Shown here piece by piece: positions 1 through 64,000 of a DNA stretch of 64,000 nucleotides. The stretch is from Octopus vulgaris (Eukaryota). The notes below the pieces were generated by a model. It was not told where the DNA came from, searched no databases, and worked only from the letters and a program-made list of their open reading frames with translations. Positions within the stretch are counted from its first letter, which is position 1. The number at the start of each line of letters is the position of its first letter. The translations under genes and the position numbers were made by a program. Location: contig OX597815.1 of the NCBI GenBank assembly GCA_951406725.2, positions 106,082,001 to 106,146,000 of the forward strand, written 5' to 3'.

Positions 1-1117
1 ACCCAGACAGCTCAGTTCCTCTCCTTGTGCCACTTTTTATTGACATCCTTCCCTCATTTTTTCTTTCATCACTCCATTACTTTTATTTACCATTGTTTTA
101 CTATCATTTACCCAACTCTGGTTTAAATCCATCTCTCACTTTCCTTCAACTCTCTCGCAACCTTAACCCCTCCCTTCATCTCCCTATCACTTTTCCCTCC
201 ATCATTCTGCTATATACTGTATTATTCTGCTGATGTAAATAATGAAAAAAAGAGCCTGTTACTACATGTCATATCACCATTTCTGTACTGCATCTATCCC
301 TCAATCTCCTCTCACTCTCATGCTTTTGCAACCTTATCCGCTCTTCCTGATTCTTTTGTCTCCATGCTCTCTTCTACTCACCTTCTTGGACATGTTATCT
401 TGGGGGTATGTTTTGGCATCTCATCACCACCATATTTACCACTCTTTCTGGCACTACTCCAGCTACACCCACTAATGTAAAATGTGTGATAGTCATGAAT
501 TACCTCCACAACAATAAACCTGTATCTTCTCTTCCCATCTTACTTTAACCTCTCAACGCTTCACATAAAGCAACTGCCCATTCTTTCTCTCAAATGTGAA
601 TGCTCTTTAGTCCTGTGAGTTATGAGGGGATCTCACTATTACTGCTGCCATGCAGAAAGTACCTAGTGCATTCTGTAAAGTGGTTAATGTTAGGAAGTCA
701 TCCAACTGAAGTAATCATACCAAAACTGAGAGACTAGGGCAAGGCATTGTCTTCCAACCCATTGGATCCTGTCAAAACATCCAACCCAAACCAGCATAAA
801 AACAGATTTAAAAACGATTTTATTTAAATATATTCATCATCCTTTTTATTGATCTCTTTTCCATGCTTGCATGGTTCAGATTAAATTTGTTGAAGCATAT
901 TTCCAATAGCTAGATACCTTTCTTGTTGCCAACCTTCACCTATTCCTGAATAAGGTAACATTTCCTTATGGAATACACTTGTCCAATTACCAAGTCATGG
1001 TATTAATTCTGAAACTTGATGGTTGCAAAATTTGTGTGTGTGTGTGTGTGTATTGAATTTTGTATATGTTTGTACAAAATTATATAATTTATATTTTTAA
1101 ACTGTTCGATGTTGTAG

Positions 1118-1238
1118 ATTTTCAAGTGTATCTAAGAGAACAGCATTGGTTCCTAAGATAGAAAGATGTTATGTTAAAGTCTTCAATCATTATGCATCTG
1201 ACTTACTGGAACAATGTGATATTTTTCAGCAAAACAAG
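1118..1238 (+). CDS. Dynein heavy chain-like exon 1 in window (FSSVSKRTAL...DIFQQNK)
   Basis: ttgtag acceptor, AAG/gtgag donor, open frame, joins the ENPPMPRN exon as in the DHC_N1 consensus. Confidence 0.8.
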
Positions 1239-1290
1239 GTGAGCAACTATCTACTATTACATACAATTTACATAATTTAATATTTTGCTG

Positions 1291-1353
<63 letters not shown>

Positions 1354-4300
1354 ACATATATATATGTACATATATGCCTGTCTCCCTAAATGACCTTATT
1401 CTGTCTCCCTAAATGACTTATCATCATCAATTAGCATCCATTCTCCATGCTGTCATGAGTTGGGTGGTTTGACAGGAGCCATAGAACTGCACCAGGCTCC
1501 ATTGTCCGCTTTGGCATGGTTTCTACAGCTGGATGCCCTTCCTAAAGCCAACAGAGTGTGTTGATACTTTTTAGGTGGCATCAGCTCTGGTGCTCTTTAG
1601 ATGGCATCAGAACGTGCTTTTTTTTTTGTGGCACAAACACCAGTGGGGTCACCAAATACTTGCAATACAAAGCATTCTCAGCTGTAGAGGGAGCTGGCTT
1701 TTTGTGGAGTGCTGATTGAGAGGTTAAAGAATAATAAAGTGATAGAGATAGGAGTCTTACTATAGAGGTAATGCTTGACTATCCCGGTAGGAAAAGAAAG
1801 AAGAGAGATAGTTAGAGAGAAATAGATGATGGTGGAGATGTTTCAGGACATACCTACAGTGGAGGTGAATATAAGTGGTACAGAGGGATAGAGGGAAATG
1901 TTACATAAGAGTGTAAGGGGAGATGTTTAAAGATAGGGAAGAGGTGACTGTAGCAAGATGATGGTGAAATTGGATTAGCTGTGGTAGATATGTGAGAGCA
2001 TGGTGACTATGTGTGGTTAGGAACGTGAGACTGTAGGGGCATGCAGCAGGTGGTGATCATTTGGGGAAAATGAGTTGTGGGGGAGTTTTGATGGGGTGGA
2101 GGCATAAAGTACATCCATATATGACCTCAATTTTACTTAGTTTGACATGTTTTCTGAAGCACAGCAAATCACCAGTTGTCTCAGTCCCTTGTCATTTCCT
2201 CAAAAGCTTTGTACCTCATAACTCCCCATTGGCTAGTCCTTTTATTCATTTGTATATCATTTCATTTTATTCTATCTTATTTATTCATTCTTGTCATATT
2301 CATTTTATTTTTCAATTTTTTTTATTAATCCTATCCATCTTATTTTAATATATAAGTCACTTTACTTGAAAATGCCCTCTCACCCAAATGTAACCCATCA
2401 TAATTTACCTGTGAAGTTGACCACACCCCTGTCTTCTCTTCCTACATCCATCCCCTCTCTAGCAACCCTTTAATACTACTTCTCTAGCATACTATCCTAT
2501 TATAAATCTTCCCATACAGCCTTATCACTTCCCACATCTTCCCCACTTTACTTTTGCCCATGATATATGTGACTTATTCATCCATAAATCTTTTGTTGCC
2601 ACTCCCTGCACCTAACCTTATCCTTTCCTTACTTTCACCTCTACTACCTTCTCTTCCTCTCCAACAACACCATCTTCACTGGTTCCAATTATCATTCCTT
2701 TTTAGTAACTGACAGCTTCTCCTGTATTTCCATCCATCATATCTACTGCCTAAAATATTCCCTTTGTAATTCTCTATACATTGGTCAGATTGTATGACTC
2801 CTATTCAAGCACTTCTCTGAACTCCTTCAAGATATTCATCTCAGCAATAATTCTCCCATCTTATACCATTTCTAATTTAGGAATCATTCAACCTGGCATT
2901 TTTCTATATTCAACTTAACTCTGTACAATGGTTTTGGGATTCTCATGTCTGGCATAAACAAAAATTCATTCTCTCTTTCCCAACTACACTCTCTCTTGGC
3001 ACCAGTTGCCAAACTCATTTTCTTCAATACCCCATCACTACCTCACACGTATACATATATACACCTACATGCAACACTCAAGTGCCCACATACATCTTAT
3101 ACAATAAAACACACACACACAAACACAGTCTCTCTTTCTTTCTCTCTCTCTCTCTCTCTCTTCACACACACACATACATACACATTTTAGTATTTATAAA
3201 TTTAGCATGAATAAAATTGTCTTATACAAAGTTAACCCAAAGAGGAGTATCTGCTCTCATCTCGTTCTCAATTTTTGATTCACTGTCCTATCAGTTTACA
3301 TTTACATTTGCATATTCACTCAGTTTAACATATATAAAACACAAATCCTTTATTCAACTAAAGATCAGACCATAGAACTTACTATATGCACATTGTTTCT
3401 TTATTCTTTTTATTATTTTAATTTTGTGGAGAAGGAAAATCCTCCAATGCCTAGGAATTCTCCAAAAGTAGCTGGAACTATTCAATGGTGTAAATTCACT
3501 CTGAAGAAAATCAAATACCCCATGGAAATTTTAATGGACATTTGTGTAGTACAACAATTACCACATTTCTCTAATTTTGTAAAGATTTATAATGAAACAA
3601 TCACAACTATTCAAGACTTTGAGAGGAAAACAATTGGTAGTTGGATGAAAAATTTGGTAAATGTTGTTGATGGACTCAGTGCTGCTCTTCTCACTTACCA
3701 TCTTGAATCCAAAGAACTCCACATTAACATTGATCCAAGGTATGGAACAGTTTTTTTCTGGTTTTAAACCATTAGTAAATGTTTACTTTTCAAAATATTG
3801 TATTATAGTCTGGACATATGGAAGAGAGCAAGTACTGGTAAAATCTATATACTGTTGATGTTCAGCTTGAACACCTGTAGAAACAATATGATTAAGGAGA
3901 ATGATGCAGGACATTGCTGTTCTAAGGGGAAAGGGAGGAGAGAAGTGTTTCTTGTGGGAATTTAGGGATGAGAAACTGAAATAAAGATAAGAAGAGAGCT
4001 TTGATGGGGGTGGTATGGAATTTTCTTATTCACAGAAGTATGAATCATTTGTAGAAATAAAGGTTATCCATTCAACTGGATTTTCCTTTTTTGGAAAGGT
4101 AGTCTATAATCATCATCATTTAACATCTGCTTTCCATGCTAGCATGGGTTGGACAGTTTGACTGAGAACTGGTGATCTGGGAGGCTCACCAGGCTCCAAT
4201 CTGGATGCCATTCCTAACACCAGCCACTCTGAGAGTGTAGTGGGTGCTTTTTACATGCCACTGACATGGGTGCCAGTCAGGCAACTCTGGCATTGGCCAC

Positions 4301-7300
4301 ATTCAAATGATACTTTTTACATGCTACTAACAGGGGTGCCGGTCAGGTGGCACTGGCATTAGCCACGCTCAGTTGGTGCTTTTTACATGCCACTGGCGTG
4401 GGTGCCAGTCAGGCAACACTGGCATCAGCCATGACTATGATCTCTCTTGGCTTGACAGGTCTTCTCAAGCACAGCATATCTCCAATGGTCTCGGTCACTT
4501 GTCATTGCCTCTGTGAGGCCCTACATTTGAAGATCATGCTTCACCACCTCATCCCATGTCTTCCTGAATCTCCTCTTCCACTGTTAAAGTCTAGCACCTC
4601 TTCACATAGCTGTCCTCATCTATACGCATCACACAACCATGCTAGCACAGTCGTCTCTCTTGCACACCACATCTGATGCTTATTATGTCCAACTTTTCTC
4701 TCAAGGTGCTTACACTCTGTTGTGTATGCACACTGACATTACACATCCAGCGGAGCATACTAGCTTTATTTCTTGCAAGCTTACGCAATCCTCAGCAGTC
4801 CCGGCCCATGTTTCTCTGCCATGTAGAATAGCTATTCGCACACGTGTCATACAGTCTACCTTTTACTCTGAGCGAGAGGCTCTTTGTCACCAGCAGAAGT
4901 AGGAGCTCCCTGAACTTTGCCCAGGCTATTTTTATTCTAGCAGCTACACTCTCAGAAAACCCACCCCAATGTCTGACTTGGTTATCTAGGTAATGGAAGC
5001 TATCAGCTACTTCTAGTTTTCCCCCTTGACATGTGATGGAATCTATTTTCTGTACATTTTTGGTGGTTATTGTACCTGTGCACCTTCCACACATAAAAAC
5101 ATTATTCCTTATTAAAACTTCCTTTGATATTGCTGCACCTCCTATGTGTCCACAGCTTACACTGGGTACATCTTATGGAATTCCTACTTATGCCTTTTCT
5201 ACAGATCAAGCAGGGCTATCTATCTGAAGGGATTTGTGATTTGTTCACCTTCCTGCTTACTAATACGTTGGTTTTTGCTAGGTTAACTCTAAGGTTCCTC
5301 AATTCTAGACCTTGCTTCCACACCTCTAGTTCTGGTAGTGATTCCAAAGAAATCTAACCTCTGTGATGCTATTTGGATAATGTTATAGATATGTAGTCAA
5401 CACATGAGATCATTTTAGATTATGAGGCTTAATAAAGTAATCCTAGTTGTTAATTGGTTAGTGAAATTAATGACTTTGGTAGAATAAAGTGCGACCAAAC
5501 CATGATGTTTGTAACAAAACAAAATAAGTTTTAAAGCAGGTGATGGAAAACTGATCATGAAACATTCATGAAATAATTGCTACGATTTCAATGATGAAAT
5601 TTATCTCTAATCAATGAAAAATATATATTGACAGGTTACTAATTGCTATTGAAGAGACAAAATCAATGGTTAAAATGGGAGTTCCAATACCAAAAAATGC
5701 TAAAGCAATTCTTCTGCAAGAGGACAAATTAAAGAATTATAAAATGCATTTGGAATTGTGTATTCACGAATTCGATGAAACAAAAGGCATTTTGCCTAAA
5801 ATTTGGCAACAGTTATTCAAAGAACATTATTGCCAAATGTCAAGAGAATTCCAGCCAGGACTTAGCTCTTTATCTTGGAATAGCTTGAATATTGGTATGC
5901 ATTTTTGAATATTATTATTGGTCTTTGTTTCGTTTTTGCTTTTGTATTTTGCTTTTTCTTTTGTTTTGTTTCATGACCACAAAAATATATTTCATTTCCA
6001 ATTTAAATTTGCCATCATCAAAATTTTCTGGTTTCCACAAGATGTGTGTGTGTGTGTGTGTAGGGATACATGACTAAGGAAATATATTAAAAAAATCTTT
6101 AACAATAAAAGATTAAACTCAATCTCTTTAATATAATTTTGTGTGTGTATATAATTTATGTCTCTGTTTTACTGAAGTTAAGAACCTTCTTTCTCCTAGC
6201 TAGTGTAATCATCATCATCATTTTACATCCGTTGTCCATGCTGGCATGGGTTGGGCAGTTTGACCAGGGCTGGTAAGCTGGGTGGCTGCACCAGACTCCA
6301 GTCTGATTTGGCATGGTTTTCTACAGTTGGATGCCCTTCCTAATGCCAACCACTCCAAGAGTGTAATGGGTACCATTTGCATGACACCAATATCTGCTGT
6401 GACTGTGATTTTGCTCGATTTGATGGATCTTCTCAAGCACAACATAATGCCAAAGGTCTCGGTCATTGCCTCCATAAGGCCCAACAATGTTTTACATTAA
6501 TTGCATTCCTTTTCTCTCGCTAGCACTATATGACATAAGTGTTTAGTTAAATCTAAATACTAGCTGTGAACAATGAAGAAATGCACATATCCTTTTTCCT
6601 CAGTTTTTGAAACATTTTTTCTTTTCTCTGTTCGTCTCCTTCAGATGCATTTTTGTGCACAATACGATCTGCTGGCTACAAACTTAGGGACATGACACAT
6701 GGTGTCCATAAAATTATTTATAACCAAATTGATGAAGTTATTGAGCAGATAGAAGACATGTCTTTATTCTCAATGGATGAGTGTACTCTCAAGCATCAAG
6801 TAAGTCAACATAAATTATATTGGATCCCCCCAAAAATAATAGTTATTGGTTTTATAATCTTAATATTTTGGTGTTAAAAACTTGTATGTCAGTGTTATAA
6901 TCCATATTACTGGAGTTATAGTCCTGGTAGTTAGGGTCTATTTGTTTGTGATTATGATAATAGTTCAGGATTTATTTTAATTTTTTTGTCACAATTGTGA
7001 ACAATAGCATCATTACTTCCAGGTTTCAAAGTAGTGCACTGTATTTTTAGTTATGAAAAGGATAGGAGGAACATCTGTAAATTAAGGTAAAAATTTCAAA
7101 AGACTTGATTTATAAAATACCCAGCAAGTTATATATATATTCTGAGACTCCCTTCAGTCACTACACAGACCAAGGGATTGCACCTAGAAAGTTACCCTCC
7201 CAGGCACAAGTCTGGGCAAGGTTGTTTATAGAAGACCAGCAGTCACCCATGCATACCAGCCTCCCCTCTCCATGCCACCAGTGTTATCCAAGGGAAAGGC

Positions 7301-7416
7301 AATAACCGATACAGCTTGGCACCTGTGACATCACAACTCATTTCTACAGCTGAGTGAACTGGAGCAACGTGAAATAAAGTATCTTGCTCAAGAACACAAC
7401 ACACACTGAGCCATGT

Positions 7417-7486
<70 letters not shown>

Positions 7487-10400
7487 TGGGGGGAAATAAA
7501 TATTTGTACATGTCAAAATTCTTTATTTATCTAATTTCTAATGAACATAAATGGGATATACCAATACTATATTTGCATACACATGCATAAACTAACAATA
7601 TGCAAAAGAAACTAATAAATTATAGTTACTAAGGAATTTATATACAATTATAAATATTTAGGGGTGAAAAAAGTATTCATACAGAACATAAATAACTGAT
7701 AATTCTGATTTGATACTTCGTAGCATAACCATTATTCAGTTCCACTTCAACCAATCTCTTCTTGTAGTTTTTAATCAATGACTCGCATGTTTCTTTAGGA
7801 ATTTTTTCCCATTCTCCTTGACAAATTTTCTTCAAATCTGCAATGCACGTTGGGGCTCTTGAATGAATTTTAATTTTCAAATAACGCCACAAATTTTCCC
7901 TGGGGTTCATTCTAATAATTTTATATTGTGATCAACTATCCATTTTTTGGTAGACTTCACTGTGTGCTTAGGTTCATTATCCTGTTATAAATCCCACTCT
8001 TCACAAAGCTGGAGCTTTTCTACAGAGTCCCATAAATTATTGTTCAAAATATTTTGGTACATTTCTGCATTCATTCTACCATCTATCACATGTAAATTGC
8101 CAGTACCATTTGCAGATAAACACCCCCACACCATGATGTTGCCACCTCTAAACTTTATGGTAGGAATTATGTTTTTCGGCGAATAGGCAGTACCATCTTT
8201 CATCCAAACATGGCTACGCAAATTTCTTCCAAACAATTCAATTTTTGACTCGTCTGTCCATAGAACATTTTCCCAGAATGTATCAGGCCTATCTTTATGT
8301 TCATAAACAAATTTTAAACAGGCCATAACCAACATGTCTTGGAATATTTACGCTTACATCCCCAAAATAAATTTTCAGAATTTACCATATAAAAATGACA
8401 TTTGAAAAAATGGTGTTTCCTTTGTGGTTCAGTGTATATGTGTGTGTATGCATACATGTATGCATGTGTCAGCATACACACAAACACACACACACCACAA
8501 CAGGCTTCTGTACAGTACCTGCTACAAAATTCCACTAACAAGGTATTGGTTAACTTGAGGATAGGTTAAAAGTACTTGCCTATGGTGATACACAATGGGA
8601 TTGAAATCAAAATCCCATGATTGCAAAGTGAACCTTTGAACCAAATACCAATGTTTGTCTCTGGAATTAAATCTAGGTTATGGAATCTAAAATTTAAGTC
8701 AGTGGAAGTATACAAAGTTGTTTGGACTATAATGAGTGTTGCTGAGGTTATAATCAATATTGAGTTATAATCTAGGTTTTCATGGTTTATAACCTAAGTT
8801 ATTGAGGTTTTGGGGGTTATAATTTAGATGGTTATAATTTATAACCTAGACTGTTGGGAGTTATAATTTAGATTGTTTTATGAAAAAAAGAACTGAAGAG
8901 AGTACATTAATTTATAAAAATCCATCCATCATTAGTAATAAGATATACTCACGAAAATTTAGGTAAACAACTCTCCACGATATTGAATTTTAATGAATTT
9001 TTCATTAATATTTCAGCATTATGAAGATATTCAGAAAACCATGACCATGTCCATTGAGTTTCAAATTGATTCTCTGAATAATCATATTCACACAATGCAG
9101 AATGCGATACAAGACATCTTAGATATAGTGACTGCAACAAGAGTAAGTCATTTCATTAGAAATATTTCTTTTATAAATGTAAAATATCGTTAAAGAAAAT
9201 TCACTTAGAAATGTTTCTTACTGATTTTGTCTTTCATTCTTTCAAGGTCAATAAAATAAGTATTGTAGTTGATATAGCCTAATATATCCCTTCCCCAAAC
9301 TTTGTGGCCATCTGCATAGTTTAGAAATCATTATTAATATTATTATATGTTTTAACAGTTTTATGCGAGCATTTGTTACATCAGCTGAGCACACCTCCAT
9401 GTTTCCAGGTTTGTGTACTATTGTATTTTGGGGGTGCAATATGGTGTCTATATGTTGCAACTAATTTGTTGTGGAGTTTTGTTTGTTGTCTCGGGTGTTA
9501 TTTTAGTGTTTTGTTTGTTAGATGTGTAGACTTGTATGTTGTGCTATCATGTTGAATGTGTCTAGTTGCATAAGAGATGGGCTGTACTTAGCTGGGCTAA
9601 TTTTTAGATTGTCTGTGAAACCCTGATACAGTTTTTATGGTTTCCTTCATGTTCTTTATCATATATTGTGCCTAGTTATTATTGGTACCAGTTTTGTCCT
9701 CATATCAAATATCTTATTTTGTCCTCATACCAAATGTCATATTTCCATTTCAAGATCCTTGTACTGTAATATTTTACAGTTTTTTTTCATGTAATGTTTT
9801 TCTCAGAAGGTATCAAGAAGTATATCAAAGTACATTAATTTTTATTCCTGTCTTTGATACACAGAAATTGATAGCTAAATAAGGAGATACATACATAGAG
9901 ACAAATATGGAAAATGTGTGTAAAGTTAATGTGTTGGGCTAATGACCACATCATGCACAAATTTACTCTCTGTCTATATCTCTCCTTCTCAAATATATAT
10001 ATGTACAAATTTCTGGTGAAGGCAGCATGCATACACATTATGTCTATTAGAAAAGAAATTTTTGAATTACTTATTCTCTAAACAACGTACAACCTTAATT
10101 TTTTTCATCTCTACTTTAACAAATATTGTGAAGTCTATACTTTGCTTATATTGTTCTAATAAACATGTCTTGAGTTTTCACTACTTTTCTAAAAAATGAA
10201 AATATGAGGTTAAGTCAGAAAATAATGCAAATAAAAATTGCATTACTTTCTGACTCGCCCTCATAATATTAATCATTGACTAATAATATTGTTTGTTTCT
10301 TTTAATTAATTTGATAGCTAAATAATTAATTGATAGCTAAATAAGGAGATACATACATAGAGACAAATATGGAAAATGTGTGTAAAGTTAATGTGTTGGG

Positions 10401-13400
10401 CTAATGACCACATCATTAAGCAACCTAATTAATTTCAGTTAGCTTTTTACATTAAAAAAAATCACATCTTTTTTCTAAATCAAAAATCCCTCCAATTCTC
10501 TTCTAGATTTATCCATTGTAATCTTTTACACTAGACATATTTTGATAGTCTGTTGTCGTACAATGAAGAGAAATTCTCCTATTTTATGTTCATATTTATT
10601 AACTATGTTAACACTAATTTAACCAAATGGACATAGCCAAATAATCTAGTGGCCAACATTGCTGAGAAACTATGACCAAATCTCTTTTAATAATAAAGGA
10701 ACTGAATATGTGCTCCTTCATACAGGTTAGGGTAGCAAGTTACTCAGTCACATATGTTCATGTCAAATATTGTTCAATAATGAGCAGAAATCAAAAATGT
10801 TCAATGGGAACAGAATGTTTTGTAGTATTGTAAACTATCATTTCATTTGATGTTCTTTTCTATTGCAAGAGACAATTTTTTTTTTCCATTCAAGTCAACT
10901 TACATTTAATGGAATGAAATATATCATATCAGATATGACTTTAATTTATTTAATTCAGTTTTCTTTTCATTTTTCATTTTCATTTATAGAGTCTCCCATA
11001 TTCCTGTATTGCTCCTATTTCAATTTAATTTTGTCTTCAGTATGAAGTATTTAAGGGTCTATTAATTGCATTACATTATATACATTATGGAAAAAGAAAA
11101 ATATTTTGTCACAGAGAGAGGAAGGAAAGCTATGTGTTGAAAACATTTCACTAAGAAGAAGTCATTGTCCATAGTTCATTAGAAAGTGAGAATTGTACGC
11201 TTCTACAAAAATGGTCTTCATACACAAAAAAATATTTGAATATTTACCATTTTTATTTGGTTTTCCTATAAATTTACAAAATATATTTCATTTTGGTTCT
11301 GTTATAATTCATCTTTTTTCATCCTTTGCTTTAGATTTTACATTTCAATAGCTTGTAATTATATAACCCAAGCAAAGTTTCCTTTTTTATGTTCAAGTTA
11401 TTTCAAAACCCTTTTGTACACAGATTAGTCCAAAATATGGGTCAAAGGGTACAGCAGAAGACAAAGTGGATGCTGAAATTAATGAGATATTAGAGAAAGA
11501 CAAGAATCATTTATCAAAGAAGATAATTGGTAAGTATTGATTATAGAATGAATATAATAGATTTTCTGTGAGTAGTTCAATAAAATATGTCAGAATAAGT
11601 TTGTGTTGTAATGGAGAAGAGGAGTGTAATTATATTGAACTGATTTTCCCTGAGACAGACTATCACTTATCTCTTGAGAAATTAGTGTTTATTTTTTTTC
11701 TCTGTAAAACTAAATCAATAACAGTTATATATGAATAATGTTTAAATATTTCTGTTTGAGAATTTATATTCAATTCTTTACTCTTCAAATATATTTAGAT
11801 TTCCTGCAAAAATTATAAGAATTAGACGCTTGTAGTGACGTATCTGATTTCGATAGAAATAGTTCTGCTATCACTTTATCCTACATAATCTATTTCTGTC
11901 AGTGGTAGACACAAATATCCAACTCTATAAACAATCACCACCAGTGGTTAATATCATCATTACTATAATCATGACAAACACCACTATCATATAAGAACAT
12001 CACCATTGTTGTCAGTGTCATTGCCATCACTGCCACCAGTATTATGTTTACTATCAATGATCCATTGAAGAAGCCTTTACATAATTACTCAATAGGTATA
12101 GCAGCCATATCTTCTTCAAATAATACTCTTAAAACATATAGGGCACATTGGATAATGTGGGTCTAGATGCACTGCCTGAACAAGAGATGAGATGGTTGCG
12201 TCTTTGGTCATTAGTGTGTTTAATCACAGGTGGTCAAGGGTTAAACAATAATCTTTATCATTACTATCATCATGATTGTATTCATTGTCATCATTTTACT
12301 TTCCATGTTGACATAAAAATGGATTGTAAAATTGGGCATTTCCCTTCACTTGTCAGTTATTTCTTCTCATTCTAAGGTCTGATGAAATACATCATCCCAA
12401 GTGACCCTCTTCCCTCCATTCATATTTATTATTCCCTTTGTTTGGAAGAAGAGACTATATCTATGACTTTTGCAGGCCCTGTAAAAGCTGTATAATGTCA
12501 GTAAGATCTACTAGAGTGTCACAACACTAATTTCATTGGACCTTTCATCATCTATTCATCTCTCTCCCATCCTTACATACATGTGTGTGTATGACTATAG
12601 TATAATAAGTCTAAGTTGGTTACATAAAAACAAATCAAAATCAGTTCATCATCATACATTTATTGACACTTCAGAAAGAAATACAAACATGGTGGTCAAG
12701 TAGAAGTTGAAAAGGAAAAGAAAACAGCACTTATTTCACATCTTATAGGTGTATTGTTTTAGATAAAGAGAAATTTTTCTGTGTGATAAATGTGAATATA
12801 CTGGAGTGGTTAGCTTGTACAAGGACTAATCGATAAATATCCTGACTGTTGCCATAATAACAAAGCTAAAGCACCCAGAGAGAAGCTGATTCGCAAAGAT
12901 TAACCTTGAACTCTGCTGTGCATGTGCACTAAGTTTTAATGATCTAGCTCACTTCTGCTGTTTACAGTAGTGCTTAGAAAGAAGGTGTGTAGCATGTGAT
13001 CGTCACTTTGACCATGGCAGAGAAAGTTGTCATGGCAATACCTGCTCAGATGCCAATGCAAAGTTGCAGAAAGTGTATGGAGAAAAGTGTATGAGCCACA
13101 CATGAGTGTATGAGTGGTTCAGACATTTCCGAGATGGCCAAAAAACTGTCTTTTAATAAACATTCTGGGAGACCCGCAACCAGCAGAATTGTGAAAAACA
13201 TCACAGATGTGCAAGCAGCTGTGAGAGGAAATCGTTGAATCACCATCATAAGTTATCAGATGATGTGGAGATTAGTTATGGTTCAGTTCAGTCCATTATC
13301 ACTGAAGATTTGGGTATGAGTCACACATCTGCCAAGTTTGTGCCAAAACTACTTTCAGCTGACCAAAAAGGCACTCGAATTTCAGTTGCACAAGATCTCC

Positions 13401-16400
13401 TAGATTGTGTTGAGAAGAATCAAAACTTTCTGTAAACTTTGCATAGGCCTCTGAACCGGTATCACCAAGCTTTTGGCAAAATTTGATGCAGATTCTCTGC
13501 TCAACCTTCTCAACCTTCTCAACCTTCTCAACACTACACACTTTCCTTCAAAGCACTGCTGTAAACAGGGGAAGTGAGCTAGAGTGTTAAAACTGAGTGT
13601 GCATGCACATTAGAGTTCAAGGTCAATCTGTGCCAAGTGGCTTCACTTTGTTACTGTAGCAATAGTCCAGATACTTATTGATCAGACCACATATTAGTAT
13701 ACATATTGGTTGACAGTCAGGTAGTCACAACAAAAACAGTCAAAATTATTTGCATGATAGAAGAATTTTGTTTGCAGTTATACTTTGTCTCTCACAACTC
13801 TATCAGCTTTACTTGTCAATAGCAGCTTATCTCCCAAACTGGCCAGCAGACATCTGCTCACTGTATACTGAATGCCTGATCAGTTCAAGTCTGTTTACTT
13901 TATATCAGCAATACTTGATTATCAACAACAAATCTGATTGGACAGATTTGTATTGACATCATCACATCTGTGAGTTGCTTTCACCAAATTCCAAAGATTT
14001 TCACATGTTTACAAAGAAAACCATTGGTCAGTTTTTGTTGATGTTATTCAAAGAATTTGACATGCAATTGTTAGACATCATTGGTTAGGTTTTTCCTGAT
14101 ATCATCTCTGTTTGAAAATCCTGTTTTGTTGTTTACTAATATTTTCTAATTGAAAAAATAATCCAGATTCAATTTGAGACACAGACCTGCTATGTAATTC
14201 TTTTATTCTTTTACTTGTTTCAGTCATTTGACTGCGACCATGCTCGAGCACCACATTGGAGGGTTTTAGTAACACAATTTGAACCCAGTACTTATTTTTT
14301 TTAAAGCCTAGTACTTATACTATTGGTCTCTTTTGCTGAACTGTAATATATGTATTTCTCAACCAATATCTTCTTTGATATCCAGTTACTTCTTGATCTG
14401 TCATCAATTTACAAAAAACATCTAACATAAAACATATTTATATCATTGTATCCAATTACTGTTCATTTTACTGTTCATCATCATTATCATTTAACGTCTG
14501 TTTTTCATGCTAGCCTATGTTGGACAGCTTGACTGTAGCTGGCAAGCTGAAAAGCTGCGCCAGGCTCCATTTGTCTCTTTTGGCATGGTTTCTACAGCTG
14601 GATGCCCTTCCTAATGCTAATAATTTTACACAGTATGCACAGATGCTTTTTACATAGCTATTATACACTGTTATTGTGTATATGTATTTTGTATAAATTT
14701 GGTTGAATTCAATCTGTCAAATAGCTTTGAGTGGTCAGTAACACAACTTATTAGGCTTCAGCTATTTAGAATTTGGTGCCTGAGCAAAATCCCAATTTTA
14801 CAACTTAAATGAAGTAACATCACAGACTCCCAACAACCATCTGTGCACACCTCAAAAGTTTAGAAAGATTCATTGATTCATTTTTGATGTCACTGACTTA
14901 CACATTCCTCTCTCTTTGAACAGGAACAAAAAATTTACATGTAAAACCCAACTACTCCCAACATCAGCAAAGCATTTGATTTCATTCTTTATTGCTCATT
15001 TATACACAAAATATTCAGCACCTTTAAGAAATAATATAATGTTGACTAAAGAATTACTTTTCGTGGCACCTGGTCTATGTAAAGTAGAGTAATATGACAT
15101 ATAGCACCTGAATTTTCCTCATCAGTGTACTGCAAGGATGGTTCATCTCCCTGTATGTATGTATCAGATTGCTTTTTAAAATCAATCTCAATTTAGATTT
15201 AGATTCACATGTTTAACTAATATTAACATATTTGGTAATTTTATAACAACAAGTATTAAACTGCTTGTGGAGATAATCAATATGCTTACAGTCATATATT
15301 ACAACCAATCACATCTAATGGCAACTATATCAATATTTTGATATCTATCAAAATATTGATAAATATCAAAAAACTGCTTTGGATTTTGGACCAGGAAATT
15401 CAAGAATATCCATCATTTCCTTTGGGGTGGAGGGCAATCAGCCAGTATCTGAGGAGTGTGGGGTTTGACTCCTTGTAGCTACCTGCTGGCAACTTTATTC
15501 CATCTTCTAGGGGTAAATGCCTAATCTTTCTTTGCTGTTTTCACAGCTATACTGCATTCAAACTTTACTGTGAAATACCAACACATTCAGAGCTTCTAAA
15601 ATTTGTCTATTGAATATAGATATACAATTCTATGATTCAATCACTTATTAGAGATAATCTTAATTGCAACTGGGGAATATATCGCTTGTCCACGTTATAT
15701 CAACCCATCTTTCACACATCACTTTCTCTTAATAACTTGCCAACATGCATATCTATCATATATCTCTTCTTTCTCGCTTAGACTTAGGCATAAATATATA
15801 GAACAGAAACAAAATATTTTAACATACTTTTAGACCATAAATAAAGGTTTTATAATGTAAATAAATAATTCTATTTTCATAAATTCTTCATACTTTAACA
15901 CAACCTTTAATTTTTTCTTACTGACATACTACCAAGCATTCTATCTACACAACTCATGCACAGTTTCACAAAATATATTCACAGCCTTACATGCACATTC
16001 ACACCCACATTCTCCCACTGTTCCCCAGGCTCAGTTGTGTATCTATTCTAACCCTACATCAATCACCTAGAAACATGAATCCATAGCTACAAACATAAAG
16101 TAACATGGCCTTCATTTTAAGATGGTGACTGTATGATTCAAAGATGATTTGATTTTTATTTCCATCAGGTCAGACCACTATGTAGATTCTCCCTTGTTGA
16201 CCCTTATCTTTTCTTTCATTTTATTTTATTTTCCCAGCATATTACAGAGAGAAGTTATATCATGCAGTGGAGAAAATTATCCTCAGATCCTTGGTATTTT
16301 TGCTAAAGTTTGTGAGTTCCATTGAAGAAAGTGATTCTCCAAAATTTCATTCTTCTCCAATAGAAACAGCAAATCTACTGGCAGATAATTCAACAGGAAA

Positions 16401-19400
16401 GTCTTATCTCAGATATGAAACGTATTTACTGTAAGTCTAGGAAAGTTTTCAGTAACTTAATCAATGTATCTTATATTACAGTATTAAAAAAGGTGGTAAG
16501 CTGGCAGAATTGGTAGCATGCCAGGCAAAATGCTTTGGGGCATTTCATCTATTTTTATGCTCTAAGTTCAAATTCCACTGAGGTCAACTTTGCCTTTTAT
16601 TCTTTCAGGATCAATAAAATAAGTCCCAGTTGAGCACTGGGGTTGGTGTAATTGACTTATCCCCTCCCCCAAACTTGCTGGCCTTGTGCCAAAATTTGCA
16701 ACTAGTATTACAGTATAATAAGGGTAATGATTCGTAATGTCCTTTCCTTTTTTATGTGCCGTACCTACAGGACATCTGCATCCTGTTTGTCTGCCTTCTC
16801 CCAATTTCTTCTTCTTCTCAACTTGCTTGGCTGTCACCAAGTGTTCAAGACTTTTTTGATTTTTTTATGTGATCAATGAACTTAACCTGTTACATCTTTA
16901 TGTTGTTAAAAACTTCTTGGTGGTTTTTGCTTGTGTAAGGTCATCAAAGTTTCGCTTATTATCTGTATATTTTTGGCATTCAACAACCACTCCTGTACTG
17001 CTTTGATGAGGTTTTGCACTTTTGTGTTCATATTCCAAGTCACACAGCTATATGTAAAGACAGATTGTAGGACTCTTTTCTTCACATGCATTTGACAATA
17101 ACTTTGATATCACAGAAAGCAGCTTTTGCCTCTATCAATCTGCAACTTAATTTCTATAATGTTTTGCCCATCTGATGGTCCTCAAACATTTAAAGCTACC
17201 AACCTGTTTCAAGGTTATTCCATTAATTCATATATGGCAAATTGGTGGTATTCTTTTGAGGTTACAATTTTATCATTTTTGCTGTTTAGACCCAGGCTTA
17301 TCTTTCCACTTTCATCAGAATAGTCTTAATGTTTGTAGGTCTTTCTCTACTATTACTATGAGAACTGTGCTGTCAGCATAACCAGTATTGATGTTTTTTC
17401 CTCCTGTTTGTATACTTGTTAGGCATCCAGTAGACTGCATAATTATTTTACTGTATAATGGTCTGGTGATAAGACACCCTGCCATATTCCTCTCTTGATC
17501 TTTTCATATATTCCTATTTCATTTCCAATTCTGATTGCTGCTGTTTGTTGCTGATTATTTCTAAGTCCTTCCCTTCTAGATTTATTTCTTCTAACATTTA
17601 TCGATTTCTTCATGGCTTACTGTATTAAACGCTTTTATATAATCAGTGAACAGAGGTACCAGTCTTGTACTTCCATTGCATTTCAATGATGTTTCTCAAG
17701 ATGTATACAGCATTAGTTGTTCTTTTACCTTCAACAAATTTATATTGTTTTTTGATATCTCAGACTTGATTCTGTTTCTGGTTATGGACAGCAAGATCGC
17801 AACAAGATTTTTGGAATCTTTTCAGTTACTGTCACAGATTTTGTATTTTTTCCATTTTGTTCCAGTTATTTTCAAATTTAGTTTTGTATACTAATTATGA
17901 AAATGGAATTCATTTTTGCCTATCTGCACATGCATTTACATTTGTACTCATGTGTGTGTGCATGTGTTAGGTATGTATGTGTGTCAAGTATGCATATATG
18001 GGTTTGTATATTACAGTTTGTATTCATATCACTATTTATTTATCTAAAAAACTGTGGTAAGTTTAGCCAATTTAAAGCCACCATTATACACATGACCATA
18101 AATCCCACATTGGTGTCTGTTTCCATAGTAACAAGCAAAGCTGTAATCTGGCCTGTTTTCATTGAAACAAGGATGTTGTATGGTGTAACTGTAACACTTT
18201 CACCACTGCAACCATCACCACAAGTTTTGACAAGAATCATATTGTGACAGACAGTTATCACACAAAATACTGGCTTCTGATTCCTGTTTTCTGATTGGTT
18301 AAAAATTACATTGTGTAACACTGTTTTTGTCCTTGGGGAGCAACTATTATTTCCTATTTGCTTACCCTTAGAAAGTATGAAAAATGGATAATATTTCCTT
18401 CAAGCTTTGCTTTTCTTACATCTATTCAGACCCCAAAGAATCCCTCTCAACACATGGCTATCATGTTCCTTCACTACTCCTGCTCAGGATCAGAGGTCAC
18501 ATATTGTCATCCACTAAGGGACATGTTCAAGTGGTTAAGGTCAAGCAACTGACAAGTAAACCTGTGGGATTGAGCAGAATATTTGCTATAATGATATTTC
18601 TACTGCAGCAACTCGGTGCTGATTATGCCTGAAATGTAATAGAAAATAGATCAGTTTCAAAACATTGATATTCCAGTCACAAAAGCCAAGTTTGAAGGGA
18701 ATAGTAGTCATTTCTTTTGATTTCTAGATAGAGGCAAATAGGAAATAACACTTACTGACCAAAGAAAAATATTTTAATTTTGATACAATGTTATCAAACA
18801 TTGAACCTTTCTAACATTTTTCTAAATTTTTCTGGAAATAAATGAATGCCAAATTCAGATTCAGCTCGAAAGTTTGCATCAGTATACCAAATTTGAAAAT
18901 TTTCATTTTATTTTAGCATTCCATTATCTGTGACAGCAACCAAACAGATTTGATTTTCATAATGTGATTCATAAGGCTGATGGCTCTGTATAGCTCAATT
19001 TTATTGCTCCAGGTTTTTGTGGAGAATGCTTCAAAGAGTAATTTGATTGTTCATTTCTTCTGGAAATTGATAGAAATTATTTTATCAATTCATAAGCTTT
19101 CTACTACTACAATCACTTCTGTTAGAATGTTGCTCTCCTAATATACCTGATATAATATTTCAATTTAAAAGTGTACTGGTATAACAAATACTTGACATAA
19201 TAACTATATTTGATATTATATTTCAGTATCAACAGTGTACTGGTTTATAACATACCTGATTTTGCTCTGAACCCACCTGCAGCAGTCATTAGCAATATAA
19301 TTAGAAATATTGCTTTGAAGATCAAAGATATCAGTAAAGGTCAGCAAGGACTTTCATTTAATGAATTATCAAATATTATTTTTATTTGTGTATGTTTTAT

Positions 19401-22400
19401 GGTTTCTGCTAATTGTGTGAAAAGATGACGCAATGTCTGTACATTTTTTTAGGCTTTCTTGAACCAAAGAGTAGGTATAACTGAATATGATTTATCTTTT
19501 TACTTTTCTTTATTAGTTTGGTCTAGAGGAAGTAGTTGTGGCTGGCCATGATCTTTATAGACCCTCCAGTGCCAGTAAAAATGATATAATTGATATTCCT
19601 GTCAAACAGTTGCTAGTCAACAGCTAAAGGAAAAAGATATGCAAGGATTGAATTTCAGATGGCCAATATTTTTCAGAAGAAGGATCATACATAGTGATTA
19701 GGGGAAGGCCTGGGTGGATACATGATATGGGTGACAAGGAGAGAAGAGATGAGCAAGTCAGAAGTGCCTGAGTAGAGGTGGCATAAAACCAGTCAGCTCT
19801 GAGGAACAGAGATTACTGTTGTAACAGAGAGGGAAGCCAAAACATCTAGGGTCAGTGTTTAATACATTAAATTCTTATATATTGCAACAGAAGAAACTAT
19901 GAAGTGACTGTATTTATGGGAAGAAAATACTATATTTGTGGTAAGTGGGTGGCAGAAGATGAGGTTGATGCATCAATAATGTGCACTATTGGTAGTGAAA
20001 GATTTCTTATCAGTTGGATTAATTTGTTTTTGTGTGTGTTAGATGCATATAAAAGTAATCCAATGTAAAGCAAAGTTATATTTTACATGAGTCGGTATCT
20101 GGTTGTGTACCTTGTGTTAATCCTATACTGACTAAAATATATAGGAGTTTTTGTGAGCACCTACAAGTAGCACCTATAAGTACCTACAAGTAGCTACAGA
20201 TAAGCTGACCTAAATAATATATAAAGAGCTCTTATCAGTAGCTTCTATCCCTTTCAGGAATCCCTTTAATTGATATATTTGATGACTACTTCCATGATAA
20301 CATTGTGAAGAATGAAAGAATCAATGATGTCTTTAAAGCAATTGAAAAGTCACTGTCAGGTAAGATGAATAGTTTTATCCCCTTAGTAAAAGTTTCTTGT
20401 GTTGTGAGTTTCTCACTTGAATATGATAAAATAATGTATTCCAAGCCTTATGAAATATATTTGAAATTATAACCACAAGAGAGGACATGCAGGTTCAACA
20501 ATTGAATGATTATGCTTTTAGTTTTTGAGTATTATTTGGTGATGTGTGTGCTTTATTCAAAGAGTAAATCATCATAGAAAAACCAGTGAAGTTGTAGTGA
20601 TGGATAAGATAGAGAGAGAGAGTGTGTATGATATATTAGTAATTATAATCTGATGGTATGTGAAAACTGCTTGTGCATGAGGAAAAGTTGTCTAATATAC
20701 CATAGAGCATTGCTTAAGAATCTATTTCTAATCATCATCATCATCGTTGTTTAACACCAGCTTTCCATGCTAGCATAAGTTGGACGGTTTGACTGAGGAC
20801 TGATGAGCCAGAAGGCTGCACCAGGCTTCAATCTGATCTGGCAAAGTTTCAACAGCTGGATGCTCTTCCTAATGCCAACCACTCCGAGAGTGTAGTGGGT
20901 GCTTTTATGTGCCACCAGCACAAGGGCCAGTCAGACAGTTCTGGCAACGACCACACTCAAAAGGTGTTTTTTATGTGCATCCTGCATGGGAGCCAGTCCA
21001 GCAGCACTGGCAACAACCATGCTCGAATATTGTTTTTCACATGTCACCAGCACATGTGCCAGTAAGTCAACGCTGGCAACGATCACACTCCAATGGTGCT
21101 TTTTATGTGCCACCGGAATGGGAGCTAATCCGTGACCCTGGCAACGATCACACTCAGATGGTGCTTTTAATGTTCCACTGGCACGAGTGCCAATTGGGCA
21201 ATATTGTCATCGGCCATGTCAGCAATTTTGATTTTTTGATTTCACTTGCCTCAACAAGTCTTCACAAGCAAAGTTTATTGTTCAATGAATGAGGGGTACT
21301 CATAAGTGGGCTGGTTACACCCACTAGCATAGGCCATGGGTTATGGTCTCACTTGGCTTGGCAAGTCTGGTCTTCTCAAGCACAGCATATCTTCAAAGGT
21401 CTCGGTCACTAGTCATTGACTCGGTAAGGCCCATTGTTCAAAGGTCGTGCTTCATCTCATCCCAGGTCTTCCTGGGGCTACCTCTTCCACACATTCCCTC
21501 AGCTGCTAGGGTGTGACACTTTTTCACCCAGCTGTCCTCATTCATTCGCAATGCATGACCATACCAGCGCAGTTATCTCTCTTGTTCACCACATTTGATG
21601 CTTCTTAAATCCAACTTTTCTCTCAAGACACTTACACTCTGTCATGTATACACACTGACACTACACATCCAGTAGAGCATACTGGCTTCATTCCTTGCAA
21701 GCTTACACATGTCCTCAGCAATCACGGCCCATGTCTCACTGCATGTAGCATGGCTGTTCATACACATATGCCATACAGTCTTCCTTTTACTCTGAGCGAG
21801 GGGCTCTTTGTCACCAGTAGAGGTAGGAGCTCTCTGAAATTTGCCCATGCTATTCTTAATCTAGCAGCTACACTTTCAGAGCATCCACCCCTGCTACTGA
21901 CTTGGTCCCCTAGGTAACGGAAGCTATCAACTACTTCTAGTTTTTCTCCCTGGAGTGTGACAGAAGCTGTTCTCTGCACATTTTCAGTGCTTATAGTACC
22001 TGAGCATTTGCCACATACAAAAACGATCTTCCCAGTTAGCCTTCCTTTGATATTGCTACACCTCTTATGTGTCCATAGCTTACATCTTATGGGTACATCT
22101 TATGGAGTTCCTACCTATGCCCTTTCTACAAAATGAGCAGAGCCATCTACCTGAAGGGATTTGTGGTTTGTCTGCCTTCCTATTTATTAAAACTTTGGTT
22201 TTAGCTAGGTTGACTCTTAGGCCCTTCGATTCTAATCCTTGCTTCCACAACTGAAACTTTTCTTCTAGTTCTGATAGTGACTCAGCAATTAGAGCAAGGT
22301 CATCAGCATAGAGGAGCTCCCAGGGGCATTCTGTCTTGAATTCCTCAGTTATTGCCTGGAGGACTATGTTGAATAAGACGGGACTGAAGACTGACCCTTG

Positions 22401-25400
22401 GTGGACCCCTACCCCTAACCAGAATTCTTCACTGTACTCATTGCCAACCCTCTTTTTACTGACAGCATCCCTGTACATTGCTTGCACAGCTCTCACTAGC
22501 CATTCATCTATCCCTAGTTTCCTCATTGACCACCAGATAAGGGATCAGGGGACCCTGTCAAAGGCTTTCTTCATGTCAACGAAAGCCAGGTGCAGAGGTT
22601 TATCTTTGGCGAAGTATTTCTCCTGCAGCTATCTTACCAGAAATACAGCATCAGTGGTGCTTTTCCCTGACACGAACCCAAATTGCATCTCATCTAAACT
22701 GACTCTCTCCTTAATTAGTTGGGCTATGACCCTCTCCGTGACCTTCATTACCTGATCCAACAACTTGATACCTCTGTAATTATTTGTATCTAAAGCATCA
22801 CCTTTACCTTTGTAGCAGTTGACTATTATGCTGCTACACAAGTCATTGGGTATGACTCCTTCGTATATCACCTGGTTAACTATACAGGTGACTAGGCTAT
22901 AGCCAACACCACCAGATATTTCGAGTATCTGTACGGTGATTCCTGATGGGCTGGGGGCTTTTCCTGTCTTCATACCCTTAATTGCTTTATCTACCAAGGT
23001 ACTGTCAATTCAGATAGCTGGTCCCTCTGTTGGGTCAGCATTCGGCAGACTCTCTTTCTCCCATTCATTCTCTTTATTTAGCAACCTTTCATAGTGGCAT
23101 CTCCAAACCCCTCTCTTTGCAGCCTCGTTTAATGCAAGTGAAGCGTGATCCATGTGGACACATTTTTCTCCTACAATATCACAATGCTTTCTCACACACT
23201 GTCTTGCAACATGAAATACCTCATGTCTTTGTTCCTCACAGTGCAGAACATTGGCAAATTTTTGCTTATCTGCTTCCCCTCTGGCTAAATAAACCTGTCT
23301 CCTAGCTTCCCTTCTGGCAATCTGATACATTTCCCTGCTATCACCGTTCTTCCAGTCCTTCCAAGCTTGTTTCTTTTCCCTAATTGCCCTGTCAACAACA
23401 TTGTTCCACCACCACGTTACCTTGGGTCAAGAGGGGACTTTGCACCATCCACAGATCTGATCAGTGGCCCTCAGCAGGTTGTCCTGTAGAAACCTCCAGT
23501 AGTCTTCCACATCATGTGATGCTATATCCCCCTCTATTTCATCAAAAGCTTCAAGTAATACATCTCTAAATCTCTGTCCATTTGCAGGATCTTTAAGCTT
23601 CTAAACCCATCTTCTCCATGTTTGTTGTCTAATGGGCATCCATTTAGCTCTGATCCTGAAGTCGCTAACTACTAGTCTATGTTGTGAGGTACATTCTTCA
23701 CCTGAAAAGATTTTGGTATTATATAAGCAGCCATCTTTCCCTTTTTCTGGCAAGGATGTAGTCATTTTGGCTAGTGTGTCTACCAGATTGGTAGGTGACT
23801 AGGTGACTTGCAGGCTTCCTGAAATTAGTATTGCAAACCATAAGGTCATTTGCATCGCAGAACTCCAGCAGCCTGGTTCCCTCCTAATTGTGGGAACCAA
23901 AACCATATCCTCCATGTATGCCATGGAAGCCCCCTGCATGTTGTCCAACATGTCCACTGAAGTCACCAGCCACAAAGAGAAGATCCCTGTCATTCGTCAA
24001 TGAGGTAGTCTGCAAGAGGGTGTCATAAAATTGGTCTTTCTGTCCATCAGGTAGCCCTGGCTGAGGGGCATAGGCTGAGATAATGGTTGCTAACCCATGA
24101 TGTTGCACGTTTTAAAATAATTAGCATGTTTCTGGTGGCATTGATATTGAAAAGTAATCAGTGAAGTAAAAAATCACAATCATTCCATCATCAAACCTTT
24201 CCATTATCAAGGAAATATAATTTTACATAGGAGCATGGCACTGACTTCCCTCTCAGATCCTGTCAAACCATCCAAGCCATGCCAGCATGGAAGACTGATA
24301 TTAAATTATGATGATGATGATGACAATGGCAATGATGACACTATTGCCATCATTAATTGAGTGAGAATCACTTCTTTTCAAGCTATACATCCCTGAAAGG
24401 ATTTGAACTCAGTGTCACAAGCTAAGAAAATACTTAGTACTAATACTGTAATAACCCCTACTACTTGTTGCAGTTAACTAGACTCTTGACAGTTAAATAT
24501 CTTCATTACAGTCACAGCAAAGTTGCTTTAACAGTTTCACTCAGACTATTAACTCTAACATCTTAGGTTCATATGATCTAAAAATGGAAACAGAGAAATT
24601 TTCGATTTGGCACAATTCTGAAAGATGTAAAGTCTGTAATGGGGAAAAAAATTCTTTCATCCTTAAATATTATTGTTTCTGGATATACTAGGCGCAATGG
24701 CCTAGTGGTTAGGGCAGCGGACTCGCGGTCGCAGGATCGCGGTTTCCATTCTCAGACCGGGCGTTGTGTGTGTTTATTGAGCGAAAACACCTAAAAGCTC
24801 TACGAGGCTCCGGCAGGGGGTGGTGATCCCTGCTGTACTCTTTCACCACAATGGCGGTGCCCCAGCATGGCCACAGCTCAAGAGCTGAAACTGGAAAAAC
24901 AAAAAACAAAACAAAAAATATCATTATGATGACTTCAAAGAAAAATTCCATTATAGAAAGGGAGACTCTGAAAGATAAAAGTAAATGATGATAAACAAAA
25001 TGATGATAGAAGTAAATGAAAAATATTTTCACTTATCTGTTATCAAAGCTAAGTTAGAAATTCTGTATTTTTGGTAAAATATGTTGTATTGTGGAATTCT
25101 TTTTCTATTTTCTGAGAATTAGTTCTGCAGTCTAATCATCAATGAAAATTATTTATTATAACTTTTTGTTTCTTATCGCAAAAGTCTAATTATTTCAGCT
25201 CTGGTTCTTCCATTAATGAAGGCACGTTGCCAAGTGGTTGCATTCATGATTGCAAGATCATGGTTTCACTTCCCAGACCAGACAATGCATTGTGTTCTTA
25301 AGCAAAACACTTTATTTCATGTTACTCCACTCCACTCAGAGTAATCCTGTGATGGACTAGTATCTTACTTAAACACGACAGAAACCAAGTAACCAGCCCT

Positions 25401-27797
25401 CTGATTCTTACATTAAGGAGGCAGTAGAAATTGGCAAGCTAATGGTTATTTGACCTGTTAAGAATGATAGCTAAATCTCACCCAAATCATACTGCCGTGC
25501 TTAAAAATGATCAAAGAAACCTTGAATAATCTAATCTTAGTTACTCTTATCATCATCATGCATCCTGTGTCTGTAAAAAATGATGGAATGGTCAAGGTTG
25601 GTGTTCATTTGATCATAAGTTTATTTGATTATAACTGACCTGAGGCTAACAACTGTAGAAATTGACATGAAAATACATAAATTTTAACAGTTGTGATTTC
25701 TTTATTAGCAGCTTACTTCTATCTTGCATTACTCTCTCTCTCTCTCTCTCTCTCTCTCAAACTGATTTTCATGCAACTCATTCCAGTGTTAGTATCTGTT
25801 GGCACCCTATTATGCACTGCTAAGATATTCTATCGTTTTTTCATTCATTCCTTCATTACTAATATGTACTTTTGTAGACTAATTATTTAAATTGACTCTT
25901 CAATGTATAATCTTCCTAATCTTGCTCTATCTCAGCCATAGTTTTCTTGGTCAGAAAGTGACTTTGCACCAGTTGCAGATTTGGTCTGTGGCACTCAGTA
26001 AACTATCACGCAGGAATTTCCAGTTACCTTCTATGTTATAAGTTTGTAGCTCTTCCTCCTTCTCATCAAATTTCTCAGTGGGGATGTCCCTAAATCTCTG
26101 ACCATGTGAAGTGTTCTTAAGCTTCCAAATCTTTCCTTTCTGGATTGGTCTGCTTCTTGGCATTCTTCTGGTCTCAATTCTAAAGTCACTAATGACTAGT
26201 CTATGCTGGGAGATACATTCTTCACCAGGGAGGGTTTTTGTATTCAAGAGCAACCATGCATCCTGCTCTCTGGTGAGGATGAAATCAATCTGGCGAGCAG
26301 AGTTGCCTGATTGATAGGTTATCAGGTGGCTGTCTGGCTTCCTGAAGTTGGTGTTGCAGATTAATAGGTTGCTTGCATCACAGAACTCCAGTAGCCTAAT
26401 TCCCTCTTTGTTTCGGGAACCAATTCCATGGCCCCATGAACACCATGGAAGATAACAGATTGCTGTCCAACATGCCCATTAAAATCTCCAGCCACAAAGA
26501 TGAGGTCATTGCCACTTGTCTTTGAGGTAGCCTGTAGAAGAATATCATAAAAGTGATAGGCAGAGATAAAAAGCACTGGTGCTACATAAAGAACATTGGT
26601 GATGGTGCCACATAAAAAGTACTGTTGCTGGTGCCAAGTAAAAAGCACCACTCTGTAAAGTAGAGTGGGTACATTTTACATAGCACATTATTGGCGTTAG
26701 GAAGGGCATCCAGCCGTAGAAACACTGCCAGATTTGACTGGGCCTGATGAAGCCTTCTGGCTTCACAGACCCCAGTAGAACCGTCCAACCCATGCTAGCA
26801 TGGAAAACGGACGCTAAACGATGATGATGATGATGATTAAATGATGATGATGAACATTAGCATGTCATTTTGATTTCTTTGTTTAATTTGTAATGGTGTT
26901 TTATGTTTTCCTACAGCCAATGAAAATATTGCGAGAACATATGTTCAAAGTTTCAACAGATATGATTTCCTCTGGACAAGAAACCGTTATGAAAGTTTTG
27001 ATGAATTCTTAACTATTAATCCAAATAAAACTGAAATTCAGAACAAAATTGAAGAATTTATTGTAATGGAAAAGGAACTGGCTAGAATTCCCCAAATAAT
27101 GAAGATAGGACTTTTATCTGTAAAGTCTGACCCTGTGAAACAGTCCTTACAAGCCCTTCTTCTTAGCTGGAAAACTGTCTTTGCTTCAGTTTTACATACA
27201 GATGCTTATGTAAGAACCTTTCTCTTGTAAAAACATCAAGCTGATTTGTATCTACTTAACCTTCAGATGTCAATTGTTGTTATTGTTTAACTGTAAGTTT
27301 TGTTTAACAGATGTATGATCAGAGTTGTTCCAACCTCAACTGTTCACTCTTAATTTATTAAAGACTACATTGTTTAATGCACCACTTTATTAAGACAATA
27401 AGTTATGATTTGAGAGTGTTATTTTTAGCAGGTTATTTGTTTGGTATATCATATGGGCTTGTATGAAGGATGTATACAGCAGTCTCGTTCAGAGCAACAA
27501 AAACTATAATAGTAGTGGTAGAGAAGAAAGAGGGAAACTATTGAGCATTAGTAATCTTACTCTAGTGGTCAGTGAAGCTTTATCAAACAGAATGCCATTT
27601 CTCAAGAAATGTGGTCAAGAATATATGTATGTAGCAAGCTGCACCATTTCAGATACGTGAGCAGTATTCAGAGAAAAATCCTACTGCTGTTAATATAATT
27701 TCTGAAGGTAAATTATGTGATTTTATTTCCAAAAATATGATGCAAGAAAATTCAAATACCCAGTCTTCGATGATAGTGACAGTGCTGCTGCTGCTGC

Positions 27798-27843
<46 letters not shown>

Positions 27844-30800
27844 AATAATAATAATGATAATAATAATAATAATAATAATAAGCTGACAGTTCAGTGGCCG
27901 AAAGCCATAGAAACACTAATATGGGCCAGTTTAGCAACGGGGAAAAATAACTCTCAAAGACTGGAACGTCTACAATACCTCGTGAGTATTTGAAATTCTC
28001 TTCAAAGTGGGTTAAGAAATTTACAAATTTACATATCTGCAGCTTTCAAACATACATCCAATCGGCTTTAAAAACTTTAATACCCACAACTGCCTCTGTA
28101 AGCACCCTTTTTTTTTTTTTTTTTTTTTTTTCTCTCTAAAAACATCACGCTTTTCTTTTTGTGGACTTGCAAAACCCTAAAACTTTCTATGAAAATCTGA
28201 CTTTTCTTTGCTTCCTCCCAGAATATTCAAATATAAATGTAAACATATACTTTTTATTGCAAAAACACACCTGTTCTTCTAACTGGACATACAAACATCT
28301 CTAGAGGGGTCAACTTCAACCTCCACAATATTACCTTGCACGAAATATACAAACACTTTTTATTGCAATAACACAAACGCACATGGAAAAAATAATGATG
28401 CTAAGATTCTCTCTGGTCGAACACAACTACTCTATTCACAAATAATACAGAACAGCCCTTCAAAATAAGTTAAGAAAATTTACAAATTTACATATCTACA
28501 GTTTTCAATCATACATTCGACCAGCTTTAAAAACTTTGATACCCACAATTGCCTCTGTAAACATCCTTTTTTTTTTTTCTTCTCTCTAAAAACATCACGC
28601 TTTTCTTTTTGTGGACTTGCAAAACCCTAAAACTTTCTATGAAAATCTGACTTTTCTTTGCTTCCTCCCTGAATATTCAAATATAAATGTAAACATATAC
28701 TTTTTATTGTAAAAACACACCTGTTCTTCTAACTGGACATACAAACATCTCTAGAAAAGTCAACTTCAACCTCCACAATATTACCTTACACGAAATATAC
28801 AAACACTTTTTATTGCAATAACACAAACGCACATGGAAAAAAAAAACATGATGATGCTAAGATTCTCTCTGGTCAAACACAACTTCTCTATTCACAAACA
28901 ATACAGAACATCCCTTCCTTAATTTTTCTTAAGCCTAATAGTAGTAAACATCTGAACTTTTTTTGACCGATAGGACCCCACCTAAAAATAAAAAAAATTA
29001 AAATATCACTGATGGTGATGATGATAATAATGATAGTAATAGTGCTGATAATCTATCTATCTATCTACACACACACACACACACTCAAAGAGTTCAACCA
29101 ACACAAACCTCACCTCCGCTCTATTGTTAACCAAATATGAAAGTATTATTTGACAGGCAGGAACTCTGGCATTGAAGACAGTCAGCCAGCTAACCACCAA
29201 GCCAGCCAACGAGACAGACGGACATTACTGTGATGGTGATAATGATAAAAAAACAAAAATAACAATAATAAGATACTGCTGTGACTACACATAAAACAAT
29301 ATCATTGATGATGATGGTGGTGATGGTGATGGTGATGATGATGATAACGATGATGGTAATGGTGGTGATAATGGTGATAGTAATGGTGATGATAACAATA
29401 ATAAGCCGACTACAGCTGCTATAATGGTACGATTATAATTGTAACGGCAATGATGGCCGTCTCCCCACGAGCCAATCAAAGCTAAAAAATGATAACATTA
29501 TCGTAGCACCAAAATGTTTTTGGAAACTAAAAGGAAAACTAAATCAGTATACCAAATCGCTTGTCCTATGGTTAATCTGGAAGCGCGTCCCCCAGGGAAG
29601 AGTCAGCCTGGGATCGAAAAGTCATCAACTGGCACAAACTCTTCTCCGAATACGGACATGGATGGTCACTTGAACGGGAAATCCCCCAACTCGAGCCCTC
29701 CAAGTTCACCACCACAACCACCACAGAAAGAAAAATGTAAGCGGAACAAATGGACCCGAGAAGAGTATAAAGAAGTAATATACGCTTATTACTATGCATT
29801 AGGTAGGCCATCTCAAGAGAGACACACCGCAAACTCTTACAGTATATGGAGAACACGGAATCAAGACAGTAGGCCCTATTTGGACGAGAACAAATTGGCA
29901 AATGTGAGGAGGGATATCCTTAGAAATAACAGACTCACAGACAGTGAAATAAGCGCGATCAAGCACGCAACGGAAAATGACATAAATATAAGACACAAAG
30001 GAAATGAAGAATCAGATGAACAGTATAGCCCGCCACGAGGCTTAATTGAAAGACTGCCATCTGACCAAAGTACGCAAAGGCCTGAAGATACAAGAAATTC
30101 TATTGCACCTGTTAAAGATAGCCAGGAAAACGAAAAAACAGCAGTAACTGAAGATCTCGCATTTGCTGAAGAACACAGAGAGTCTATGGCAGAAATGAGG
30201 CAGAAAATCCTGAATACGCTTGAAGTTGTAAGACATACAAGTATGAATGATAGAGAACCACTTCATAAACTCTCAAATACAAACCAAAATAAAAAACAAA
30301 TCCAAATTGGCAACTATGTAACAAATGAAATAATACGAGAATTAAAACCTGATTTTACTGAGTTAAATGAAATTATTTACGCTTCTGCTAGGGCAATTGA
30401 AACCAGCTGTATGCCCCCGAAAAAACAAAGAAAACCAAACCTGGAGAAGTAAAATTGAAAAAGAGATTGAATTTATGAGAGGGGAAATATCAATATTAAA
30501 TGAACTAATATGTGGAAATGATGTAAGATCCAGAACAGGAAGAAAGATGAAGAGAAAATTTGGATCCTCACCAAGAGAAGAACTGATATCAATAAAAGAA
30601 ACGCTGAAACAAAAAGTCCAAGCAAAAGCCCAAAGAATATGAAGATTTGAGAAGAGAAACAAGTTTTACAAGCAAAATAAGCTGTTCACATCCAATGCCA
30701 AAAAATTCTACAGAGAAATAGGGAAGGAGAAAGTAACCGTTAAAGACCCCCCTCCCATGGAAGAAGTTCAAAACTTTTGGAAAAGGATTTGGAGTGACAA

Positions 30801-33392
30801 GAAGACGTACAACATAAATGCAGACTGGATTATACAAACTGAAGGATCCTACCAAAATTTACAACAACAAGCATGGGAAGACATCACAATAGCAGACCTA
30901 AGAAAGGCACTCACGAAGGCCCATAATTGGAAATCCCCCGGTAAAGATAGGGTGCCGAATTTCTGGCTCGCATCGCTCCCATGCGCACACGGTAAGCTAG
31001 TTCAGCTGCTCAATGGAATTATGAGAGACCCAAAGAAAACACCAGAATGGTTAGCAAGTGGCATTACTTACCTACTCCCAAAGAATAACGAAACCAACCT
31101 TCCAAAAAACTATCGGCCTATAACCTGTCTATCCACCACGTATAAAATCCTAACATCTATCCTGGCGGAGAAAGCATATGCATTCATGGAGAAGAACGAT
31201 ATTTTCCCCATCGAACAAAAAGGGTGCCGCCGAGGCTCTTACGGATGCAAAGATCAACTGCTAATCAATCGTATGATCCTTGAGAACTGTCACAACAAGT
31301 GCAGAAATCTCAGCACCGCATGGATTGACTATAAAAAGGCCTTCGACAGTATACCGCATCCATGGATCTTGAGAACGCTGGACATCTTCAAAATTTCCCC
31401 TGTGATTTCAAACTTCCTGAAGCACAATATGTCGTTGTGGAATACGAATCTCCAATTATACCACTCTAATGGAGTACTTGCCTCAGAAAATATAAACATC
31501 AACTGTGGAATTTTTCAAGGTGACTCACTTTCACCTTTAATATTCTGCATAGCCCTAATACCCCTTACAAGTGAATTAAACAGAACAGGGTATGGGTATA
31601 AAATTGCCAATAAAAAAACAAGCCATCTATTTTATATGGATGACTTAAAACTCTATGGTAAAGACAATAATGAACTTGAAGGCCTATTGCGCACTGTGAA
31701 AGCATTCAGCGATGACATCGGGATGGAGTTTGGACTTGAGAAGTGTGCCAAGGCCACTTTCCAGAAAGGGAAAGTGAAGACCACAAATTCAGTCATGTTA
31801 GATGTTGACACAGTCATAAGAGAGCTTGAGCAAGAACAAACATACAAATATTTAGGGATAAATGAAGGCTCTGGTATTCATTATGCAAGCATGAAAGAGA
31901 AGATCAGGAAGGAATATTATAGGAGAGTTCGTGCAGTCCTGAGATCTGAACTAAATGCACGTAACAAGGTGTTAGCTATAAATTCCTTAGCAGTTCCAGT
32001 TGTTACTTATACCTACAATGTATTGAACTGGAATATGAGTGAAGTAAAGAATATAGATAGGAAAATACGCAAGCTGCTGAGTTGTAATAGGATGCACCAC
32101 CCAAAGGCAGACGTAGATCGCCTTTACCTTCCCAGAGCCCAAGGAGGTCGAGGCCTGATCCAATTTGAACTAGCTTACAAAACAACCACAATTGGACTGG
32201 CCAAATATCTCGAAATAACGAATGACTGGATGCTAAAGCTCGTGGAAAATCACGAGAGACGAAAGAAGCTTCATTCTATCCTAAAGGAAAGCAAAAAATT
32301 TGCTATTGATCTCGTGCAGGATACCTAAACTGAACAACCCGAGGGAAGTACGGCAACTATTGTTGCAAAGAAGGTAAAAATAATGGCAACGAAAAAAGCG
32401 CACGAGCAATTGGCTGATAGGTGGGAGGAGAAACCTCTGCACGGCAAATATGTGGCCCGCAGCAAACAAGCTGATGTTGACCAGAAGCAAACCCATCAGT
32501 GGCTACGGAGCTCAGGGCTAAAAGCAGAGAGCGAAGGTTTCATCCTGGCTGCTCAAGATCAAAGCCTATTAACCCGGAACTACCAGGCCAATGTGATGAA
32601 AAATGGAGCAGACCCAAAATGCCGATTCTGCAACGACATGATTGAAACAGTGGACCACCTAATCTCTGGATGTAAAGTCTTAGCACCAGTGGAGTATAAA
32701 TTAAGACATGACAGAGTTGGCCAATATCTACACTGGCTAATAAGTCGCCATTACAATATCAAAACTGCCGACAAGTGGTATAATCACCACCCTGAGGCTG
32801 TAACTGAAGGAGAAAATGTAACCATTCTGTGGGACTTTCCAGTACATACAGACCGAACCATCAAGGCCAATAAACCAGATATTGTTGTGAAAGACCAAAA
32901 CAATAAAGTTTGCTTATTGATCGACATGAGCATCCCCTGTGATCATAATATCTCAGAGAAAGAATTTGACAAGCTCAGAAAATATAAAGACCTACTCATT
33001 GAAATTGAGAAAATGTGGCATCTCAAGGCGGTTACAATACCAGTGATCGTAGGAGCACTAGGAATGATCAAGAAGGGAACCGAAAATTATATGAGAATGA
33101 TCCCTGGCTTACCATCCCTGCAAGAAGTGCAAAAGATTGTCTTAACTGGTACATCACACGTATTGAGAAGAACATTGTCGATGTGAGAACTGTTGCTGCT
33201 CATGTATTTTAATTTAAGTTTTAAAAAATAAATAAATAAAAAAAAAATTTTTTTTTAAATGAACGAACTATTGAGTTTGGTTTAATGGCCTACCAATGTA
33301 TACTATGAGTTTCTTTGCCCTAGGAGTCGGGAAGACACTCGGCAAGAAATGGAAGCAAATTTGAAAGAAGGAAAAAAAAAGTAATGATAATA

Positions 33393-33441
<49 letters not shown>

Positions 33442-36400
33442 TAATAATAAATATTCTTTAAACCTTATCAGTTTAAACAAAGACCTCTTCTTTACAAGAT
33501 TTATAAACTATATTTTTTATTTCTCTCCTCAGAACATGTTAAAGGCAGCTTGCATTTACAGAAGACAGGTTTTTGAGGTCCTCAGTGTTCCAATTAAGAC
33601 ATTAGAACAATTAAATAATATATTGTATGTTTTGCAACAAATACGAGATATGCAGAACAAAATTGATCAAATTTATTTACCAATTGAATTGGCCTACCAC
33701 AAGTTGTTGTAAGTAGTCTGATGGATTTTTTTTATTCCTAAATAAATGTTGATTTGTTACATAAAATTTGGTTTTGGATGATTGATCTTCTTTGTTGTTG
33801 TTTTCATTAGTTGTAATTTATTTTGTAATTCCAGGCAGACTTAACTGAACTTGTTGAAACTATACCTGTACCATTCTGTGTCCATTTACTTAGTGATTCT
33901 TCCAGCATGTTCAATTATGTTTATGCTTCACTGACGAGATAACATGTCTAGAGTTATTTCTTGTACCTGCTAAAAGAATAAAAATAATATTAACCAGTGA
34001 TTAATGATGATTTTTCTTGCTGCATAATTATTTCTAGTTAACTCTTTAATTCTCTCTGCAGTGAATATGTTAACTCTTACTTAGCTATTATTTTTTTGTG
34101 TTGCTGTCATATCTTTATATGTTCATTTTGCAAAAGGACTTCCTGAGAAAATTTCACTTTTTTTTAATTACCTAATTTGTGGATCAAAATCTATATATAT
34201 TTTCTGTGATAGTAAGTTACATCTGTTAAGTATTGCAGTATCGGTGGAAGAGGCTGAAAGAAAAAAACCATGCATCTGTAAGTTAGTGATTGTAATGTTT
34301 TGGCCAGTGAATTTTTTGTCCATTAGTCTCATGGCATTTTTTTAGAGTCAATCTAAGATGTTTGTATGTGCATAACAGCACTCTGTTCCATGCATATGAG
34401 CAGTACTCCCCTATGGATCTTACTTGAGCATCTGATTGAAACTGTACTTGAAACTTGGCTCACAATCAAAAACTAGCTATAAAGTGTGAATAAGGACAAA
34501 GGATTTATTTTTAAAAGTATTTTGAATACTGAACCTCTTTTAGATGTAGTACTTATTTTTTCCATTAAGATAGGAGAAATTTAGTACTTATTTTGTTTTG
34601 TTAACAAAGGAGAAATTCTATTTGAAGGAAATATTGTGTGCCACTTCCTCGGTCTGAAATTAAAGAAGTTGAAGATTTACGAAACAACTGGAATTATCTC
34701 ACTGAATTAGCTGAAGCAACTGAAAAATATATTTTTACTGATAAACGGCTAACATTTGAACAGGAAATCCATCGTGAAAATATGGTAAGTCACAGAGCAA
34801 TACAAACATAATGTTTATAGAAATAAGTAGATTTGTACAAAACATCTTGTGGTGCCATGTGACTCTACTTCTTACAGTTTGTCTTAATGGCATCAGTTGC
34901 TCCAATATAAAATTTTAAAATTGCAGGTCATTTCTTCTGGCATAGAAAAATAAATACAAAATAGTAATCAATCTTCTTTGTCATGTTTGTGTTTTCAGAA
35001 TGACACACTGGTCAAACCCACACCAACATTGATGCATTCATTTGTCTGTATTTGTGCAAGTATGAAGAACATACTTAATGTGTGTATGTTATACATACAC
35101 ACCCATACACACATTTATGTGTGTGTGTGTGTGTGTATGTATATATATATATATATAGGGGTTAGACAAAATGATGGAAACACCTTAAAATTTCAAACAA
35201 ATTTATTTTAATATGGGGCAGTAATTACAGCTTGAATTCTATGAGGTTTGGACTCGTACAAAGTTTGAATTGTTTCCAAAGGAATTTTTGTTCCTTCTTC
35301 AGCTAAAACAGTCTCCAGTTCTTGTAGTGATGATGGTGGAGGATATCGACTCCTTATTTGTTTTTCTAAAATGCACCATAAATGTTCAATTATATTGAGA
35401 TCTGAGGACTGTGCTGGCCAGATAAGATGTTCAACTTCACTAGAATGTTCCTCGTACTATTCAGTAACAACTTTTGCTGTGTGAATTGGTGCATTATCAT
35501 CTTGAAATCCAGAAACTGTTCCCCACCTACCCAGAAACAGTTCCGCAACCATAGGATGAATTTGATCAGATAAAATGCTTAAATAGTCTTGACTATTTAT
35601 TCTGCCATGAAGGGAAACCATTGGGCCGGTGGATTTTCAAGATATAGCCCCCACCCCACATCACCCCAATCATCACAGTTGGAAGAAGGCAGTCTGGGTC
35701 GAATGCTTCTTTTGGCTGTCTCCACATGTATACTCGGCCAGTGATAGGAAATAAAGTAAAGGATGACTTGTCCGAGAAAATAACATTCTTCCACTGTTCT
35801 AGGGACCAATTTGGTAGGTTTTTATTCCACTCTAAATGCTTTGCAACGTTTGTTTTTGAAAGTAGTGGTTTTCTGATTGCAGCCCTCCTGTGAAATCCAG
35901 ATTTGTGCAGCTCCCAGCAAACAGTTTTTGTGGAAACTGGGTCCTCAAGATAGTCATTAAGCTCTGCAGTAATTTTGGGAGCTGTACTTTTGTGATCCTT
36001 TCCAACAATTTGCGTAAGAATCCAATGGTCCCTATCTGACAGTTTTGGTTTTCTTCCAGATTTTTGTTTCAACGAGGAGGTTTTTCCCTTTTTCTCAAAG
36101 GCTGTCATTACTTTCGAGACAGTACTTCTTGATACACCAAACATTTTGGCTGTTTTCATTAAGCTAGTGCCTGCCATACGAGCACAAACAACTTGACCTT
36201 TTTGAAAGTCCGATAGATCTGTCACTTTAATGAATTTTAATTACCTTTTTCTGATGAAATTGCAAAATAATAATAAAAACGTATATATTTGGTATACCAA
36301 ATATATACGTTTTTATTATTATTTTGCAATTTACTTAATCATCAGTATATTATTTTTATTATATTTTTAATATTTCTATTATATGTAATTTTCTAGATGG

Positions 36401-36516
36401 TGTTATTTAATTGTTCATTTTGAATTGATAAAAGGTAGGTTTTTTCTAATTTTTATATATATATTATATTTTGTGAAATTTGTTTTCCCTGTAAGTTAGG
36501 AATAATGCTCCCTCAA

Positions 36517-36563
<47 letters not shown>

Positions 36564-39500
36564 CTTTTATTTTCAGGCATTTGTTGTTAAAGTAATACAG
36601 TTCAGAAATTCTTTTGATGGAGAAGGTCCCAATATCCCAGATTCAAGTCCTGAAGAGACTGTTGAAAGATTAGATAAATTTCAGGAGGAATGTTTAAACC
36701 TAAAGAAGGAAAGGGAGACACTTGAAACTGTATCTAAAACATTTGGAGTGTTAATTGATACATTTACAGAACTTGACCAAACTGAAGAGGTAAAATATAT
36801 CTTTTGTCTTATTCTTAGAACATGAATAAAAGAATAGTTACAGTTTCACAGAATAAAGTTAGTTTTCTATATCATCATCCAATATGGAATTTATTCTCTT
36901 TTCCATTTTATATTTCTTTCATTTTATCAATGTGTTACGTATCTGAAATAATTCCATACATCATAAAATAATGTTAATATGCATGTTGACATGCTCATTG
37001 TATTCAAGTATAAATGTATAAGATCAAAGGATAAGCTTAGTTTTAGTGGGTGCTTTTGGAAAAGCAATACATTTGTAGTGTATTTCACTTAATGAGATAC
37101 ATTTCTGCTGATTTGGTGCCAATGTGACTTTATTATCAAATATCCTAGTGTATAGGAACTCAGTTTTAAAGGACAACAAAATTTACATCCTTACAAATGC
37201 ATAATTATATTGCTAAATAAGAGCCGTGAACTTGGACATAATAATAATAATAATCCATGTGATCTAAGAATGATTTGGAACATATATTTTTTAATAGACT
37301 TGTACTGAAGAAATACACTGTACACTATCAAAATGTTAAACTTGAGAACAAAATCAAAATTAGCAGGAAAGTATAGCCTCTCTTGAATCAGTGACAATTT
37401 GAAAATTTTCAATCTAAGAATAAAAATTAATTGATCTTGGGAAAATTGCTTGATAAGAGATATAAAAAAACTTATGCCATGTCTTTTATGGTAAACTGTG
37501 TAATCTGCATCTTCCCACAAAATACTATAGTAGTGATGGCACAATGTTTTGTGAATATACTATGCCATTTAATATAGAAACTTTTGAAGCAATACTGTTG
37601 TACAATATGTTCACACCTTAAAATATTTATTGAATATCAAAATCATAAATTCTACCAACTTTCCTTGTGCATTCAGGGTGATGACACCATTATATGTATG
37701 CAAGCACCCTTTAACTTCAACTTAAATCATTTAGCTATATAATTACCAGACTGTGTACCATTAAGCTTCTATCATCATGTACTAAATCATACCTGAGGCT
37801 AAACACCACCCCCTATTGATCTAATATTATCTTGTTCAGAAAACATAAAAAATTTGCATTTTTATGCAAGACGGATGTTCAGCCAACATAAACACCTTAA
37901 AGTCCATGAAAAAGAAAGGAATATTTATGGTCTTTACCTACAATTTCTTTTCACATTTCTTTATAATTACAATTAAGGTTCTCAAATGTTGAAGAGAAAC
38001 ACTAAATGGAAGTTTAAGTAGAACAGACAATTAAATATACAAGACTTTCCTAAAGTTTGCCATATGAGTGTATGCATTTTTGTCTAATTTTGATGGTGTA
38101 GGATGGATCTTTGTTGAATAAGTCTAAAGAATTGAAATACAGAAAAAAAATGATTATACACGCACATATATATGTTAATACATATGTACACATGGTTGAT
38201 GTATTTAAATCATCAGTTCCTTATCATTTGTAGGATCTGAAGATGGTATATTCCTTGTATGACCTCTACATAAGGTTTATTCAGTTTGATGATCAATTTC
38301 AAAATACCTTGTGGTCTGATGTTGATTTCAGAACTGCTGTGAAAATGGTAAGTTTGCCTCCTACAAAATGTCATGTTTCACTGTTAATATTGTGTAGTTT
38401 CTACTACCTTCAAATATTTTATTTCCTATATTATATTTGACTAAAGTTTAACTAAGACCTCATAATTTACTTAAAGCCTTTAATTTCAGGATAGAAATTA
38501 GGTGTCTTGCTGTAGGGTGAGGGTCTTACCAACACGAAAAGTATATTAAAGGGTGAGTTGTCTTATTAAACTGAAAGATCTCACCAAAGGAAGTTGTTTA
38601 ACTCCAACTCAGCCCTGATCAAGCAGACCTATGATCAAAGGCACTCCAACGACAACCTCATCTTTTTCTAAGTGCAGGACACCCAGAACAATTTTATCCA
38701 TCATTTCCTTTTCTACAATAGTGTGGTTGTAATTTGAGAGAATTTGACTGCTACTTTTGCTTAGTCAGATGACCACATAGAGGTTCTCTCTTTGGCTTAA
38801 CAAAAGATGTTTTACTAAAACCAAGGATCTTTCTATATGATCTGTATTACTAAAAGTGAAATATCTTAATTAAAACACTTCATTAAATTACACTATACAT
38901 TTGTGATACTATGTACACTAAAATTATTGAAATGTTATGTAGATATAAATATTTGAGAAATGCTTCATCTCTAAATAGAATGTTAATAAGTTGAAAAACT
39001 TCAAAATATTCAACTCCTGGACAAAAGAAATAGAAACCTGAAGACAGTACTCTTGTATAGTTGTGACCATGGTGGCTGAAACAAACAGAAAAATTAAGGA
39101 AAAGCCTAATGAACTTGACTTAGTTTTCTATAATTTTTTTCTATAAAGGTGGAATTATTTTGGGATGACTACCTATTATTGTCTGAAAAGCTTCAAGAGT
39201 ATAATACTTATCACAGCCTAAAGACTGCCATTACAATGTACCAAGAGACCATTCCAATCTTGAAACTTCTTCATTCAAAGGTAATATATAGATTGGTTAT
39301 TATGCTGGCTGTATATATATGTATGTATGTTTGGCCGTTATCTGAAAGCCTTTTCAAGGTCAATGACTTCTGGGTTTAGTAGCTTGCTCTTAGTTAAGAA
39401 TTTGTCTTGTAGTTGTCTCTCTCAAAAGTATGTATTGATGGTACTCCATCCAATCATAGACCCAAATTGCATCTGATCTGAGTTAATTCTCTTCCAATGC

Positions 39501-42500
39501 TGAAACACTTTTTTCTGTTTCTCATAACTTGGTAAGTTGATACCTCTATAGTTGAGTACCTCCTTGTCTTTGTAGCAATTGACAGTGGTGCTACTACACA
39601 AGTCATTGAGATTATATTACCCATTTGTACTACGTGACTGATTTTGCGAGTATGCTAGATATTTTCAGCATCTCTGAAATTATCCCTGATGATCTTGTTA
39701 TTTACTGCATTCATATCCTTAATGGCTTTTATGACTCTATAGTTGGTCACTTGGTTGTGTTTTTTCAGAGTAATTCCTTTCTTTCCTACTCATTCTCCTC
39801 ATTCAAAAACTTCTCATAGTCTTATTACCATACCTTATTTTCTTTTTCTCAGTGTTAGTGAAGCTGAGTATACTAATACCATAACACATACATTTTTCCC
39901 AATGATTTCCTGATTTACAGCTTTGCAGCCTAGAATTCATGCTTCTGGCCCTCATGTCACAGAACAATCACAAATCTCTATTATTCTCTCCCTTTACTAA
40001 ATTTACTCAACATTTAGCTTCCCATATAGCAACTTGGTATAGCTTTACGCTCTCTTCTTTCTCAACTAAAGCCTTTCTTCATGAATGTTATAAAATGCTT
40101 TCCCTGTTTGATTGTAGACAATTCGTAATCGCCATTGGTTGCAAATAATGACAGTCACAGAGAATACATTTCCTTTAGAAGTAACTGTTTTGAGATTGTC
40201 TCATCTCTTTAATATCAATCTACCCAGGTAACAACCTATTTATTTTTTCTTGAGTCATAATCTACAAACAGGATTTTTTTTTTATCACAGCTATTGCTGT
40301 TGCTGCTGCTGGTGGAGGTGTTGGTTGTCATTGTTAATTCCAGGTTTGCTCTAATCCAGCAGATGTGTAATCAAAAGTGATTCAGCCATATCCATCCTCT
40401 TTTTTCAAACACCAGGCATAATAAATAGACAAATACATTAAGTAATGTATTCTTAATTTTTTTAAATATTATGTTGTTTTAAAGGTGCTCTGTTTACTAT
40501 TTCTAGCAGGTTGACCATGTAGAAACTCTTTTGTTATTGTTGTTATTACTATTATTGTTCTGACATAATATATCTAGAACTACATTATCCTATAATTATG
40601 GATGAGTATGACAAATATTAGAGTGTACCCCCATATTGATCACATTATTTTACTGGCACTTATTTTATCAGCTACATAAGGATAAAATACAAAATTAATC
40701 TCAACAAGATTTGAAATCAAAATGTAAAGGAATGTAATTAAATGCCATGAGTCATATTGTCTTCACTTCAGCATAAGGCAGTGTTGTATCTACTTCCCCA
40801 TTGCCTTATACCTCTCAAACAAATGGCCATGGTAGGACACTGATCAAATGATGAAGTATATTTGGACAGTAAGCAACACATTAATAATGGCTGTGGTTAG
40901 AACTCTGGTCAAATAATGAAGTTTACTATAAAATATTTTGATAGTAAGTTTTGCATTAGCAATATGTATAATCACAATCAATAGCTTAGACAATAAAATT
41001 AACATCAAAATAAAGTGGCTAATTTTAATTACGATTATTATTGACTACCTTGCTTTCTTTCAGATATAAATCTACAGTTGTTGAAATATGCCATGTATCC
41101 ATGAAGGAAATGGAATTGGAGACAATGATGTCCAAAATAGAGGAAGAGTGGACAGAGCAAGAATTGATCTTCAAGAATTATAAAACACTTGGTCCAGTCA
41201 CTCTGGACCACATATTTATTGAAAGACTCTTGGAGCAACTGGAAGATTCTCAAGTTACTTTAGCAAATATGCTGACTTCTCCATATATTTCTCCAATGCA
41301 AGAAGACGTGAATATGTGGACAGAAAAACTGAAAGAACTAGGTTTTATTCTGGAATTGTGGATTGATGTCCAGAAACTCTGGATACACTTGGAAGCAGTT
41401 TTTTCAAATTCATCCGCAAACAAGGTAATAGTGACATTTGTATTGTTAGCAGAAAAGCAGCAATGCTCATAGCCTCTTAAGGTCATCTGAGATCTTATAA
41501 AATTGATGTAGTTTATGTTCAGCTTTGAATATCATACATAAGTTGGTAAAAATTGAACAGCATTGAAATTTCAAAGGTTAGGGGTTCTGTTGAGGCAGAA
41601 TTGTGAGAAACATACAGTGTGAGTCTTTGGAAGTGAGACATTGCAAGGTCAAGTTGGTCTGTGTAGTTCAGAAGAGCAAGGTCAAGTTGGCCTGTGTAGT
41701 TCAGAATCTGTGGTAGATGAAGCAGTGAGAAGGCATCATCATAATCATCATCATTTGATGTCCTCTTTCCATGCTGGCATGTATAGGATGGTTTAACAGG
41801 AAACCCTAATGTCATCTTTGGTATGATTTCTATGGGTGGATGCCCTTCCTAACACCAACCACTAAACAGAGTGCTTTTTAATGCCACTGATACTATCACT
41901 TAAAGTGTACTGAGTGCTTTTTTCATACCACCTGCGCTAGTGAGGTTGCCATGTAACTTGCAAGACAGAAAAGAACAGAAGTATTTGGGAGGGGACAGTG
42001 AAGATGAGTGGCTGTGTGCCAAGTGTTGAAGGCTAAAGTATGATACAGGGACATGCATAGGTGTTGTACTATAGAGGAGATATATGACTGAAGGAGATAA
42101 GAGAAAAGTAGTGATGGTGTGCTAGACCAAACTCTCAAGGAACAGGAACATGAGCATAATAGAGGATGGTAGATTATGAGAGTGGATACTTTCTTAAGAA
42201 TGTGAGGAGGGAATAAACAGATGAAGGTAGAGGTTAGTATAGTGAGTGAAGAACACTGGTATGGATGCAGATGATGGGAAATACCAGAGGGGTGATGTAG
42301 GAAACATAAGAGTGGATCAGGAAGGAGCATAGAATAGAAAGTAGTAGAATTATGTGTTATACAAGTTATGGAGAAGGAGTTATACGAATACATATGAGGC
42401 TATAGTAGGTTGGCTATGATGGTAGATATGGAAGGGTATTGAGAATGGTAACAGATAAGAGAGATGTTTAGAATAGAATACAGCAGAGGGGGAAAAAGGG

Positions 42501-45500
42501 TTGTACCTGAAGGCAAAGAGGGGAGATGATTGGTTGAAATGCTGTGAGTAGTGATGATGAGGAATGAAAGTAGTTGGGTGGGGGGCACCATTTCGAAAGG
42601 TATGGGATGTAATGTGTGTGATACTGCTTGAAGGTAAATACTGCAGTCACATAGCATCAAAGATAGGGGAGGAAGGAATGTTTGTCAGAGAGAGAGAAAG
42701 GAAGGAGAACAAGGCCTCACACACATACAAGCACATTCAAGTGGTTGTAGGATGATTTTTTTTGTTGTACTGGACAAGTCTTCATGAGCACAGCAAGCAG
42801 CTAGTGATATAGATTTGTACTGTGTATGTAAGTCATTGCTAATTGGTTGAATGGCCTGTGTCAAGTTACTGAAAACTGGGTCTTTGCATTCACTTATACC
42901 ACATTCCTGGCAGTTAACATCTGTGAATTCTCAATACCATTTTCTGTTTTCCAGAGTGAAATTATCAAAGCTTCAAATGAAGTATCTAGAACATTTGATC
43001 TACTTATTTGTTTACAGAATAAATCATATATTAATTTTGGCATTGTTGCTTTGCAGAATTTTTGGAAAATATTGAAAATATGATTTTAATTCCAGGAATT
43101 GCAACAACAAAATCTAATATTTGCGCCTGTAAATACCAGTTGGTGTAAGGTTATGGCAAGGTATGCTGAAATGAAGAATTTCTTACAGGTAATTTCTGCC
43201 TATTGCATCATCATTATCATCACCATCATCATTATCAACATCACCACTGCAATCATTCCCATCATCATCATCACAATTAAGATTGTTGTGGTATTAATGA
43301 GTATGATATTGATTGTGAGTATAGTTGTGGTAAAGTTTTGAGGATAATTCTTGTTGGTCAGTTTCAACAGAGGTATCCAGTATTACAAGCCCCCTGACTG
43401 GATATTTTAACTGGTACCCTTACACTTTCTCTGTATGTGAGAGAGAAAGTTTTCCTGGTGAGTTGGTATAAGGGGAATCAGCTGTTACATAAGCATGTTG
43501 AATTACTTTACAGAAACTATTTGCATGGCTTGATGATAAATAATATTTATATTTTTATGGAAAAATTTTCCAAAATCAAACAACACAAAAGATAAAACAT
43601 TTCAATGAAACATTTTGACAGATTTTAGTGTGACATGTTTTCAGATTCTGGCATCTAAAGTCTCTTCTAAAATATATTGACTTTCCAGTCTGATCAAAAT
43701 TAAATTCAAAACAATCTTTCTTTTCTTTTTAAGGCCTGCTGTGGAGAAATGCAACTTAAATCTGTGCTGCTACATATACAGGAAGATCTAGAATCTTGCT
43801 CTAGATCACTTGGAAACTACTTAGAAAAGAAAAGAATGCAATTTCCCCGTTTCTTCTTTCTATCAAACCCAGTTCTCTTAGCAACGCTAAGTTGTCCGCA
43901 ATCTTTGGAATCGATATTGCCTATTTTGGGGTAATTATTGTTATATTTCCATACCATTAATCTTTGATACCATTTATTATTTATTTTACAGCTGACAATT
44001 CATAGCTAAGTTGTAGGAGTCAGGTAGTAAGCTTCAGTGCCCTGTGTTGACTATTAGAGGGAGATAATAAGTGTCCATTGTCAGTCATTCAGACGAATTT
44101 TAAATGAACAAATTTTTTGGGTCACATTGAGCAAAATTGATTGCTGTTGACTTATATCAGGAATGCCATCACTGGCTATTAAAACAAAAAGGAAGTGAGT
44201 ATTGCATATGCAGATTGTTAGGAGCAATATGGCTTGCAAAACACCTCATTGACACTCCCCATCCAGAGACAGGCATAGGTAAGATAGTTGGTATCAGTAA
44301 AGTCATTGTAGTGTGACCTTTAGTTTGTAGGAGTGTTAGAAGAGAGTAACAGAGATTAGAATTGGGGGTAGTTGTGAATGGTAAAGGGAAGGTAAAAGAA
44401 ATAACTCAGGAAGGAGGTAATGAGTGCTAGTACAAGACAAGTGGAGAGCCACTGTATAATAAATCTGTAGCTAGATTAGATGATGAGTTGAAAAGAGAGA
44501 GAGAGTTTTTTTTTTTAAGCATTCACTTGTTACAAGGTCCTTAGACCACTGAAAACATAAGAGCTACTGGAATAAAATGGATGCTAGACAGAAGTCCATA
44601 GGTGATGGTGAACGTTAGACTTAGAAGACTGGAGGTCATATTGAAGAGGAAAACAAGACGGTGGAAGGAAATTCCAAAGTTCAGAGATGGAGTTAAGAAG
44701 TACATAATGATGGCTACAGTGAGTTGGGGACAAAGGTAGTGGGGCATCAACAACTGATATGAGAGGTTACTCAAAGTGAGTTGATAGTTTTATTTTGTTA
44801 AAGATATCAAACTGTGAAAATAGCATGTGTGTCTGCTCCTTATCTGTTGCATCTCCCTGTTTATCATTTAATTTGACAAAAAACAAGCTATCTAGAAACA
44901 TCAGATTTAGATGTCCTGAGCATTTTGTTTGTTAATGTGATACTCCAAAACTCCAAAATGTCTTGCTTTTCTTCTCTCCAAGTATCTACATTTCTCCAGT
45001 TAAGTCTACATCTGCTTCTTCCCCTGCTTGTTTGATACCATCTACCATCTCATTTCCTTATCATTCATCTCTTTCTAATGCTCATTCACCTTGTCTGTCC
45101 ACTACACAACAAATTTCATTGTACCATACTACCTGTATAATCTGGGATGGCATTAAACCTGTCTAACCCCATCCTTCTCACATATCCATATTCAGTCTCC
45201 ACATACTATCATTCTTACCATTCCACCTCTCTCATCCACTATGGAATCTATGTATAAAGGATTGCATTGAATCTCTTTGTACCCAATACATTCTTCCATC
45301 ACTTGATCTTTCCATTCTCCATTTCTCTCTCACTCTCTCTTTCTCTACTGCCCTCATCACTCTCTTTCTACTATCATACTCTCACTCCACCCAGTTGGCT
45401 TTTCTTTTATCTTCAGTCTCTCTTGTATTCACCATTTCAGTGTATGCTTTGAGTGGAAGAACACAACATAAAGCAGTGAGGACTCTTTAGTCTTGTGGGG

Positions 45501-48500
45501 TACAAGTCAACGTCACTAACCCTGGTGCCACTGAGTACACTCTGTAAAATAATTTGCAACACACAGTAAAGTGAACCTTATAGTTTGGTTGAGGACATAA
45601 CATCTTTAATACTAGTGCCATGATAAAATGTACCAAGTGCACTGTGTAAATTTGTGTCTTTTTTAGGAAGGGCATCCTGTCCTGGAAAGCAAGCCAAAAC
45701 TGCAAGGTGTTAGATGTGTAGGAAAGCAGTATCTTTGAATAAGAACTGACTCATATCATGATAACCTTTTCAACACATACCAGCATAGAAAACATGCATA
45801 AAATCATGATGTTATACAAACACACACATATAGATGCAAGTATGGCTGTATGGATAAGAAGTTTGCTTCACACCCATATGGATTTAGATCCAGTCCCACT
45901 GTGTAACACTTTGGGCAAGCGTCTTTTGCTATAGTCCCAGGCCAATTAGAACTATGTTATTGGATTTGGTAGATGGAAATCGAAAGAAGCTTATTGTGTG
46001 TGTGTTTAAATATGCATGAATTTCATAAAGGTTGTTTAACACACTGTTTCACTATCCACAATATAATATTGTATAAGACCAAATGTGCAGGCTTATCCTA
46101 CAAATATAACAATTATTAATGAAGTTGTGTTGTTGAAGATGGTAAAATATATTTTTTGATTCAGATCTTTATTTAGATATGTCCATGAAATAGAAACTGA
46201 AGTACTTGAAAAAAGAAGAGAAATTTTATCAGAATCTGCAGCTTCAGATATACAATTTGACCAAAATACAGAAATTTTTACAACTGTAAGAAAATATCAC
46301 CCTTTATCTTATTCGTGAAAGCATACTGTCTCCACATGTTCTAAGAGCTGAGTTAAAGGGTTAACAACAAGAAGAGCATCCAACTGTATTACTCTGCCTC
46401 AGGAAACTTACACAGAAAACTTGCCCAGCATGGGGATACTGGATATAAAATTATGATAGTATTTTAATAAGAACTTAATTATATAATTTAATTTAACTTG
46501 ACTACATATTCTAAAATTTAAATTTTTAAATTTATACATTTCATAATGTAGCTAAGTTTTATTCTTTACATGTATAAACTGATGTCTTTTTCACTCACCA
46601 AAAATTCAATATTCAGACATCTTTCATTGCCCAGTTCCTCAGTATGACCTGTGACATTATAAATGCCTATGTGTGTGTGTATAGTCAAATCAAATAATTG
46701 AGCATTAAAAATAACAATAACAAAACAACAAGAGGACCTGTACATGGAATGTATTAATTCAATGCTTGGTAAAACGAGAGGGCGTTTGACATTTTGAGCA
46801 TGGCTCTTAGTCAGAAAGGAAAAGAGTTGGACAGTTTGACAGGAATTGACAAAGCCAAGGGCTGCACCAGGTTCCATAGTCTGTTTTTGCTTTGTACTAG
46901 GTGCTTTTATATCATCATCACCATCATTTAGCATCCATTGTCTATGCTGGCATGAATTGGATGGTTTGACTAGGGCTGGTGAACTGAGGGGCTGCACCAG
47001 ACTCCAGTCTGATTTGACATGGTTTCTATGACTGAATGTCTTTCCTAATGCCAACCACTTTGAGAGTATAATGGGTGCTTTTATGTGCCACCAGCACAGG
47101 TGCCAGTCACGTGGCACCAGTATCTGCCATGACTACAATTTCACTTGGCTTGATGGGACTTCTTCACAAACACAGCATATTACCAAAGGCCTTGGTCATT
47201 TGTCATTGCCTCCTTAGACCCAGTGCTCGGAAGGTGCTTTTTACGTCACCTGCATTGGCCACTTTGCCTCTTTGAGGCCCAATGCTCAGAAGGTGCTTTT
47301 CATATGCCACTGGCATGAGTGCCAGTTATGTGACACTAACAATGGCCACAACTGTGATTTCACTTGGTTTGATGGGTCTTTTCCAACATGGCATATAGAC
47401 AAAGGTCTCAGTCACTAGTCATTGCCTCCATGAGACCCAACATTCAAAGATCATGCTTCACTACCTTGTCCCATGTCTTCCTGGGTCTCCCTCTTCCACA
47501 GCTTCCTTCTACATATATTAATTATCATTTTGATATTCACTGTTTCATACTTGCATGAGTTGGACAGGATTTATTGAAGCAGCTCTTCTACAGCCTACTG
47601 CTCTTCTTATCACCAACTCTCACTTGTTTCCATGCAAGGTAATATTTCCTCATGACTAAACAAGTTTATGCAGTATGACTCTGCTTGTATCACAGTGACA
47701 CCTATTTATAATTATCACTAGATGTCACGACAAAGATGGACACACACACACATACACATCTGTATACTGACTTCTTTCAGTGTCCCTCAACCAAATTCAC
47801 TTACAAGGTTTTGGTTGGCCCAAGGTTATAGTAGAAAACACTTGTCTAAGGTCCATGCTATGAGACTGAACCTACAAACATGAGCTTTACTCATAAGTTT
47901 TACTTAATTCTTAATTTGCTCATAGGTCTTGTTGGTTATAAATTTAGTCTTTAGAATAATCATCATTCTCATTATTGCCAAATTATCAGAGTATTGGGAA
48001 AATACCTTGCAATATTTGCTCTAACTTTTTACTTTCCATTCTTTTGAGGTTGATAAAATATACCAGTCAAAGTATTTGTGGTCGATATAATTAGCTAATA
48101 TCCTCCTCCTTTTCCTGAAATTAGTCTTATGCCAAAGTTTGAAATCATTTTTTATTTTTTGAAGCCTGAATTAAGTCAAGAAATCAAACTGAGAGAAACT
48201 GCTGAAATACAAATGATAGCTGTAAAAAGTGTTGATGGGGAAAAATTATTATTAAATAAAAAGGTACTTATTTATATTTTTATATGTATACATACACACA
48301 CACACATACACACCACTCACACAGAAACACATATGCATACACACATGTATGTATGCATTTTTCATTGTTTAACTTTAACTGAACAGACTTGAGATCAAAG
48401 CATTCCATCCATGACTATCCTATCTTATTTTCAGGCAATGAATAGGTTATTCAGTGTGTATTCCCTTTTTTAAAATAAAGTTTGTTTGAGAACAATTTAT

Positions 48501-48516
48501 CCTCTATTTCCAGCAA

Positions 48517-48585
<69 letters not shown>

Positions 48586-51500
48586 ATATAGTTTCATATA
48601 TTTACTTTATTCTTTTGAATTTTTCTCATAAAGTGACAGTTACTTAACTAAACACCAGAGCTGCATTTTTGGCATTTATACATCAACATTCATTAAATCT
48701 TGCATATTTTCACTGTTCCACCTACTGATTGAATTTTCAAAATACAGATTAGATAACGCTTTCCTTTGCTTGAAAATTTCAACTTTTTAATATAATTAGT
48801 TGAACATTTAGAAACATAGCCAGGTGCACTAATAATTATTAGTCCAAATATATATATTTGTCAATTGTACAGGAAAGCTGTAGGTTTGATTTTGAATAAA
48901 TGTTCACATCTGCTTGACAATTGACCCCCACAACAGTACATGATTGTTTTTATATTCCAAACAACTATATTAGGCCAGTTGTGTTTGTAAGCAGAGGCTT
49001 TGATGACAATGCCCCACCAATATTCTTAGCATTGCAATTTATAAAATAATCAACATGGAAATTGTTTTTATATTTACTCCCTGTTAACCTTTTCTATGGA
49101 TGGCATTGTATATTGTTTAAACAAGATGGTGATATCACATAGAAAGGTTTTTACTTTTGTGATGTCTTGGGATAATTGCTGATTATATGTATATTTTCCA
49201 TAGAAACATGATTCAACACTTTTGTTGACAATTTAAGGATTTAACGTCTCTTTTGTTTATCAGATATTTTGTATCTATTTCTTTGTAACCTTTATACGGT
49301 GGTGTATTGAAGCAATCATTCTCAAATTTACAGTTGCAATACTCTTGATAAAGCTATTCCTTCTAGCAGTTCTAGGATCACATGATATATTATTAGTCAT
49401 TTCTTAAGCAATTTATTCAAAACACAAAATGTTCCTCTCTCTTTCCCTTCCCTCTAAGCACTTGGTTACTGCATTTGTTTTACTGCTGTTATTTAACAGA
49501 TGTTGCTTCAGTGATACCATATGACATTCAAAAGCTGTCTTGACTGATCTTATGCCTCTTCTTCCATTTCCAATTCATGTTAGACTCTTATAAGTTTGGT
49601 GTCAATGGAATAGGTTTCTTCTTCAGTCAGGTACAACATCCCAAATATTGATATAAGCACTGGTAATGTATATCAATACATTACCAGTGTAATGTATTGT
49701 AGGATATTGCCTTGTAAGAAGAAAGCATTGTCACATTTCTCAAGCCTAGTTTAATCATTTTTATTTATTGATTCATCAATATTAAAGTTAAATTTTCCCA
49801 CTCTGATCTATTAGGCATAAACATTTTCGTGGATTAAATTCAATCTATATATCAGACTAGCAGAGATAACCTGGCATTGCTTGCAATTAAACTGGTATAG
49901 TCTGTATATACATATTACAGTTATGTTGAAACAGGTGATATGGGAAAGTGCACCATTGACAACAAAACATTTGTGGAGTAAATGATGGTCTAATTCAACT
50001 AAGCGACATGTAATACATCTGTTTGGAGGATTCCATGCCCTAACCTACTATGGAAAAGTGCAGTAATGAATTACTTGAAAAAATAAAGCATAATGGCTTA
50101 CCACATGGAAAGTATATAGTATGTCTGTATTTTTGTATGCAGTATAAATTAATGAAATATTAGCAAATGATACATTCATGCATGTTCTCAGTCGTCACAT
50201 ATGTATATGTATGTGTACATGTGTGTGTGTATTTAATAACATACCATTACATATGAATATGTATGTGTACATGTGTGTATGTTTAATAATGTACCTAACG
50301 CAGAAAGACATACACACTCGTGCACTTACATACACTCAAAGACAGATACACAGTCATATACAAAATGTGATGTAGCTGTCATTGTGGTATAAAATGTCCT
50401 GTTGACAATAGAAAGATTATCTCTATGAAATGTTAGATTATTTTAATCAAAACGAAAATAATGGAAATGAAAATAAAATTTTATATTGACACTGACCAGC
50501 CCTCACATACATAGATGTATTTAATAACATAACTAACATGGAGAGACACACACACTGTGAGACATATGCATACTCATACATTCGCACACACACATTCACA
50601 GATAGACACAGTCGTATACGAAATGTGATGTCATCGTAGTCAGTCGTCACATATGTATATGTATGTGTAGATGTGTGTGCTTAATAACATACCTAACACA
50701 GAAAGACACACACACACTATGAGACATATACACACACATACGCATACACTCACAGACAGACACACAGTCATATACAAAATGTGATGCTTTTGTCGTAATG
50801 GTATAAAATGTCCTGTTGACAGTAGAAAGATTGCAGCATGGAAAATGTTTGTAAGCCATTCAAAAACACACGAAAACTGTTAGTTTCACTTCAGCACTTA
50901 AATTTCATTTGTGTCAAAATATTTTCGTTGCTTTGAAACCACAGCCTGTTCACTGACAAAACTTTGTGTTGCATCTGAGAAAGTAACTGTTAGTTCATGA
51001 GATATGTGTTTATGTATGTAGGTAAGTATGTATGTTTGTGTGTGTGTGTTTATATGTGTATGTATGCATGTATGTATATGTGTGAATGCACATGCATCAT
51101 ATATGCATATATGTATGTATGTATGTACTATGTATTCCAGTACAACCTTTTCCATGGTAAGGTCATCGGCGACTAAACTGGCAACTCCACCAGGCTTGCT
51201 TGGTGAGGTGGGTGCTTGTTGAACACCCTGCAGGACAAAAGATAAGACCCATAAAAGGGCAGAGGAACTACAACGAGGTCAACGGCCATTCAACTACATG
51301 TTTTTGGAATGCGTGTATTGTATATATTGCATTTTAAACTCTGTGTGTATTGTATATATTGTATTTCTGCATGTGTGTGTACATATTGTATATTGTGTTT
51401 TTAAATTGTATATATTGTATGTCAGTTTTATTTTTAATTTTACTTAGTTTTATCTCAATTTTTAATTTGTATTTATTTCTCTTATTTCAGGTTTTGTTTT

Positions 51501-54500
51501 TTAATAAATAGATGAGGGGTAGATAGAGCTCCTTTGTTTACCCAAGCCATGGTGAAGGCAGTCTATCTAGGAGAAAGTAACTCTGAATTCAAATACTTCA
51601 CTGCTGTAGTTAGCCTTTGTTTGGGCAAAGACTGGGAGAAAGACACTCTGATATAAAACCTGCAACTGCAAATGCACCCAATGATGTTAACTTGCTTTCT
51701 TTTTGGGGATCATGCTTTGTAGTTTAGAGAGTGGGAATGGTTGCTGTGCAAAACTTTTCCTCACTTTAAAAAGTGTCAAGCACAGGTATTGCTGGAGAGG
51801 AAAAGAAATGGACATCTTGTATGTACATGGCTGGCCGAAGCTTAGAAAGCCACATCTAAACAATGAAAGTTTATATTGATAGTGAATCAAATGGCAAAAA
51901 GGGCTCTGGAACATTTTGTTCTGTGGTCTGGCCCAGCAGGTGTCCTAGGGCACTACAGCCTGGATCTGGTCCAGTAAATTCGAGTAAATTCAGCTGTGAG
52001 TAAATTCAAGTTAAGATGCAAGCCTATGAATATAAGATGTTGGAATGTTCGAATGTTATTAGACAATGATTGTCTGAAATCTTGTCCAATGAGAAGATCC
52101 ACACTTGTTGCAAAAGAATTAAGCAATAGGATATGAATGTTGTAGCGTTAGCCAAAACAAGAATTCATGGAAAGGGGAATTTCATAGAGAAATTTGCTTG
52201 GTATCATTTATTTTGGAGCGGTAGAGAGGAGACCTATAAAGGAGAATCAGGAGTGGGATTTGCTATCAAAACCACTCTGGCTTCAAAACTTGAGGAACTA
52301 CCATGTGGTCATTCGGATCATTTAATGTCTTTAAGACTTCCATTAAGAAATGGTTGCTATGCAACACTCATAAGTGCATATGCTCCAACTTTGAATTCAT
52401 CAGAGGATGATAAACTTGCCTTCTATCTATCATTGCAGAGATTATACGCCATATCCCCCATGATGACAAAGTTGTCATTTTGGGTGATTTCAATGCTCGC
52501 ATTGGTAGATTGGGAGACCTAGGAAAGCATGGGGTTGGGAGTTCCAACAGTAATGGTTTGCTACTGTTACAAATGTGCATAGAGATGGAATTGTGTGTCA
52601 TGAATACAATGTTTCAACTAATGAATAAGTATAAAACAACATGGATGTACCCTGGTTCTAAGAAATGGCATCTTATAGATTACATCCTCACCAGGAAACG
52701 AGATACTATGGACTTTGTTGTTGTAAGAGTGATGCATGGTGCAGAGTGCTGGACTGATCATTGGCTTTTGCGTGCCAAGGTGAATTTTGTTGTCAAGCCT
52801 AAGGTTAGAGCAAATAATGACAAATTACCTAAACGGATTGATGTCAATAAACTGAAGATTCTGTCAGTATGCAGTGAGTTTGTGAGTGAGATAAATAAGT
52901 TGTCCTGTGATGGAAGCTGGAAGTCATTCAAAGAAAGAGTGTACAAGATTTGTAATAACATTCTTGGCTTTGTTGTAAAAAAACACCAAGATTGGTTTGA
53001 TGATAAAGATGAAGAAGTTAATCTTATCTTAGAGGAAAAGCGAAAAGCATTTAACATATTGCAAAATGTTGACATGTCAACAAACAGAACAGGGGCTACA
53101 TATTTCAAGGCAGTAAAAGCAACAGTGCAGAGGAAACTACGAATGATTCCGGAAAATTAGTGGAGTGATAGATGTGATGAAATCCAAGAAGCTTCAAATG
53201 TTAACAATTCCAAACTTTTTTACTCTCTCTTGAAAAAAGTTTATTGACCAGTTTCATCAAAGGTTTTGCCACTTCGGAGCAAGGATGGCACAGAATTATT
53301 AACCAATCCTAAAGATATTGTTGTGAGATGGAAAGAACATTTTGATGAGTTGCTCAATAGATCCACTGAAGTTGATCTCTCTTTTTATGATAATATACCC
53401 AAGAGACCAATAAAACATCTTATAGCAGAAGTTCCAAACCTGGCTGAAATAAAAGCAGCAATCAGAAATTTGAACAATGGAAAGGCCCCTGGTATGGATG
53501 GACTTGGTGCAGAGATATATAAATACAGTGGTGATCATCTTTGTGTAATGTTGATGGATGTGATTCAGATGGTTTGGCAAAGTGAAGAGGTTCTCCGGAT
53601 TGGCGTGATGCAACTATGGAGGTACTATATAATCTAAAGATGGAAAGGATGTCTGTGATAATTATCGTGGAATCTGTCTGTTAGCTGTTGCTGGAAAGGT
53701 CCTCTGTAGGGTAATGTTGGATAGATTGCTTCTGCACATTGCTGATGATGTTCTACCAGAATCGCAATATGGGTTTAGGGATAGTAGGAGTATTATGGAT
53801 ATGATATTTTTGGCTAGACAGTTGCAAGAGAAGTGCATCGAACAGGATATGGACTTATACCAGGTTTTCATTGACCTAACAAAAGCGTTTGATTATATCA
53901 ACAGAATAGCACTTTGGGAGATCCTGAAAAAGCTAGGATGCCTTGAAAAATTTGTGAGAATGCTTAGACAATTTCATGACAAGATGGAAGTGAGAGTTAA
54001 TGTTGGAGGTACCTTATCAGATCCAATTTCGTAGAAAATGGTGTAAAGCAAGGTGATATTCCTGCTCGTACACTTTTTGCTATATATTTGCAATAGTCTT
54101 TCAAATAGCTTTTGAAGATTGCCCTGAAGGGGTCAATAAGATATAGGACAACAGGGAAACTGTTCAATCTCAAAAGACTCTATCAGTAATATATACCGAG
54201 CCATATGTTTATCTGTCTATTTATCCATATATTTGTCTATCTTTGTCTAAATATTTTCTGTGTATAGGTTCCTGTATGCCATAGCGTGGAATGGTGGCTT
54301 AATGAATTGAAGCATACTATTCATGATACAATTGGTAAGATGAGTCTTAATGCCATCCAAGAAATTACTCAAGCTACAAATCTTGAAGAATTCATTGCTA
54401 AGGTAAATGGTTTTAAATAGGTGTGTGTGTGTGTGTGTATAGTAACATAGTAGTTTGAAACCTTGCTACTGAGATAAATATGAGCACTAAATGTATATAC

Positions 54501-57500
54501 TACTTTCTGTGAGTGCAGATTGTTCGTACTTGTGTCATATACAAGAGGCAGCGTCTATGCTGTTTGCACCACTCATACAATATGCATAGACTGAACCTTG
54601 AGAGGAGATGACAAAGAACCAAGGAGCTTAGTGATATGCTATACTTGAGATGACCACAGATCACAACATATATGAGCTTCTAAAAGCATTGTGCATATGC
54701 ACACGACTATGTCCATGCCTAATTTGTCCCTATCAAGCCTTCGCCACCATCTCACCCCACTTTAACTTATCCCTCCATCACTTTTCTAATCTACTGAGTT
54801 ATTTTGTTGTTGCAATTGAATGAAAGTTGAACATGTTTCATCCTCTTTCTGTGATACCAGTTAACTCTTTCTTTGCCTAGAACCACTTCCTTGTGGCATT
54901 CATCCCTCATTCATATCATCTTTCCCATCTCTTAGTTTCCACCGATCACCCTTCTTTTCTGTGCAACCAGTTATCTCTCCCTGTCCCTGAATGACAGCCT
55001 GTTGACACTCATACCTCATTCTTTATGTCGTCTTATATCTACCATTAGCCACCATCTCTCACCTTTCTTCACCATTCTGTTTATCCCTATCACTATCCAT
55101 CTCTCATTCCCTCTTCCCTCTCTCTCTCCCCCCACACTTTTGTTGCTTTTATCAAATCCTCCACTTCCGTCATCTCCTTGTCTAACATCCTTATTCAATC
55201 TATAATTATTTTATTATTCTGCTGCTCTTCATCCTCAACTACCACCTTTGTTTACCATTCACTACATTCATTCCTACCTTCATCTTTCACTCTCATCTGA
55301 CATTCATGCAAACTTTACCCACTCTGAAATAATGCATTACAATTAGCCTCTCTACTATAGTCCCTCTCAGTCAAAGGGATTTTTAGTCTTGTAAGTTACA
55401 TGACATCCTCACTATTGTTGGTGCCATGTAAGAAATACTCAGTATGCTTTATAATGTATTGGCATTAAGAAAAGCAGCCAGCTGTAGAAAGTGTACCAAA
55501 GTAGACATTGGTGCTCAATACAGTCCTCTGATTCCTCAGATCTTGTTGAATTGTTTAACCCTTGCCTGCATAAAAGACAGACATTAAATGAAGATGATAT
55601 ATATGTGTGTATATATATATATGAATTTTTTTATTACTACAGTATCCAACTCAAATATGTCAACTTGGTGTCCTATATTTATGGTCCAGAGAAGTAGAGA
55701 AAGGAATTATGGAAGTGAAGCATGAACGCAAAGCTTTGTTTAACACCTACAAAAAGTTTTGTACCACTTATAGCAAGATCTTGACATTGTTCAGTCGTTC
55801 CTTTTCAAAAAGTTCTTGTGACACCAAATCTACACATATACGAATCAGATATGAAAAGATTGTAACAGTAAGTAAAAGATATTTATGAGGGTTTGCTGAA
55901 AAGTTCTTGGCTCATATTTAGCTGAAAATGATACAATTTTACATTCTGTATTCACTTTGAAAGTCAAGAGTCATTACAGTCAACTGTATCCTTCCACCAA
56001 ATTTGTGGCTGAGCCTCAGTTTTAGAAATTTTCCTTTTAATATGCATTGCCATTGTCATTCAGGGAGCAGATAAAGTATAGTACTGGAATCAATTTCATC
56101 GGTTGTTTCTACCTGCCAAAATTGTGACCTTGTGCATTATCTAGAAGTCCTCAGTATTATTTAAGGGAGAGACCCAGGAATACATGGGACAATGCAGTGA
56201 GACAGTACCTTCAGACTTTGGGCCTCACAAAGGAGATGACAAGGGACTGAGACTGCTGGCTGTTTGCTGTGTATGAGAATACATGTCAAGCTACATGGTC
56301 ATACATACAGGCGTACTCTTTATGTCCCTCTCTCAACTGAGAGGTCCTAGTTTTTGGGAGCTTGTGGGTGCTGATGCTATGTAAAAGCACTCATGCTGGT
56401 GCCATGTAAAAGCACTCATGACAGTACCATGTAAAAGCACCTGTGTTAGTGCCACATAAAAGCACTTTGTACACTCTGTAGAGTAGTTGGCATTAGGAAA
56501 GGCATCCAGCCATAGAAACCATGCCAAAACAGACAAAATATGCCAGTATAAAGAACGACACTTTATGATGATGTTTGAGTATCAGAAGAATACTTTGTAA
56601 CTCTCATTCTAGCTTTTTATGTTGTGAGTTTAAATCCCATTAAGACTAACTTTGCTTTACATCCCTTCAGGATCAATAAAATATAGTAGCAGTCAAGTAT
56701 ATGACTAACCCCTATTCCTTAAAATTGCTGACCTTGTGTAAATTGGATACAATTGTTGCTATCATTGCTGTTCTTTTACTTTGCCAAGACTCGCTTCATA
56801 TTACTCATCTGATTACACACTGAGCGGGATTTTTTGCTTGAACTGCATTTATAGCAAGTAGGTATTTATTACTGATAGTTTTTTTCTCTTCATTTGAGGA
56901 GAAAAAACAAGAATTTAATTCACCAATTTTTTATTCACTGTCTGGCATTTCAAACATAGTGACAAAAACGGTATTTCCAGAACTTCAACAAAAAAGAAAA
57001 ACAAGTCATAAACACGATAACATAAATATTTGATCTTTACATAATAAGCAGGAAGAAGTGAGGTTTTCACTGGAAAGCACAACTCATATCATGCCAAACA
57101 CAAACAGTATATTACAAAATCTAGCAGAAAAATAGCAACAAAAATTTCTTAGCAAGGAAATTTTGAATATGTGGTAACTTGTGAAATAAAGGATGATATG
57201 ACACAAAATATGTGACCGAATCAAATACTTCCTAACTTGTGTCAGTTATCCAGAAGTGAGGGAGGAGGAGAGTAAGCAATTTCTGTTTCAAAAATGCAGG
57301 AAATTTTTCATTTGCTCTCAAAGAATCTTTTAAAGAAGGTCCAAGTCAGTATATGTTGTTTCTATCACCTGTGTATTGGAGTATCTACTTGGTTTTCAAG
57401 ACTGAAGGTGAGATGAAGCAAAAAACAAAGTAGTGTGAAACACACCTGCCCCAAGACTCAGATCACAATACATTGGCCAGTGCATGCAAGAGTAACAGTC

Positions 57501-60500
57501 AGGTTCATCAACCCTTAGCTCATTGCCACCTTTGTGGTACAATATGAGCAGATAGTAAGGGCAAAGGTAATATAGAGTGACATGAAGAATCAGTATGATC
57601 TTATAAATGCTAATAACCCCTCAAAACTCAGGGCCTTCAAGTATTGTGCCCCATTGTGAGTGCAGTAACAAAAGCAGTAAGATTAGCAACACAGAGCAGA
57701 AAGCTCAGTTGTTAAATATGCAGCAGTTAGAACCTGAGAAAGTAGAAAAGTAGTCGAACCAGCTACAACAACCCCAGACCCTATGTTGTTGTTTTCACAG
57801 AATCCCCAGTCCAAACTTAGGAAATAGTGGAGATCACCTTGTTTTAGTTCCAAAAAGTTGAAGAGAAAAAAACCCTTCTACCAATAGATCATCTCAATTA
57901 CTTGCATTGATGGGAAGCAGATGTAGACTGGAGACAAATGGCAGACTTACAGCAGAGAAAAAGAAAAAAAGAGAAGGCTAAGGAGTGAAATCAAAAGGTG
58001 TATAAAATATGAAACTGTTGCGCTGTTATGTTTTTTATCTAAATGGAATACATCCAGTTGCAAATCAGAAAATTTCAGTTTCAATGACTTGAAATACAGT
58101 ATATTGGAATCTACAAAAATTTAGTACTAATATACTTAGTGCAGTGAACCAAGAAATGTTCATTAATAAAAGTTACACTCTTAGCAAGAAGAATGAATCA
58201 TTAGCTAAATTATTAATTTTGGTCAGGAAAAACAAAGGACAAAATACGGAAATTCTAATAAAACTGCTACAAGGGTAAAGGAGAAGCTCCAGGAAGCAAC
58301 TAAGTATCAAACTTATGGCCCAAATTATGAAATTATAAAGAAAATTAGCAGAGATGAAACGCAGTTTGGGTTTGTGTGAGGCTAGGGTACAACTGACATC
58401 TTTCTAGTGGTGATGATAAGGAGGAATCTGTCTTCTAACCAAAAGATCAACAGTTCACATTGCTACAGCATCAATGAGTTTTGTCTTATGCAAAAACATT
58501 TAACACTTAATTATTCAATGTACATATATATTAATAAGTGGCATGATGGAATGAAGTTCACTGCTGTACACAAGCTGGAACTCTTTATGATTGATTTTTT
58601 TTTTTTTTTTTTCTTTTTTTGCTTCCCATACTAATTTTGAATTCCTCCCTGGGAGGAAACCTGGGCTAGGCTAACATTTTATCCAGGTATTGAAACAACA
58701 GAAGTGGTTAAAAATATATACTGAACACTATAGCCCCAAAATATGGAATCATCACCATTAGCTTACATGAAATCTTCAGCTACCTTTGATTTTTCAAGGA
58801 ATCTAAACCAAAACTTTATTTTTTTTTTATATATGGACTTTGAATATTGTTTTCTAAATTTCTGATAGTACATTATCATTTACTACAAATATACTTGTGG
58901 AACAATATCAGTGTATTATAAATACCATCTCAAGAACTACCACCAACACCACTGGTTTATAGCTACAGTCTGTTAAATCCATTAATAATATTTTCAAAAA
59001 TTAAAACACTAAAATTACTTTATTTTCTACCTATATTGTCTTCTACTTGGTTCTACTTAATTTACTTCTTATCTACTTTTACATCTTACCTACTTTACCC
59101 TGTACCTTCCTGAACTTCAGCCTATACTACCTTGTTCTTTCAGCAAACTCTCTATCTTCGAGATACTCTTTATACAATATGTAGGAAAAAGGTAAAACAT
59201 TGCACAGACTTTGACTGGAGACGATACCTCAAGTGTTACTTGGTATCAGACAATGGTAAGTATGCCATTGTATTTGCAATAGGGTGATATGAATGTAAGT
59301 GTTCAGAATTTAGAAAAGACGAAGAATGAGGAGAAGGCTCAGAAAGAGAGCAAAAGAAAATGAGAAATTAAACTAGAGAGAGAGAGGAAAAGAGAAAGGC
59401 TAACAACAAAATCCACACTACTATGGAGATGGAGAGTGCATGAAGAGGAGAGAGTGAGAGAGAGAGGACAAGAGTAGTTCCACACAAGATTCACCATGAT
59501 CCTCTAGTATCTCATCTGAGTCCCAGCATGCTGAGACCTGATGTCACTATTTCATCCCATATCTTCCTTTGTCTTCCACTTCCACAGCTAATCCTCACAC
59601 AACAGTTTATCACCCAAAACACATCCTTCATACTCCTTACATGTCCTCACAGTACAGTCACCATCTCCTATATACATCAGATGATGTCTTTAATGTGCAA
59701 TTCACTTACATTCTGGAGGCTAATTAACAATACATTCCCCGTAGATCATGTTTACCTCATTTCTGTCCAGTCATTGTGCATGCTTTCTCTTCAATGTTCC
59801 TGTTTCACTACCATATAGTATCATACATTTAACTACAATGCAAAATTGATGCTGTCAACATTCCACCTAAACAGTTGCAACAACGCAGCTGGAAGTGGGA
59901 AAACCTAGGGAATTCCTGAGAGTTGACATTCTGAGGGAAAATGACTGAGAATAGTGGTTAGTGAGGAGCTTGAGGAGTAAAGGACATAACATAAGTGATA
60001 ATAGTTGTAGTAGGGATGATGAAAGGAGCACAACAGAACAAGGAAAAGGAAATAGAAGTGCAATTAGGTCTTACCTGACCGGGGATGAAGTCGGATGGCC
60101 TTCAGCCAACTTGCTAACGTCTTGTCGTCTTCGTGTCTTCCTGGGGTCTGTCCCAACTCGTCGATGCCGCACGTGCGTTCTGTCTGTCACTTCCGCTTCC
60201 GCCAGTGCATGCGCCCTGCCAGACCTGCAAGCCCACTTCCGCTCCCCCCCCATTCTGTCACACTCCTTCATCATCACACCACACGCCCCCCCTGATCTAT
60301 AGATCACTGAACCGGCTTCCTCACTCGCTCCCGCACCTGAAACTGGTTTCATAATCAGCCAACCAGGGAGGAGGGTGCCGCTCCCTCTTTGGTCGCAGCG
60401 CGACCCTAGGACTTGTTTCTGGTGTGTTGCTGTCGACCTCGTCATCCTGTCGGTTGTTTTCGTCTTGCCCACTGTTGCTTGTCCCATCCTCTGGGGCATG

Positions 60501-63500
60501 GACAATCCTCCGTATGTCCAAACGTGGCGTGGCATACCATTGATCGAGATGTTATTCTTTGAATTTATGGAGGTTATTGTCCCCTTTCCCCATTGCGATG
60601 TACACCGTGCGTTTGGGGGTTTTACCCAGACTTCCTCCCCGACCTGCACGAAGGCGTGCTCTTCCTCTGCCCCGGGTCGCATTGATGTAGTACACGGATG
60701 CCTCCACTCGTACCTGAATATTGCCCTGTGTGGCACCGATTCCTCAGCCTGTCCGGATCGGGGAGACAAGTTGTACCAAAAAACTGCTTCAAGCGGCGAA
60801 ATGTGCCCTCTTTCCGCTATGGCCTTGACTGTCCGATGGTGCCTCTCCACGATCCCGTTACCGCCCGGCCTATACGCTGCTCTGAACAAGCGTCGCACGT
60901 TCCACCGATCAAGCATAACCCTCAATGCTTCCGAACGAAACGCCGCCCCGTTGTCCATCAGTAGTTCTTCCACGGGACCTCTCTCTAAAAATATCCCGTT
61001 CAGGATCTGCACGATCTCGTCAGCAATGCCCGATCTCAACTCGCTCCAAATGGCCAGCCGGCCTGGCCCACAGTCGACCATGGAGAGGTACATTCGCTGA
61101 CGGTAGTGTGTCACATCCACAGCTAGCCTTTTCCAGTTCTGCTCCACGGAAAGGCTTCCCTGTTCATGCCCACACGGAGCAAGGTCGATGGACTGACACC
61201 TGTCGCAGCTCCCGACCTGCTTCCGGACGCTTCTCCTGGTCATGTCAGCATCAATCTTTTTTGCCAGATACAGGGTCCTTTCCACACCCAGGTGATGCAT
61301 AGCGTGCAGTTTCTTCAGTTCAGAGTCATCCAACCGACACGCCGCAGCTATCCCTTTCCGAGCCTCCTCCGGTTCTTCCAACCACGCCCTTTTCACCCTG
61401 GTCAGTACGTCCGCCTTGTTTTTCTCCGAAGGCACGAAGACCACGTTCAGCTTCAGTCCGAATTCGGCGATCAATTCACCTAGAACTCCTAGACGGCGCT
61501 TCACTAACATCTCCGCAGCACCTTTCGTCCGCACTCTCCTGTCACCGGTGATCACCGATCCTACCCAGCCAAGCACAGTGGCCTCCGTCCGCATTTCAAT
61601 CGTGCGCAGCCCCCATTTCAAGGCCAAGTTCACCCCTTTCAGCAGTGCGTCTAATTCGGCGACATTGATGTGGTTGAAATCATCTGCTTTCCGAAGCCAG
61701 GCCGCGTCCTCCACCGCAGTGCCTTCGATTGCCAACACCACCCCTATCGCTATACTGCTAGCATCACACCAGACGGTCCCGCATTTCGTCCTGGGCATGT
61801 ACCAGTTCCCCCTGACCGGGTCTTCCGCTCTTGTCCTCTCTAGGATCTCCTGCATCATTGCCACCGTCCCTTCTCCCACCTTGTCGCCCCACCTCTCTCC
61901 TTCCGCTCGTCTCTTGGTGTAACTACACGCCGTGCGCAGCCATCCAGTGATCGGGTAGTGACCGACCAACTTCCCACACACCGAGAACAGCTCTCTCCTG
62001 CTGACGCTGGAACTCAGCTCTGGGATTTCATTTCCTCTCCGGAACACCAATTCACCAGATCTATCTCTTCGCAGCTTCAGCCCCAGCACGGCTCCCCCTT
62101 CAATCGACTCCGGTGGCTTAGCAATCAGTCCGAACTTCTCCAGATGTCTCACTACCTCGTCGGCTGGCACTACAGTTTCGTCCACCAAAATGTCGTCAAT
62201 GTAGGAGCTGGTGGCCTTTCTAATCTTGCCGTCTTTCCCTAGGACGGACCTAAGCACTGCCGCCACGATCTTCGGAGTGGAATTTCAGCCCGAAACCCAG
62301 CCTGGTTAGACAGTACGTCTGGCCCTTGTACCGCACCAGCTGATATCGCCATAGTTTGTCGCTCACATGGAGCTGCAAGTATGCCGATCTCAAGTCGACA
62401 ATCGTCGCTGCCTCAGTCGACTGTCTCCACTTACGTAATGCCTCACCACAAACGTCTGTCGCCTCACCTCACCAGTCGTTGTAGGTGAATCCCTACATCA
62501 TCGGGGAACCCATTCACGAACGCCAGTCGGGCTGCTCTCTCCAGTCCTTCTCCGGCAAACCCGGCCAGAGTCGCTAGCCTTCTAGCTTCCGATGCAAAAT
62601 CATCCACCTGGCCTCCCGTCCACCTGATTGCACCCAGCTTAGCGAAAGCTGTGTACTCGCATTCCGTGTATGCGTCACACAAGCGCCGCTCTATATTCTC
62701 ATCGCAGAGCCGTTCTTCTTCATCCATCTCTAGGTAAAGCGACAACGCACTCCCTTCCAAATACAGCACCATAAGACTCGCCACGTCGCTTATGCCCTGC
62801 AGTCTCGCCACCAGCCTGATTTTCTGAATCCAGGCCACTACATCGCCTTCGCCGTTAAAAGGTCTGACGACGTCACTGGCAATCCTAATTTTTGCAGACA
62901 TCGTGTTGAAAAAAAATGTGAACGCTGACGAACTGCCGAAATAGCTTGTAGTAGGGATGATGAAAGGAGCACAACAGAACAAGGAAAAGGAAATAGAAGT
63001 GCAATTAGGTCCTACCTGACCGGGGATGAAGTCGGATGGCCTTCAGCCAACTTGCTAACGTCTTGTCGTCTTCGTGTCTTCCTGGGGTCTGTCCCAACTC
63101 GTCGATGCCGCACGTGCGTTCTGTCTGTCACTTCCGCTTCTGCCGGCGCATGCGCCCTGCCAGACCTGCAAGCCCACTTCCGCTCCCCCCCATTCCGTCA
63201 CACTCCTTCATCAACACACCACAATAGTAGAAGAGACAAGTGTTTAGGTGGAGATGGCACTCGACCAACCAATTCTGAAGAGCAGAAACCATTATTGCAG
63301 TGATACAAAAACAAAGAGGAGTTAGTGTGTCTATATGCCAGTCAGTCAAATATCCTAAATTTGGATGTGATTTAGAATGTCTGTATGTATATCAGCACCA
63401 CTGCTCCAGATGCAGTACTTCATGTGAGTCTTATTTGAACTTTGTAGAGGGTTAGCAGTTGTTAGTGGTTGAGACAAAGAGAACCAACCCTTGAGATGCT

Positions 63501-63970
63501 GTAATAAGGGATGATCTAGTGTCACATAACTGAGCCTCTATGTAGTCATTCAATCTGTTAGAAATAGTTGTAACATTTCCCTCAACTTACACCACTGGAT
63601 ATACAAAAAGATAGGATGGCCATAACTGGAACATCTATGTCAAACTGCTGGACCAGGTTTACATTGGGGTAGGGGGTTAAACAACAAAATATCCATAGCA
63701 TTCAATGCCAATGAGTGCAATCTGTCGTTTACAAATAATGAAATCTTACATTGTATCTTTATATTCTTATCAGACACAGAACTGAAGCTTCATTTTGAAA
63801 TCCTTGATCATCATCTTGTCTATGGCAATGAGTTTTGTGGAAGCAACCCAAGCATTATCATGACTCCTGTTACAGAAAAATGTTTTTTATCAATATTCCT
63901 GGCCCTTCAGAATCTACAGCCAGTCTATCTCGTTGGAACACCTGATGTTGGAAAGAAGGAAACTATTAAG
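1118..63970 (+). CDS. Axonemal dynein heavy chain-like gene, partial (25 exons in window; tail DHC_N1, linker DHC_N2, start of AAA1); both ends lie outside the window
   Basis: 25 AG/GT-bounded exons join in frame without stops. Dynein motifs: ENPPMPRNSPKVAGTIQW, FQPGLSSLSWNSLNI, GPNIPDSSPEETVERL, IRNRHW, WIDVQKLWIHLEAVF, YLEKKRMQFPRFFFLS, YGNEFCG, TPVTEKC. The tail resembles outer-arm gamma-type (DNAH5/8-like) chains, but the orthologue cannot be assigned without a tree. Confidence 0.92.
1420..2200 (-). mobile_element. RTE-derived 3' fragment with (GAT)n tail and internal purine-rich expansion
   Basis: catcatc...ccatgctgtcatgagttgggtggtttgac tail shared with the copies at 4108, 6209 and 20732; GA-rich tract, then the RTE segment agcacagc...cttgtcatt. 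Confidence 0.6.
3435..3739 (+). CDS. Dynein heavy chain-like exon 2 (ENPPMPRNSPKVAGTIQW...NIDP)
   Basis: DHC_N1 motif; gagaag acceptor (alternative start 3432); AG/gtatgg donor, phase 2. Confidence 0.9.
4108..5335 (-). mobile_element. 5'-truncated, decayed RTE-clade LINE (RT C-terminus plus 3' UTR)
   Basis: Minus-strand LEVADSFHYL...ARIKIAWAKFRELL...LRVKGRLYD, homologous to the 20.7-24.1 kb copy; (GAT)n tail. Confidence 0.85.
5635..5894 (+). CDS. Dynein heavy chain-like exon 3 (LLIAIEETKSM...SWNSLNI)
   Basis: gacag acceptor, G/gtatgc donor; PGLSSLSWNSLNI ends DHC_N1. Confidence 0.9.
6209..6487 (-). mobile_element. RTE 3'-end derived short repeat
   Basis: Same (CAT)n tail and ccatgctggcatgggttgg core as other copies. 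Confidence 0.7.
6645..6799 (+). CDS. Dynein heavy chain-like exon 4 (AFLCTIRS...TLKHQ)
   Basis: polypyrimidine tract plus tcag acceptor, gtaagt donor, phases match neighbours. Confidence 0.85.
7143..7405 (-). mobile_element. SINE fragment (tRNA-derived family, head missing)
   Basis: Minus strand ttgtgttcttgagcaagatactttatttcacgttgctccagttcactcagctg, a conserved SINE central domain also seen near 25290. Confidence 0.6.
7484..8345 (-). mobile_element. Tc1-family DNA transposon fragment (3' part, IR/DR-type end)
   Basis: TA-CAGTGGGGGGAAATAAATATTTG terminus with an inner repeat near 7660; minus-strand transposase WENVLWTDESKIELFG, GGNIMVWGC, NPRENLW. Confidence 0.88.
9017..9142 (+). CDS. Dynein heavy chain-like exon 5 (HYEDIQKT...VTATR)
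   Basis: tttcag acceptor, gtaagt donor, 42 open codons. Confidence 0.8.
11424..11529 (+). CDS. Dynein heavy chain-like exon 6 (ISPKYGSK...SKKII)
   Basis: cacag acceptor, G/gtaagt donor; needed to bridge phase 0 to phase 1. Confidence 0.75.
12820..13691. mobile_element. Non-autonomous mariner derivative with fold-back structure (two 5' ends)
   Basis: TA-flanked inverted ends of about 190 bp; + strand mariner transposase remnants (ISYGSVQSIITEDLGM..SAKFVPKLL); minus strand N-terminus EQRICIKFCQKLG. Confidence 0.8.
14198..14345 (-). mobile_element. SINE 3' fragment
   Basis: Reverse complement gcatggtcgcagtcaaatgactgaaacaagtaaaagaataaaag matches the tail of the 24.7 kb SINE. Confidence 0.55.
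16238..16430 (+). CDS. Dynein heavy chain-like exon 7 (YYREKLYHAVEKIILRSL...YETYL)
   Basis: long pyrimidine tract plus cccag acceptor, gtaagt donor, phase 1 to 2. Confidence 0.8.
16492..16702 (+). mobile_element. tRNA-derived SINE
   Basis: A-box-like agctggcagaattggtagc, B-box-like gttcaaattcc, core also seen near 48040, 56620 and (reversed) 40630. Confidence 0.65.
16740..17830 (-). mobile_element. Heavily decayed non-LTR retrotransposon RT remnant (RTE-like)
   Basis: Broken minus-strand RT-like peptides (AKAAF, VFTYSCVTW, L ADSTVL); many stops. Confidence 0.5.
19227..19339 (+). CDS. Dynein heavy chain-like exon 8 (INSVLVYNIPDFALNP...DISK)
   Basis: tttcag acceptor, G/gtcagc donor, IPxxxLxP tail motif, phase 2 to 1. 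Confidence 0.8.
20258..20359 (+). CDS. Dynein heavy chain-like exon 9 (IPLIDIF...EKSLS)
   Basis: tttcag acceptor, G/gtaaga donor, phase 1 to 1. Confidence 0.78.
20732..24110 (-). mobile_element. Decayed RTE-clade LINE (APE endonuclease plus RT, 3' UTR tandem array, (GAT)n tail)
   Basis: Minus ORFs: IISAYAPQ and VAGDFSGHVG (EN); KGDALDTNNYRGIKLL, QFGFVSGKSTTDA, GVHQGSVFSP, LLYADDL (RT). Confidence 0.93.
20898..21225. repeat. About five diverged tandem units of about 66 bp in the RTE 3' UTR
   Basis: Repeating gtgctttt(t)atgtgccacc...gccagtc...ctggcaacga(c/t)cacactc. Confidence 0.8.
24691..24915 (+). mobile_element. tRNA-derived SINE, near full length
   Basis: A box TGGCCTAGTGG, B-box-like GGTTTCCATTC, body, tail ggcggtgccccagcatggcc...gctgaaac followed by an A-rich end. 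Confidence 0.8.
25940..26556 (-). mobile_element. RTE LINE endonuclease-region fragment
   Basis: Minus strand IFVAGDFNGHVG, KTLPGEECISQHRLVISDF. Confidence 0.8.
26560..26837 (+). mobile_element. RTE 3'-end derived repeat with (GAT)n tail
   Basis: ttggcgttaggaagggcatccagccgtagaaac...ccatgctagcatggaaaacggacgctaaacgatgatgat. Confidence 0.75.
26917..27209 (+). CDS. Dynein heavy chain-like exon 10 (NENIARTYVQSFNRYDFLW...HTDAY)
   Basis: ctacag acceptor, gtaaga donor, 97 open codons with YDFLW and SWKTVFA dynein-tail motifs. Confidence 0.88.
27798..27880. repeat. (TAA)n microsatellite, left flank of the Dong-like element
   Basis: Direct reading. Confidence 0.95.
28012..28917. repeat. Tandem duplication of about 455 bp (28012-28461 and 28469-28917)
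   Basis: Both units start gttaagaaa(a)tttacaaatttacatatct and end aatacagaaca(g/t)cccttc, with high identity. Confidence 0.9.
29514..33186 (+). pseudogene. Dong/R4 ORF with three lesions (frameshift near 30420-30450, TGA at 30640, TAA at 32326)
   Basis: Myb-like KWTREE...; RT NYRPITCL, DYKKAFDS, GIFQGDSLSP, HLFYMDDLK; zinc knuckle CRFC...HLISGC; RLE KPDIVV...D...K..KY. Confidence 0.92.
33381..33451. repeat. (TAA)n/(TGA) microsatellite, right flank of the Dong-like element
   Basis: Direct reading. Confidence 0.9.
33533..33708 (+). CDS. Dynein heavy chain-like exon 11 (NMLKAACIY...PIELAYHKL)
   Basis: ctcag acceptor, gtaagt donor; PIExAY motif. Confidence 0.85.
34628..34784 (+). CDS. Dynein heavy chain-like exon 12 (KYCVPLPRSE...HRENM)
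   Basis: tgaag acceptor, gtaagt donor, phase 2 to 0. Confidence 0.82.
35156..36256 (-). mobile_element. Tc1-family transposon, decayed, 5' TIR missing
   Basis: Terminus taggggttagacaaaatgatggaaacacc in a TA run; transposase ORF 35593..36225 (DLSDFQKGQVV, GRKPKLS, WKNVIFSDKSSF) and downstream PDLNIIEHLW-like remnant. Confidence 0.88.
36257..36332. repeat. Perfect 76-bp palindrome with no spacer
   Basis: 38-bp arms pair exactly around ggta|tacc. Confidence 0.95.
36577..36789 (+). CDS. Dynein heavy chain-like exon 13 (AFVVKVIQFRNSFDGEGP...QTEE)
   Basis: tttcag acceptor, gtaaaa donor, GP...P.E...RL motif. Confidence 0.88.
38234..38347 (+). CDS. Dynein heavy chain-like exon 14 (DLKMVYSLY...TLWSDVDF...)
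   Basis: tgtag acceptor, gtaagt donor; start of DHC_N2. Confidence 0.88.
39149..39280 (+). CDS. Dynein heavy chain-like exon 15 (VELFWDDY...LLHSK)
   Basis: taaag acceptor, AAG/gtaata donor, 44 codons. Confidence 0.86.
39410..40020 (-). mobile_element. Decayed RTE RT fragment
   Basis: Similar in sequence to 22650-23300 (NCYK-K-G...NYRGI-KL region). Confidence 0.55.
40118..40227 (+). CDS. Dynein heavy chain-like exon 16 (TIRNRHWLQIM...NLP)
   Basis: ttgtag acceptor, AG/gtaaca donor; conserved RHW motif; not in the ORF track in this frame. Confidence 0.88.
41064..41424 (+). CDS. Dynein heavy chain-like exon 17 (YKSTVVEIC...WIDVQKLWIHLEAVF...ANK)
   Basis: ttcag acceptor, AAG/gtaata donor; core DHC_N2 motifs. 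Confidence 0.93.
41738..42800 (-). mobile_element. RTE 3'-derived repeat with long purine-rich internal expansion
   Basis: (CAT)n tail and ggatgcccttcctaacaccaaccac core, about 800 bp GA-rich tract, then caagtcttcatgagcacagc RTE segment. Confidence 0.6.
43096..43188 (+). CDS. Dynein heavy chain-like exon 18 (ELQQQNLIF...NFLQ)
   Basis: tccag acceptor, CAG/gtaatt donor. Confidence 0.85.
43734..43930 (+). CDS. Dynein heavy chain-like exon 19 (ACCGEMQL...YLEKKRMQFPRFFFLS...)
   Basis: tttaag acceptor, gtaatt donor; YLExKRxxFPRF signature. Confidence 0.93.
46165..46285 (+). CDS. Dynein heavy chain-like exon 20 (SLFRYVHEIE...EIFTT)
   Basis: ttcag acceptor, gtaaga donor, phase 2 to 0. Confidence 0.78.
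46910..47510 (-). mobile_element. RTE 3'-end fragment with internal duplication
   Basis: (CAT)n tail; two copies of the gtgcttt...gccac...ttcacttgg...gtcattgcctcc unit. Confidence 0.7.
48165..48263 (+). CDS. Dynein heavy chain-like exon 21 (PELSQEIK...KSVDGEKLLLNKK)
   Basis: tttgaag acceptor, AAG/gtactt donor; SxxGE motif. Confidence 0.82.
48518..48584. repeat. (TG)n microsatellite
   Basis: Direct reading. Confidence 0.95.
49856..51125 (+). mobile_element. Possible non-autonomous Helitron/Helentron-like element with internal duplication
   Basis: Starts ACTAGCAGAGATAACCTGGCATTGCTTG (ACTAG plus subterminal hairpin-like motif); blocks 50189-50420 and 50641-50832 are duplicated; ends in TG/TATG microsatellite. 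Confidence 0.35.
51140..54180 (+). mobile_element. RTE-clade LINE, decayed and 3'-truncated (5' UTR, APE endonuclease, partial RT)
   Basis: CWNVR, GVGFAIK, LISAYAPT, GDFNAR, WHLIDYIL, NYRGICLL, PESQYGFR, FIDLTKAFD, NGVKQG. Confidence 0.9.
54268..54402 (+). CDS. Dynein heavy chain-like exon 22 (VPVCHSVEWWLNEL...FIAK)
   Basis: tatag acceptor, AAG/gtaaat donor; VExWL motif. Confidence 0.88.
55643..55867 (+). CDS. Dynein heavy chain-like exon 23 (YPTQICQLGVLYLW...EKIVT)
   Basis: tacag acceptor, gtaagt donor; PxQ...W motif. Confidence 0.88.
56165..56575 (+). mobile_element. RTE 3'-end fragment with four 25-bp tandem units
   Basis: ggagagacccaggaatacatggg end of RT; repeated ccatgtaaaagcact; gatgatg tail. 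Confidence 0.65.
59144..59255 (+). CDS. Dynein heavy chain-like exon 24 (QTLYLRDT...DFDWRRYLKCY...)
   Basis: ttcag acceptor, G/gtaagt donor; RD...FxW motif preceding AAA1. Confidence 0.88.
60006..60283 (-). repeat. 3' LTR (278 bp)
   Basis: About 6 substitutions and 1 indel against the 5' LTR; preceded on the minus strand by a polypurine tract. Confidence 0.95.
60284..60294 (-). other. Polypurine tract
   Basis: Minus strand CAGGGGGGGCG immediately before the TG of the 3' LTR. Confidence 0.85.
60321..62460 (-). pseudogene. Gypsy pol remnant: RT (N-terminus deleted), RNase H, integrase
   Basis: IVDLRSAYLQ...LTRLGFGL, frameshift near 62283, SYIDDI; RNase H WCDAS...HINVAEL; integrase HHCC (HAMHH...CDRC), DVTH/MDNG/GIVE; second frameshift near 60521. 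Confidence 0.92.
62464..62901 (-). pseudogene. Gypsy gag N-terminal part, truncated by the internal deletion
   Basis: MSAKIRIASDVVRPFNGEGDVVAW...YLEGSAL...AFVNGFP; joined directly to RT without zinc knuckle or protease. Confidence 0.85.
62935..62946 (-). other. Non-canonical primer-binding site complementary to nt 1-12 of tRNA-Phe(GAA)
   Basis: Minus strand AGCTATTTCGGC directly follows the CA of the 5' LTR; + strand GCCGAAATAGCT equals the 5' end of metazoan tRNA-Phe. Confidence 0.75.
62947..63223 (-). repeat. 5' LTR (277 bp)
   Basis: TG...CA termini; near-identical to 60006-60283. Confidence 0.95.
63774..63970 (+). CDS. Dynein heavy chain-like exon 25, start of AAA1 (YGNEFCG...TPVTEKC...GTPDVGKKETIK)
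   Basis: tatcag acceptor, AAG/gtgatt donor; aligns to the YGxEYLG...TPLTDRC...GPAGTGKTETxK consensus. Confidence 0.9.
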
Positions 63971-64000
63971 GTGATTCTTCACATGATTTCAAGTGTAATT

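Follow-up and report, generated by a model that had tools for sequence, protein, structure and literature searches.

The window analysed here is a 64,000-nt stretch of the Octopus vulgaris genome (contig OX597815.1, positions 106,082,001 to 106,146,000), and coordinates below count from its first base. It harbors a young, internally deleted LTR retrotransposon on the minus strand (63223..60006), the features of which are listed in Table 1. The 5' and 3' LTRs are identical at 271 of 277 aligned bases. Full-length copies in the same host are about 4.2-4.3 kb long, and comparison with them revealed a deletion of ~1050 nt at about 62472 in the window copy, a feature absent from the initial annotation of this locus.

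Table 1. Features of the LTR retrotransposon in the window (positions in window coordinates).
Feature	Position	Strand	Remark
Target site duplication ACTAT, 5 bp, upstream copy	63224..63228	-	Flanks the element
5' LTR, 277 nt, TG...CA (TGTGG...CTACA)	62947..63223	-	
Primer binding site (PBS), 12-mer AGCTATTTCGGC, directly abutting the LTR and complementary at every base to nt 1-12 of tRNA-Phe(GAA)	62935..62946	-	
gag, 5' part, starting with the ATG at 62901 and truncated by the internal deletion	62473..62901	-	
Internal-deletion junction, ~1050 nt lost (3' gag, protease, start of RT)	62470..62473	-	Relative to full-length copies
pol remnant, open, 737 aa stop to stop: end of RT palm, DUF7047, RNase H, DDE integrase	60071..62284	-	
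Polypurine tract AGATCAGGGGGGGCG, G-rich, adjoins the 3' LTR	60284..60298	-	
3' LTR, 278 nt, TG...CA	60006..60283	-	
Target site duplication ACTAT, 5 bp, downstream copy	60001..60005	-	Flanks the element

The DUF7047 lineage of LTR retrotransposons

Elements of this lineage have the hallmarks of LTR retrotransposons, namely direct LTRs with TG...CA ends, a target duplication, a polypurine tract, and gag-pol with protease (PR), RT, RNase H (RH), and integrase (IN). Target duplications across the host copies were mostly 5 bp. The domain order PR-RT-RH-IN is shared with BEL and Troyka elements and hence is not diagnostic of Ty3/Gypsy. Searches with the pol frame gave 727 homologues at E<=1e-20 among 7999 scored, and the lineage comprised at least 656 representatives at 50% clustering (E<=1e-30). 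Among the named hosts are Argonauta, Aplysia, Petrolisthes, Oratosquilla, Nymphon, Macrosteles, Hydra, and Sycon; the nearest match with a host name came from Argonauta.

We compared 30 aligned proteins of the lineage. DUF7047, RVT_3, and rve were each present in 30/30, and the carboxylates of RT, RNase H (which has four), and integrase were invariant in every protein. The Gypsy-type RNase H profiles PF17917 and PF17919, which we ourselves chose as a Gypsy marker, matched 0/30 proteins at E<=0.01, as did Peptidase_A17 (PF05380) at the same threshold, and the GPF/Y motif after the integrase core was found in 0/30. According to the accessible text of one report, GPF/Y is also missing from some Gypsy lineages (PMC12440569). 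The gag nucleocapsid contains two knuckles of the form CX2CX3/4HX4C. In a structure model (pLDDT 76.7), DUF7047 consists of three helices that separate the palm of the RT from the strands of the RNase H, and on this model the domain is probably the RT thumb.

Mean RT identity was 44% within the lineage, 19% to host Gypsy elements, 19% to two decayed BEL elements, and 16% to a LINE. In the RT tree, for which the references were few and came from one genome, seven host Gypsy RTs grouped without the lineage (94/86), and with these one-genome references a sister position of the lineage to Gypsy was not rejected (p-AU 0.40). The lineage RTs also grouped weakly, on long branches, with those of the two decayed host BEL elements (90 and 74 in two trees). 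The initial annotation had called the element Gypsy. The architecture is indeed Gypsy-like, but given the low RT identity and the position outside the host Gypsy RTs this name is not established. Membership in DIRS/Ngaro/VIPER, which have a tyrosine recombinase in place of a DDE integrase and lack a protease, was rejected because of rve in 30/30 proteins and the presence of an aspartyl protease; the RNase H motif of the lineage may resemble that of DIRS. We conclude that the lineage is a divergent DUF7047 group, for which the label "Gypsy" is unproven and which may deserve its own place in classification.

The primer binding site and the 5' end of tRNA-Phe

The 12-mer AGCTATTTCGGC lies directly after the 5' LTR (62946..62935), with zero gap and without TGG, as the initial annotation had described. 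That annotation had also stated how metazoan tRNA-Phe(GAA) begins. The start pattern had 86 matches in the host genome, and ARAGORN placed a tRNA-Phe(GAA) starting at the matched base in all 10 host loci examined, which makes the PBS a 12/12 complement of tRNA nt 1-12, just as proposed. By chance, 0.008 copies of the 12-mer would be expected in the window, where it is present once. Neither the window element nor two full-length copies contain a longer stretch complementary to mature tRNA-Phe. A search of all of these three elements for CCA-anchored complements gave a best match of 6 nt, within coding sequence. Pairing does not reach tRNA nt 13, since C13 stands opposite the last A of the LTR; this holds for the Phe case and for the Lys and Met cases described below.

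The position of the match within the tRNA was also considered. The PBS of half-tRNA systems is complementary to the anticodon stem-loop, whereas the match found here maps to tRNA nt 1-12. Identity of the 12-mer to the 3' acceptor strand of the tRNA was rejected: its last seven bases equal tRNA nt 66-72 because the acceptor stem pairs, but its first five are complementary to nt 8-12 and do not match nt 61-65. The words CAGTT and AGCGTT, in which a possible mimic of the D arm had been seen, occur in the window without being conserved in host copies or relatives. CAGTT was found in 5/26 host copies and AGCG in 4/26, and among relatives CAGTT was found in 2/47 and AGCGTT in 0/47, so that the mimic is not supported.

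Thirty junction loci were collected from the host genome, and one of them is the 3' LTR of the window, leaving 29. The 12-mer followed ...ACA in all 29 (26 exact, 3 with one change). Thirteen of the 29 loci bear an unrelated LTR, and the host copies with the 12-mer thus have at least two unrelated LTR types. The 12-mer is therefore kept while LTRs diverge, which the initial annotation had named as a check of its proposal. A further 40 host copies, picked by DUF7047 from 150 listed and about 60-97% identical in protein to the query, had the 12-mer in 35 cases (30 exact, 3 with one change, 2 with two changes). Four of the five motif-less copies also had no gag start, and the fifth (L261) carries a site with three mismatches. 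Some host copies have 100% identical LTRs, suggesting that the lineage moved recently with the 12-mer site working. As a control, the same boundary script was applied to host Gypsy elements; it resolved 17 of 20, and TGG stood 0-2 nt past the LTR in 17/17.

Conservation of the site and its tRNA partners in relatives

A metagenome scan yielded 76 loci, and the junction was located in 47 of them. Most of the 29 loci with no located junction were fragments that do not reach the 5' region, and three gave weak matches. As a denominator we used the presence of the gag N-terminus, by which 42 metagenomic loci qualified; 4 with under 45 nt upstream were set aside. The motif was found upstream of gag in 38/38 loci that had both the gag N-terminus and at least 45 nt upstream. 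Viral contigs contained no relatives and no matches to the eukaryote-type Phe pattern.

A column profile was made from 42 junctions after five near-duplicates had been dropped (median protein identity 48%). Ten of the 12 PBS columns carried 1.4-2.0 bits, and the columns opposite tRNA nt 6 and nt 5 carried 1.1 and 0.05 bits, respectively; variation of the PBS is thus concentrated opposite nt 5-6. Columns outside the 12-mer carried at most 0.41 bits, and the conserved stretch thus ends at tRNA nt 1 on one side and at nt 12 on the other. A start codon often lay 0-4 nt past the PBS. It should be mentioned that the junctions of relatives were found by motif search, which makes this column conservation partly circular, and that the LTR ends of relatives, mostly in collapsed contigs, rest on the preceding CA (38/42) and not on a second LTR. 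All 42 profiled sites correspond to an A at tRNA position 9. Cytosolic tRNAs commonly have m1G9 and rarely m1A9, as stated in the accessible text of PMC10275265. Transfer RNAs with A9 may be preferred because their pairing face is unblocked.

TGG was found within 5 nt of the LTR in 0/47 relatives, so that the normal TGG-type PBS, which according to the initial annotation would have spoken against its proposal, did not appear. This result also bears on the idea that the 12-mer is a docking site, at which the whole tRNA is bound for packaging or structure while priming is carried out by the freed CCA end elsewhere (a bipartite arrangement, as in Ty3) or by another primer. Invasion of nt 1-7 would free the 3' strand of the tRNA, and bipartite sites are described for Ty1 and Ty3 in the part of PMC5371799 available to us. 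However, besides the missing TGG, the longest CCA-anchored complement measures 6 nt and lies in coding sequence, and the zero gap to the LTR end would be needless for docking. We regard this explanation as very improbable.

Exact complements of tRNA gene starts were found for 36/47 junctions when six tRNA starts were compared. The exact partners were host tRNA-Phe (12 junctions), other tRNA-Phe starts (20), tRNA-Lys (3), and tRNA-Met (1). Only the Phe match was made within one genome; the tRNA starts assigned to relatives came from other genomes (that of the window's host and stray contigs), where PBS-derived patterns were used to find them. One site (L112) exactly matches host tRNA-Lys(CUU), and two (L078 and L109) exactly match a variant host tRNA-Lys gene. 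Another (L116) matches an intron-containing host tRNA-Met(CAU), and in this site the base opposite nt 12 changed along with those opposite nt 4-7. The remaining 11/47 junctions, including that of an element of the TCCC type from the sea spider Nymphon, were without an exact partner (one with a G-U pair, six with one mismatch, four with two). The initial annotation had considered tRNA-Phe only. This partner stands in the host, but relatives switch to the 5' ends of tRNA-Lys and tRNA-Met. In a FastTree tree, PBS types appeared to cluster, with the Lys type in two places.

The 20 junctions with other Phe starts match tRNA-Phe(GAA) genes that start with GCCGTGA or GCCGCGA, which are absent from the tRNAs of this host. 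When these starts were combined with a Phe-type D arm, 53/54 loci were called Phe, and most were archaeal. A few of the tRNA-Phe loci with these starts look eukaryotic, with T-run terminators, a neighboring tRNA-Ile(AAT), or a tandem array; these loci lie in bacterial bins and are probably contaminants. Prokaryote-type tRNAs with the two variant starts were mostly Thr and some Phe, and the starts are therefore not unique to Phe. The variants TCGC, TCAC, and TCCC were rejected as tRNAs of this host, none being found among 19 matches.

Self-priming as in Tf1 would likewise yield a zero-gap, TGG-less site of 11-12 nt, according to excerpts of PMC4600332 and PMC6317226. We compared this explanation, together with chance likeness to a tRNA, with the LTR sequences. 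The 26 host LTRs contained at most 5 exact complementary bases, and the best duplexes with the element's own LTR had -9 to -13 kcal/mol, compared with -18.7 for the perfect partner. Two of 38 relatives beat 95% of shuffles, which equals the chance rate. The remark in the initial annotation that the LTR contains no complement of the PBS thus applies, beyond the level of chance, to the 26 host LTRs and the 38 relatives. Moreover, the site is constant while LTRs change, and it tracks tRNA starts instead. Self-priming and chance likeness are largely refuted, and we give them a negligible probability. We conclude that the site very probably pairs with tRNA nt 1-12 throughout the lineage.

Candidate priming mechanisms and known systems

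Minus-strand synthesis must begin opposite the last base of the LTR, which places the reactive OH of the primer on tRNA nt 12. We lean slightly toward a mechanism, predicted from sequence, in which a 12-nt 5' tRNA fragment primes the minus strand after a cut by the element's own RNase H. The element RNA, helped by nucleocapsid, would invade the acceptor stem and the 5' strand of the D stem; the element RNase H would then cut the tRNA between nt 12 and 13, at the edge of the duplex, and leave a 3'-OH opposite the last LTR base. Later, plus-strand synthesis would run off the 5' end of the primer after exactly 12 nt, which would account for pairing that ends at tRNA nt 1. Opening of the stems costs about 14.7 kcal/mol and about 18.7 is gained, in a calculation on unmodified RNA that leaves out tertiary structure, and this thin margin suggests that a chaperone such as the two-knuckle nucleocapsid is probably needed. 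No LTR element can do without an intact RNase H, and its presence here therefore does not single out the priming step. A role of RNase H in the formation of the Tf1 self-primer was reportedly the subject of work by Levin in 1996, as its title has it. In Tf1/Tj1 self-priming, 5'-terminal RNA bases are paired to a zero-gap site and then cut (accessible text of PMC4600332). It is this likeness of arrangement that leads us to favor a cut by the element RNase H over host-made fragments, 2'-OH priming, and docking.

If the primer were instead made by the host, a 5' tRNA fragment cleaved in the D arm would be packaged, annealed, and trimmed to nt 12. Such a fragment fits all of the sequence evidence equally well, and a free 12-mer would bind at about -16 kcal/mol without any unfolding of the tRNA. 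Host RNases are described as cleaving tRNAs at the D-loop or close to it, which yields fragments of 13-26 nt (PMC10275265, in part), and the half-tRNA of Ty5 is credited to host RNase P (PMC5371799, in part). However, the 12/13 position is inside the D stem, and 12 nt is shorter than the fragments described. One cut point would also have to serve elements of the Phe, Lys, and Met types in hosts that are distant from one another, which the edge of the duplex explains more easily. We consider a host-made primer unlikely.

The RT of this lineage is far from other LTR RTs, and it might extend an uncut tRNA from the 2'-OH of nt 12, producing a branched RNA-DNA that RNase H or a debranching enzyme would resolve at a later step. 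In retrons, the RT extends from a 2'-OH and makes branched RNA-DNA, and the branching uses a fixed G. A cut and priming from the 2'-OH would account equally well for the absence of a gap and for an end fixed at nt 12. The debranching enzyme Dbr1 matters in the Ty1 and Ty3 cycles, though for a different branch (accessible text of PMC5399748). Nevertheless, the literature searched gave no precedent in an LTR element, and nt 12 is either U or G, in contrast to the fixed G of retrons. Priming from the 2'-OH is in our opinion quite improbable.

We searched the literature, including a text search for the 12-mer but excluding Repbase and subscription journals, and found neither a PBS for a tRNA 5' end nor a name for the DUF7047 lineage. 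PBS and tRNA are never mentioned in the accessible portions of papers on mollusc and annelid clades (PMC6238403, PMC8556966), and the PBS is likewise unmentioned in that of the Troyka paper (PMC12440569). Members of the lineage may be listed as Gypsy in the supplements of the mollusc, annelid, and Troyka papers, and an earlier description could already exist, which we think somewhat unlikely. Three types of LTR-element primer, namely the whole tRNA, a half tRNA cut in the anticodon arm, and the self-primer, are distinguished in the accessible text of PMC6317226. A lineage-wide site for tRNA nt 1-12 would, if true, be a fourth. Priming from it would extend tRNA-fragment priming to a further form, used by an LTR lineage that is not yet placed, and might amount to a primer class of its own.

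The full reading, which we hold tentatively, is that the DUF7047 elements form an unnamed, compact (about 4.2 kb) lineage of superfamily level, with hosts that range from sponges and cnidarians through arthropods and molluscs to unidentified environmental eukaryotes, and that their fourth primer class consists of the first 12 nt of elongator tRNAs (Phe, Lys, Met), made into primers by the element's own RT via a cut in the RNA duplex or 2'-OH branching. It makes a precise biochemical prediction, namely a cut or a branch at tRNA nt 12, and would, if true, give very short 5' tRNA fragments a role in replication. PBS finders based on TGG miss the elements of this lineage, and the nt 1-12 site explains why.

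As a lineage, these elements are comparable to Troyka, which is also an LTR lineage of aquatic animals, with the order PR-RT-RH-IN, no GPF/Y, and a position outside Gypsy proper (accessible text of PMC12440569). Membership in Troyka was rejected: the elements studied here have TG...CA ends, mostly 5-bp duplications, and CX2CX3/4HX4C knuckles, whereas Troyka elements have CG...CG ends, 3-bp duplications, and a CX2CX8-10HX4C knuckle, as described in the same source.

In canonical priming from the tRNA 3' end (retroviruses, Ty1, Ty3, and the host Gypsy elements), a host tRNA also anneals just past the 5' LTR, but the PBS starts with TGG and the native CCA end is the primer, unlike the TGG-less sites in the host copies and relatives of the window element. 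Half-tRNA priming (Drosophila copia, Ty5, Osser, Bryco, Bianca, and fungal Copia/Helenus) is closer, in that a 5' fragment of a host tRNA is used and the tRNA type switches within lineages, according to the available parts of PMC6317226, PMC10886601, and PMC5371799. In those systems, however, the anticodon stem-loop pairs and the cut falls in the anticodon arm, whereas nt 1-12 are used here and the predicted primer is ~12 nt. The half-tRNA cases in plants are confined to Copia, as far as excerpts of PMC6317226 state, whereas the integrase of the window lineage follows RNase H.

The geometry is most like that of Tf1/Tf2, Tj1, and the Tf1/sushi chromoviruses, in which the PBS pairs with a 5'-terminal RNA segment that needs a cut to provide a 3'-OH and no CCA-end primer is used (accessible text of PMC4600332 and PMC6317226). 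Their partner is the element's own transcript in cis, whereas in the window lineage it is a tRNA 5' end in trans, without a complement in the LTR. The nt 1-12 site thus joins the use of a tRNA to the geometry of Tf1 and suggests an evolutionary route from one to the other.

Copy history and LTR types in the host genome

The start of gag was 96-97% identical between the internal regions of two groups of host copies, L018-L030 and L001-L016, despite their two unrelated LTR types. This result suggests that LTRs were exchanged through recombination. Identical flanks were common to four copies (L052, L053, L054, and L058), which are spread on three contigs. These shared flanks indicate a single insertion that was duplicated along with its surroundings.

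The U5 end of the LTR carries a splice-donor-like motif, AG|GTA(A/G)G, with a stretch of pyrimidines after it. Of the 62 host copies, 58 had this arrangement 45-75 nt upstream of the LTR end, across the LTR types; only 3 of 39 relatives had it, versus 2.2 expected. No spliced joint for this motif was seen in RNA contigs. Among the homologous pol proteins, P0216, P0230, P0232, P0233, and P0247 form a longer sub-lineage (~1390 aa) in which the RNase H and integrase domains are spaced further apart; the sponge Sycon is a named host of this sub-lineage.

PBS variant and tRNA genes

A single PBS change in the host copy L004/L043 (G000:C13:22641921) made the site an exact complement of the starts of variant tRNA-Phe-like genes in the same host. 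The primer itself may have been copied into this site, or the change may be a transition that arose by chance. The host genome also contains a tandem array of ~40 tRNA-Phe starts with a 200-base period (G000:C18:30148723-30157146). Elongator-type tRNA-Met genes of the host (L143, L147, L148) contain introns of ~21 nt, and ARAGORN overlooks these genes unless it is set to look for introns. Some tRNA-Phe genes of eukaryotic look were found within bacterial genome bins (L282-L286, L290, L292, L311, L315), and they are probably contamination.

Other repeats in the window

Two LINEs and a set of dispersed repeats were also located, and the LINE with RVT_1 and zf-RVT was used solely as an outgroup.

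Features located in the window
Feature	Position	Strand
Splice-donor-like motif and pyrimidine tract, LTR U5 end	63025-62947	-
LINE with RVT_1 and zf-RVT, split over three frames	29496-33186	+
Second LINE, endonuclease fragment	52414-53160	+
Dispersed repeats, starting at ATC runs, then 66-nt tandem units	4106-5325, 20737-22252, 46914-47490, and others	both

The dispersed repeats resemble the abundant SINE of the host.

Follow-up and report, generated by a model that had tools for sequence, protein, structure and literature searches.

The window, a 64,000-nucleotide stretch of Octopus vulgaris DNA, carries on its forward strand the middle of a dynein heavy chain gene which, judged by its sequence, is almost certainly the Octopus orthologue of DNAHX, a subfamily of non-motile dynein heavy chains. 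Followed along the O. sinensis protein, the exon chain comprises 25 exons, 4,216 nt and 1,405 codons with 0 stops, and its introns are GT-AG throughout, which reproduces exactly the figures of a first-pass annotation of this DNA (about 1405 codons, 25 exons, canonical splice sites). The chain starts inside DHC_N1, crosses the linker and reaches the Walker A motif of AAA1; both gene ends lie outside the window, with about 690 codons upstream and about 2,930 downstream.

1118..63970, + strand, portion of the putative DNAHX (class-12) dynein heavy chain gene, 25 exons, 1,405 codons
1118..1238, + strand, first exon in the window, DHC_N1 region of the tail
3435..3739, + strand, exon 2, DHC_N1
5635..5894, + strand, exon 3, DHC_N1 end
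6645..6799, + strand, exon 4 of the DNAHX model
9017..9142, + strand, exon 5 of the model
11424..11529, + strand, exon 6 of the model
16238..16430, + strand, exon 7 of the model
19227..19339, + strand, exon 8 of the model
20258..20359, + strand, exon 9 of the model
26917..27209, + strand, exon 10 of the model
33533..33708, + strand, exon 11 of the model
34628..34784, + strand, exon 12 of the model
36577..36789, + strand, exon 13 of the model
38234..38347, + strand, exon 14 of the model
39149..39280, + strand, exon 15, DHC_N2 as a sub-threshold match
40118..40227, + strand, exon 16 of the model
41064..41424, + strand, exon 17, DHC_N2 (linker)
43096..43188, + strand, exon 18 of the model
43734..43930, + strand, exon 19, DHC_N2, with LSNPVLLATL
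46165..46285, + strand, exon 20 of the model
48165..48263, + strand, exon 21 of the model
54268..54402, + strand, exon 22 of the model
55643..55867, + strand, exon 23 of the model
59144..59255, + strand, exon 24, with LYLRD
63774..63970, + strand, exon 25, start of AAA1 with a degenerate P-loop
63935..63958, + strand, AAA1 Walker A GTPDVGKK, inside exon 25

The window model is identical to O. sinensis XP_036354691.1 at 1403/1405 positions (residues 692–2096) and to O. vulgaris CAI9717935.1 at 1360/1360 over the aligned blocks, and shares 95.7% identity with O. bimaculoides XP_052821622.1. In run X19, exon 25 is joined to a loose end that agrees with the 3' end of exon 24 at 29 of 30 letters. 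A 3.2 kb LTR element precedes exon 25. The retained DHC_N1 tail that had been proposed is recovered as a Pfam match in the window exons, and the motifs described as drifted are all present: TPVTEKC in exon 25, LYLRD at model residue 1305 and LSNPVLLATL at model residue 1086. The description of the gene as intact holds for the open part in the window; since only the middle of the gene lies there, intactness beyond it rests on orthologous protein records, as does all motor-domain evidence past Walker A. The O. sinensis and O. bimaculoides records, of 5,025 and 5,020 aa, both contain AAA5, AAA6 and the C-terminal domain, while the O. vulgaris protein model, the closest match, ends short of this domain, which is found in two separate short records.

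Exon 25, flanked by ag and gt, translates as ...TPVTEKC...QPVYLVGTPDVGKKETIK and matches Pfam AAA_6 positions 1–50 (E 1.8e-7). Its octapeptide GTPDVGKK, the degenerate Walker A of the first-pass annotation, aligns without gaps to the GPAGTGKT of solved dyneins: position 5 is Val and position 8, within the final codons GGA AAG AAG, is Lys in place of the Mg2+-binding Thr. This substitution is not a matter of chance, because K-[ST] closes the motif in 88/88 control dyneins. GKK occurs in 3 of the 49 proteins of the DNAHX clade, exclusively from Octopus. Val at position 5, which corresponds to sea-urchin V2221 and is found in 27/49 clade proteins and 0/88 controls, is a variable signature, since O. 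bimaculoides carries Ala and Argonauta Thr.

The losses extend well past Walker A. Only one of seven AAA1 catalytic positions is kept in Octopus (the Walker A Lys), as against 6/7 in sea urchin and 7/7 in 85/88 controls, in line with the pseudo-ATPase that had been suggested. AAA1 Walker B, the P-loops of AAA2–4, the stalk and the microtubule-binding domain (MTBD), all proposed for inspection, were followed in full-length orthologues, which reveal losses in AAA1 and AAA4 and insertions in the stalk and MTBD. AAA1 has lost Thr from Walker A, the two acids of Walker B (DE to AD), Asn from sensor I and Arg from sensor II, the arginine finger of AAA2 is changed from Arg to Lys, and the AAA4 P-loop is lost, while those of AAA2 and AAA3 are intact. 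In exons past the window, the O. sinensis orthologue reads TAAFSE at the sensor I loop and SFTLSS at sensor II. Part of this pattern is shared by the whole clade: the sensor II Arg is found in 1/49 clade proteins versus 88/88 controls, the AAA4 P-loop in 0/49 versus 87/87, and the NPGY sensor I loop in 0/41 ungapped clade rows. Octopus DNAHX is the most eroded member sampled.

A strictly conserved catalytic pair consists of the Walker A Thr (K+1) together with the Asp of Walker B, and substitution of either one kills activity (PMC9599734). Octopus has lost both members of this Mg2+/proton-relay pair, the Thr to Lys and the Asp to Ala. From its P-loop chemistry, the Octopus AAA1 is very likely non-hydrolytic and probably binds Mg-ATP poorly, and ATP trapping by this protein may be absent. 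By the same sequence comparison, GKK is not the cause of the family's non-motility, because 45/49 clade proteins, including that of Argonauta, keep K-[ST]. With the AAA1 site already dead, its residues would drift freely, and GKK would be an instance of this on an octopod branch that evolves very fast.

DNAHX was described by cryo-EM in a 2025 preprint by Chai, Loustaunau, Zheng, Yang and Zhang, with Lytechinus variegatus XP_041462850 as the reference (PMC11785096); XP_041462850.1 shows V2221, S2322, T2324 and K2393, matching the published residues. When the window protein was used as a BLAST query, 45 clade proteins outranked every control (869 bits for Lytechinus, 573 for the best control and 408 for DNAH8), and Sycon, Salpingoeca and two partial clade proteins failed to do so. 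In the phylogeny, which the first-pass annotation had called for and which took 24/49 clade proteins into each tree, the tail and linker place the window protein within the 24-row DNAHX group (support 99), adjoining the DNAH8-containing group (100), and the AAA1–AAA4 tree puts octopus in the same DNAHX group (99). The choanoflagellate Salpingoeca infusionum, which has a long branch, also falls within this group in each tree (support 99); its CC insertions are partial and its AAA4S insert is short, with 39 residues. Both FastTree trees leave the octopods outside Mollusca; a mixture model with 15 clade rows, the sole one to recover their placement with molluscs, joins them at 91, unstarred. Identity over AAA1–AAA4 is 24% to DNAH8 and 31–35% to DNAHX proteins, and all ten 500-residue blocks of the O. 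sinensis protein score higher against Lytechinus than against DNAH8, a single L. variegatus dynein being compared. Records of at least 5,000 aa account for 35/49 of the clade versus 4/88 controls. The octopus protein is a member of an old subfamily, ranging from sponge to amphibians, and not an octopus-specific decay of DNAH5/8. Membership of class 13, which has a class-4-like tail (DNAH9/11/17), was considered and rejected: the tail groups with the DNAH8 type, away from the DNAH11 rows.

Insertions in AAA4S, the stalk and the MTBD accompany the motif losses. AAA4S, of 23 residues in DNAH8 and across six canonical chains, has 76 in O. sinensis and 75 in Lytechinus. Its pre-sensor-II insert is homologous to those of Lytechinus and Lottia: it outscores 100/100 shuffles when compared with either of them, a result not obtained with DNAH8 or DNAH3. 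For O. sinensis, Lytechinus and DNAH8, respectively, the lengths are 187/186/142 for CC1, 122/126/103 for CC2, 80/88/49 for MTBD H5 and 50/80/36 for MTBD pre-H3, where the Octopus excess is small. The Pfam stalk model PF12777 has no match in the Octopus or Argonauta records; it is missing from the top 41 rows of the ranked dynein list and present in 77/79 of the remaining rows. By alignment, remnants of the MTBD and coiled coil are recognizable, interrupted by the insertions.

Taken as a whole, the best explanation, which we hold with good confidence, is a DNAHX orthologue forming an old offshoot of a DNAH5/8-type outer-arm heavy chain that would have lost its motor function. A scaffolding or braking function in sperm tails is attributed to DNAHX proteins, and we infer from the sea-urchin work a structural or regulatory role in octopus. 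Following the sea-urchin structure, the AAA4S insert would grip the C-terminal cap and hold the ring in the pre-powerstroke shape, the only state in which the sea-urchin protein was observed (PMC11785096), while the stalk would fold back, leaving weak or no microtubule binding. During flagellar assembly, DNAHX would pair through its conserved tail with an axonemal heavy chain that is active, itself being the auto-inhibited partner of phi type. This phi-template model is the proposal of a preprint (PMC11785096), and for octopus we give the phi-partner role a little less than an even chance.

A somewhat weaker but serious contender keeps the identity of the gene and gives DNAHX another job: it would be a resident structural part of the axoneme, docked at outer-arm positions beside a beta-type chain of class 13 or another kind, and would damp or shape the beat instead of serving in transport and inhibition. 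Kollmar indeed proposes a class-12/class-13 heterodimer at these positions because the tails resemble those of classes 3 and 4 (PMC5100056), the octopus tail groups with DNAH8-type chains, and salt extraction of mature sperm axonemes yielded the sea-urchin protein, with phi particles making up only 13% (PMC11785096). Against it, the stalk of the phi partner is canonical and extended, and mass spectrometry pointed to DNAH6 or DNAH7 (PMC11785096).

At about 2.4 changes per column, versus 0.16–0.38 in other molluscs, the long octopod branch upholds the claim of fast evolution and could also betray a copy heading to a pseudogene, with GKK a sign of all constraint lost. The 32% Argonauta–Haliotis identity (59% for DNAH3), the low depth of the RNA contig (2.4–4.6) and the O. 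vulgaris model split ahead of its C-terminus lean the same way. The open codons of the window, the complete records from two other Octopus species, the retained AAA2 and AAA3 P-loops and the 67% Octopus–Argonauta identity across AAA1–AAA4 make this improbable, as does exon 25 in run X13, with 3 synonymous changes in 43 sites and 2 non-synonymous in 152, a weak count of five changes. More improbable still is an outer-arm motor of the DNAH5/DNAH8 kind that has diverged and yet still works, as suggested by public names ('dynein axonemal heavy chain 5' or '8-like'), the best solved-structure matches (Chlamydomonas gamma chain and DNAH5) and the AAA2 and AAA3 P-loops: it is already contradicted by both trees, which set the protein apart from the DNAH8 group, the lower identity to DNAH8, the single AAA1 catalytic position and the stalk and MTBD insertions. 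An artefactual GKK, whether through misassembly, through a canonical P-loop on an alternative exon that was skipped, or through RNA editing that restores the motif, can be set aside with near certainty, even with exon 25 only 30 bases from the window end after the LTR element, which puts downstream alternatives out of view, and with rare variants lost from contigs: a spliced RNA-type contig of run X16 covering 63773–63970 (one synonymous difference), DNA run X13 and 6/7 Octopus records examined (the seventh without a match to the motif) all carry GKK, a second AAA1-like exon was not found in six frames of the 64-kb window, and A-to-I editing of AAG gives only K, E, R or G, never Thr, as had been argued.

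A pseudo-ATPase dynein is a kind already known through DNAHX; new here are its most eroded sampled member, the link to class 12, and the internally fertilising and choanoflagellate members. The decay of the family might even have run its full course in Octopus DNAHX, a tentative reading in which AAA1 would be empty or hold metal-free ATP, with Lys standing in for Mg2+, and the lock would be purely structural. If so, the lock by AAA4S insert against C-terminal cap would differ from that of the ATP-trapped sea-urchin protein, and the Octopus case would separate two proposed causes of the pre-powerstroke lock. Fertilisation in Octopus is internal. That octopods, caecilians, salamanders and snails with internal fertilisation have kept DNAHX would untie the family's job from free spawning, and AAA1 erosion may go faster under internal fertilisation.

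Among known systems, Lytechinus DNAHX is the closest: it shares with Octopus the clade in tail and motor trees, a length above 5,000 aa, the Thr-to-Val change at Walker A position 5, the loss of NPGY at sensor I and of Arg at sensor II, the AAA4S pre-sensor-II insert, and the CC1, CC2, pre-H3 and H5 insertions. However, its AAA1 traps ATP and retains GKT, the DE of Walker B, the Asn of sensor I and the arginine finger, whereas Octopus has GKK, AD, Ala/Thr and Lys at these sites, is about 250 aa shorter and evolves several-fold faster. In the preprint, the family is associated with external fertilisation (PMC11785096). DNAHX is very probably Kollmar's class-12 dynein (DHC12; Kollmar 2016, PMC5100056), an equation drawn from the class definition and not from matching the DHC12 sequences themselves: the class-3-like tail and atypical stalk and MTBD are shared with Octopus, and its holozoan range, including a choanoflagellate and Lottia, is matched by the DNAHX clade here. 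Kollmar reports a class-12 stalk without the typical MTBD and coiled coil, ATP sites being outside his analysis (PMC5100056). The closest canonical relatives are DNAH5/DNAH8 (class 3, outer-arm gamma-type), with a DHC_N1 and DHC_N2 tail and a sister position in the tail tree; unlike Octopus, they keep the AAA1 catalytic set, the AAA4 P-loop and a regular stalk. Human DNHD1 (class 11), compared by description, is likewise an orphan heavy chain with a poorly conserved AAA1 (PMC11785096, PMC8754002); it has been suggested as a functional analogue of DNAHX, the two having arisen separately with insertions at different sites (PMC11785096).

The exon at 63774–63970, called with its reading from the sequence alone, proved real: it forms the start of the Pfam domain AAA_6 (E 1.8e-7), and its Walker A aligns without gaps onto the GPAGTGKT of solved dyneins. 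The Pfam scan covered 15 stretches, five of which scored above the cut-off, AAA_6 included; DHC_N1 and DHC_N2 were matched elsewhere in the window, which bears out the DHC_N1 tail proposed by the first-pass annotation. The exon chain, assembled with orthologous proteins as guides, comprises 25 exons, 4,216 nt and 1,405 codons, with no stops and GT-AG boundaries at all introns, in agreement with the earlier count of about 1405 codons. The encoded protein corresponds to residues 692–2096 of O. sinensis XP_036354691.1 (1403/1405 identical), matches O. vulgaris CAI9717935.1 at all 1360 of the 1360 aligned residues and is 95.7% identical to O. bimaculoides XP_052821622.1. These matches assign the window to the vulgaris group of octopuses. 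The gene had been described as intact, which holds for the open frame within the window, itself limited to the central part of a ~5,020-codon gene. Exon 25 alone found no match in a word-based search of proteins of 115–2,000 aa, a size range that says nothing about a chain of 5,000 aa. In the O. vulgaris annotation the gene is divided among P0157, P0275 and P0276 (CAI9717935-7), with the C-terminal domain in records of 326 and 277 aa; this may be a split of the annotation or a real break. The following features were located in the window:

63935–63958, exon 25: AAA1 Walker A octapeptide GTPDVGKK
59955–63300, minus strand, intron 24: LTR retroelement, directly upstream of exon 25
29496–33186, plus strand, intron 10: non-LTR retroelement with RVT_1 and zf-RVT matches
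35593–36240 (minus strand), 21758–24111 (minus strand) and 52130–54034 (plus strand): a decayed Tc1-like transposase (HTH_Tnp_Tc3_2) and further LINE fragments (RT or endonuclease matches)

The LTR element carries direct repeats (60005–60250 and 62946–63191) that are 98% identical, and a frame of 737 codons that matches DUF7047 and, weakly, an integrase core; its GC content is 47–56%, against ~35% in the surroundings. It looks like a recent insertion, with a coding region that appears short for a complete element. The non-LTR element of intron 10 is interrupted by a frame change and stops, is flanked by GAT/TAA microsatellites and presumably resembles the microsatellite-targeting R4/Dong-type elements.

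When exon 17 was used as a query against 1.84 billion representatives, the top match was an Argonauta protein, followed by long proteins of amphibians, fish and a sponge. Two further searches filled out the group. The Pfam stalk model is missing from every one of the top 41 rows (nemerteans, an annelid, molluscs, a hemichordate, echinoderms, cnidarians, a tunicate, non-teleost fishes and amphibians) and present in 77 of the 79 next rows. One member, P0317, is XP_041462850.1, the Lytechinus variegatus reference of DNAHX, a non-motile subfamily found by cryo-EM in sea-urchin sperm (PMC11785096), and the published DNAHX residues V2221, S2322, T2324 and K2393 are all found in it. No DNAHX chain is present among the best 60 of 83 PDB matches.

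Two trees of 57 rows each were built. In the one on tail plus linker, the window protein is nested among the DNAHX proteins (support 99), with the DNAH8-containing group adjacent (100); in the one on AAA1–AAA4, the O. sinensis motor likewise nests among them (99). The phylogeny called for earlier thus places the gene with DNAHX, the DNAH5/8-type chains being a neighbouring group and not its own. An octopus-specific decay of DNAH5/8 is rejected by this placement, at 99 in both trees; class 13 identity was rejected as well. Judged from sequence, the Octopus records named DNAH5/DNAH8-like are DNAHX proteins, which corrects their public naming. Both FastTree trees set the octopods outside Mollusca; under a mixture model with 15 clade rows they return to Mollusca (91, unstarred), and their branch measures ~2.4 changes per column (0.16–0.38 in other molluscs), as expected for the fast-evolving chain first proposed. 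We attribute the misplacement to long-branch attraction acting on a fast-evolving orthologue. The stalk and MTBD, also marked for inspection, were seen in the O. sinensis orthologue, which carries DNAHX-type insertions relative to canonical chains: 187 vs 142 residues in CC1, 122 vs 103 in CC2, 80 vs 49 in H5 of the MTBD, 50 vs 36 before H3, and 76 vs 23 in AAA4S, where the insert shows homology to its Lytechinus and Lottia counterparts.

Conservation of the catalytic sites was tabulated for 49 proteins of the DNAHX clade and 88 control dynein heavy chains. The clade label was given by search rank, ahead of the trees. Duplicate isoforms or models (P0314, P0325, P0156, P0278, P0043 and P0021) and partial proteins (P0012 of Latimeria, P0024 of Leptobrachium and P0134 of Intoshia) were omitted, and P0015 was kept among the controls despite branching beside the clade. 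Motif positions follow the aligned Dictyostelium sequence; their roles in AAA1 are general dynein knowledge, partly confirmed by the DNAHX preprint. The AAA1 K-[ST] pair is kept in 45/49 clade proteins (controls 88/88), the Walker B DE in 23/48 (86/88), the sensor I NPGY in 0/41 (81/88), the sensor II Arg in 1/49 (88/88) and the AAA2 arginine finger in 28/49 (88/88). The Walker B and the other P-loops had been singled out for a closer look, and on the clade proteins the AAA4 P-loop is lost (0/49, vs 87/87 controls), with those of AAA2 (48/48) and AAA3 (47/48) kept. No clade member retains all seven AAA1 catalytic positions, vs 85/88 controls: limpets and Lytechinus keep six, Argonauta and most amphibians three, and Octopus one, the most eroded AAA1 among the sampled members, which supports the impaired, pseudo-ATPase reading first put forward. 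The Walker A Ser/Thr is a Mg2+ ligand and partner of the Walker B Asp, and changing either abolishes activity (PMC9599734); both are gone in Octopus.

Among the 49 clade proteins GKK is confined to three Octopus species; the corresponding motif is GKT in Argonauta and GKY in a choanoflagellate. The octopod branch is fast for this gene particularly, since Argonauta and Haliotis share 32% identity here vs 59% in DNAH3, the corresponding values for Haliotis and Mytilus being 67% and 82%. On this fast branch, the most plausible reading of GKK is drift at a site that had already been relieved of its catalytic role. Four of 24 sequencing runs, three of them presumably RNA-type and without tissue label, were compared over 63340–64000 in the search for a canonical GPAGTGKT. 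An X16 contig (presumed RNA-type) spans exactly 63773–63970, with flanks not fitting the introns and one synonymous difference; the loose end of X19 upstream of exon 25 agrees with the last bases of exon 24 in 29/30 letters, and the X15 contig terminates within the P-loop. The DNA run X13 has five differences in exon 25, three synonymous, and keeps GKK. GKK rather than the canonical motif was thus found in X16, in X13 and in 6/7 Octopus records, the seventh having no match to the motif. Rescue of the P-loop by RNA editing is rejected because, as already argued, A-to-I editing of AAG cannot yield Thr, and an alternative canonical exon is rejected for the window, which holds no second AAA1-like exon.

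Kollmar's class 12 is holozoan, with a class-3-like tail and an atypical stalk and MTBD, and its ATP sites were "not analyzed in detail" (PMC5100056). DNAHX is likely this class. The terms class-12, octopus, cephalopod and mollusc are absent from the main text of PMC11785096, whose figures may include such species, and this was the sole relevant paper found on DNAHX or dynein-X, so the synonymy is drawn from the definitions and not from a match to Kollmar's DHC12 sequences. It ties the "novel" DNAHX of 2025 to the class-12 dyneins of 2016. In both trees the unnamed P0015 (4,481 aa, from a 19 kb contig) branches as the sister lineage of DNAHX; GPAGTGKS and the sensor II Arg are intact, the Walker B reads DN, the AAA4 P-loop is broken and the stalk match is weak. 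It may be a relative that split off early and is half decayed, comparable to Kollmar's orphans at the base of class 12. The family is seemingly kept in the highly reduced animals Intoshia linei (P0134, 1,847 aa, grouped here by search, in which no AAA1 P-loop glycines are recognisable) and Dimorphilus (P0288, 5,326 aa). Some AAA1 drift also occurs among the canonical-named P0332, P0339 and P0378 (frog DNAH8 with GPTATGKT or GPAATGKT; a fish DNAH1 whose Walker B reads DD and whose sensor I is altered).

The Octopus chain is of DNAHX type; its AAA1 site is dismantled, the AAA4 P-loop is missing and insertions interrupt the stalk. AAA1 would not hydrolyse ATP and there would therefore be no powerstroke, while nucleotide is probably still bound at AAA2 and AAA3 in a structural capacity. 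As in the sea-urchin protein, the ring would be kept in its pre-powerstroke shape by the AAA4S insert together with the C-terminal domain (each present in Octopus orthologue records), and the conserved tail would pair the chain with another axonemal chain. By analogy, such a chain may be an inhibiting transport partner, as modelled in the preprint (PMC11785096), or a resident subunit at the outer-arm position, as Kollmar suggested (PMC5100056). Ongoing pseudogenisation of the Octopus copy is unlikely: the O. vulgaris model stops short of the C-terminal domain, which lies in separate short records, but O. sinensis and O. bimaculoides have complete records.

The preprint describes DNAHX as absent from protists and associated with external fertilisation (PMC11785096). 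Salpingoeca infusionum P0135 joins the DNAHX group on a long branch and, with caution, would strain the first statement. The gene is also carried by octopods, a caecilian, salamanders and several snails. These animals are internal fertilisers, and they strain the second. The lowest spiralian AAA1 counts occur in internally fertilising lineages; counterexamples to a simple rule are Pomacea (6/7) and those frogs and sturgeons that spawn externally (3–4/7). The gradient of AAA1 decay makes it testable whether AAA1 nucleotide is needed for holding the ring in the pre-powerstroke state. Pseudo-motor dyneins are already known, and the Octopus gene is a further member whose additions to them are modest.
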